Source of the DNA: an uncultured virus (IMG/VR IMGVR_UViG_3300036770_003021)
Taxonomy: Duplodnaviria; Heunggongvirae; Uroviricota; Caudoviricetes
Length of the DNA stretch: 20,000 nt
Strand: one strand, 5' to 3'
IMG/VR virus record: IMGVR_UViG_3300036770_003021
Span: 114,040 to 134,039 of that record
The translations under genes and the position numbers were made by a program. How positions within the stretch are numbered: the stretch's first letter is position 1; every line of letters starts with the position of its first letter. This document shows, in pieces, positions 1-20,000 of the stretch. The notes beneath the pieces are model-generated. The model was given only the letters and a program-made list of their open reading frames with translations, searched no databases and was not told where the DNA came from.

Positions 1-236
1 ATCAAAAATTCAACCCTATCCTATCTGGATCAGATTCGTCCGGGTCAGACATACAGGGGTGTATCGTGTCCCTCACGCTGTTGGAGTCAATCCCCAACAC
101 GCACATTGTTCTATCCCAGACACCTTGGCGGTTTTATGGGCATATTTAACCCACAGATTATTAGCCGAACACAGCCGTTGGTTATTGTTTCGGACCTAGC
201 CAAGTTCAAACCTCTACCGTTGTCTGGTATATAAAA

Positions 237-312
237 TGGTCGGAATGACAGGACTCGCACCTGCAACCTCCTAGCTCCAAACCAGGCCGTCTACTATTGA
301 CATTACATTCCG
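237..312 (-). tRNA. tRNA-Pro(TGG)
   Basis: Cloverleaf, anticodon arm CCTGG-TT-TGG-AG-CTAGG, encoded CCA; T-loop TGCGAGT. Confidence 0.9.
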
Positions 313-319
313 ATTAAAT

Positions 320-395
320 TGGCAGGGGATAAGGGAATCGAACCCCTACAGACGCGGGTCCAAAGCCCGCCGCGCTACCACTACGCAAATCCCCA
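320..395 (-). tRNA. tRNA-Gln(TTG)
   Basis: GCGGG-CT-TTG-GA-CCCGC, canonical TTCGATT T-loop, CCA. Confidence 0.95.
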
Positions 396-408
396 GTTGA
401 ACTTCATA

Positions 409-1092
409 TTAATTTATAATAATACCATAAGATTTACACCATTTTCTCACAGCATTATCTGACACACCATATTTTTTACCTAAACTCACCATTGTATTTT
501 CTTTTACTTCTTTTTCCAAAATTTCTTTGGTTGGTCTATCTGTTTTTCTTTTTTCATATCTTGGTTGATGTCTCCAATCAGGATTTATTTCTGATGGTTT
601 AATGCGGTGTTTATTTAGAGAACGACCCGCAAATGTAGATGTTTGACTATGACAATTCGGACATAAAAATTCTAAATTTTCAATTCTATTATCATCTGAT
701 ATTCCGTTTTTATGTTCTAATTGAAGAGTTAATTTTTCATTTTCCCAAATGCCATTATTTTTACATTTTGCACATTCATATTTTATTATATTAAATTTAA
801 TTAAACGTTTTTTTAAATCTGTTCTATTACAACGAGAATTTGTTGTCAATTTTTTTAATAAATCTTCTTTTGTAACTTGTCTTGTCCAATTACTTGATTG
901 TGTCCTAGAAAGGAAATGACTGGTATCAATTTGTAATTCAACAATTCTTTTTTTACAAGTTTTAAAATTTCCACCTTTATTTTCCATACCAAAGTGTTTT
1001 AGTAACTCAGACATAGTTTTGCTATTTTTTACTAAAGTTGTAAATTTTTCGTTTGAAACTTTCCAGATAATACTTGTTCTATTTTTACTCAT
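409..1092 (-). CDS. HNH homing endonuclease with C-terminal HTH
   Basis: CAKC...LQLEHKNG...DNRIENLEFLCPNCHSQT HNH motif; C-terminal LGKKYGVSDNAVRKW helix-turn-helix; inserted in tRNA array. Confidence 0.9.
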   Translation of the reverse strand: MSKNRTSIIWKVSNEKFTTLVKNSKTMSELLKHFGMENKGGNFKTCKKRIVELQIDTSHFLSRTQSSNWTRQVTKEDLLKKLTTNSRCNRTDLKKRLIKFNIIKYECAKCKNNGIWENEKLTLQLEHKNGISDDNRIENLEFLCPNCHSQTSTFAGRSLNKHRIKPSEINPDWRHQPRYEKRKTDRPTKEILEKEVKENTMVSLGKKYGVSDNAVRKWCKSYGIIIN

Positions 1093-1152
1093 ACATACAT
1101 AAATATGTAAGAACAGAATGAAAGTTCAATTTTTAATATTAAATTTATTAAA

Positions 1153-1227
1153 TGGCAGGGGATACCGGTTACGCTCCGATTCTCTCAGATTCAAAGTCTG
1201 ATTTGCTACTATTACAATCAATCCCCG
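1153..1227 (-). tRNA. tRNA-Gln(TTG)
   Basis: TCAGA-CT-TTG-AA-TCTGA, CCA; T-loop AGCGTAA. Confidence 0.88.
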
Positions 1228-1238
1228 GTTACTAAAAA

Positions 1239-1313
1239 TGGTGCAGTAGGAGAGAATTGAACTCTCATTTCAAGTTTGGAAGACTCACGTAATAGCCATT
1301 ATACCACTACTGC
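1239..1313 (-). tRNA. tRNA-Gly(TCC)
   Basis: GAGT-CT-TCC-AA-ACTT, TTCAATT T-loop, CCA. Confidence 0.93.
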
Positions 1314-1398
1314 ATTTTAATAAATTATTAGATGTTCAGTCATCAAATATTTGATGTGTACTATGAACCACGGACAGGTAATCTAATTTCTCATAGCG

Positions 1399-1489
1399 CG
1401 GAGGCGAAGGGTGCTGCCCCCTCAGTGGCTTTTTAAACCACGGCAATTTAGCAAATTGCTGTAGAAACCTAACTATCTACGTCACCTCC
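1399..1489 (-). tRNA. tRNA-Ser(GCT)
   Basis: GCAAT-TT-GCT-AA-ATTGC, long variable arm, G discriminator; no encoded CCA; T-loop GGCAGCA. Confidence 0.82.
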
Positions 1490-1573
1490 ATAAAATCTTT
1501 GACAATCTCCGATTTCTTCACGGGACGATATTATCAGTCCTCGGCTCCATTGTCAAGTGGAGTTGTATTAAAA

Positions 1574-1665
1574 TGGCGGTTGATGTCCGTACTGCCCGGA
1601 CCTTCGTCTTTCAACGAACCTAGTTTTCAAGACTAGTGCAGCCAGCTTATATCTGCCTATCAACC
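1574..1665 (-). tRNA. tRNA-Ser(TGA)
   Basis: CTAGT-CT-TGA-AA-ACTAG, long variable arm, GCCA end; T-loop GGCAGTA. Confidence 0.88.
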
Positions 1666-1673
1666 GTATAAAT

Positions 1674-1758
1674 TGGTGGGCATAGAGGGACTTGAACCTC
1701 CACGGATTTCTCCCCGAGCTTCTAAGACTCGTGCGTCTGCCAATTTCGCCATATGCCC
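1674..1758 (-). tRNA. tRNA-Leu(TAG)
   Basis: CGAGT-CT-TAG-AA-GCTCG, variable arm, canonical T-loop, ACCA. Confidence 0.95.
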
Positions 1759-1764
1759 ATAAAA

Positions 1765-1838
1765 TGGTCGGCCACGCCAGAATTGAACTGGCTCCACATG
1801 CTCCCAAAGCACGGATGCTACCGTAACACCTGTGACCG
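1765..1838 (-). tRNA. tRNA-Pro(TGG)
   Basis: CGTGC-TT-TGG-GA-GCATG, canonical T-loop, ACCA. Confidence 0.93.
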
Positions 1839-1860
1839 TTTGATTTGTTAATCAAAAAAA

Positions 1861-1935
1861 TGGTAGGCGGTAAAGGATTTGAACCTCTGGCCTTGACCGT
1901 GTAAAGGTCCTGCTCTTCCACTGAGCTAACCGCCC
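1861..1935 (-). tRNA. tRNA-Val(TAC)
   Basis: GACC-TT-TAC-AC-GGTC, canonical D and T loops, ACCA. Confidence 0.95.
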
Positions 1936-2083
1936 ATTTAAAATTTGTTGGATTGTGTACCTATCGTTGGTAGCCCTTATTTCTAAGGACCGGCGTCTCC
2001 TATTCCTTGGCTCGCCTCTACGGTTTTGATCTCAGTTCAAACTTTCTAAAGACTGTTGATGTTGTTTACATCGTTATATTTCT

Positions 2084-2111
2084 AATTTACCACACCTTCT
2101 CATTTTGTCAA
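2084..2111 (-). promoter_or_regulatory. sigma70-type promoter at head of tRNA array 1
   Basis: TTGACA-16 nt (ending TGTGG)-TAAATT; same design at 7188-7215 and 11192-11219. Confidence 0.7.
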
Positions 2112-2123
2112 CACCTAAAAATC

Positions 2124-2158
2124 AAAAACCCGTCATTCTTTTTTTGAAGTGACGGGTT
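2124..2158 (-). terminator. Intrinsic terminator of attenuator 1
   Basis: AACCCGTCA...TGACGGGTT stem followed by T run; 5' arm overlaps antiterminator. Confidence 0.85.
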
Positions 2159-2187
2159 GGTTCTTTTAGGAGCAAACAACCTCGCCT

Positions 2188-2241
2188 TCAACTTCCGGAT
2201 GGGAGTTGACTGGCTTGACTAGGTTGTGAAATTAAATTCAT
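2188..2241 (-). CDS. Leader peptide 1, MNLISQPSQASQLPSGS (17 aa)
   Basis: ATG..TGA directly upstream of antiterminator/terminator; Ser/Gln/Pro/Gly/Leu codons match the downstream tRNAs. Confidence 0.75.
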   Translation of the reverse strand: MNLISQPSQASQLPSGS

Positions 2242-2288
2242 ATTGTTACTAATATATAGTATTCAAAATACAAAATCAACAAAATTTT

Positions 2289-3197
2289 TTAAAAAGTTTT
2301 AAATCCACTCAAATCGAACTCGTTAACTTTATATCCAACACTTAGTGATGATATTGTATTATTTATTTCGGTTATATAACTAGGAATACTTGTTCCAACA
2401 CCAGCAGAACTTCCTAATGTCATATACCAACCACCTATCAATACTATTTCATTATTAATAATAGTAGAGACAATATTGCCGCTGTCACCACCAATTAAAG
2501 CTTCAAAATATTGCGCTCTATTAGGATCTTTTGATAGATTTATTACTGTGTTATTTGATCCATATGAACCATTAATACCTCCAAATTCTCCAATCAAAGC
2601 TTTTCTTTCTTGATCAGAATATAGTATTGGGAAATTAATTTTGTTCACATCAAAATATTTGGTGTAATTAGCTGGCAATACACTGTATACTTTTAATGAA
2701 TCATCAACTTCTTTATCCAACTCACCAATTAAAATGTCTGTATTACCCACTCGTTTTGTTTTGACAACATTGTAAGTAAGTGTAACGTTATTATTATTTA
2801 CAAAGAAAATAAGAAATGGAGTTGATGAATAAGGCACGTGATTTGCAAATAATACATGTTTCTTAGTTATAAGTGTTCCGCCGCCAACTCCTCCTAAAGG
2901 TACAATACAAGAAGAATATCCCGTCAAATTAATACTCTTTGCCCAACAATTATTGTTTCTAGGCCAATTATAAGGATTAACATATGGAGTTAAAATATTC
3001 TTGTCTTTCTTTTCTTTAATTAAATTGTCAAAGTTAGAATTGATATGTGACAACAAATCCAACTTTACTACATTTGTTGTTCCAGTTATTCCTGATGATG
3101 ATGCTTGTGATGATAAAGCATCTTTCTTTGCCTGATCAATTATTTTTTGTAACAAAATTGCGTGTTCCGCTAATAAACTTTCCATTATAGTAGGCAT
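2289..3197 (-). CDS. Trypsin-like serine protease
   Basis: GGTLIT..HVLFANH (His), TDILIG (Asp), GGDSG (Ser) catalytic-triad motifs. Confidence 0.8.
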   Translation of the reverse strand: MPTIMESLLAEHAILLQKIIDQAKKDALSSQASSSGITGTTNVVKLDLLSHINSNFDNLIKEKKDKNILTPYVNPYNWPRNNNCWAKSINLTGYSSCIVPLGGVGGGTLITKKHVLFANHVPYSSTPFLIFFVNNNNVTLTYNVVKTKRVGNTDILIGELDKEVDDSLKVYSVLPANYTKYFDVNKINFPILYSDQERKALIGEFGGINGSYGSNNTVINLSKDPNRAQYFEALIGGDSGNIVSTIINNEIVLIGGWYMTLGSSAGVGTSIPSYITEINNTISSLSVGYKVNEFDLSGFKTF

Positions 3198-3235
3198 AAA
3201 ATAAATCTTTCTTTATTTATAAATATGCGCAAAAT

Positions 3236-3263
3236 AAAAAACCCGCTTATTTCTAAGCGGGTT
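3236..3263 (-). terminator. Intrinsic terminator after beta-barrel gene
   Basis: AACCCGCTTA-loop-TAAGCGGGTT then T run. Confidence 0.8.
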
Positions 3264-3288
3264 CACATTTGTAATTCTACAATTACTA

Positions 3289-3987
3289 TTAGAAGGTCAA
3301 TTTCAAACCACCAGAATATACAATGTCACCACTAAATTCACGGGTTGCCCAATTGTACTTGGTAGTATTAAAGTTGTTGTCATACCATCCAGCACTTACA
3401 AATGGAGTAAATACACCAAATGAAGTTTCAAACGGACGAGTCAATGCCAACTTTGCATTTACAGCGGTATAATCTTCTACCTTACCATACTCAACTCCAG
3501 GAGTTACAACAAATCCAAATGGAAGTTTTTGAGCACGTTCTGCACCAACAAATACACCACTTTGCTTCAAGTCTACATCATAATATCCACGAACATATGG
3601 TGTAACAATCTTGTTTGGTAGTGCCAACTTAACACCAAATTCAGTGCTGTTGGGAATACCAAAGTTACCAGCTTGGTGACGAGTTACAGTAGTATCCAAT
3701 CGTGCGGAAAATACATCCTTCCACACATTTACTTCTTTTCCAGCACCCAAAGTCCAATGAGACTGATCTAGGTCGCCATTGGCCAAAAGAGTACCACCCA
3801 AATATACATCCGCATACTTTAAACTCTTTACAGCACCTACACCCACAAATGGCGTGCCTTCAGAACGAGCTACACCGTTAACGATGTACTGGTTGTTATA
3901 ACCAGCCTCTACTGAGATGTTAGAATTATCTCCAGCAGTAACTGCTAGAGCGGTCAACAATGACACTAATACTAATACTTTCTTCAT
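3289..3987 (-). CDS. Outer-membrane beta-barrel protein (TorF/putative porin-like)
   Basis: Sec signal peptide, alternating amphipathic strands, C-terminal GLKLTF BamA-type signature. Confidence 0.75.
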   Translation of the reverse strand: MKKVLVLVSLLTALAVTAGDNSNISVEAGYNNQYIVNGVARSEGTPFVGVGAVKSLKYADVYLGGTLLANGDLDQSHWTLGAGKEVNVWKDVFSARLDTTVTRHQAGNFGIPNSTEFGVKLALPNKIVTPYVRGYYDVDLKQSGVFVGAERAQKLPFGFVVTPGVEYGKVEDYTAVNAKLALTRPFETSFGVFTPFVSAGWYDNNFNTTKYNWATREFSGDIVYSGGLKLTF

Positions 3988-4125
3988 ATTTTTAACTATC
4001 CTTTTTGTTTGTTTTGTTATTTACACCACACTAATTCAGATTACAAAAAAATAACCATCTTTAATGCGTTTTGGGACCGTCCCAAATATTGTTGTATATA
4101 AATAGTTTTATATTTTTATAATAAA

Positions 4126-4449
4126 TTATTTATTTACCGCTGACTTTTTGAGTTTTTTATACAAAGCTTTGTCTTTCTCAGGCAAATAAACATACGACGC
4201 TTTTTGTGACTTTTTATTTTCACCCAAAACACTAAGCGTATCTTCACTTACCTCCAACACTTTACCAATAGCATTTTTAATAAACCTAAAACTATCAGTA
4301 CCAGATATTTCTATACAAATGCCGTAATTTAAACTTTTATATTGTACATCAGTAGCTCCATAAAAAGAACACAAAATGTCTTTAATTTTAGCCTTCTTGT
4401 CTTCACTAAAGACCAGATTAGCCATATCAATTTTACTTAATTCATTCAT
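4126..4449 (-). CDS. Hypothetical protein
   Basis: 107-aa ORF, TTGACA promoter-like element upstream. Confidence 0.7.
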   Translation of the reverse strand: MNELSKIDMANLVFSEDKKAKIKDILCSFYGATDVQYKSLNYGICIEISGTDSFRFIKNAIGKVLEVSEDTLSVLGENKKSQKASYVYLPEKDKALYKKLKKSAVNK

Positions 4450-4550
4450 ACTATACTTTTATTATACTTGTTAATGTCACATTGTCAATAAAAAATAAAA
4501 CGATTAATTTTTACATTAATCGTTGTACTTTATATAAATTTATTTAATTT

Positions 4551-4964
4551 TTACTTTGATTTTTTCATCAACTGCAACGCCTTTTTTAACTTTGGGTCTT
4601 GTTGAGCTTTTGATTGTAACCAAGCATTGTAATTGCTTTTTTCACTACGAGCGTCTTCACTGTCTCTATATAGTTTAGCATATTTCTTTACAATGTCTCT
4701 AAATGGATCACCACTTTCTTTAAGTCTGGCAATTTTATCTTTCAACATCTGTTTGTATTTCTCAATAGAACCATAATCTTTTGCTCTACTTGGATCAGGA
4801 TTTTTTAACAAATTTTCCAAGTCTTTGATGTCTTTAGCTTTATCAGTTTCAGATAAAGTAGCAGTCAATTTATCACTCTCTACTTCAGCTGCATTGTCAA
4901 AATCTTCAACTAAAATTTCCTTGGTCAAACTTTTGATTAACTTTTTTAAATCGTTCTTGGTCAT
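4551..4964 (-). CDS. Hypothetical helical protein
   Basis: 137-aa ORF with TATTTAT motif just upstream of ATG. Confidence 0.75.
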   Translation of the reverse strand: MTKNDLKKLIKSLTKEILVEDFDNAAEVESDKLTATLSETDKAKDIKDLENLLKNPDPSRAKDYGSIEKYKQMLKDKIARLKESGDPFRDIVKKYAKLYRDSEDARSEKSNYNAWLQSKAQQDPKLKKALQLMKKSK

Positions 4965-4999
4965 ATGTTATAAATATAAAAATTGTAAAATAGGTACAC

Positions 5000-5170
5000 T
5001 TATTTTTGTTTTATGCTTTCACTCCAACCAACTCTGTGTTTGGTCATCCAATCTACCAACGCTTGTTCAAATCCTATATCGTTTCCAAGTTTTTCACTCT
5101 CTATCCATTTATGTTTTTCAATTTCTTTTTTCAATTCCAAAAACTTTTGATAGAGATTACTTTTTTCCAT
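5000..5170 (-). CDS. Small DUF4032-like protein (56 aa; missed by ORF track)
   Basis: MEKSNLYQKFLELKKEIEKHKWIESEKLGNDIGFEQALVDWMTKHRVGWSESIKQK; HKWIESEKxGxDIGF motif recalled from small verrucomicrobial proteins; TATTTAT upstream. Confidence 0.75.
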   Translation of the reverse strand: MEKSNLYQKFLELKKEIEKHKWIESEKLGNDIGFEQALVDWMTKHRVGWSESIKQK

Positions 5171-5232
5171 ACCCAAATAAATAGAAAATAAAATGGAGTA
5201 TTGTGTAATATACGAATTAATTTTAAAATTTT

Positions 5233-5323
5233 TGGAGCACGATCAAGGTTACGCTCCTTGCATATGTATTTTCATACAATGATGTTTTGCAGACATCTCA
5301 GTTCTCTAGCTCTGTCATCGTGC
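5233..5323 (-). tRNA. tRNA-Cys(GCA) with long variable arm
   Basis: GATGT-CT-GCA-AA-ACATC, U discriminator + CCA; T-loop AGCGTAA. Confidence 0.8.
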
Positions 5324-5334
5324 TTTATATAAAA

Positions 5335-5409
5335 TGGTTGTCACGGTAGGACTTGCACCCACAATCTTCTGGGTCAGAACCAGCTGCGATTCTATTACGC
5401 TACGTGACA
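5335..5409 (-). tRNA. tRNA-Gln(CTG)
   Basis: CTGG-TT-CTG-AC-CCAG, CCA; T-loop TGCAAGT. Confidence 0.82.
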
Positions 5410-5411
5410 AT

Positions 5412-5486
5412 TGGAGCCTGCAATTGGTTTTGACCCAATATCTATCAATTTACGAAATTGATGCTTTACTATTAAGCTATACAGGC
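5412..5486 (-). tRNA. tRNA-Thr(CGT)
   Basis: TCAAT-TT-CGT-AA-ATTGA, GCC acceptor start, CCA; T-loop GTCAAAA. Confidence 0.85.
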
Positions 5487-5492
5487 ATTAAA

Positions 5493-6296
5493 TTATTCGT
5501 CCGCATTTGAACCAAAAATACGCTTCCAAAAACCCACTTTTTTAGGTTTTTCCTCTTGTTTTGATTCATCTACTTGATTAATTTCTTTTGATAAATTATT
5601 TGAGTGCTGATTTGAAATTTTCATCAAAACTTCCGCACCTTTTGGCCACTCACCCAATTTGTTTTTAAATTCATAACCACTTTTTTTCATATTTTGTCTC
5701 AAATTTTGAGCCAAAAGTGCATTTTCTCTCTTCAATTCCTCTATAATTTTTTCATACTCAACAATCTTGTTCTTCAAGAAATCTCTTTCTTTTGTAAGCT
5801 CTTCAATCTTAGCCACAAGCTCATTTTGATCTTTATCAGTCTTTGCAACTTTAAGCTCATCACTCAAATCTACGATCTCTTTAGTCATTTTTACAAGCGT
5901 ATTACGCAATGATTTTAAATCAGATTCAAGCGCAGATTTTTCTTGGGTCAAATCTTTAATCTTTATGTCTTTTTCATCAGATGATAATTTTAACTTCTCA
6001 GTAATATTCTGTAACTGAGTTAAATTAGTATGCAATATACTCAATTTATTGTCATAACTCTTCAATAATGAAGTCATTTCCACATTTTTTTGATTTAAAT
6101 TGGTAATCAATAAACTTTGATTTACAACAATCTCAGACTGATTAGCAACTTTTTTAGACAAAACTTTATTGTCTTTATTTAATGAACTAAATAATGCGTA
6201 TAATCCAAAAATTACCAATACAATTACAGCAATTATTGAATATAATACCTTTTTATTAGTAAACGAAAATGTTTGGGGAGAGTTTGTAGATTCCAT
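5493..6296 (-). CDS. Membrane-anchored coiled-coil protein
   Basis: N-terminal TM helix, long heptad-rich region, C-terminal GFWKRIFG amphipathic motif. Confidence 0.8.
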   Translation of the reverse strand: MESTNSPQTFSFTNKKVLYSIIAVIVLVIFGLYALFSSLNKDNKVLSKKVANQSEIVVNQSLLITNLNQKNVEMTSLLKSYDNKLSILHTNLTQLQNITEKLKLSSDEKDIKIKDLTQEKSALESDLKSLRNTLVKMTKEIVDLSDELKVAKTDKDQNELVAKIEELTKERDFLKNKIVEYEKIIEELKRENALLAQNLRQNMKKSGYEFKNKLGEWPKGAEVLMKISNQHSNNLSKEINQVDESKQEEKPKKVGFWKRIFGSNADE

Positions 6297-6349
6297 AAAT
6301 TTATTTTATTATATATATAATACCCTCACACTTAAATATATTTTTAAAA

Positions 6350-6423
6350 TGGAGCCTCCAGCAGGTACCGCCCCTGCGTTTCATCATTACCAATGATGTG
6401 TAATACTTTTATACTATGAAGGC
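6350..6423 (-). tRNA. tRNA-Thr(GGT)
   Basis: CATCA-TT-GGT-AA-TGATG, CCA; T-loop GGCGGTA. Confidence 0.88.
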
Positions 6424-6428
6424 AAAAA

Positions 6429-6506
6429 TGGCACACCCGGCAGGATTCGAACCTGCAATCTTCTCGTTAGAACCGAGTCGCTTTAGTCCAGTTTAGCTAC
6501 GAGTGC
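6429..6506 (-). tRNA. tRNA-Arg(TCT)
   Basis: CTCG-GT-TCT-AA-CGAG, canonical T-loop, GCCA. Confidence 0.92.
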
Positions 6507-6648
6507 GTTAAAATTACCCACCACTGTTCGAACAATGGTGGCACCAACACGATAGTTTGCTAATAGGCTTATTCGGTTTGTGTTCGTCGTCAACACAAAT
6601 CCCGCTATCTCTTTTACCACACGACCTGCTTCATAGAGTTGGTGAAAA

Positions 6649-6722
6649 TGGTTGACCGTGCCGGTTACGCTCCGGCGTAGGACGATTATCAGTCGTCTAT
6701 TCTGCTATTGAATTAACGGTCA
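6649..6722 (-). tRNA. tRNA-Ile(GAT)
   Basis: GACGA-CT-GAT-AA-TCGTC, ACCA; T-loop AGCGTAA. Confidence 0.88.
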
Positions 6723-6729
6723 ATTGAAA

Positions 6730-6805
6730 TGGCGAGGTATATGGGTGCTGCCCCCACTATCTTTTCCGTGACAGGGAAATGAGTCTGCTGTTCCTCTTAT
6801 ACCCC
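6730..6805 (-). tRNA. tRNA-Asp(GTC)
   Basis: TTTCC-CT-GTC-AC-GGAAA, GCCA; T-loop GGCAGCA. Confidence 0.88.
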
Positions 6806-6896
6806 AAAAAATTGGTGCTGTGCTCTCCACGCCGTCTCTGTGTTTTACCGATTGTACCGGTCGGCAGTCACTTATGGGGCCAGTTACCCATTAAAT

Positions 6897-6975
6897 TGGT
6901 GGAGCCAGTGGGTAATGCTCCCACACGAATCGTCCGGTTAAAAGCCGGCTGCCCGTCTATTGTGGCTTTGACTCC
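6897..6975 (-). tRNA. tRNA-Lys(TTT)
   Basis: CCGG-CT-TTT-AA-CCGG, ACCA; T-loop AGCATTA. Confidence 0.85.
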
Positions 6976-7069
6976 ATAAATTGGTGGGTCTTTCCCTCTG
7001 TCACTCTTTAATCCCTAGGATTTCAACCCCGGCAAATATCGGTTACGAGTTACCGCTAGACTTATAAAA

Positions 7070-7145
7070 TGGTGGAATCATCGGGATTTGAACCCGAATC
7101 ACGATATTAAGAGTATCGTAGTCTAGCCAATTGACTTATGATTCC
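7070..7145 (-). tRNA. tRNA-Lys(CTT)
   Basis: CGATA-CT-CTT-AA-TATCG, canonical T-loop, ACCA. Confidence 0.94.
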
Positions 7146-7187
7146 ATTATTAAAAATTTCTTCTTACATTGTCAACGAACTATAATC

Positions 7188-7215
7188 ATCTTACCACACT
7201 TTATAACTTCGTCAA
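7188..7215 (-). promoter_or_regulatory. Internal sigma70-type promoter in tRNA array 2
   Basis: TTGACG-16 nt (ending TGTGG)-TAAGAT. Confidence 0.65.
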
Positions 7216-7233
7216 CAGCTTTTTAAAAAAACT

Positions 7234-7983
7234 TTAAACGTTACTTTGTTTCTTTGGATATGGTTGAATTGACTTAATCAATCCACCCAATATTCTTTTA
7301 CCATCACTAGAATTTTGTCCGGATAAAATATAAATGTACATATGTTTTCCAGTAGCAGTTCTTATTTCAAATGGACTATTAGGATTGGTTCTTGCATCAT
7401 TTGCTGCATCTTTACCAGTTTCAAAACCATACTTCTTTATTTGTGGTAATCTATACACCCACTTGTTTTCTTTTTTATCCCACAAACGTTTTGTATCTTT
7501 ACTCTTGCCTAAATAAATTGCATTTGTTGCTTGATATATAGATCCAGTATGTCCCTGTCCACTATCAGCCCGTGTAATAACAACCTTTAATTCGGGATAA
7601 TCCTGTTTAATCTTTTTATTACCCAAACCAATTACATACGACGCCAAGTTGCTTAACTCAGGTATTTGTTTTGCCTCAGGTTTCAAATATAATCTCAATA
7701 ACTCAAATACTTCATTCTTTTGCAATAAACTGTTGCCCTCTGCATCTACAGCTATTTCTTCATAATCTTGTGGCTTGGTGGTTTGTCCATAAACAATCAC
7801 TCCTACCATATCCACATTACCATCTGTCTTCTTGTACATCACACCATAATTAGCAGCCACCGCCGTAGGATATGTCTTTAAATAATGCTGCTTAATAAAA
7901 TTCAATACTTCAGATTTACTCTTGGGTTCCAAATATACACTATCTTTCAAACCCTCCAATATTAATTCTTTCAATTTAATCAT
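7234..7983 (-). CDS. Mom-family (GNAT-like) DNA modification protein
   Basis: FELLRLYL...VITRADSGQGHTGSIYQATNAIYLG Mom-type motif; start moved to MIKLKE (7983) because the longer ORF overlaps tRNA-Phe and TATTTAT precedes this ATG. Confidence 0.75.
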   Translation of the reverse strand: MIKLKELILEGLKDSVYLEPKSKSEVLNFIKQHYLKTYPTAVAANYGVMYKKTDGNVDMVGVIVYGQTTKPQDYEEIAVDAEGNSLLQKNEVFELLRLYLKPEAKQIPELSNLASYVIGLGNKKIKQDYPELKVVITRADSGQGHTGSIYQATNAIYLGKSKDTKRLWDKKENKWVYRLPQIKKYGFETGKDAANDARTNPNSPFEIRTATGKHMYIYILSGQNSSDGKRILGGLIKSIQPYPKKQSNV

Positions 7984-8016
7984 ATGATATAAATATCTGC
8001 ATGCATCGTCAAAAAA

Positions 8017-8092
8017 TGGTCCCAATTGTTGGTTCCGCCCCAACCTCTCAAGTTCTTCAGACTTGCGCTTTCACTAGGTTAGCTTAACTGGG
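8017..8092 (-). tRNA. tRNA-Phe(GAA)
   Basis: CAAGT-CT-GAA-GA-ACTTG, ACCA; T-loop GGCGGAA. Confidence 0.87.
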
Positions 8093-8104
8093 ATTATAAA
8101 TCTA

Positions 8105-8185
8105 TTGACAAGTCAAAGGAATCGAACCTTTTCGGAACAGAGTCGCCCGCTCCTTTACCACGCCCTGCGCACTAGCACCTGTCAA
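8105..8185 (-). ncRNA. tRNA-like RNA with perfect T-arm, no anticodon arm
   Basis: TTGACAG/CTTGTCAA closing stem; AAAGG-TTCGATT-CCTTT T-arm. Confidence 0.5.
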
Positions 8186-8192
8186 AAACTAA

Positions 8193-8294
8193 ATTGTGTG
8201 GTTGGAATCGAACCAACGGCCCGTGCTTATTCACACTTTTACGGTGTCATTTACCATCATAGTGAGCACTGATCTACCCCTGAACTACACACAA
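8193..8294 (-). tRNA. tRNA-like gene with 37-nt expanded anticodon loop (isotype undetermined)
   Basis: Acceptor TTGTGTG/CACACAA, D-arm, GTGCT/AGCAC stem, GTTGG-TTCGATT-CCAAC; no CCA. Confidence 0.6.
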
Positions 8295-8301
8295 TCTAAA
8301 A

Positions 8302-8688
8302 TTAAATTTTGTTTTTTGTTTTTTGCCATTTTTCTACACAATATTCGTGGTATTCTTTTTTGCAAATTTCACATCTACATTTATGATTTATATAACCAGA
8401 TTTACCGTGTTTCCAAGATTCTCTATTAATTAAATAATCTTTGTTATCTAAACTTTTCTTCAAATGACACGGATAACATAATAATTGACATTTGTGTATT
8501 TCTCTTACAAAGACTTCTATATTTGTTGTAAACATAGAAGATATTTCATTCACTTTCGTTCTTGGATCTATATGGTCAAATTGTAAATCTTTTTCAGAAT
8601 TACATTTACAACATTTACCTCCAAGCATTTCAAGTCCAAGTTGTTTTCTTTTTTTTCTATAGTTTTGTATATATTCTTTTGTAGGCAT
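8302..8688 (-). CDS. HNH endonuclease
   Basis: CCKC...LQFDHIDP...KCQLLCYPCH; C-terminal HG..GY...CRCEIC motif. Confidence 0.88.
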   Translation of the reverse strand: MPTKEYIQNYRKKRKQLGLEMLGGKCCKCNSEKDLQFDHIDPRTKVNEISSMFTTNIEVFVREIHKCQLLCYPCHLKKSLDNKDYLINRESWKHGKSGYINHKCRCEICKKEYHEYCVEKWQKTKNKI

Positions 8689-8768
8689 AAATTTCTCCTA
8701 CAAATAAATATCATTGAATTAAACTAAAGTTACAAAAAGTTACAATGTTGTAATTGTTGTTAATAAAA

Positions 8769-8854
8769 TGGTGGGGTATGTAGGTAATGCTCCTACCCAG
8801 CCCGAAGGCAACGGTTTTACAGACCGTTCTGCGTCTTTATCAGTATAATACCCC
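8769..8854 (-). tRNA. tRNA-Tyr(GTA)
   Basis: ACGGT-CT-GTA-AA-ACCGT, GCC-TTCG-GGC variable arm, ACCA; T-loop AGCATTA. Confidence 0.9.
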
Positions 8855-8992
8855 AAAAAATATATAATGTATGATGAACAATGAAATTATTTAAATTTCT
8901 TAAGGCACTTTATGTTCATACTATTGCAATTTGATCAACTGCCTAACCCTCAATCAGCATACTCCATACATCATATAAAACTATTGAAAGAG

Positions 8993-9115
8993 CTCCAGAG
9001 GAGGGTTTCGAACCCCCAACCCTGCGGTTAACTTTGGCCTTGTGAGATTTGCACTCTCTATTAAATAATACTTTATGGCCCACAGCCGCATGCTCTACCA
9101 TTGAGCTACTCTGGA
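8993..9115 (-). tRNA. tRNA-Asn(GTT) interrupted by 51-nt anticodon-loop insertion
   Basis: TCCAGAGTAGCTCAATGGTAGAGCA-TGCGG-CT-[51 nt]-GTT-AA-CCGCA...TTCGAAA; no encoded CCA. Confidence 0.8.
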
Positions 9116-9123
9116 ATTGAAAA

Positions 9124-9201
9124 TGGCTCCAGCCCTTGGCTCCGCCCCAAGCTCGACACGGTTTAACAGACCGCCGGTTACACTAAGTTTCCTTGACTGG
9201 A
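9124..9201 (-). tRNA. tRNA-Asn(GTT)
   Basis: GCGGT-CT-GTT-AA-ACCGT, GCCA; T-loop GGCGGAG. Confidence 0.87.
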
Positions 9202-9392
9202 ATTAAAAATTAAATTTGAAAGTGTGGATTCTCTTACCACCACTTAGGGCGGACTGCCCAGTTCTGACTTCAACAGACTCTCTTTCAAAAAATGTTTACT
9301 GGATTTCACTATGCTTGTTCCACCTACTAACTATAACCTCGTCAGATTATAACCTTCAATGTCTATCAGTGTCAATACATTACTTACTACTT

Positions 9393-9469
9393 CAACTATT
9401 GATTCAGATTCGAACTGAATGACTACTGCATACAGCGCAGTTGCTTTACCAATTAAGCTACGTTCGTTG
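9393..9469 (-). pseudogene. Degenerate tRNA (intact D, anticodon and T arms; broken acceptor stem)
   Basis: TAGCTTAATTGGTAAAGC, ACTGC-GCTGTAT-GCAGT, TTCAG-TTCGAAT-CTGAA; acceptor strands do not pair, no CCA. Confidence 0.6.
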
Positions 9470-9492
9470 CCTTCACCTAATGTATTTAAAAA

Positions 9493-10164
9493 TTATTTAT
9501 ATACTCTACCTTTAACATATCCGTTTGTCAAGTATGTTTGTAGTTGTTCTTTTTTAATTTTAAGATTTTTATTTGTTTCAGAATGATATACCCAACAAGT
9601 TCCATATTGGGAATTTTTTGCACCGGATTGTGCTACTTTTAGTTTTTCTCCGATTTTCTTTTTTGTATCTTCTTTATGTTTTTTACCGGTCCAATGAAAA
9701 GCATTTTGTTTCCATTTTTCCTTTAAAGATGTTGATACTTTCTGTTTCCATTCTTCAAATAATCCTTTTTCAATTAAAAATTCTTTTATCTTATCTCCTG
9801 TCAACAAATTCTTTTTCCTAATCTCAATATTTTTATGATGTATATTTTTTCCAGATTCGTTTATATAAGAATAACCGCCATAACCACCTTCCATTATATT
9901 GTAAGTATTATTCGATTCAATAAATAATTGGTTTACAATTTCTCTTTCTTTGGAAAACATTTCTTCAGCGGTATCAAATATAAATAAAATTTCTTTAATA
10001 AAATTTTCTTCACCATATTTTTGTATTGCTCTTTTTAGAAGTTTTCCAGAACCCATATAATTGTCCTGCAAATTTTTTGTTTTATGCATTCCAATGTAAA
10101 TTTTTTGGTTCAATTTATTTGTAATCTTATATATCGTGTATTTATATTGAGCGTTCGTGTCCAT
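9493..10164 (-). CDS. GIY-YIG homing endonuclease (Seg-like)
   Basis: TIYKITNKLNQKIYIGMH...YMGSG; NUMOD3-like GKKHKEDTKKKIG; start reassigned to MDTNAQ (TATTTAT upstream, avoids tRNA-Trp overlap). Confidence 0.9.
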   Translation of the reverse strand: MDTNAQYKYTIYKITNKLNQKIYIGMHKTKNLQDNYMGSGKLLKRAIQKYGEENFIKEILFIFDTAEEMFSKEREIVNQLFIESNNTYNIMEGGYGGYSYINESGKNIHHKNIEIRKKNLLTGDKIKEFLIEKGLFEEWKQKVSTSLKEKWKQNAFHWTGKKHKEDTKKKIGEKLKVAQSGAKNSQYGTCWVYHSETNKNLKIKKEQLQTYLTNGYVKGRVYK

Positions 10165-10213
10165 AATAATAAATATAGACACGAACTCAAATAATATTAT
10201 TTTTTTTGAAATG

Positions 10214-10288
10214 CATCCACCGTAAGAATCGAACTTACCCACGGGCTTTTGGAGAGCCTGTCGCCTAATCCTTGGAACATTGGCGGAT
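10214..10288 (-). tRNA. tRNA-Trp(CCA)
   Basis: GGCT-CT-CCA-AA-AGCC, canonical T-loop; 3' CCA not encoded. Confidence 0.87.
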
Positions 10289-10298
10289 ATACTATAAA

Positions 10299-10375
10299 TG
10301 GCAGTCGCATTGGGATTTGAACCCTATTCTCCATCTTGAGAGGATGGTGTCCTATCACACATAGACGATGCGACC
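10299..10375 (-). tRNA. tRNA-Glu(CTC)
   Basis: CCATC-CT-CTC-AA-GATGG, GCCA. Confidence 0.92.
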
Positions 10376-10480
10376 GTTAAATATTGTGACGAGATTACCC
10401 CAGTAGGAATTACCCGGCATGCAAGGGCTCCTTCAATCTTTTGGGTTTAAGTCTCTTTGTTGCCCTCGTCACTTTTAAAA

Positions 10481-10558
10481 TGGTAGCCCCACGGGGAATT
10501 GAACCCACGATTTGTAGATTGAAAGTCTACCGTCCTATACCCATTAGACGATGAGGCC
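10481..10558 (-). tRNA. tRNA-Glu(TTC)
   Basis: GTAGA-CT-TTC-AA-TCTAC, ACCA. Confidence 0.93.
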
Positions 10559-10569
10559 ATTATATAAAT

Positions 10570-10647
10570 TGGTGCTTCAGTGAGGATTCGAACCCCAAAC
10601 TCAACGTTCGTAGCGTTGCGTGATAAATCCATTTTCACCACCGAAGC
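10570..10647 (-). tRNA. tRNA-Arg(ACG)
   Basis: CAACG-CT-ACG-AA-CGTTG, canonical T-loop, ACCA. Confidence 0.94.
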
Positions 10648-10653
10648 ATAAAT

Positions 10654-10729
10654 TGGTTACCCCACTTGGATTTTCACCAAGGTTGATGTCTCAGAGAACA
10701 CATCCGTCCTAAACCTAGACGATAGGGTA
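10654..10729 (-). tRNA. tRNA with Glu-like D-arm and 10-nt anticodon loop (isotype uncertain)
   Basis: GATGT-GTTCTCTGAG-ACATC; ATCGTCTA..GGACG D-arm; ACCA; T-loop TGAAAAT. Confidence 0.65.
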
Positions 10730-10737
10730 ATTAAAAT

Positions 10738-10813
10738 TGGGGTGAATAAGGAGATTTGCACTCCCTTTGATTGCTTCACAGGCAATGCTCTTACTACATA
10801 GAGGATATTCACC
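10738..10813 (-). tRNA. tRNA-His(GTG)
   Basis: ATTGC-CT-GTG-AA-GCAAT, G-1:C73, CCA; T-loop TGCAAAT. Confidence 0.9.
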
Positions 10814-10825
10814 ATTACTATAAGC

Positions 10826-10907
10826 TGGAGCCGTTGACAGGATTCGAACCTGCGATGATTTTCCAGTTTACAAAACTGGTGTTTTCAACCACTCAACTCA
10901 CAACGGC
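10826..10907 (-). tRNA. tRNA-Thr(TGT)
   Basis: CCAGT-TT-TGT-AA-ACTGG, canonical T-loop, CCA. Confidence 0.92.
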
Positions 10908-11101
10908 GTTAAATTTTCTTTACTTCAACATTCACAGTAATCACCTCAGTAATACTGTCATCGCCCTATGGGTTCTGTATTCCAGCATAACACCCACGGA
11001 CCAATCAATTGATTTTCCCAGACTTTACCCTATCGTCAATTTCTTGACTCACTGGAGGAGGTTCAACAGATGGAGTTTCAAACCTTCCTTACTCTTTATT
11101 C

Positions 11102-11129
11102 AGTCTATCACAGCTTTCGCCATTGTCAA
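11102..11129 (-). promoter_or_regulatory. sigma70-type promoter
   Basis: TTGACA-16 nt-TAGACT with TG extension. Confidence 0.55.
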
Positions 11130-11191
11130 CTGACTTTTAAAATTTCTTTTTCGTCATCCAATGAACTACTTACTTCGTTCACTGTTTAACT

Positions 11192-11219
11192 ACTTTACCA
11201 CACATCCAAAGAACGTCAA
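11192..11219 (-). promoter_or_regulatory. sigma70-type promoter at head of tRNA array 2
   Basis: TTGACG-16 nt (ending TGTGG)-TAAAGT. Confidence 0.65.
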
Positions 11220-11230
11220 CCCAGAAAATA

Positions 11231-11261
11231 AAAAAACCGTCACTTTTTTTCGGTGACGGTT
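11231..11261 (-). terminator. Intrinsic terminator of attenuator 2
   Basis: AACCGTCAC-loop-GTGACGGTT + T run; 5' arm overlaps antiterminator. Confidence 0.85.
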
Positions 11262-11288
11262 GATATTGTTTGGGTTTCAGATCTACAT

Positions 11289-11372
11289 TTACACAATATC
11301 AGCCGCCATACCTCTATCTTCACGATTTGTAAAGGTATTCCAACGCTTAATATTTGTATAATGTACTTTCAT
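11289..11372 (-). CDS. Leader peptide 2, MKVHYTNIKRWNTFTNREDRGMAADIV (27 aa)
   Basis: ATG..TAA whose 3' end is the antiterminator strand; codons 2-20 match anticodons of the downstream array. Confidence 0.8.
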   Translation of the reverse strand: MKVHYTNIKRWNTFTNREDRGMAADIV

Positions 11373-11631
11373 TACGTTAATATATATCAAGAAATTTACT
11401 AAACGTCAATATTTTTTTGCAAAATTCTTTATAACCTTATAACAACTATAAAAACAATACAGTGTCAAAGCACTCAAAGCACCCACTCCAAAACTCATAC
11501 CAATTGTTATAACCCAACCAATTATATTACGTTGCTCTTCGCTCAATGTAAACATATCGCACAATACATACTTGTTTTTCAATCATTAAACTTATTATAT
11601 TAAATTAAAATTATAAACAACTATTAACGCA

Positions 11632-12318
11632 ATGGTATCTATATCTGTTATGCACAATTTTACCATAGACTATACAGACGGACTTGTTATAAACAACAAC
11701 TACAACGATGTTGAATTCGCCAAAGACAAACAATCACACTACATGGTCAAAACTTACTTTGTGCACAAAAAAATAAAACGCAGCCTACAATCTCACCCAG
11801 ATCAATTGGGCATCACAGCCACCATAGAAGAAACACACTCATCTTCAGATAAAACACTGCTCACAACCAATAACTGCAACCTGGGATGTTGGCTAATGCC
11901 AAGCTTTGTAAAACACTTTGTTCCATATCACGTAGACATTTATTACAACGACAAATTGTATCAGTCAGATACTATGGACTGCAAATACAAATTGGTCAAT
12001 TTTACCCTTCACCCAAAAGATGATCGTGAACTATACACCTGGATGAATGTTATAGAAAATTTTAAAAAACAAATGCATTGCGACATATCCATAAAAAATG
12101 ATACAGTCGCCTCCACAACAGAATTTGACCACATCGCAGATGTAAAATACAACACCGATGATACAAATAAACAATATTACCTGGGTCTACACATCGGCAG
12201 ATTCTATCAACCCAATACTCAAATGCCAGATATAAATTATCACCCAGACCAATTGCATAATAAAAATTCCCTGGATATCATAAACGATATTCTATACTAC
12301 TATACCACCATAATTTAA
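11632..12318 (+). CDS. Hypothetical protein
   Basis: 228-aa ORF, co-oriented with next gene. Confidence 0.7.
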   Translation: MVSISVMHNFTIDYTDGLVINNNYNDVEFAKDKQSHYMVKTYFVHKKIKRSLQSHPDQLGITATIEETHSSSDKTLLTTNNCNLGCWLMPSFVKHFVPYHVDIYYNDKLYQSDTMDCKYKLVNFTLHPKDDRELYTWMNVIENFKKQMHCDISIKNDTVASTTEFDHIADVKYNTDDTNKQYYLGLHIGRFYQPNTQMPDINYHPDQLHNKNSLDIINDILYYYTTII

Positions 12319-12330
12319 TCATTACACTAT

Positions 12331-13011
12331 ATGCACAACACAGTACTAATGATACTATCAGTCAGAAATTCCAAAAGCTTCGAACAATCAGTCAATAAAT
12401 TGCAATGCGAAAAAATTTGGTTCAAAGGCTACAGAGAACACGAACTAGCACCAATAATAAATGACTTTATAAAAAATTCAAACTTCGAAAACTACTTCAT
12501 CACCCCAGACGATTTGATCATCAAACCATATCAGTTCGATCAATTGAAAAACGCACTACACTACCACGATATAGTTTCAGGCTGGGGAGTTATACGCCAA
12601 AATTGCACTCACACCACCATCACCAAACCACACAACTTCTTACAACAAAACATATTCAAACACCAATTCACAACCAATTATTTGAAAAACCAACAATACA
12701 ACTTTTCCTACAAAACTCACGAAATTAACTCGCTTCCAAATCAAATAGAAACCGCATTCACAGGATGGTTTTACACAGGTATGAAAAAACACATATGGAC
12801 ACAATATCCATACGAATGCCTAAACCCCCCATTCGCAAGCTCAGACCTGATGTTCAGTAGACGAGTTTTATTCGATAACAAATATAAACAAATTTGCATC
12901 AAAAGCGCAAACGTCATACACCTCTCCAACTCGAACACAATGTCAACAGACACATCATTCTTCGATATGTCCACATGCTTCTCAAATAAATCAATACTCA
13001 AAACCTTCTAA
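12331..13011 (+). CDS. Putative GT-A fold glycosyltransferase-like protein
   Basis: YFITPDDLII acidic motif after beta strand, SSDLMFS and VIHL motifs typical of GT2-like proteins. Confidence 0.5.
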   Translation: MHNTVLMILSVRNSKSFEQSVNKLQCEKIWFKGYREHELAPIINDFIKNSNFENYFITPDDLIIKPYQFDQLKNALHYHDIVSGWGVIRQNCTHTTITKPHNFLQQNIFKHQFTTNYLKNQQYNFSYKTHEINSLPNQIETAFTGWFYTGMKKHIWTQYPYECLNPPFASSDLMFSRRVLFDNKYKQICIKSANVIHLSNSNTMSTDTSFFDMSTCFSNKSILKTF

Positions 13012-13015
13012 CCAC

Positions 13016-13807
13016 TCAACAAACATACACCTTGTTGATGCCCTCACCACTAAACACATACTTCAACTTGTTGCCACTATCATTGTTAACACTGCTCCAA
13101 TAATGCACCTTGGACTCCATAGATATATTATGCGCATATATTAAATTTATACCATCATATATATCTAACCTCACATCTATAACACTACCACCATCATTTA
13201 CATACTCCACAAACTTATTTTGAATTTTATTGATATGTAATCTATCACTAACATTATTGATATCATCAACATAACACTGCATATCATTGTTGTAATATCC
13301 ACCACGATTTATATAATATCCATACTGATAACAATTGCTTTTAAATAACAAATTCAAATTGCTATACCTGCTCAACATAACATCATTGGTCAAATCACTT
13401 TGCTTGTGTATCTCATACACATTGCCATAATACTCTCCCTGCTCCAATTGATAAGGCACCGCAACCAAACACAATTGTTTGTTACGCTCTATAACATCCA
13501 TCAACACCAATGACTCTTGTACACTCAAATGCTCCAATATATCCCCCATTATTATAACATCATAATTGCAAATATCATAATTCATAACATTGCCTATTAT
13601 CACATTGTCATACAATTCATTCAACTTGTACTCCACCACATAAGGCAACCATACCTCCATACAATCCATTTTATACCCAAGATCCCGCAATAACTTACTA
13701 TAAGTACCAACACCAGCTCCAATATCCAATATCTTGCTACCGATATTCACATACTTTTCAAAATATACTCTAACATCACTCTTTAATATGTTATGACTAA
13801 TAGGCAT
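13016..13807 (-). CDS. Class I SAM-dependent methyltransferase
   Basis: KILDIGAGVGTY, YDVIIMGDILEHL; start likely MPISHN (13807). Confidence 0.85.
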   Translation of the reverse strand: MPISHNILKSDVRVYFEKYVNIGSKILDIGAGVGTYSKLLRDLGYKMDCMEVWLPYVVEYKLNELYDNVIIGNVMNYDICNYDVIIMGDILEHLSVQESLVLMDVIERNKQLCLVAVPYQLEQGEYYGNVYEIHKQSDLTNDVMLSRYSNLNLLFKSNCYQYGYYINRGGYYNNDMQCYVDDINNVSDRLHINKIQNKFVEYVNDGGSVIDVRLDIYDGINLIYAHNISMESKVHYWSSVNNDSGNKLKYVFSGEGINKVYVC

Positions 13808-14185
13808 ATTAATATATACACCCAAAACATTTATAAAAATCACATATACACTTTCTCCCATAAAAAAAATATCCCCCATGGTTTTTACACAAATTGTCCA
13901 AATAAACCCAAAAATACCCCCCAAAAACACCCTTTTACACCACTTTTATAAGCACTCAAACAAATGTACATATGTGCTTTTTCCCAAGTAAAAAACCTCC
14001 TTGTGTGTCATGAAGCTCTCCGTGGGGGTAGCGCGGGGCTGTTTGCTATGTTCAGAACCACTTCGGTAGGGTGCTGCATACCCCCTCCCCCCTATATAAA
14101 CAAAAAGAGGTAGGGAGTTATACCCCCCACCCCGTCAAGTTTATAAATAGGCTATTTGTGACATAGCCCCCTACCACCTACCCTA

Positions 14186-14698
14186 TTAGGCCCACTCAGT
14201 GAAGTTATTGGTTTTACCGTTCCACGGATAAGCCCAGCTGTAACTGGTCATCTTGAGACTCACACTATCACCATTAGGAATGATGCGTTTTGTGATACGT
14301 TTATTACCAACCGCATTGGGAACTGGAGTACACTCACCTTGCATATGACCAGTGTAAGTACGGTTCTGACCGATACCTGCAATGACCACTGACTTATTCT
14401 TTACTTCAAGTACTTTGTAGTAATCGATATTGGTTTGGTCATAACCCCAAGAGCACACAAAGATATCGCCTACATTGACTTTGGGTTTGGGTTGTTCGAC
14501 CTTAGTGACATCGGTTGTACGTACATTGATATTGTAATAAGAGAGGTTGCGATCAACTGCGGTACAATTAAGGATACCGGTACGAGTAGCTTTCCATACG
14601 CGTAGTTGAGTACCAGCAGGTATGACGGTGAGGTTATTGATTGAACCAAGGGCGATCTGAATGTTATTGGTAACGATGTCGTTCTTTTTAATAGCCAT
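14186..14698 (-). CDS. Conserved phage hypothetical protein
   Basis: VGDIFVCSWGYDQTNIDYY motif recalled from phage early proteins. Confidence 0.75.
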   Translation of the reverse strand: MAIKKNDIVTNNIQIALGSINNLTVIPAGTQLRVWKATRTGILNCTAVDRNLSYYNINVRTTDVTKVEQPKPKVNVGDIFVCSWGYDQTNIDYYKVLEVKNKSVVIAGIGQNRTYTGHMQGECTPVPNAVGNKRITKRIIPNGDSVSLKMTSYSWAYPWNGKTNNFTEWA

Positions 14699-14746
14699 AG
14701 TAGTATTAGTGTTTATTATTGTTGTTGTTGTGTTACCCCGAACAAA

Positions 14747-14899
14747 TTACTGGTAGTCAGCCATACAAGCACATTCAAATCGGTCCTCGTATGCCTGATC
14801 CAGATAGGCATCCTCGTTGATAGACTGTTCCCGATAGTCAGGAACGTACAGATCGGACATTTCGTTCTGGGGATCAATCGTGTTGAAGTCAACGTTCAT
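14747..14899 (-). CDS. Small acidic protein (50 aa; missed by ORF track)
   Basis: MNVDFNTIDPQNEMSDLYVPDYREQSINEDAYLDQAYEDRFECACMADYQ; own promoter at 14909-14936. Confidence 0.7.
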   Translation of the reverse strand: MNVDFNTIDPQNEMSDLYVPDYREQSINEDAYLDQAYEDRFECACMADYQ

Positions 14900-14908
14900 T
14901 GTGTAAAT

Positions 14909-14936
14909 AGAATACCAGAGTCTGGCTGAAAGTCAA
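14909..14936 (-). promoter_or_regulatory. Early-type promoter
   Basis: TTGACT-16-TATTCT, 9 nt before ATG. Confidence 0.75.
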
Positions 14937-14945
14937 CAGCTTTTT

Positions 14946-15248
14946 TTAGAAGTTGACCACATTTCCGAGGGTGATCGGTTCCGGGGTGAAGTAGCCACGC
15001 TTCTTCTCAACCCAGGCCCGTTGTTGAGCACGGCGAAGGCCACGGGCGATGCGGTTGCGGACAACCTCTTGTTTGCGGTAGGCAACCACCTCGGCGGACA
15101 GCTGTTGACCCCACTGATCCAGCTGGTTGTAGGTCAGCTCGGACCAGTTGGGACGAGGGCGGAAGCCGTTGATCTCCTTGTAAGTGTCCGAGATGAAACC
15201 GATCAGGTCATCACGGGTGGGGATGAAAGGGACAGAATCAACGTTCAT
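14946..15248 (-). CDS. Hypothetical phage protein
   Basis: ISDTYKEINGFRPR motif; own promoter TTGAGG-16-TAAGAT. Confidence 0.75.
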   Translation of the reverse strand: MNVDSVPFIPTRDDLIGFISDTYKEINGFRPRPNWSELTYNQLDQWGQQLSAEVVAYRKQEVVRNRIARGLRRAQQRAWVEKKRGYFTPEPITLGNVVNF

Positions 15249-15308
15249 TGTGTAAATATCTTATACTACCCAGGCCAAACCTCAAGCTTTTTTCTAAGCT
15301 TTTTTTAA

Positions 15309-15515
15309 CTATTCGTTAGGTAATCCACCCCAGAACAGATCCTGGCAGGCTTGACAACATGCACCAATCTGATATTCTCTTGCACTAATAGCATCACGGA
15401 ACTTATCTGCAGATTTACCACATTCAACACATTGGTTACCGGCTTTGGCTAATATGGCACTACGGCCGAACAGCTTCATTGATAGATTTTCTTTGTATTG
15501 TTCTAGTACAGACAT
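15309..15515 (-). CDS. Small zinc-finger protein
   Basis: CVECG...SAREYQIGACCQACQD. Confidence 0.7.
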   Translation of the reverse strand: MSVLEQYKENLSMKLFGRSAILAKAGNQCVECGKSADKFRDAISAREYQIGACCQACQDLFWGGLPNE

Positions 15516-15516
15516 A

Positions 15517-15801
15517 TTACTTATTCTTTAGATATTGGTCAAAGTCATCTACATTGATGTTGGTGATATTGATAGTATATCCTTTATCAGTCATAGCTTT
15601 GTAGAAGGTGTACATATCACAATCTTCTTCCAGATAGAACTTATGACGTTTGAGAGGTGAATAGGCTGTAATCTTATCCCATACACCAGCCGCATCTCGT
15701 ACATCCTTGATAGGCACTTCTAACCAACTATGACCAGGATCATAAATACGAGTGTAGTTGCGGATCTTAGTATCATTGCTGTATTGTTCAGTGAGAGTCA
15801 T
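15517..15801 (-). CDS. Conserved phage hypothetical protein
   Basis: DPGHSWLEVP...YLEEDCD motif. Confidence 0.75.
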   Translation of the reverse strand: MTLTEQYSNDTKIRNYTRIYDPGHSWLEVPIKDVRDAAGVWDKITAYSPLKRHKFYLEEDCDMYTFYKAMTDKGYTINITNINVDDFDQYLKNK

Positions 15802-15809
15802 AATATTAT

Positions 15810-15944
15810 TTATTCGTTACAATAGTCACCCGCCTCATTTTGGTTGTAGTCAGCCAAATCATCTTCGCCACTACCATCACCAGTGTAACTATACGCGTCA
15901 CCAGTAACACGATCTTCGTAAGCAATATCTTCTGGGTCAATCAT
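15810..15944 (-). CDS. Small acidic protein (44 aa; missed by ORF track)
   Basis: MIDPEDIAYEDRVTGDAYSYTGDGSGEDDLADYNQNEAGDYCNE; fills gap between neighbours. Confidence 0.7.
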   Translation of the reverse strand: MIDPEDIAYEDRVTGDAYSYTGDGSGEDDLADYNQNEAGDYCNE

Positions 15945-15958
15945 ATTATTATTAAAAT

Positions 15959-16150
15959 TTAGTTATTACCGATACTAACCACACCAATCCTATTACCATT
16001 GGAATCTTTGATAGGACGACGAATAGTAATAGTACCTCGTTCACTATCCAACAAAGCACTCTTGCACTGTTGAAGAGTCCGAGTAACTTCCATAAGAAAA
16101 GAATCCTCGAAAGCGGCGTTGTCGGTATCAAACTCAATTTGAACTTTCAT
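15959..16150 (-). CDS. Hypothetical phage protein
   Basis: DNAAF...DSNGNRIG motif; promoter TTGACT-16-TAATCT at 16160-16187. Confidence 0.75.
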   Translation of the reverse strand: MKVQIEFDTDNAAFEDSFLMEVTRTLQQCKSALLDSERGTITIRRPIKDSNGNRIGVVSIGNN

Positions 16151-16200
16151 TGTGTAAATAGATTATCAGGTTTTTAGAAAAAGTCAACAACTATTTTTGA

Positions 16201-16437
16201 TTACCGAATCGAAGCCACGAAGCTCGGACCATTGACTAGTCGAACAAAGTAGCACTCGTTGCGGTCACTGTTCCAGCCGCTGAAGGTGAAATCCTTGTTG
16301 TTGTAGGTCAGCACCTTGTTGGTCAGCTTCTTAACATCATCCCATCCGTTGGGGACACTGAAGGTGAGAAACTCACGGTTCTCAAAAGCGGTATGGTTGA
16401 CCGAAATCTTGTTGGAGGCGATAGAAGCGGTGTTCAT
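16201..16437 (-). CDS. Hypothetical phage protein
   Basis: 78-aa ORF, FSGWNSDRNECYF; promoter upstream. Confidence 0.7.
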   Translation of the reverse strand: MNTASIASNKISVNHTAFENREFLTFSVPNGWDDVKKLTNKVLTYNNKDFTFSGWNSDRNECYFVRLVNGPSFVASIR

Positions 16438-16602
16438 TGTGGAAATATCCTACAGTACCTCGAACGAAAAGTCTAGCACTTTCTTTAACTTTGTGCGTTA
16501 ATGTTAACGTAATTAACGCACTCTCTGGTCCCCCACCCTAGCTTGTTCAGCCGATCTACAAAGACTTTACACCAACCAGTCAGGAAGTCAACACCTAAGT
16601 GC

Positions 16603-16634
16603 AAAAAAATTGGGAGGGTATGTTCACCCTCCCT
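16603..16634 (-). terminator. Intrinsic terminator
   Basis: GGGAGGGT/ACCCTCCC stem followed by T run. Confidence 0.7.
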
Positions 16635-16682
16635 GCGAATCAAAGTGTCTGTATGAGGCCTATAGGGCGTTCTGGCAGCCTT

Positions 16683-17048
16683 TTAGGCGACCACAAGAGA
16701 CCGTTTCTTGTTCCTCTCCCACATCACATCGCTGAGGGCGAACCAGGCACCCTCCGTGCGGCTCGGATGGGCAGAGACTTCATTTTCCAAATCAACGACA
16801 TACGCAAGACTTACTTCGTTCCAACCAAAGCTAGCACACTGAAAATACACACCATTGACACACACGATATCATTGACACACAGTGATCGCTTCTTAGACT
16901 TGACAAACATCTCACTCTCCATCCCAGAACCGTGATTCCATTCAGCGAATACACGTTCCAGAATGTCAGCTGTGGACATATCAGTAGTCAGCACGAATGA
17001 GTTAACAGCTTCGTCTGGGTAAATAACGTGAATAAGATTCTTTTTCAT
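16683..17048 (-). CDS. YodL-like domain protein
   Basis: LERVFAEWN...RSLCVNDIVCV...YFQCASFGW resembles the RSxSVGDVV signature. Confidence 0.55.
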   Translation of the reverse strand: MKKNLIHVIYPDEAVNSFVLTTDMSTADILERVFAEWNHGSGMESEMFVKSKKRSLCVNDIVCVNGVYFQCASFGWNEVSLAYVVDLENEVSAHPSRTEGAWFALSDVMWERNKKRSLVVA

Positions 17049-17057
17049 TACCCCAAA

Positions 17058-17096
17058 AGAATAAACCCTTGACCGTTCAAAGTCAAGGGTTTTTTG
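17058..17096 (-). terminator. Hairpin overlapping next promoter
   Basis: AAACCCTTGAC/GTCAAGGGTTT inverted repeat containing TTGACT-17-TATTCT. Confidence 0.6.
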
Positions 17097-17115
17097 AACT
17101 TTTTCTAAATTATTT

Positions 17116-17469
17116 TTAAGCGGTCACAGTCTCAGTCACAACCTCGGCAGTCACAGTGGCGACAGCCTTGGACTTAGCCAGATTCGCCAGATTGGCCTTG
17201 TAGACCTTGGAGTTGATGAAGATATTGGCCGGCTTGCCCTTGCGACCGGTCTGGACATTACGAGGAAGCTTGGTATACTTGCCATTGGACAGACCCCGAA
17301 GAACAGCGGCTCGGATGGTCACGGCCTTGACATCGGGATTGAGGGTTTGAAGATCCTTGAGAGTGAAGCTCTTGTTGAGGATCAGCTTGAGGTTCTTGGC
17401 AGGACGACCAGCCTTAGAGGTCTTGGTGGAGGTGGAGTTCATATTCGAATCGTTGGAGACGTTAGTCAT
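17116..17469 (-). CDS. Basic putative DNA-binding protein (winged-helix-like, GRP motifs)
   Basis: AGRPAK, FTLKDL, TGRKGKPANIF; start reassigned to MTNVS since promoter TTGATT-16-TAGATT lies at 17480-17507. Confidence 0.6.
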   Translation of the reverse strand: MTNVSNDSNMNSTSTKTSKAGRPAKNLKLILNKSFTLKDLQTLNPDVKAVTIRAAVLRGLSNGKYTKLPRNVQTGRKGKPANIFINSKVYKANLANLAKSKAVATVTAEVVTETVTA

Positions 17470-17635
17470 TACAGAGATAAATCTACCAGAGTTTGTGGCG
17501 GAATCAAGCGTTTTCTGCAACTTTCTTCAAAAAACTTTTGAGTAGGATTGATACCTAAAATCTATATTATTATAAATAAAAAACCAGATAAAGTGTTACC
17601 TCTATCTGGCTTAACCTATTACTAACCCCGACTAA

Positions 17636-18208
17636 TTAAACCACAATATACTCTGTAGCAGGTCGTCCCTTACCTTCTCCCTTTACAGTACCGTTAACCT
17701 TGATACTACCTTCCTTCTCCCACTGTTTGAGGATAGGAAACAACACAGGCTGACTCACACCAAGCACACTCATAAGAAACTTAGCGGTAAACTTGGTACC
17801 CTTATTGAGTGTCATATCCAGCTTAACCTTATTGCTATTGCCACGACGACCACGATTACGTACACCAGTCTTAGCAGCTTCTTCCTTAGCATCCGCACTA
17901 TCTTTAGCTTTAATCACAAGTTGATCAAACCGTTCCTCTGCCTGACCAATAGTACGACAGTCATAAGCAGTCTTACCAAATGCATTAGCGCCTGGATACT
18001 GTTCATAGGATTCCTCTACAACCTTACCATTGGGAAGTGAAGCACCCTTAGGCACAACCTTTACAATAAACACTTCATAACTACGAGGAGTACCATCAGT
18101 GTTGAACCGTTGATAGATGGCAACGTTGTTCTCTTTCTTGATTTGAACGAACTTGTTCATACCAACTTTGTCGTAGTTACCGGTGAATTCTTTCTGGAGT
18201 TTCTTCAT
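17636..18208 (-). CDS. Putative DNA-binding protein with C-terminal winged helix
   Basis: FTAKFL...GVSQPVL...GKGRPATEY; promoter at 18218-18245. Confidence 0.6.
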   Translation of the reverse strand: MKKLQKEFTGNYDKVGMNKFVQIKKENNVAIYQRFNTDGTPRSYEVFIVKVVPKGASLPNGKVVEESYEQYPGANAFGKTAYDCRTIGQAEERFDQLVIKAKDSADAKEEAAKTGVRNRGRRGNSNKVKLDMTLNKGTKFTAKFLMSVLGVSQPVLFPILKQWEKEGSIKVNGTVKGEGKGRPATEYIVV

Positions 18209-18254
18209 GTGGGATACAGTTTAGACTATTTCTGGCCAAAGTCAACGGATTTTT

Positions 18255-18551
18255 TCAACTATTTGAGCTGTTGCGCAGATCTCGGCTGGAGAAGCTGTAT
18301 GTACTATCCAGATACTTAGGATCTGCAGTGATGTGTTCATCTTTAGCAGCATCATAATCAGGCATAAAATCAGGATATTTAGTACGAATCTCTGCGTGAA
18401 TGTCTTCAAGCATACTAAGCTTTGATCTATATAGAGCAACTGATTCTGCACTAGGCGCTGAAAGAGTACTTACATAGTGATTGAGTTCTTCCAGGTACTT
18501 GGCATCTTCTGTTTGTTCTGATTCTAGTTCAGGATTAATATTAGTATTCAT
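18255..18551 (-). CDS. Hypothetical protein
   Basis: 98-aa ORF in co-oriented run. Confidence 0.65.
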   Translation of the reverse strand: MNTNINPELESEQTEDAKYLEELNHYVSTLSAPSAESVALYRSKLSMLEDIHAEIRTKYPDFMPDYDAAKDEHITADPKYLDSTYSFSSRDLRNSSNS

Positions 18552-18572
18552 TATATTTATATTATTTTAAAT

Positions 18573-18704
18573 TTAGTTAAGATCTCCCCAGCTGTAATTT
18601 GAATAACTAAACTTATTCTTGTTGCGCTTGTAGATCTTGTTGGACTCAATGCGCTTGGTGATGGGTTTGGTATCTCCCCAGGTCTTTCTAACTTTAATTT
18701 TCAT
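18573..18704 (-). CDS. Small basic protein (43 aa; missed by ORF track)
   Basis: MKIKVRKTWGDTKPITKRIESNKIYKRNKNKFSYSNYSWGDLN; promoter TTGACT-16-TAAATT at 18711-18738. Confidence 0.7.
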   Translation of the reverse strand: MKIKVRKTWGDTKPITKRIESNKIYKRNKNKFSYSNYSWGDLN

Positions 18705-18794
18705 TTTTATAATTTATCAGGAATTTTTCAGGAGTCAAGACTTATTTTAAGTGCTTTCAGCGCTAATAATTAGTCTTTTTATAAAACTACGATA

Positions 18795-18980
18795 TTATTT
18801 TAATTTAGAAATGATTACAAATTTTGTACGAGTTGTTCCGTAACCAGTTGATTTTCCTTGTTCTTGTCTGCGTTTCAGCCAATCGCTCATTTTAAAAGTA
18901 GTATTGCCATCCATTTTTTTCTTATAAGAATACAAATCGGGATCACCACCACTTATTCTATGTTTGCTTTGAATTTTCAT
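18795..18980 (-). CDS. Small basic hypothetical protein
   Basis: 61-aa ORF; promoter at 18990-19018. Confidence 0.7.
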   Translation of the reverse strand: MKIQSKHRISGGDPDLYSYKKKMDGNTTFKMSDWLKRRQEQGKSTGYGTTRTKFVIISKLK

Positions 18981-19014
18981 CGTGGGTATAGATTACCCTA
19001 GTGGTTCTGGAAAG

Positions 19015-19191
19015 TCAAGGAGTTTTCTTCAAAAAACTTTCGTATTCGGTCCAGTAGTTGGCAAAGGTGGTCTTGAGCTTTTGAAAGTTGGTTTCATCTG
19101 CTAGACGGCACAACACAGAAAGTTGTTTGACAAAGCTACCACCATAGGTTTGCATTGCTTCAAGGATTTGATAATCGTGATCAGTCTTCAT
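19015..19191 (-). CDS. Small conserved phage protein (58 aa; missed by ORF track)
   Basis: MKTDHDYQILEAMQTYGGSFVKQLSVLCRLADETNFQKLKTTFANYWTEYESFLKKTP. Confidence 0.75.
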   Translation of the reverse strand: MKTDHDYQILEAMQTYGGSFVKQLSVLCRLADETNFQKLKTTFANYWTEYESFLKKTP

Positions 19192-19200
19192 ATTATTATA

Positions 19201-19371
19201 TTAGTTCAAAACCGTCATAGTAGAAAACACAGTAACATAATTTTCAGTAACTTCCCATTGAATTTCAAACTTATCAAATTCAGTCATAAGATTTTGAAAA
19301 TCACTGAAATTATTGGTACTAGCAATCAATTTCTTTTTGCCTTCAAGGAGAATAAACATCTTGTATGTCAT
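19201..19371 (-). CDS. Small hypothetical protein (56 aa; missed by ORF track)
   Basis: MTYKMFILLEGKKKLIAST...; promoter TTGACT-16-TAATAT at 19381-19408. Confidence 0.7.
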   Translation of the reverse strand: MTYKMFILLEGKKKLIASTNNFSDFQNLMTEFDKFEIQWEVTENYVTVFSTMTVLN

Positions 19372-19424
19372 TGTAAAAATATATTAAGTTACCCATTCAA
19401 AAAGTCAACAACTTTTTTCAAAAA

Positions 19425-19667
19425 TTATTTGAAAGCGGATATTGACCGAACCATCGTAATATTCTCAACATTTCTAGAAATAAGAAACAAAGCTCCACCT
19501 TTTTGATCAGTAAACATATGTTCTTCTCTAATTTTCTTCTCTAACTCACTTTGAAGATATTCACTAATAATAGGGTCACCCTCAGTATTTTCATCCTCAA
19601 GCGTATTTATACGCAACACCACCGTGTAGGTCTTAAGCTTCATTGAGGCTTCTGGTTCTTCAATCAT
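19425..19667 (-). CDS. Hypothetical protein
   Basis: 80-aa ORF in co-oriented run. Confidence 0.65.
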   Translation of the reverse strand: MIEEPEASMKLKTYTVVLRINTLEDENTEGDPIISEYLQSELEKKIREEHMFTDQKGGALFLISRNVENITMVRSISAFK

Positions 19668-19692
19668 CGTGGGTATATAAAATATAGTTTTT

Positions 19693-19863
19693 TTATTTTT
19701 CTTTTGTTACCCTAAAGATAACAAACAGAATAACGCTCAGTTTAAAAAAGAACAAAGCCATTTCTTTTGTTAGATCATTTCCAAGTGGACCGAGCGCAAA
19801 TAAAACACCCGCAACCAAAGTAGCGATATATCCGATAACAAGTTCTTCACGATTAATTTTCAT
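19693..19863 (-). CDS. Small two-TM membrane protein (56 aa; missed by ORF track)
   Basis: MKINREELVIGYIATLVAGVLFALGPLGNDLTKEMALFFFKLSVILFVIFRVTKEK. Confidence 0.65.
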   Translation of the reverse strand: MKINREELVIGYIATLVAGVLFALGPLGNDLTKEMALFFFKLSVILFVIFRVTKEK

Positions 19864-19873
19864 TTTTTATTAT

Positions 19874-19999
19874 TCAATCAAGTTCTTCACTCACCAAATA
19901 ATGCATCTTAATCTCCTGAAACTCAATCTCAATATCATCACCCTCAATATCTTCCATCACCAACATTCCATTCTTAACAAAAGCACCATTCAATCCATC
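19874..19999 (-). CDS. 3' end of acidic hypothetical protein (truncated by window)
   Basis: Open frame DGLNGAFVKNGMLVMEDIEGDDIEIEFQEIKMHYLVSEELD*. Confidence 0.55.
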   Translation of the reverse strand, partial: DGLNGAFVKNGMLVMEDIEGDDIEIEFQEIKMHYLVSEELD

Positions 20000-20000
20000 C

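Follow-up and report, generated by a model that had tools for sequence, protein, structure and literature searches.

About half of the tRNAs encoded by a large uncultured freshwater phage carry A18 and G55 in place of the near-universal G18 and U55, and these genes very probably give functional tRNAs with an alternative elbow. In the 20,000-nucleotide stretch that we analysed (the window), all 29 tRNAs lie on the minus strand. ARAGORN with default settings reported 16 genes, comprising 12 of the 13 tRNAs with a TTC T-loop and 4 of the 16 without one, and Rfam at its gathering score gave 18 (11 of 13 and 6 of 16, respectively, plus one extra); permissive filters raised the Rfam recovery of non-TTC tRNAs to 8 of 16. 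A purpose-made cloverleaf scan that is blind to loop sequence recovered 25 of the 29. A covariance model (R2) trained on the window's tRNAs and run with filters off matched 28, missing only tRNA-Trp, and returned two further tRNA-like matches at 8190-8294 and 9403-9460. The cluster, which the earlier note had placed at 237-10813, does hold the tRNAs but runs on to 10907, the end of tRNA-Thr(TGT), and two canonical tRNAs, Ala-TGC and Gly-GCC, lie directly upstream of the window. No paper on A18/G55 tRNA elbows was found in the literature searched.

Sixteen of the 29 tRNAs lack the TTC T-loop, and their loops, read off the covariance-model alignment, are identical to those the earlier note had listed: TGCGAGT, TGCAAGT and TGCAAAT with T54-A58; AGCGTAA (three tRNAs) and AGCATTA (two) with A54/T58; GGCAGCA (two), GGCAGTA, GGCGGTA, GGCGGAA and GGCGGAG with G54/G58; and the remaining GTCAAAA and TGAAAAT. 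The first block of the cluster (T-loop and D-loop given in that order) opens with a variant tRNA-Pro(TGG) (237-312; TGCGAGT, AATAGTA with A18, CCA encoded), present as an identical copy in the related phage G004. A canonical tRNA-Gln(TTG) (320-395; TTCGATT, AGTGGTA) and a variant one (1153-1226; AGCGTAA with A54/T58 and G55, AATAGTA) follow, then a canonical tRNA-Gly(TCC) (1239-1313; TTCAATT, AATGGCTA). Two variant serine tRNAs have long variable arms and ambiguous D-loops: tRNA-Ser(GCT) (1396-1489; GGCAGCA with G54/G58, ATAGTTAGGTTT with positions 18/19 ambiguous, CCA not encoded), which is 92-95% conserved in G004 and a second relative, G003, and tRNA-Ser(TGA) (1574-1665; GGCAGTA, ATATAAGCTGG). 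Canonical tRNA-Leu(TAG) (1674-1758; TTCAAGT, AATTGGCAG), tRNA-Pro(TGG) (1765-1838; TTCAATT, TACGGTA) and tRNA-Val(TAC) (1861-1935; TTCAAAT, AGTGGAA) complete the block.

The second block starts with a variant tRNA-Cys(GCA) (5233-5323; AGCGTAA, GCTAGAGA, U73), which has an unusual 20-base variable arm and is 99% conserved in G003, and a variant tRNA-Gln(CTG) (5335-5409; TGCAAGT, AATAGAA). tRNA-Thr(CGT) (5412-5486) is intermediate, combining GTCAAAA (G54, U55 kept) with A18 (AATAGTA), and is the sole A18/U55 case. Next are a variant tRNA-Thr(GGT) (6350-6423; GGCGGTA, AAAAGTA), identical in G004, a canonical tRNA-Arg(TCT) (6429-6506; TTCGAAT, AACTGGACTA) and the variants tRNA-Ile(GAT) (6649-6722; AGCGTAA, AATAGCA), tRNA-Asp(GTC) (6730-6805; GGCAGCA, AACAGCAG, G73) and tRNA-Lys(TTT) (6897-6975; AGCATTA, AATAGAC). 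A canonical tRNA-Lys(CTT) (7070-7145; TTCAAAT, AATTGGCTA) is followed by a variant tRNA-Phe(GAA) (8017-8092; GGCGGAA, ACCTAGTGA) and a variant tRNA-Tyr(GTA) with a long variable arm (8769-8854; AGCATTA, D-loop with AAAG). The canonical tRNA-Asn(GTT) (8992-9115; TTCGAAA, AATGGTA) carries 51 inserted bases in the anticodon loop, present in G004 and missing from G003; beside it lies a variant tRNA-Asn(GTT) (9124-9201; GGCGGAG, D-loop with TAGTG, G73). tRNA-Trp(CCA) (10213-10288) has a canonical T-loop (TTCGATT), a D-loop with AAGG and no encoded CCA, and tRNA-Glu(CTC) (10299-10375; TTCAAAT) has a D-loop, ATGTGTGATA, without GG. Canonical tRNA-Glu(TTC) (10481-10558; TTCAATT, AATGGGTATA) and tRNA-Arg(ACG) (10570-10647; TTCGAAT, AAATGGATTTA) precede a tRNA-like RNA (10654-10729) whose anticodon loop is enlarged (its stem halves enclose GTTCTCTGAG) and whose T-loop is TGAAAAT (G55, A56); the body of this RNA is identical in G003 and G004. 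A variant tRNA-His(GTG) (10738-10813; TGCAAAT, ATGTAGTA, G-1 encoded, C73) and the canonical tRNA-Thr(TGT) (10826-10907; TTCGAAT, AGTGGTTGA) close the cluster.

ARAGORN, Rfam and the covariance model all detected the canonical tRNAs Gln(TTG), Gly, Leu, Val, Arg(TCT), Lys(CTT), Glu(TTC), Arg(ACG) and Thr(TGT), as well as Glu(CTC), Gln(CTG), Thr(CGT) and His; for the canonical Pro the Rfam hit came with permissive filters. The variant Pro, the variant Gln(TTG) and Thr(GGT) were found by Rfam, the cloverleaf scan and the model, as were Ile and Phe with permissive Rfam filters. Ser(TGA), Cys, Asp, Lys(TTT), Tyr and the variant Asn were recovered by the scan and the model, Ser(GCT) by the model, the canonical Asn by Rfam and the model, the tRNA-like RNA by ARAGORN and the model, and Trp by ARAGORN.

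Among the contig's tRNAs with a clear D-loop, 12 are A18/G55, one is A18/U55, none is G18/G55 and 14 are G18/U55 (Fisher test, p = 7.5e-7, a value inflated by the relatedness of the tRNAs). The 18/55 association reported in the earlier note remained near-perfect across related phages: the same classes numbered 30, 1, 0 and 39 among 91 unique tRNAs from this phage and five related contigs, and 17, 1, 0 and 20 when only the 7-base D-loops of the six loci, in which numbering is unambiguous, were counted. In the 91 tRNAs of these six loci, 54/58 was not T-A in 25 of 37 G55 tRNAs as against 3 of 54 U55 tRNAs. The other elbow features described from the letters were also borne out. AG replaces GG in the D-loop of 12 of the 15 G55 tRNAs, the exceptions being two serine tRNAs with both AG and GG and the odd TGAAAAT tRNA; C56 is retained in 14 of these 15 and R57 in all of them. 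GG is present in 14 of the contig's 16 U55 tRNAs, those without it being Glu-CTC (neither AG nor GG) and Thr-CGT (GTCAAAA; AG). Within homologous backbones the 19-56 pair changes from G19-C56 to U19-A56 in Arg-TCT (U19-A56 in the G003 orthologue) and to A19-U56 in Val-TAC. Lys-TTT and Lys-CTT have the D-arm, variable region and T-stem in common, with A54/T58 and G54/G58, respectively.

G55 tRNAs keep 20.3 of 21 cloverleaf pairs (n = 37) compared with 19.8 of 21 for U55 tRNAs (n = 54), and CCA is encoded in 34 of 37 and 52 of 54, respectively. Every variant anticodon loop of 7 bases has U33 and R37, and the discriminators (His G-1/C73; Cys U73; Asp, Asn and Ser G73; Phe, Ile, Lys, Tyr and Pro A73) agree with bacterial identity rules. 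Between related phages, orthologues of like elbow share 90-100% identity. The 18/55 association, the compensated changes, the intact genes and this conservation support the view that the variants would be functional, compensated elbows and not products of decay. Decay into pseudogenes, or a role as tRNA-like decoys that bind and sequester host enzymes, could be argued from the failure of standard finders on most variants, from the genuinely odd tRNA-like pieces in the cluster (10654-10729 and the two extra model matches) and from the canonical copies that duplicate three anticodons. Such an origin is very improbable, however, given intact stems, U33/R37, CCA and discriminator bases, strong conservation and compensated tertiary changes; moreover, 10 amino acids, among them His, Ile, Cys, Tyr, Asp, Ser and Phe, are represented in the contig solely by the variant. 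Canonical copies are the only ones for Arg, Glu, Val, Leu, Gly, Ala and Trp.

Contigs from RNA libraries span variant tRNAs, for example 6645-6986 with one difference, which covers tRNA-Ile(GAT), tRNA-Asp(GTC) and tRNA-Lys(TTT); these contigs show no ends and contaminating DNA is a possible source. A sigma-70-like site (11/12) lies directly upstream of tRNA-Lys(CTT) (7175-7146) and the best such sites are on the tRNA strand, while the overall number of promoter-like sites (54 versus 42.7 in shuffles, sd 5.8) is not clearly above shuffles.

The G55 pattern is specific to the clade of this phage. The window shows G55 in 15 of its 29 full-length hits, G004 in 14 of 34 and G003 in 12 of 30, or ∼40-50% in three related phages, versus 2-3 of 145 (∼2%) in five other tRNA-rich phages analysed with the same covariance model. 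Pro-TGG, Gln-TTG and Asn-GTT are each represented by one canonical and one variant gene, as the first reading of the DNA had it, and in G004 both types stand side by side for Lys-CTT and Pro. Nearest neighbours belonged to the same elbow class 40 times out of 82, against an expectation of 41.5, and body identity was 0.406 between variants and 0.407 between variant and canonical tRNAs; judged by these sequences, the variants are not one family by descent. No close orthologue pair (at least 70% body identity) differing at position 55 was found, and identity elsewhere in the body is only 40-62% for same-anticodon tRNAs of unlike elbow type. The 18/55 association thus rests on old lineages, and the two elbow types are best read as such lineages exchanged as whole genes. 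The earlier proposal of functional, re-engineered elbows stands as to function and compensation, but "re-engineered" overstates the case, as no recent U55-to-G55 switch was found.

A neutral second solution, in which A18/G55, the 54/58 pair being freer, makes an equally good elbow and ancient lineages spread by gene exchange with no nuclease or modification benefit, would accommodate this absence of recent switches and of common descent, as well as the equally good folding of both types and the structural soundness of the G/A combination that riboswitches show. We nevertheless regard it as unlikely. Drift alone does not predict the difference in G55 share between the clade and the five other phages, both copy types of one anticodon are maintained together (Pro, Gln-TTG and Asn; Lys-CTT and Pro in G004), and U54/U55 is elsewhere described as universally conserved.

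Gene exchange also figures in a possible escape at the DNA level, where the T-arm word GGTTCGAATCC would be the target of homing endonucleases or site-specific recombinases acting on tRNA genes, the T-loop variants would be uncuttable alleles, and the D-loop change would be a repair that keeps the tRNA working. Free-standing endonuclease genes are scattered through the cluster (HNH, 409-1092; GIY-YIG, 9493-10242; an HNH-like ORF, 8302-8688), and the GIY-YIG gene is missing from the relatives' alleles, with the joint 9492 to 10213 found in four runs. Same-anticodon tRNAs of unlike elbow type have very different bodies, and the tRNA gene order is largely common to the window and G004, a combination that resembles cassette exchange. 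In PMC8421152, phage T4 SegB is described as cutting preferentially within tRNA genes; the long horizontally transferred tRNA arrays (L-arrays) of that source share the dense array, neighbouring endonuclease genes and mobility with the phage cluster, whereas altered T-loops go unmentioned there (0 occurrences of T-loop or G18). Yet the variants do not visibly adjoin the endonuclease genes, which are flanked by both types, and the constant G55 with C56 and R57 kept is left unexplained, making this origin improbable.

Compared with canonical bacterial or phage elongator tRNAs (RF00005; G18-Psi55, G19-C56, T54-A58, R57), the variants have the same cloverleaf and stem lengths, U33/R37, discriminator bases and encoded CCA. 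They also keep the shape-defining features of the 7-base T-loop, namely the closing pair G53-C61, C56 pairing with G19, purine 57 and a 54/58 pair. In contrast, they have G55 and A18 instead of U55 and G18, 11 of the window's 15 G55 tRNAs have A-T or G-G at 54/58, and half of the variants fall below standard detection settings. With G55 they cannot carry Psi55, and A54 or G54 rules out m5U54.

FMN and cobalamin riboswitch T-loops read YGNRA, with an adenosine that intercalates and bonds to G at position 2 (the riboswitch rule being U-G-N-R-A plus the intercalating adenosine), and an rRNA T-loop GGAAG, similar to the G/G form of the phage, exists, according to bioRxiv 10.1101/2022.12.26.521914. 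These riboswitches and the phage tRNAs have in common a G in second and a purine in fourth position of the loop, together with an adenosine from the partner loop; three window tRNAs fit UGNRA exactly (TGCGA, and TGCAA twice) and the odd tRNA-like RNA reads TGAAA. The phage module differs in lying inside a tRNA, in keeping C at position 3, paired with G19, and in often having A/U or G/G at positions 1 and 5. We know of no precedent for A/U at these two positions. tRNA-Pyl and many animal mitochondrial tRNAs likewise depart naturally from the conserved elbow nucleotides, being active without GG and T-Psi-C altogether; according to PMC7609411, their D-loop/T-loop docking is lost or remodelled, with small loops and other contacts. 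The phage loops, by contrast, are of normal size, the 19-56 pair is kept and the changes match within each pair.

Whether the variants are working phage tRNAs on a second elbow design that benefit from lacking the U54-U55-C56 word is, taken as a whole, an even call in our judgement. With G at position 55, A18 from the D-loop is the base that would intercalate, as in the riboswitch rule, and the 54/58 pair is then free to be T-A, A-T or G-G. The outer elbow face (19-56), a stacking surface for RNase P and the ribosome, is kept or altered with compensation, and the variants would be processed, charged and used in translation. Lacking U54-U55-C56, they would not be substrates of the U54/U55-reading enzymes TrmA and TruB; the more important class of readers avoided may be defence nucleases that cut the T-loop, Cash of the Schlafen type being one example, leaving the phage with a partly nuclease-proof tRNA set alongside the canonical one.

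T5 tRNA-Lys escapes PARIS, and mycobacteriophage and T5 tRNAs escape anticodon nucleases, by anticodon-loop changes. Those known cases concern single tRNAs, whereas in this phage roughly half of a whole set has an altered elbow. The defence nuclease Cash cuts the tRNA T-loop at UUC (U54/U55), single changes of U54 or U55 abolish cutting, and its authors call phage tRNAs as targets an open question (PMC13462974). The phage copies, like the anticodon-loop escape tRNAs, would differ from host tRNAs at the site the nuclease reads. Published cutting at U54/U55 makes evasion of such readers plausible and lends the earlier note's proposal, evasion of elbow-reading nucleases or bypass of TrmA/TruB, a more concrete form. 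Selection by them is a tentative proposal to which we give somewhat less than even weight. With only about half of the set variant and seven amino acids served by canonical copies alone, a UUC-cutting nuclease would still cripple translation, and no tRNA-directed enzyme was recognisable in 134 kb of contig. The tRNAs with rewired elbows look fully functional and may therefore escape recognition by enzymes and defence nucleases directed at the usual T-loop.

All tRNA genes of the cluster lie on the minus strand, and default tools recover only part of them. ARAGORN with default settings found 16 tRNAs in the window, including four of the 16 in which the T-loop TTC is replaced. Rfam found 18 at the gathering score and 22 with permissive filters, and its default run reported six of these 16 variants. 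With permissive filters eight of the 16 scored 34-60 bits against RF00005 (gathering score 29 bits), the other eight being unreported. A cloverleaf scan that disregarded loop sequence and required an encoded CCA recovered, on the minus strand, 25 of the 29 tRNAs listed in an earlier note made from the sequence by eye, and nothing comparable on the plus strand. Covariance models were then built, R1 from three tRNAs and R2 from 20 tRNAs of the window. Run with filters off, R2 found 28 of the 29, the sole miss being the Trp tRNA (which ARAGORN finds), together with two extra tRNA-like matches; all 16 non-TTC tRNAs match it at E <= 0.01, a value obtained with a model itself made from 20 window tRNAs. 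Alignments were made with the covariance models; MAFFT alignments misplaced the 5' end. With T- and D-loops taken from the R2 alignment, the T-loop list of the earlier note (13 TTC and 16 others) proved exact. Two further canonical tRNAs, Ala-TGC and Gly-GCC, are found directly upstream of the window, giving the contig a total of 31 tRNAs that serve 19 amino acids; none of the 31 has a CAT anticodon. Since default finders miss most variants, tRNA counts and codon-usage arguments for such phages will be systematically too low.

G18, U54, U55 and A58 are taught as near-universal tRNA nucleotides. As a set they are absent from the variants, where 54/58 is T-A, A-T or G-G. The earlier note had described D-loops with AG in place of GG in nearly all G55 tRNAs, and the counts bear this out: 12 of the 15 G55 tRNAs of the contig have AG and no GG, the exceptions being two Ser tRNAs with both dinucleotides and an odd tRNA-like RNA with neither in the right place. 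GG was said to be mostly kept by TTC tRNAs, and it is present in 14 of the 16 U55 tRNAs, Glu-CTC having neither dinucleotide and Thr-CGT (5412-5486, T-loop GTCAAAA) having AG. The clear cases in the contig thus comprise 12 A18/G55, 1 A18/U55, 0 G18/G55 and 14 G18/U55 (p = 7.5e-7). C56, described as retained, is found in 14 of the 15 G55 loops; all 15 have a purine at 57, and the G53-C61 closing pair is present in every variant T-arm listed.

The same association holds in related phages. Among 25 related IMG/VR contigs searched with R2, six carried tRNAs, and their clusters gave 126 matches (120 full-length, 91 unique). G55 accounts for 14 of 34 full-length matches in G004 and 12 of 30 in G003, two of these related contigs. 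Alignment across related phages, which the earlier note had proposed as a check, yielded AG/G55 30, AG/U55 1, GG/G55 0 and GG/U55 39 for the 91 unique tRNAs, the remaining 21 having D-loops with both dinucleotides or neither. When only 7-base D-loops were counted, in which 18/19 are unambiguous, the numbers in the same order were 17, 1, 0 and 20, plus one TT/G55. Positions 54/58 depart from T-A in 25 of 37 G55 tRNAs (G-G 15, A-T 10) compared with 3 of 54 U55 tRNAs. Because the sequences are mutually related, the p-values for the 91-tRNA set (6e-10 and 6e-19) suggest more independent events than actually occurred. The observation is confirmed as real and extends to related phages: about half of the tRNA set, covering 13 of the 19 amino acids served, dispenses with near-universal elbow nucleotides in a rule-governed way. 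The real requirements of the elbow are so defined as a 19-56 pair, a purine at 57, a 54/58 pair and a matched 18/55 pair.

The variants had been proposed to be something other than decaying genes, and their stems, CCA ends, anticodon loops and discriminator ends are indeed intact. Of the 21 pairs in the model cloverleaf, with its stems of 7, 4, 5 and 5 pairs, G55 tRNAs retain 20.3 on average (n=37 unique, lowest value 17) and U55 tRNAs 19.8 (n=54), and CCA is encoded in 34 of 37 and 52 of 54, respectively. A 7-base anticodon loop with U33 and purine 37 is found in 15 of the 16 non-TTC tRNAs, the exception being the RNA at 10654-10729 with its enlarged loop. The ends of the variants fit the bacterial synthetase identity rules familiar from E. 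coli work: in His an encoded G-1 faces C73, and position 73 is U in Cys, G in Asp, Asn and Ser, and A in Phe, Ile, Lys, Tyr and Pro, with long variable arms in Tyr and Ser. The variants are also conserved between phages; where the elbow is the same, the body outside both loops is 92-100% identical (identity 1.00 for Pro-TGG, Thr-GGT and Lys-TTT, 0.99 for Cys, 0.92-0.97 for Ser-GCT). That the variants would be functional tRNAs with compensated elbows is well supported.

Where phages use different elbow types for one anticodon, identity over the remainder of the molecule is no more than 40-62%. Ile-GAT has the T-loop AGCGTAA in the window, GGCGGTA in G004 and TTCAAAT in G003; Asp-GTC has GGCAGCA in the window and TTCGAAT in both relatives; and His has TGCAAAT, GGCAGCA or GGCAGTA across the phages. 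Glu-TTC, Trp, Phe and Lys-TTT behave in the same way, a different elbow accompanying a divergent body. The order of tRNA genes is largely common to the window and G004, and thus slots are kept while the genes within them are exchanged. No recent switch from U55 to G55 was found, as no pair with at least 70% body identity differs at position 55. Common descent of the variant tRNAs was considered and rejected, the variants being no closer to one another than to canonical tRNAs. The two designs, U55 and G55, therefore go back to old and distinct lineages and not to recent conversions. Within homologous backbones, 19-56 and 54/58 do change in a compensated way. Arg-TCT of G003 keeps the acceptor stem of its orthologues with G19-C56 replaced by U19-A56, and A19-U56 is found in Val-TAC of the same phage. 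The D-arm, variable region and T-stem are common to the window's Lys-TTT, which has A54/T58, and the Lys-CTT of G004, which has G54/G58. Lys-TTT of G003 combines the T-loop ATCGTTA with a GG D-loop, showing that 54/58 can change without 18/55; the window Thr-CGT (G54, U55, A18) is the only mixed case.

In the T-loop motif, positions 1-5 correspond to tRNA positions 54-58 and nucleotide 18 intercalates between 4 and 5, which is consistent with a review of T-loop modifications. The riboswitch T-loop is described as having the consensus YGNRA (UGNRA in 88.7%) and an intercalator that is almost exclusively adenosine, bonding the sugar edge of the position-2 G, whereas the tRNA-type loop is UUCRA and an rRNA T-loop reads GGAAG (bioRxiv 10.1101/2022.12.26.521914). 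Like the riboswitch module, the non-TTC loops have G at position 2 (tRNA 55) in 15 of 16 and a purine at position 4 (57) in 16 of 16. The sequences also fit a putative bond between an intercalating A18 and G55, A18 accompanying G55 in 30 unique tRNAs and G18 in none. In contrast to the riboswitch module, a pyrimidine at position 1 with A at position 5 occurs in only 4 of 15 G55 loops, five having A/T and six G/G. The variant elbow would thus represent the riboswitch solution placed inside a tRNA, with C56-G19 retained. A partial precedent for the G54/G58 class exists in the rRNA T-loop GGAAG; we know of no precedent for A54/U58. Full-text searches returned no paper on A18/G55 tRNAs, most subscription journals lying outside their scope, so that older reports are possible. 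Two reviews, one on non-canonical tRNAs (PMC7609411) and one on T-loop modifications, present G18, U54 and U55 as conserved, and the only exceptions they name are tRNA-Pyl, mitochondrial tRNAs and, for position 54, the A of eukaryotic initiators. Orthogonal tRNA scaffolds could possibly be made from elbows that keep the outer face and yet evade TrmA and TruB.

The window is the terminal 20 kb of a 134-kb IMG/VR contig with a CheckV completeness estimate of 48%. The contig encodes tail sheath, baseplate and tail-fibre proteins, a T4-gp20-like portal, the major head protein, UvsX, DnaB, ribonucleotide reductase and PhoH, and this structural and replication gene set therefore identifies it as part of a large myovirus. 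No DNA match to cultured phages was obtained (megablast of 1-11000; blastn of 6649-6975), and relatives were consequently identified from their portal proteins. Among cultured phages, Microcystis phage Mel-JY01 (56% portal identity) comes closest, followed by the Flavobacterium phage immuto group (53%); the uncultured 484-kb phage LR756508.1 stands at 51%, and IMG/VR holds many closer relatives at 82-99%. Near-identical DNA is present in 14 public runs, three of which may be its source; their labels are subsurface, lake, freshwater, aquatic and other. As to the host, a ribonucleotide reductase search of genome contigs returned only one 3.1-kb contig binned in a Phycisphaerales MAG and two weak matches. 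The large subunit on that contig (JBIKJV010000438.1) is 85% identical to that of the phage, and the contig is probably a mis-binned phage fragment rather than a host clue. Searches with PHROGs (57 proteins) and Pfam (42 and 19 proteins) detected no tRNA-directed enzyme in the 134-kb contig, about 48% of the genome. The contig does carry two Mom-family (DNA modification) genes, at 7234-8043 of the window (minus strand) and at 8991-9764 of the sequence L025 (plus strand), one of them within the tRNA cluster (Pfam Mom 1.4e-24; PHROG Mom-like 8e-43).

The elbow pattern is special to this phage clade. Five other large phages (XacN1, RsoM2USA, PA5oct, LR756511.1 and LR756508.1; 146 kb of tRNA-rich sequence) gave 145 matches to R2, of which 136 have TTC and only 2-3 have G55; one of the latter, an Asp tRNA of LR756508.1, combines TGCAAAT with a D-loop containing TAG. 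Having been built from a half-variant set, R2 carries no bias against variants. Mel-JY01 gave 1 match and immuto 4, all U55 and too few to say much. A few tRNAs of RsoM2USA (L183:12619-12693 and 12994-13068) and LR756511.1 (L186:15315-15389 and 17440-17515) have A54 with U55 and GG kept, in the loops ATCGTTA (A54/T58) and ATCGAAA (A54/A58, as in eukaryotic initiators). Positions 54/58 therefore vary on their own elsewhere too.

The strongest sigma-70-like sites of the region are on the tRNA strand. Two of them, at 9375-9346 and 4488-4461, match 12 of 12 bases, and an 11/12 site at 7175-7146 directly precedes Lys-CTT; the total count of promoter-like sites was not clearly above shuffles. Contigs from four metatranscriptome libraries (four studies) map to the tRNA blocks. 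One of them covers the Ile, Asp and Lys variants (6645-6986) with a single difference, and others cover 6701-6893, 6701-6900 and 1550-1759. These data are consistent with transcription of the tRNA blocks, the library contigs showing neither ends nor strand nor charging and possibly stemming from DNA. Between these blocks, the endonuclease genes and other ORFs are without cover in the contigs, absence of cover being no evidence.

The cluster contains several further elements. In the stretch 9205-9375 (minus strand) a perfect sigma-70-like site (TTGACA, 18 bases, TATAAT) is followed by about 130 bases without an ORF. In three RNA libraries the depth here (about 200-1000) far exceeds that elsewhere. 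The ORF-free part can adopt a cloverleaf-shaped fold with an 8-pair terminal stem (TTTGAAAG/CTTTCAAA), not better than shuffles (z = +0.5). GC-rich intergenic folds at 6980-7066, 6810-6893, 9205-9340, 125-236 and 8100-8200 gave z of +0.5 to -1.1 and that at 6515-6645 gave z = -2.4, with no clear tRNA among them. An extra tRNA-like gene at 8190-8294 (minus strand), outside the 29, has a canonical elbow (TTCGATT, AGGGGTA) and an anticodon-loop insert of about 30 bases, and scores 41 bits with Rfam and 28 bits with R2. Recurrent tRNA-like pieces matching model positions 8-63 only (9403-9460, minus strand; L142:3136-3194 and 5473-5528; L143:2970-3028 and 4816-4869, the L-numbers denoting other sequences) lack an acceptor stem and consist of the D, anticodon and T arms; G55 loops (TGCAATT, TGCGATC) with AAGAGAA D-loops occur in some. 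The tRNA-Cys(GCA) at 5233-5323 (minus strand) has a 20-base variable arm forming a hairpin, whereas bacteria normally have long variable arms in Leu, Ser and Tyr tRNAs and not in Cys. This tRNA is 99% conserved in G003, and G004 has a short-arm Cys tRNA instead.

The odd tRNA-like RNA at 10654-10729 (minus strand; also L142:2681-2757 and L143:2420-2495) has perfect acceptor and T stems and the T-loop TGAAAAT. Its anticodon-stem halves are separated by 10 bases (GTTCTCTGAG), and ARAGORN assigns it the 4-base anticodon CTCT. Three phages share the body at 100% identity, with a different D-loop in G003; the RNA could be a tRNA of the frameshift type or have a role outside translation. The canonical tRNA-Asn(GTT) at 8992-9115 (minus strand; L143:3231-3356) carries a 51-base anticodon-loop insert (about 9032-9082) with a T-arm-like hairpin, GAGAG TGCAAAT CTCAC; the insert is kept in G004 (91% identity) and absent from G003. 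Two runs have RNA-library contigs that skip precisely the 51 inserted bases (9030 to 9082). The skip could reflect splicing, and is explained equally well by the insert-free allele of a relative, since the same contig also skips 9129 to 9287 and the G003 gene is insert-free.

Why such elbows are maintained may be related to what reads the canonical ones. Cash is a prokaryotic Schlafen nuclease that responds to type III CRISPR signalling. It cleaves tRNAs chiefly at the T-loop UUC, a single change of U54 or U55 abolishes cutting, and the authors leave open whether phage tRNAs are targets (PMC13462974; 2026). None of the 16 variant loops contains the UUC that Cash requires. In addition, G55 is not convertible to pseudouridine, nor A54 or G54 to m5U. 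The benefit to the phage would be that variant tRNAs escape readers of U54/U55, and we regard such escape as the leading, testable idea for the selective reason. Seven amino acids have canonical copies only, however, so that protection would be partial. The naturally occurring canonical/variant pairs (Pro-TGG, Gln-TTG and Asn-GTT) provide ready-made substrates for the question of phage-tRNA targeting.

Selection could instead act on the DNA, with altered elbows sparing tRNA genes from homing endonucleases that target them. Three free-standing endonuclease genes do reside in the cluster on the minus strand (HNH, 409-1092; an HNH-like zinc-ribbon ORF, 8302-8688; GIY-YIG, 9493-10242), and the GIY-YIG gene is absent from relatives' alleles, 9492 being joined directly to 10213 in contigs of four runs, a presence/absence polymorphism typical of homing. 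T4 SegB, moreover, prefers tRNA genes (PMC8421152). The variants, however, are not visibly placed next to the three endonuclease genes, which have tRNAs of both types at their flanks.

Returning to escape at the RNA level, we tentatively propose, as a possibility we ourselves consider somewhat unlikely, that this clade of large freshwater phages keeps a parallel 'stealth' tRNA set. Its elbows, built on the riboswitch plan (A18/G55 with a free choice at 54/58), would still fit RNase P, synthetases and the ribosome and be unrecognisable to T-loop-directed nucleases of the Schlafen/Cash kind or to TrmA/TruB. If this is true, the arms race of phages and their hosts would be fought at the tRNA elbow as well as at the anticodon loop.

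Follow-up and report, generated by a model that had tools for sequence, protein, structure and literature searches.

Why large phages carry arrays of tRNA genes, and how such arrays are regulated, are open questions. The locus considered here raises the second in concrete form: could transcription of a tRNA array follow the decoding of the very codons that its tRNAs read? The locus lies in the window, the whole stretch of 20,000 nucleotides that was analysed, which is part of a 134-kb contig of an uncultured freshwater giant (jumbo) phage. The minus strand carries, in order, promoter A (2279-2251), a 17-codon open reading frame termed ORF1 (2241-2188), the segment GGCGAGGTTGT (2186-2176), an intrinsic terminator (2159-2117), promoter B (2111-2084), and tRNA array 1 (1935-240). 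That the stretch 2279-2117, module 1, is a ribosome-read leader-peptide transcription attenuator sensing the decoding of array-1 codons appears, from its sequence, somewhat likelier to be right than wrong. A sister, module 2 (11409-11192, minus strand), precedes tRNA array 2, and in the whole 134-kb contig a CCGTCA...TGACGG hairpin occurs just twice, once ahead of each array (four pattern matches, both strands matching each site by inverted symmetry).

Promoter A joins a -35 TTGATT (2279-2274) to a -10 TATATT (2256-2251) across a 17-nt spacer. TTGATT and TATATATT are retained in all relatives with a variable spacer between them; the TATATATT motif also recurs on the contig in other sites that resemble promoters, including one immediately 5' of a tRNA-Gly gene. 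The -10 region is TATATATTA, just 5' of the ORF1 ATG, and transcription is predicted to start 2-4 nt 5' of that ATG. ORF1 has no Shine-Dalgarno sequence and its 5' leader is very short or absent. Such a bare start would suit a non-coding RNA, in which the transcript of ~125 nt from promoter A to the terminator would act as an sRNA or protein-binding RNA, with CACAACCT, GAGGTTGTTTGCT and CAACCCGTCA as seeds or binding sites and the ORF incidental. The layout of two hairpins and an intrinsic terminator is typical of sRNAs, and the core of module 1 is near-invariant in nucleotides across relatives though the neighbouring protein is only ~75% identical. Against this, Shine-Dalgarno sequences are generally missing in the genes of this phage (an SD-like 4-mer is present in 15 of 97), and the T at -1 of the ORF1 ATG fits the phage's start context (71% of 97 long ORFs have a T there). 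No Rfam family matches the transcript, the most divergent variants alter second and third codon positions freely and never the frame or the stop, and the sole large insertion, of 49 codons, is in frame. An RNA with an incidental ORF is improbable.

ORF1 (MNLISQPSQASQLPSGS followed by TGA) reads on the minus strand ATG AAT TTA ATT TCA CAA CCT AGT CAA GCC AGT CAA CTC CCA TCC GGA AGT TGA, letter for letter as the first-pass annotation gave it. Relatives were collected by an IMG/VR search anchored outside ORF1, which returned 28 loci with 22 distinct sequences; 27 loci include the region of ORF1, and in every one the frame runs to the same TGA, with 17 codons in 25 and 66 codons in 2. None shows the frameshift that had been named beforehand as evidence against the reading. 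In the 8 loci (5 of the 22 sequence groups) compared by eye, the letters of ORF1 are identical to those of the window; among the relatives there are six peptide variants. Variable columns number 5, 9 and 5 of 16 at codon positions 1, 2 and 3, second positions varying most, so that it is the residues that drift, with length and stop held constant. The indels of module 1 fall in the 5' leader, the spacer separating region 2 from region 3 and the terminator loop, with none inside ORF1; the 66-codon variant (L135/L153, L198/L201) carries the single large insertion and ends PSQASQLPSES, with AGAACCT as its region 1.

Given that such a variant exists, the 17-codon frame could be what is left of a small protein gene, or the two could be interchangeable. 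This opens a different account of the locus, in which a stand-alone micropeptide gene, or the remnant of a 66-aa gene, is followed by a constitutive terminator that insulates promoter B and the array, the codon match being coincidence or shared history. A functional peptide should keep its residues, however, and in ORF1 it is the second positions that vary most (9/16) while length and stop are held; likewise, a remnant should decay, yet 27/27 loci keep the frame to the same TGA. Judged from these variants, ORF1 is conserved as a frame and not as a peptide. The evidence below bears on this account from both sides, and on balance it is considered unlikely.

The distribution of the element among relatives ties it to the tRNA array and not to the gene that lies upstream. 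The same element, with tRNA-Val behind it, is found after five or more distinct flanks, and it is absent from 11 of 16 loci carrying the 302-aa gene found upstream of module 1, a linkage to the array that a stand-alone gene leaves unexplained. That upstream gene had been labelled a protease, a label without support, the 302-aa product having no Pfam or PHROG match; a terminator that merely ends its transcript, the possibility raised at the same time, does not fit an element that follows the array. BLAST of 1840-2400 against GenBank phages finds tRNA-Val only, in 7 records. Freshwater/riverine metatranscriptome contigs from 4 runs, over 1500-3300, cover 1933-2133 and, separately, 2174-2291, and no contig of these runs spans the module 1 terminator; contigs of this kind cannot reveal ends or levels.

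Array 1, assembled from ARAGORN, Rfam and hand calls, comprises in order tRNA-Val UAC, Pro UGG, Leu UAG, Ser UGA, an internal promoter, Ser GCU, Gly UCC, Gln UUG, an HNH gene, Gln UUG and Pro UGG, all on the minus strand, and the same content recurs in 9 relatives. Software (ARAGORN, Rfam) identifies Gln(TTG), Gly(TCC), Leu(TAG), Pro(TGG) and Val(TAC) and misses both serine tRNAs; these, called by hand as Ser(UGA) at 1665-1574 and Ser(GCU) at 1489-1399, each adopt a type II cloverleaf whose T loop is unusual. The HNH gene (1092-409) is preceded by the tRNA-Gln UUG at 1227-1153, and the tRNA at 312-240, whose fold is read as showing the anticodon UGG, is a tRNA-Pro and not a serine tRNA. Immediately left of the window lie tRNA-Ala UGC and tRNA-Gly GCC, the former matching the one Ala codon of ORF1.

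Codons 5-17 of ORF1 translate as S Q P S Q A S Q L P S G S, 12 of the 13 being Ser, Gln, Pro, Gly or Leu, as the first-pass annotation had counted, and the 13th Ala. With the serine tRNAs taken as called by hand and the Ala tRNA left of the window included, 13/13 name array-1 isotypes, these codons not being independent because AGTCAA is repeated within ORF1. The claim that the codons are directly cognate to the array's tRNAs needs correcting for AGT, which GCU reads by G-U wobble and not by Watson-Crick pairing. No codon in the ORF1 of this phage calls for tRNA-Val, with which the array begins. In codon-match statistics that are post hoc throughout, 127 of 38,984 13-residue windows of the phage's long ORFs lie wholly within the array-1 isotype set, none of these 127 spanning 6 or more of the 7 isotypes, and the in-set fraction of ORF1 is in the top 0.5% among 1056 short ORFs of the contig. 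Of 8 non-synonymous alternatives that relatives show at codons 5-16, 6 remain in the set (p = 0.08 for the replacements alone), among them CTA, and GTA twice, codons that Leu(UAG) and Val(UAC) match exactly. Synteny is conserved, and the relatives therefore give no independent pairing of codons and array.

If the codons are the input of a switch, the RNA that follows them should offer alternative folds. Region 1, ACAACCT (2227-2221, codons 5-7), is complementary to region 2, GGCGAGGTTGT, which begins 2 nt past the stop and can pair with region 1 or with region 3; both partners proposed at the outset for this post-stop segment, ACAACCT and the 5' arm of the terminator, were located. An inner hairpin, TCAACT...AGTTGA (2209-2188, arms 2209-2204 and 2193-2188), takes in the last sense codon and the stop. 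Region 3 and the intrinsic terminator (2159-2117) consist of CAACCCGTCA (2159-2150), an A-rich loop, TGACGGGTT (2135-2127) and TTTTTGATTTTT. The stem pairs AACCCGTCA (2158-2150) with TGACGGGTT and is followed by the T tract, the whole forming a 9+3-pair hairpin; a simple terminator scan missed it because the loop exceeds 8 nt. The invariant core of region 2 lies 7 nt past the TGA in all variants. This position, with region 2 starting 2 nt after the stop, fits masking by a terminating ribosome of the generally accepted footprint.

Across 18 sequences, 6 of the 7 pairs of the region 1:2 helix are invariant, the inner hairpin has one pair changed on both sides, C-G to U-A, in 2, and the terminator keeps all 9 pairs, with 100% of cells paired and one G-C/G-U change. 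In the region 2:3 pairing the core GGTTG:CAACC and one G-C pair are invariant, only 5-6 pairs in all, and the flanking pairs vary. Only 1 of 24 pairs in module 1 has changed on both sides, a level that shuffles reach in 217 of 500; the helices are near-invariant, and covariation consequently speaks neither for nor against them. The complement lying upstream of the terminator 5' arm is worth -12.8 kcal/mol versus -6.4 +/- 1.9 in shuffles, of which 4 in 1000 reach it. When region 1 is masked in folds of the nascent RNA, the region 2:3 pairing forms in 18/18 variants. At equilibrium, the terminator is the minimum-energy fold of module 1 under every mask, and the free nascent RNA has the 1:2 helix as its lowest-energy structure in just 2/18 variants. 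The antiterminator of module 1 is weak and invariant. A terminator that wins every equilibrium fold is what a micropeptide gene with a constitutive terminator would have, whereas such a gene leaves unexplained why, in module 1 and in module 2 alike, a significant complement of the terminator arm sits right at the stop codon.

Module 2 is informative precisely where module 1 is not. Its promoter (TTGACG 11409-11404, -10 at 11386-11381) leads into ORF2, of 27 codons (11372-11289), which contains region 1 (about 11366-11344) and region 2, GGCGGCTGATATTG (11307-11294); region 3, CAATATCAACCGTC (11268-11255), the terminator (11261-11253 with 11243-11235), promoter B2 (11219-11192) and array 2 (from 10907) follow, all on the minus strand. 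ORF2 is open in 7/7 variants, which differ by synonymous changes and by indels of 6 nt that keep the frame. Progressive masking from the 5' end takes the predicted fold from terminator to antiterminator and back to terminator in 7/7 variants, in silico a textbook 1:2 / 2:3 / 3:4 switch. Five pairs of the 1:2 helix and terminator have changed on both sides versus 1.4 in shuffles (1/500), and the antiterminator duplex is worth -20.0 kcal/mol versus -8.4 +/- 2.1 in shuffles (0/1000).

The two ORFs also differ in what they spell. By hand tally, ORF1 holds 13 codons decodable by array 1 versus 2 by array 2, and ORF2, with 26 codons tallied, holds 5 versus 15 (Fisher p = 5e-4, or p = 0.065 when only distinct amino acids are counted). 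Each module, with its complementary codon set, is thus a specificity control for the other, and reciprocal amino-acid sets are a further feature that a stand-alone gene leaves unexplained. They likewise bear on a looser kind of switch, one reporting general translation capacity (ribosome availability, amino-acid starvation or host shut-off), with codon composition secondary. Such a switch shares all of the structural evidence for the attenuator, and it draws support from the post hoc nature of the codon statistics and from the off-set codons, namely the first three of ORF1 and the last seven of ORF2. It does not account for two near-disjoint amino-acid sets that track two arrays, nor for codons 2-19 of ORF2, which family-wide include every isotype seen in array 2. 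A sensor of general capacity is accordingly a doubtful reading, with a low probability.

The modules had been presented as an independent replicate of one another. Their codon sets are indeed complementary, and the shared CCGTCA...TGACGG terminator and a following promoter are in place as described, as is TATATATTA before the ATG of module 1; the promoter, terminator and second promoter align between the two, however, so that they are paralogous scaffolds and not fully independent. Nor does every tRNA cluster have such a leader: the third cluster of a complete relative (G011, 296 kb) has a promoter and no matched leader module, which is in keeping with a micropeptide gene that the arrays can do without. 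Other hits of the terminator-promoter junction pattern were considered as candidates for further leaders and rejected; they are ORFs with QPVVY repeats ending HYHHH, which encode 100-aa secreted repeat proteins, and what follows their junctions is a protein gene and not tRNAs.

One difficulty for the attenuator is promoter B. This promoter, immediately 3' of the terminator, has TTGACA, a spacer of 16 nt and an extended -10, TGG-TAAATT; scored as TTGACA-16-TGGTAAATT, it matches the consensus at 10/12 positions with the TG present. It lies between the terminator and tRNA-Val and is kept in relatives and in module 2, and array 2 has two near-consensus promoters between its terminator and its tRNAs. 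From promoter B an RNA leader of ~140 nt (2077-1936) runs to tRNA-Val; the leader RNAs from promoter to first tRNA have folding z-scores of -2.1 for array 1 and +0.3 for array 2, at best a slight gain in stability over shuffles. With promoters so placed, both arrays can be transcribed whatever the state of the switch, read-through could only be additive, and attenuation cannot be the sole control. A classical attenuator has no promoter between terminator and genes; module 1 has one, along with the conserved frame, matching codons, terminator and stop placement expected of an attenuator. A promoter that frees array 1 from read-through is again what an insulated micropeptide gene would predict, as are the terminator-then-promoter junctions of the same form that precede ordinary protein genes in other phages.

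How, then, might an attenuator work here? ORF1 is presumably translated, termination would respond to that translation, and tRNA supply would be the signal. A transcript from promoter A would start a few bases 5' of the ORF1 ATG. A ribosome that reaches the TGA would place its footprint over GGCGAGGTTGT, leaving the AACCCGTCA/TGACGGGTT hairpin to form and transcription to end in the T tract. A ribosome stalled on codons 3-13 (Ser, Gln, Pro, Ala and Leu; Val in relatives) would instead cover ACAACCT and leave GGCGAGGTTGT free to pair with the emerging CAACCCGTC of the terminator 5' arm, so that polymerase would continue into array 1 and add its read-through to the output of promoter B. Module 2 would act in the same way ahead of array 2 with another set of amino acids. 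Because the codons of ORF1 call for isotypes that array 1 supplies, a switch of this kind would report their decoding and feed back on tRNA supply.

If such an arrangement is real, transcription of tRNA genes can be tied directly to how well their own codons are decoded, and phages would possess a compact sensor for the availability of several tRNAs at once. The pair of modules would then amount to a homeostat of tRNA supply in a virus, and to a natural detector of defences that target tRNA. Under such a homeostat, decoding could slow when anticodon nucleases cut host tRNAs, or upon host shut-off. The broader proposal, that giant phages gauge the decoding of each tRNA block's codons through multivalent leaderless mini-genes and terminators and raise that block's transcription when decoding slows, is tentative and may well prove wrong, its chances lying somewhat below even. 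Leader-peptide attenuation is textbook biology for amino-acid operons; for tRNA genes, no account of it was found in a limited full-text literature search.

Comparison with known systems places module 1 among three kinds of leader. The T-box recognises uncharged tRNA by direct contact, using a specifier codon and the T-box sequence, with no need of a ribosome. Like it, module 1 would be a 5' leader in which terminator and antiterminator alternatives report the state of tRNA ahead of translation-related genes; unlike it, module 1 has a conserved ORF and no T-box match. The Rfam models of the leader families (Trp, His, Leu, Thr) and of the T-box find nothing at their gathering scores anywhere in the window, nor at E up to 1-5 over 1-2400, 1930-2300 and 10900-11500; the Rfam searches gave tRNAs only. 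The enterobacterial leader-peptide attenuators include trpL, hisL, leuL, thrL and pheL (PMC3082878), together with the multivalent ilvGMEDA leader. With these module 1 shares a short ORF holding the codons to be sensed, a stop that would let a terminating ribosome cover segment 2, a segment 2 that can pair with 1 or 3, and segments 3 and 4 forming an intrinsic terminator; like the ilv leader, its ORF mixes several amino acids. It differs from these leaders in having tRNAs and not biosynthetic enzymes behind it, in residing in a phage, in an ORF with no Shine-Dalgarno, a near-zero 5' leader and no runs of a single codon, and in the strong promoter between terminator and genes. In the E. coli pheST operon, with its pheM leader, attenuation controls phenylalanyl-tRNA synthetase, and more charged tRNA is supplied when decoding falters. 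The attenuator proposed here would similarly apply a leader peptide to a gene of the translation apparatus; pheST, however, is cellular and concerns a synthetase and one amino acid, whereas in the phage the tRNA genes themselves would be controlled, for six or seven isotypes at once.

Ahead of tRNA array 1, the minus strand carries a compact element, module 1, for which an attenuator, in which a ribosome reading a leader peptide would gauge the decoding of the array's own codons, is with modest confidence the best reading available. The window makes up the terminal 20 kb of a 134-kb IMG/VR virus record whose completeness is estimated at 48% (contig G+C 34%), and the 296-kb size of one relative, G011, rated 100% complete, marks the source as a jumbo phage; metatranscriptome runs containing parts of the window carry freshwater or riverine labels. 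The first-pass annotation's observation is confirmed, and its 17-codon ORF reads identically on the minus strand, from the ATG at 2241-2239 to the TGA at 2190-2188. Past the stop of a 302-aa ORF (2289), promoter A (TTGATT, 17 nt, TATATT; 2279-2251) is followed, 9 nt beyond its -10 element, by the ATG of this ORF1. Region 1 (ACAACCT, 2227-2221) lies inside ORF1, an inner hairpin (TCAACT/AGTTGA, 2209-2204 with 2193-2188) includes the stop codon, and region 2 (GGCGAGGTTGT, 2186-2176), able to pair with region 1 or with region 3, precedes the terminator (AACCCGTCA, A-rich loop, TGACGGGTT and T tract; 2158-2117), whose 5' arm is region 3. Promoter B (TTGACA, 16 nt, TGG-TAAATT; 2111-2084), an RNA leader of about 140 nt (1936-2077) and tRNA-Val (1935-1861) complete the series, all on the minus strand. 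The TATATATTA previously noted just before the ATG is best read as a -10 element; further copies stand at other promoter-like sites of the contig, one of them directly ahead of tRNA-Gly. Across the 134 kb, the CCGTCA...TGACGG hairpin is confined to two sites, one preceding each array (both strands match, giving four pattern matches). Translation of ORF1 from a 2-4-nt leader is an assumption, made plausible only by the phage-wide lack of Shine-Dalgarno signals (an SD-like 4-mer in only 15 of 97 long ORFs of the source contig) and by a shared T immediately before the ATG (position -1), present in 71% of those ORFs.

The sister module ahead of array 2 (11409-11192, minus strand) comprises a TATATATTA promoter, a small ORF, the CCGTCAC hairpin and a GTTGAC...TGTGGTAAA promoter, and aligns with module 1 on the same scaffold. 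Its ORF2, 27 codons with the ATG 6 nt past TATATT, is present also in the complete relative G011 and is open in 7/7 distinct variants, which show in-frame 6-nt indels, synonymous changes and TAA or TAG at one place; variable columns number 8, 3 and 9 of 26 by codon position, second positions being the least variable. In silico, the module 2 RNA acts as a textbook attenuator: without masking, the terminator forms alongside a helix between codons 4-9 and codons 22-27; masking about 36-60 nt lets GGCGGCTGATATTG pair with CAATATCAACCGTC at the expense of the terminator; masking at least 66 nt restores the terminator. This mask-dependent switching is predicted in all seven variants, with a narrow masking range in two. 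The 1:2 helix and terminator together have five pairs altered on both sides versus 1.4 in shuffles (1/500) and a covariation score of 0.136 versus 0.01-0.04 with the pairing slid. Pairing in the antiterminator stands at 95%; one position shows three pair types, no pair changes on both sides, and the duplex reaches -20.0 kcal/mol versus -8.4 +/- 2.1 (0/1000).

Array 1 covers the isotypes Val, Pro, Leu, Ser, Gly, Gln and Ala. The ARAGORN and Rfam calls comprise Val UAC, Pro UGG, Leu UAG, Gly UCC and Gln UUG, with two unnamed Rfam matches besides, and our own reading of low-threshold ARAGORN output and folds gives a second Gln UUG (1227-1153) and a Pro gene with anticodon UGG (312-240). Two type II tRNAs, Ser UGA (1665-1574) and Ser GCU (1489-1399, both minus strand), were located through comparison with relatives; the candidates fold as cloverleaves with a long extra arm (z = -2.7 and -3.8) and were overlooked by both tools, apparently because their T loops, of GGCAGYA type, are odd. 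Other tRNA-like genes with a GGAGCGTAACC T arm lie at 1153-1227, 5233-5323 and 6649-6722 (minus strand). Given that such T loops and T arms score low or escape ARAGORN and Rfam, standard tools underestimate the tRNA count of this phage. Array 1 content is identical in nine relatives, in five of which ARAGORN calls Ser GCU. Leu and Ala isoacceptors had been predicted to the left of the window; Ala UGC is found there, as is Gly GCC, and Leu is absent.

Several further features of the arrays deserve mention. Every tRNA gene is on the minus strand, and HNH and GIY-YIG homing endonuclease genes and a Mom-like DNA modification gene (409-1092, 7234-8043, 8302-8688 and 9493-10242, minus strand) are inserted among them, dividing the arrays into sub-blocks that have promoter-like sites of their own. 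A tRNA-like gene at 10654-10729 (minus strand) has a four-base anticodon (ctct) according to ARAGORN and, at low threshold, is Gln(ctg) with a 3-nt insert; it occupies the same place in three related genomes (G003, G004 and G011). A tRNA-Asn(GTT) at 8992-9115 (minus strand; a 123-nt Rfam tRNA match and a low-threshold ARAGORN call) has an anticodon loop split by some 51 nt of inserted sequence and takes the same form in G011. The leader from promoter B to the first tRNA and its counterpart at 10908-11095 (minus strand) are conserved and of two sequence types, which have been swapped between arrays, since array 1 of most relatives bears the type found here ahead of array 2; both leader RNAs fold no better, or only slightly better, than shuffles.

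All thirteen of ORF1 codons 5-17 (S Q P S Q A S Q L P S G S) fall within the array 1 isotype set. Watson-Crick pairing suffices for six of them (TCA, CAA x3, CCA and GGA), the three AGT codons require G-U wobble with GCU, and decoding of CCT, GCC, CTC and TCC depends on the U34 four-way reading rule. By a hand tally against the window's own tRNAs, including low-threshold Asn, Ile and Thr GGU calls that are confirmed in relatives at default settings, the decodable codons of ORF1 divide into 13 for array 1, 2 for array 2 and 1 for neither, and those of ORF2 into 5, 15 and 6 neither or uncertain (Fisher p = 5e-4, or p = 0.065 on distinct amino acids only; the codon-set statistics are post hoc). 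Family-wide, ORF2 codons 2-19 name every array 2 isotype (Thr, His, Arg, Glu, Trp, Asn, Tyr, Lys, Asp, Ile, Cys and Phe), with Val the sole outsider; among 38,439 windows of 18 residues in the phage's long ORFs, 62 have at least 17 residues in the array 2 set and none has at least 11 isotypes. Synteny is fixed in the family, and relatives consequently contribute no independent ORF-array pairings.

Relatives of the 302-aa neighbour occur in 16 IMG/VR loci, with the element following them in only 5 and other DNA in 11, and the 20 loci retrieved with an ORF1 23-mer have at least five different upstream flanks with the element, promoter B and tRNA-Val constant; it is thus with the array that the element goes, and not with the upstream gene. 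Two further searches, designed to be free of ascertainment bias towards the ORF, were anchored outside it, on the terminator-promoter junction and on regions 2 and 3. The latter returned 28 loci (22 distinct sequences), 25 with 17 codons and TGA, 2 with a 66-codon ORF and 1 without the ORF region; for 8 of these loci (5/22 sequence groups) the frame was read by eye, their ORF being letter-identical to the window's. There are six 17-residue variants (MNLISQPSQASQLPSGS, MNSVSQPSQASQLPSGS, MISQSQPSQASQLPSGS, MISQSQPNQASQSPVGY, MILSSQPSLVSQAPSGY and MNSKPQPSLASQFPSGY). Variable columns number 5, 9 and 5 of 16 by codon position, and since second positions vary most, selection retains the frame, length and stop of ORF1, not its peptide. 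Codons 5-16 show the replacements P, N, L, V, S, A, F and V, of which six lie within the array 1 set (binomial p = 0.08); the codons CTA and GTA (x2) match the anticodons of Leu UAG and Val UAC exactly. The 66-codon variant, one sequence variant at two loci with the same promoter, a PSQASQLPSES end and the same TGA, speaks against the attenuator reading. The 66-aa form (L153, L135, L198 and L201) has a 147-nt in-frame insertion past the start, with a tandem VTVSEP repeat before the usual PSQASQLPSxS and stop.

At the RNA level, regions 1-3 and the terminator of module 1 are nearly invariant across 18 distinct sequences, so that the pairings are preserved (paired cells 98% and 90%, versus 19-49% in slid controls), and covariation among these sequences is confined to one inner-hairpin pair. 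Complementarity of the upstream RNA to the terminator 5' arm reaches -12.8 kcal/mol versus -6.4 +/- 1.9 in 1000 dinucleotide shuffles, 4 of which attain it. Before the 3' arm is made, regions 2 and 3 pair in 16/18 free nascent RNAs, and in 18/18 with region 1 masked. With the 3' arm made, the lowest energy belongs to the terminator fold whatever the mask, so that a module 1 switch, if there is one, has to work kinetically.

The attenuator reading leans on the sister module as much as on module 1, and several points stand against it. The antiterminator of module 1 is weak. Metatranscriptome contigs cover 1933-2133 and, separately, 2174-2291, with none spanning the terminator, and do not inform on the switch. 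A near-consensus promoter B lies between terminator and tRNAs, and array 2 has two such promoters; read-through would therefore only raise an output that is already constitutive, unless promoter timing differs. In G011, a third tRNA cluster, on the other strand (L208, G011:C1:275501-282000; Arg, Lys, Glu, Met, Ile, Leu, Leu, Ile, Lys), is preceded by a TTGAC...TGGTAAATT promoter, and the mini-gene/terminator module was not found there. The same terminator-promoter junction stands ahead of ordinary protein genes in other phages. Loci from the junction search (L058, L059, L067, L076, L082, L104 and others) encode 100-120-aa proteins in another phage contig group, which begin much like a signal peptide, carry QPVVY repeats and are rich in His at the end; the junction lies 3' of these genes and is followed by a P-loop ATPase-like gene.

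Rfam leader, T-box and sRNA models gave no match to the module 1 element, and a full-text literature search, judged by titles and abstract openings, found no account of leader-peptide control of tRNA genes. Among known systems, leader-peptide attenuators have no promoter between terminator and genes, a feature from which module 1 departs through promoter B. In its proposed working, module 1 would resemble the multivalent leader-peptide attenuators of amino-acid operons.

Follow-up and report, generated by a model that had tools for sequence, protein, structure and literature searches.

A candidate leader-peptide attenuator ahead of the tRNA genes of an uncultured freshwater giant phage

The tRNA gene block of an uncultured freshwater giant phage is preceded by a compact module on the minus strand that is built like a transcription attenuator. 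Its parts, their conservation in relatives, the mutually exclusive RNA helices, a switch in ribosome-masked folds and a match between the leader codons and the downstream tRNA genes were all established by computation in the window (the whole stretch of DNA analyzed, 20,000 nucleotides) and in related sequences. The chances are about even that the module is a ribosome-mediated leader-peptide transcription attenuator that senses the supply of the array's own tRNAs; translation of the ORF, read-through in vivo and the physiological trigger are the parts that we infer. The module consists of the following elements.

11381..11409, minus strand: promoter P1, with the −35 element TTGACG (11409-11404), a 17-nt spacer and the −10 element TATATA (11386-11381) preceded by TG
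11289..11372, minus strand: leader ORF of 27 codons plus TAA (MKVHYTNIKRWNTFTNREDRGMAADIV), with ATG at 11372, TAA at 11291-11289 and no Shine-Dalgarno site
11330..11365, minus strand: region 1, which forms the 5' arm of the long hairpin in minimum-energy folds and includes ACAAATATTA and AATACCTTTA
11334..11354, minus strand: codons 7-13 (AAT ATT AAG CGT TGG AAT ACC), modelled as stall-sensitive in masked partition-function folds
11293..11308, minus strand: region 2, TGGCGGC-TGATATTGT, which pairs with either region 1 or region 3
11254..11269, minus strand: region 3, ACAATATCA plus ACCGTCA, the latter part being the terminator 5' arm
11225..11261, minus strand: intrinsic terminator, with AACCGTCAC (11261-11253), a 9-nt loop, GTGACGGTT (11243-11235) and a T-run to 11225
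11219-11192, 11129-11102 and 11039-11012, minus strand: three sigma70-like promoters, located past the terminator and ahead of the first tRNA gene (consensus scan)

The predicted start of P1 lies 0-1 nt ahead of the leader ATG. The consensus promoter scan missed P1 because position 6 of its −10 element is A; alignments and the 45 nt upstream of each module show that it is kept in relatives. The leader ORF reads exactly as an earlier reading of the sequence alone (the sequence-only reading) had given it on the minus strand, and the absence of Ser, Gln, Pro and Leu codons was confirmed by codon reading. A leader that lacks a Shine-Dalgarno (SD) site is normal in this phage, where an SD-like motif accompanies just 15 of 97 long ORFs.

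Conservation was assessed in 16 distinct versions of the module from related viral contigs (the array-2 leader motif search also returned five unrelated loci and one reverse-strand self-match). Loss of the ORF or the antiterminator in relatives had been named as a result that would speak against an attenuator; the ORF, the terminator and the antiterminator are kept in 16/16 versions. All 16 have the leader ATG and a frame that stays open for 23-28 codons, and the alternative frames contain 1-2 (+1) and 3-6 (+2) stops. The leader stop codon lies in or adjoins region 2 in every version. Two lineages (L021 and L188) have the frame shifted in the 3' third, with the stop still within region 2 or at its end, which indicates that the end point of the ORF is conserved and not the C-terminal peptide. 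The peptide core Y-T-x-I-K-R-W-x-T-F-T is conserved, with synonymous changes among relatives (CGT/CGC, AAG/AAA, ACC/ACA, and ACA/ACG). The leader ORF is probably translated. Codon-position bias among the leader substitutions was weak (10/7/12) and was dropped as a proof of coding. The module lies just upstream of the first tRNA gene of the array in 11/11 loci, and its upstream flank has no detectable similarity to that of the window in 9 of the 16 relatives. In these sequences, the module travels with the tRNA array.

The leader has a minimum-energy fold of −36.1 kcal/mol (z = −3.46; 1 of 200 shuffles was equally good). This fold contains both the long hairpin and the AACCGTCAC/GTGACGGTT-T-run terminator that had been described previously, the terminator stem comprising 9 bp followed by the T-run. 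The alternative pairing proposed at the same time, GGCGGCTGATATTGT with ACAATATCAACCGTC, was found as 9 bp, a 1x1 mismatch and 6 bp that extend into the terminator 5' arm. Region 3 is nearly invariant in the alignment, and the spacer 5' of it varies in both sequence and length. An exchange of AU for CG occurs in the upper hairpin of 7/16 sequences. In the region 2:3 helix, 91.3% of 240 cells are paired across the 16 sequences, compared to 31-59% when the alignment is slid, and two pairs are changed on both sides, a level reached by 3/500 shuffles. An extension of at least 6 bp into the terminator arm can form in all 16 sequences, in one of two registers. The terminator stem is paired in 97.2% of 144 cells in the same sequences, again with two both-side pair changes (matched by 13/500 shuffles). 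With 12 sequences only, covariation was not significant (82 and 93 of 500 shuffles were as high); the signal became clearer after four more divergent variants were added and rests on few events. By our own inspection, one terminator position is changed in L013 along with both its partners, and L188 carries an A-to-G change in region 2 with matching changes in regions 3 and 1.

Folding with and without ribosome-masked windows, which the sequence-only reading had suggested as a check, revealed a position-dependent loss of the terminator. The terminator probability was 0.95 for the ribosome-free leader and 0.95 with a ribosome at the stop codon, and it fell to 0.02-0.33 when codons 8-13 occupied the A site. 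The terminator was lost only with the ribosome at codons 7-13, a range that ran from codon 7 or 8 to codon 12 or 13 under five footprint models. This stretch is the conserved core of the leader and makes up the upper hairpin on its 5' side. None of 120 dinucleotide shuffles of the ORF and spacer produced such a position-dependent switch. The modelled switch was clear in 6 of 8 relatives' versions; in L013, the antiterminator is favored at equilibrium even without a ribosome. An OR gate over 18 codons had been envisaged: a switch does exist in the folds, and the codons that would sense number about six or seven (7-13), not 18. The stall-sensitive codons are single, without tandem runs, so the switch would respond little to a modest shortfall of a single tRNA.

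These elements suggest the following sequence of events. The transcript from P1 would be essentially leaderless and would open with the 27-codon ORF. If no ribosome is present, or if one has run to the stop codon, the upper hairpin would hold GGCGGC, the terminator would form and the transcript would end after ~150 nt. A ribosome stalled at approximately codons 7-13 (Asn-Ile-Lys-Arg-Trp-Asn-Thr) would cover the 5' side of the upper hairpin, and the freed GGCGGC could then extend the TGATATTGT:ACAATATCA helix into the terminator 5' arm. The polymerase would enter the tRNA genes by read-through and add to the output of the downstream promoters. Since the sensed codons are read by the array's own tRNAs, such a loop would raise tRNA output when these codons are decoded slowly. 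Slow decoding could result from scarce host tRNAs or from host tRNAs destroyed during infection, and shut-off would follow once the supply is restored.

The tRNA genes downstream of the module form array 2, which was annotated with ARAGORN and Rfam.

5233..10907, minus strand: tRNA array 2
Array-2 genes 1-9: Thr tgt, His gtg, Gln ctg (unusual loop), Arg acg, Glu ttc, Glu ctc, Trp cca, Asn gtt (intron), and Phe gaa (intron)
Array-2 genes 10-18: Phe gaa, Lys ctt, Lys ttt, Ile gat, Arg tct, Thr ggt, Thr cgt, Gln ctg, and Cys gca

The array comprises 18 tRNA genes with 16 distinct anticodons. The count of 18/19 matching codons and 14/18 anticodons given previously had to be lowered: we obtained 16/19 of codons 2-20, read via 12 anticodons, or 15/19 if the weak Lys(ttt) is left out (6897-6975, detected solely at a lowered ARAGORN threshold). 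The synonymous pairs listed there (Lys AAA and AAG, Arg CGT and AGA, Thr ACA and ACC) were found again, and each codon has its own isoacceptor gene. No tRNA for TAT or GAT was detectable in this genome, Tyr and Asp tRNAs being present only in the relatives' arrays; the leader codon GTA is served by an array-1 tRNA, Val(tac). A Tyr tRNA candidate at 9394-9467 (Rfam 34.9 bits) was rejected: TGT occupies the anticodon position, the acceptor stem is poor, and ARAGORN refuses the candidate even at -ps80.

All 7 stall-sensitive codons are read by array-2 tRNAs. The match of 16/19 exceeds the 8.1 found in 7,708 windows taken from long ORFs of the same phage (P = 0.0013) and the 10.0 found in stop-free composition-matched shuffles (P = 0.005). 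The other two frames of the leader match array 2 at 4/18 and 5/18 codons. Over the whole ORF the match is weaker (17/26, P = 0.04-0.05). Leader content had been expected to co-vary with array content among relatives. No such fine-scale relation was seen: leaders are covered at 0.70 by their own arrays and at 0.68 by the arrays of others, and the leader of one relative (G002) keeps Lys, His and Phe codons though no such tRNA was detected.

A paralogous module heads array 1 of the same phage.

2116..2279, minus strand: array-1 module, with a promoter at 2279-2251 and a TTGACA promoter after the terminator
2241-2188, minus strand: array-1 leader ORF of 17 codons (MNLISQPSQASQLPSGS)
Within the array-1 module: GGCGAGGTTG, which resembles the terminator 3' arm
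2157-2150 and 2135-2128, minus strand: array-1 module terminator, ACCCGTCA and TGACGGGT followed by a T-run

The codons of this second leader (Ser, Gln, Pro, Leu, Ala, and Gly) match array 1 and not array 2. Array 1 reads 9/16 of them under strict wobble or 13/16 under extended wobble, and array 2 reads 2/16; conversely, the array-2 leader is read at 17/26 codons by array 2 versus 4/26 by array 1. When the 25 anticodons were permuted between the arrays, the match of each leader to its own array had P = 0.007. In array 1, Ser(tga) and Ser(gct) were called by hand; neither ARAGORN nor Rfam finds these two genes. The own-array match ran in the same direction in 5/5 genomes with both modules (P = 0.0008-0.048; these genomes are not independent). 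The earlier claim that the leader codons match the downstream array therefore holds, with a second, paralogous leader that matches the other array. Where the array-1 leader varies, the alternatives are mostly amino acids served by array 1 (Ser, Gln, Pro, Leu, Val, Ala and Gly). The motif search for this leader gave many chance matches, and 3 of the 19 filtered distinct matches were false. The modelled switch of the array-1 module was clear in 4 of 8 variants, weak in 1 and absent in the window's own copy.

The sequence-only reading had cautioned that sigma70-like promoters lie downstream of the array-2 terminator. Indeed, three were found, and the first, a TTGAC promoter directly 3' of the T-run, is also present in the relatives' sequences. 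With a conserved promoter at this position, the attenuator can only add to tRNA transcription and cannot gate it alone. The three predicted promoters after the terminator also speak against read-through from P1 as the main source of downstream transcription. The 1:2, 2:3 and 3:4 attenuator architecture is upheld by conservation, compensatory changes and masked folds, and sole control of the array had to be given up. Three contigs from the RNA libraries of four metatranscriptome runs overlap this region. One spans 11018-11237, from the terminator 3' arm across the first downstream promoter; another spans 10904-11135; the third, from a relative, joins 11284-11353 to 10992-11087. No conclusion was drawn from them because they carry neither starts, ends nor strand, DNA carry-over is possible, and the parts that they do not cover are uninformative.

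The same structural evidence would be produced by a translation-coupled attenuator that does not sense tRNA supply and responds instead to general ribosome traffic, transcription-translation coupling or nascent-peptide arrest by the core, with the array match as a by-product. Such an attenuator would fit the conserved peptide core with its synonymous changes, the lack of fine co-variation between leader and array content and the single, non-tandem regulatory codons. However, it does not account for two paralogous leaders with different peptides that each match their own array only, or for array-1 leader positions that toggle mostly within array-1 amino acids. Moreover, the conserved core also forms one arm of a hairpin, so its conservation can be explained without any constraint on the peptide. 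We consider this explanation unlikely. An independent small gene is similarly improbable. Here, the module would encode a micro-protein or a ~150-nt small RNA, the array would be transcribed only from the post-terminator promoters and the alternative pairing would play no part in regulation. The promoter-to-terminator unit is complete, a conserved promoter follows immediately 3' of the terminator, the single-stranded ACAATATCA is conserved like the seed of a small RNA, and attenuator RNAs can act in trans, as described in the available part of one source (PMC6614838). Nevertheless, the C-terminal peptide is unconserved and frame-shifted in two lineages, the complementarity of region 2 to the terminator 5' arm survives sequence change in two registers, and the position-dependent switch arose in 0/120 shuffles. 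The module is also always joined to the tRNA array and not to the upstream gene, and a small gene leaves the codon-to-array match unexplained.

The module could also be the 3' UTR and terminator of the upstream gene for a 58-codon membrane protein (11582-11406), or a nuclease processing hairpin, with the short ORF accidental. The upstream ORF ends at 11406, within the −35 element of P1, and long imperfect hairpins are typical sites of double-strand nucleases. This origin is very improbable, because the module is kept although the upstream flank is without similarity in 9/16 relatives, has its own conserved promoter and carries a short ORF that is open in 16/16 versions.

A DNA search against public phage records returned no match, and these records contain no close cultured relative; a neighboring protein had only distant matches there. 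Pfam searches of the neighbors and the large proteins were uninformative about the module (matches were to HNH, GIY-YIG, Mom-like and tail sheath families). In Rfam, no family fits the leader or passes its gathering score, no leader family (Trp, His, Thr, and Leu) appeared at E values up to 5, and no T-box match was found in the leader. The best Rfam match overlapping the leader was the trpB motif (26.3 bits versus a gathering score of 59, E = 2.1). In the literature, we found no published account of a leader-peptide attenuator before phage tRNA genes and nothing on how the expression of phage tRNA genes is controlled.

Phage tRNA genes are now viewed as tools against host tRNA loss and tRNA-cleaving defenses. 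Tentatively, and slightly on the doubtful side, we suggest that large phages may regulate each tRNA block via a dedicated leaderless test peptide written in the codons of that block. Such a peptide would serve as both homeostat and alarm, gauging codon by codon whether decoding still works in the infected cell, and would boost the matching replacement tRNAs when host tRNAs are scarce or destroyed, e.g., by anticodon nucleases. On this view, it would be the first attenuation system in which the sensed quantity and the regulated product are the same tRNAs. A leader-peptide attenuator before tRNA genes would show amino acid operon control re-used for tRNA supply itself, and that phages may monitor decoding capacity during infection. 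The sensor would also be compact, portable and directly testable with reporters, for which two leaders, each spelled for its own array, provide a built-in specificity control.

Among known systems, the enterobacterial multivalent attenuators sense several amino acids, the thr leader through Thr and Ile codons and the ilvGMEDA leader through Ile, Leu and Val codons. The phage module shares with them a short leader ORF, exclusive 1:2, 2:3 and 3:4 helices, an intrinsic terminator, an outcome decided by ribosome position (here in folds) and more than one kind of sensed codon. In contrast to these leaders, it precedes tRNA genes and not biosynthetic enzymes, has six or seven different codons that are single rather than in runs, and is phage-borne, on a leaderless mRNA with no Shine-Dalgarno site and with promoters after the terminator. 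The trp, his, leu and pheA leaders sense one amino acid via tandem codons. The proposed switch follows their logic, in which region 2 is masked by a terminating ribosome and released when one stalls in region 1, whereas the quantity sensed here would be decoding by the products of the downstream tRNA genes themselves. T-box riboswitches and the pheST leader (pheM) control aminoacyl-tRNA synthetase genes, and they likewise attenuate genes of the translation apparatus according to tRNA status. However, the T-box binds uncharged tRNA directly and has no ORF, and pheM responds to Phe-tRNA only and controls a gene for a protein. In mycobacteria, leaderless polycysteine short ORFs act as attenuators, according to the available part of a preprint (bioRxiv 10.1101/834739), and resemble the phage leader as ribosome-read sensors at the 5' end that set downstream expression. 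As far as that part of the preprint goes, they differ in organism, in sensing a single amino acid and in having protein-coding targets.

The window forms the final 20 kb of a viral record of 134 kb, about half complete by its source's estimate. Because a tail sheath domain was found, the phage is classed as a myovirus-like large phage; a close relative was not found among deposited phage genomes, and most runs containing the window's stretch are freshwater and subsurface metagenomes. The minus strand carries nearly all features of the window, including both tRNA blocks.

Features of the tRNA region (calling tool in brackets where applicable)
10907-5233, minus strand, tRNA array 2 (ARAGORN and Rfam)
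from 1935 downward, beyond the window start, minus strand, tRNA array 1 (ARAGORN and Rfam)
2116-2279, minus strand, paralogous module ahead of array 1, with an ATG at 2241 and the 17-codon ORF MNLISQPSQASQLPSGS
10654-10729, minus strand, tRNA-like gene with an 8-nt anticodon loop (ARAGORN)
9394-9467, minus strand, degenerate tRNA-like sequence (Rfam, 34.9 bits)
8992-9115, minus strand, tRNA-Asn(gtt) with a 51-nt anticodon-loop insert
8192-8295, minus strand, tRNA-Phe(gaa) with a 30-nt anticodon-loop insert
8017-8092, minus strand, second tRNA-Phe(gaa), intron-less
409-1092, 9493-10242 and 7234-8043, minus strand, HNH-like and GIY-YIG-like endonuclease ORFs and Mom-family protein (Pfam)

The 27-codon ORF upstream of array 2 (leader 2) runs from the ATG at 11372 to the TAA at 11291-11289 on the minus strand, exactly as in the sequence-only reading. 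It is preceded by a promoter consisting of TTGACG (11409-11404), a 17-nt spacer and TATATA with a TG before it. Because of the placement of these elements, transcription is predicted to start 0-1 nt 5' of the ATG. The ORF start has no Shine-Dalgarno sequence, which is not an objection because near-leaderless starts appear to be the rule in this phage; of the 97 long ORFs in the whole record, just 15 carry a Shine-Dalgarno-like motif. Many genes of the record carry a TATTTATA motif four bases 5' of the start, which suggests a phage-specific promoter yielding leaderless mRNAs. A GC-rich 9-bp hairpin with a T-run follows leader 2 (11261-11225). In the predicted fold, the transcript forms this terminator and a long hairpin enclosing most of the ORF (-36.1 kcal/mol, z = -3.46). 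Alternatively, GGCGGC-TGATATTGT at the 3' end of the ORF (region 2, 11293-11308) can pair with ACAATATCA-ACCGTC (region 3, 11254-11269), reaching into the terminator 5' arm; this helix is the antiterminator. An Rfam search of the leader-2 stretch returned no fitting family.

Partition-function folds were computed with a ribosome-sized stretch held single-stranded and shifted codon by codon. The terminator probability was 0.95 in the ribosome-free transcript, 0.89-0.90 at codons 2-6, 0.91-0.95 from codon 14 and 0.95 at the stop codon, and with codons 8-13 in the A site it fell to 0.02-0.33. The ribosome-dependent switch of the sequence-only reading is thus reproduced in silico. Its OR gate of 18 codons is too generous, because terminator loss was confined to codons 8-13, and the fold model describes a sensor of 6-7 codons. 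The range of sensitive codons was stable over five footprint models, and none of 120 dinucleotide shuffles of ORF and spacer produced such a switch. Among eight versions from relatives, six switched clearly at the same place and one weakly; in the folds of one related viral contig (L013), the antiterminator won even without a ribosome. Array-2 tRNAs read every one of the sensitive codons (AAT ATT AAG CGT TGG AAT ACC). In the folds, a ribosome positioned there covers the upper hairpin's 5' arm and frees GGCGGC, upon which the pre-formed 9-bp helix zips into the terminator arm; this release accounts for the loss of the terminator at codons 8-13. The regulatory codons of leader 2 occur singly, which we count against this reading.

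For array 2, ARAGORN (default and lowered thresholds, introns allowed) and Rfam (permissive settings) together yielded 18 genes that could be accepted as tRNAs, carrying 16 different anticodons. These read 16 of the 19 codons at positions 2-20 of leader 2, as TAT, GAT and GTA have no reading tRNA among the detected array-2 genes; the earlier count of 18 is therefore reduced to 16 with tRNAs detectable in the phage genome. Tyr(gta) and Asp(gtc) are present in the equivalent array of relatives, the fullest of which (L029, 22 anticodons) reads 19/19. The codon match is statistically supported: 16/19 compares with 8.1 expected from 7,708 windows cut from long ORFs of the same phage (P = 0.0013) and with 10.0 in stop-free composition-matched shuffles (P = 0.005), and the other two frames gave 4/18 and 5/18. 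Over the whole ORF, 17/26 codons are read and the excess is marginal (P = 0.04-0.05). The suggested co-variation of leader and array content did not appear, as leader content did not track tRNA gene gains and losses among relatives (own 0.70, cross 0.68), which also counts against the reading.

The module ahead of array 1 strengthens the match of codons to array. It shares the promoter type and has a comparable terminator, along with a stretch that resembles the 3' arm of the terminator; here too a promoter, TTGACA, directly follows the terminator. The codons of its ORF (leader 1) specify Ser, Gln, Pro, Leu, Ala and Gly and match array 1, not array 2. Array 1 contains Val tac, Pro tgg, Leu tag, Gly tcc, Gln ttg, Ala tgc and Gly gcc, together with two class-II Ser genes (tga, gct) called by hand only; neither ARAGORN nor Rfam detected these in the window, and they fold into cloverleafs and share synteny with Ser genes that ARAGORN calls in one relative. 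Array 1 reads 9/16 codons of leader 1 under strict wobble, or 13/16 with U34 reading whole boxes, and array 2 reads 2/16; for leader 2, array 2 reads 17/26 and array 1 reads 4/26. When the 25 anticodons were permuted between arrays, the own-array total had P = 0.007 (strict) or 0.004 (extended). All five genomes with both modules show the same own-array direction (P = 0.0008-0.048), being related genomes and not independent trials. The modelled switch was clear in 4/8 array-1 variants and weak in one, at codons 7-11 (Pro, Ser, Gln/Leu, Ala/Val, Ser), and absent in three, one of which is the copy in the window.

Viral contigs were searched with protein anchors and with motifs, which yielded 16 distinct modules of the array-2 type and 16 of the array-1 type. 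In the array-2 family, 16/16 have the ATG and a frame that stays open for 23-28 codons, and the other frames contain 1-6 stops. In two lineages the final third carries length changes that shift the frame, with the stop still inside or right after region 2; it is the translation end point, not the C-terminal peptide, that is conserved. The Y-T-x-I-K-R-W-x-T-F-T core is kept with synonymous third-position changes; codon-position bias is weak overall, and this core doubles as a hairpin arm. The stretch separating the stop codon from ACAATATCA differs freely among the modules, both in sequence and in length, and almost no change is seen in ACAATATCA or the terminator arm. In the 16-sequence alignment, 91.3% of antiterminator cells are paired versus 31-59% when slid, with six sequences whose register is shifted by one bulged base scored as unpaired in this fixed-column count. 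ORF and antiterminator, both central to the sequence-only reading, are thus kept in relatives. Two antiterminator pairs changed on both sides (reached by 3/500 shuffles), as did two in the terminator (97.2% of cells paired; 13/500 shuffles). By inspection, a terminator-arm G-to-A change in L013 is matched in both partners, and a region-2 A-to-G change in another relative (L188) is matched in region 3 and in region 1, the 5' arm of the long hairpin. RNAalifold, unaided, returned three helices, namely the upper hairpin (with an AU to CG exchange in 7/16), TGATATTGT:ACAATATCA and the terminator. Covariation was not significant with only 12 sequences; its support is positive and rests on few events.

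The module might instead be the 3' end of the upstream gene. Against this, it lies directly 5' of the first tRNA at 11/11 array-2 and 5/5 array-1 loci, and in 9/16 array-2 modules no similarity is detectable between the upstream flank and that of the window. This origin is unlikely, and the attenuator is preferred. The features are real and conserved and, in silico, behave as a ribosome-read attenuator; its trigger and behavior in vivo are what we infer. The sigma70-like promoters raised earlier as a caveat are present, one directly 3' of the terminator in the window and in relatives and two further ones in the window. Because these promoters follow the terminator, read-through can only add to tRNA transcription, a further point against the reading. 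RNA-library contigs, which lack end and strand information and for which DNA carry-over is not excluded, overlap the region, and one spans the terminator 3' arm through the first downstream promoter. Just 5' of tRNA-Thr, 10930-11031 (minus strand) has peak depth in the contigs of two metatranscriptome runs, some of which run into unlike sequence on either side; the stretch resembles an RNA element that is conserved and may be abundant.

The known systems used for comparison are trp, his, thr, ilv, pheST and T-box. The attenuator would be a known kind of control, here with tRNA genes downstream in a phage. A full-text literature search gave no account of leader-peptide attenuation of phage tRNA genes. 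A term look-up in PMC11555353, on phage tRNAs, returned neither "attenuat" nor "leader" and one use of "terminator", in an unrelated sense. Published papers describe rnTrpL as a trans-acting attenuator RNA, and a preprint describes leaderless polycysteine ORF attenuators in mycobacteria (10.1101/834739).

Scattered between the tRNA genes are HNH-like and GIY-YIG-like ORFs (weak Pfam matches) and the Mom-family protein (E = 1.4e-24). For the tRNA-like gene at 10654-10729, ARAGORN proposed either ctct, as a four-base anticodon, or Gln(ctg) interrupted by a 3-nt intron; Rfam did not report it, and the form recurs in five relatives (L013, L014, L020, L022, L029). The Asn(gtt) intron form also occurs in relatives. 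The sequence at 9394-9467, whose acceptor stem pairs badly and whose anticodon position reads TGT, may be a decayed tRNA gene. Between the two Glu tRNAs, a stretch of ~100 nt (10376-10480, minus strand) with a closing 8-bp stem, GTGACGAG / CTCGTCAC, matched nothing in Rfam and may represent a small structured RNA that is processed together with the tRNAs. Several tRNAs (6350-6423, 8017-8092, 1574-1665 and 1398-1489, minus strand) have non-canonical T-loops of the GGCGGTA or GGCAGTA type, versus TTCGAAT, because of which standard finders miss or down-score them.
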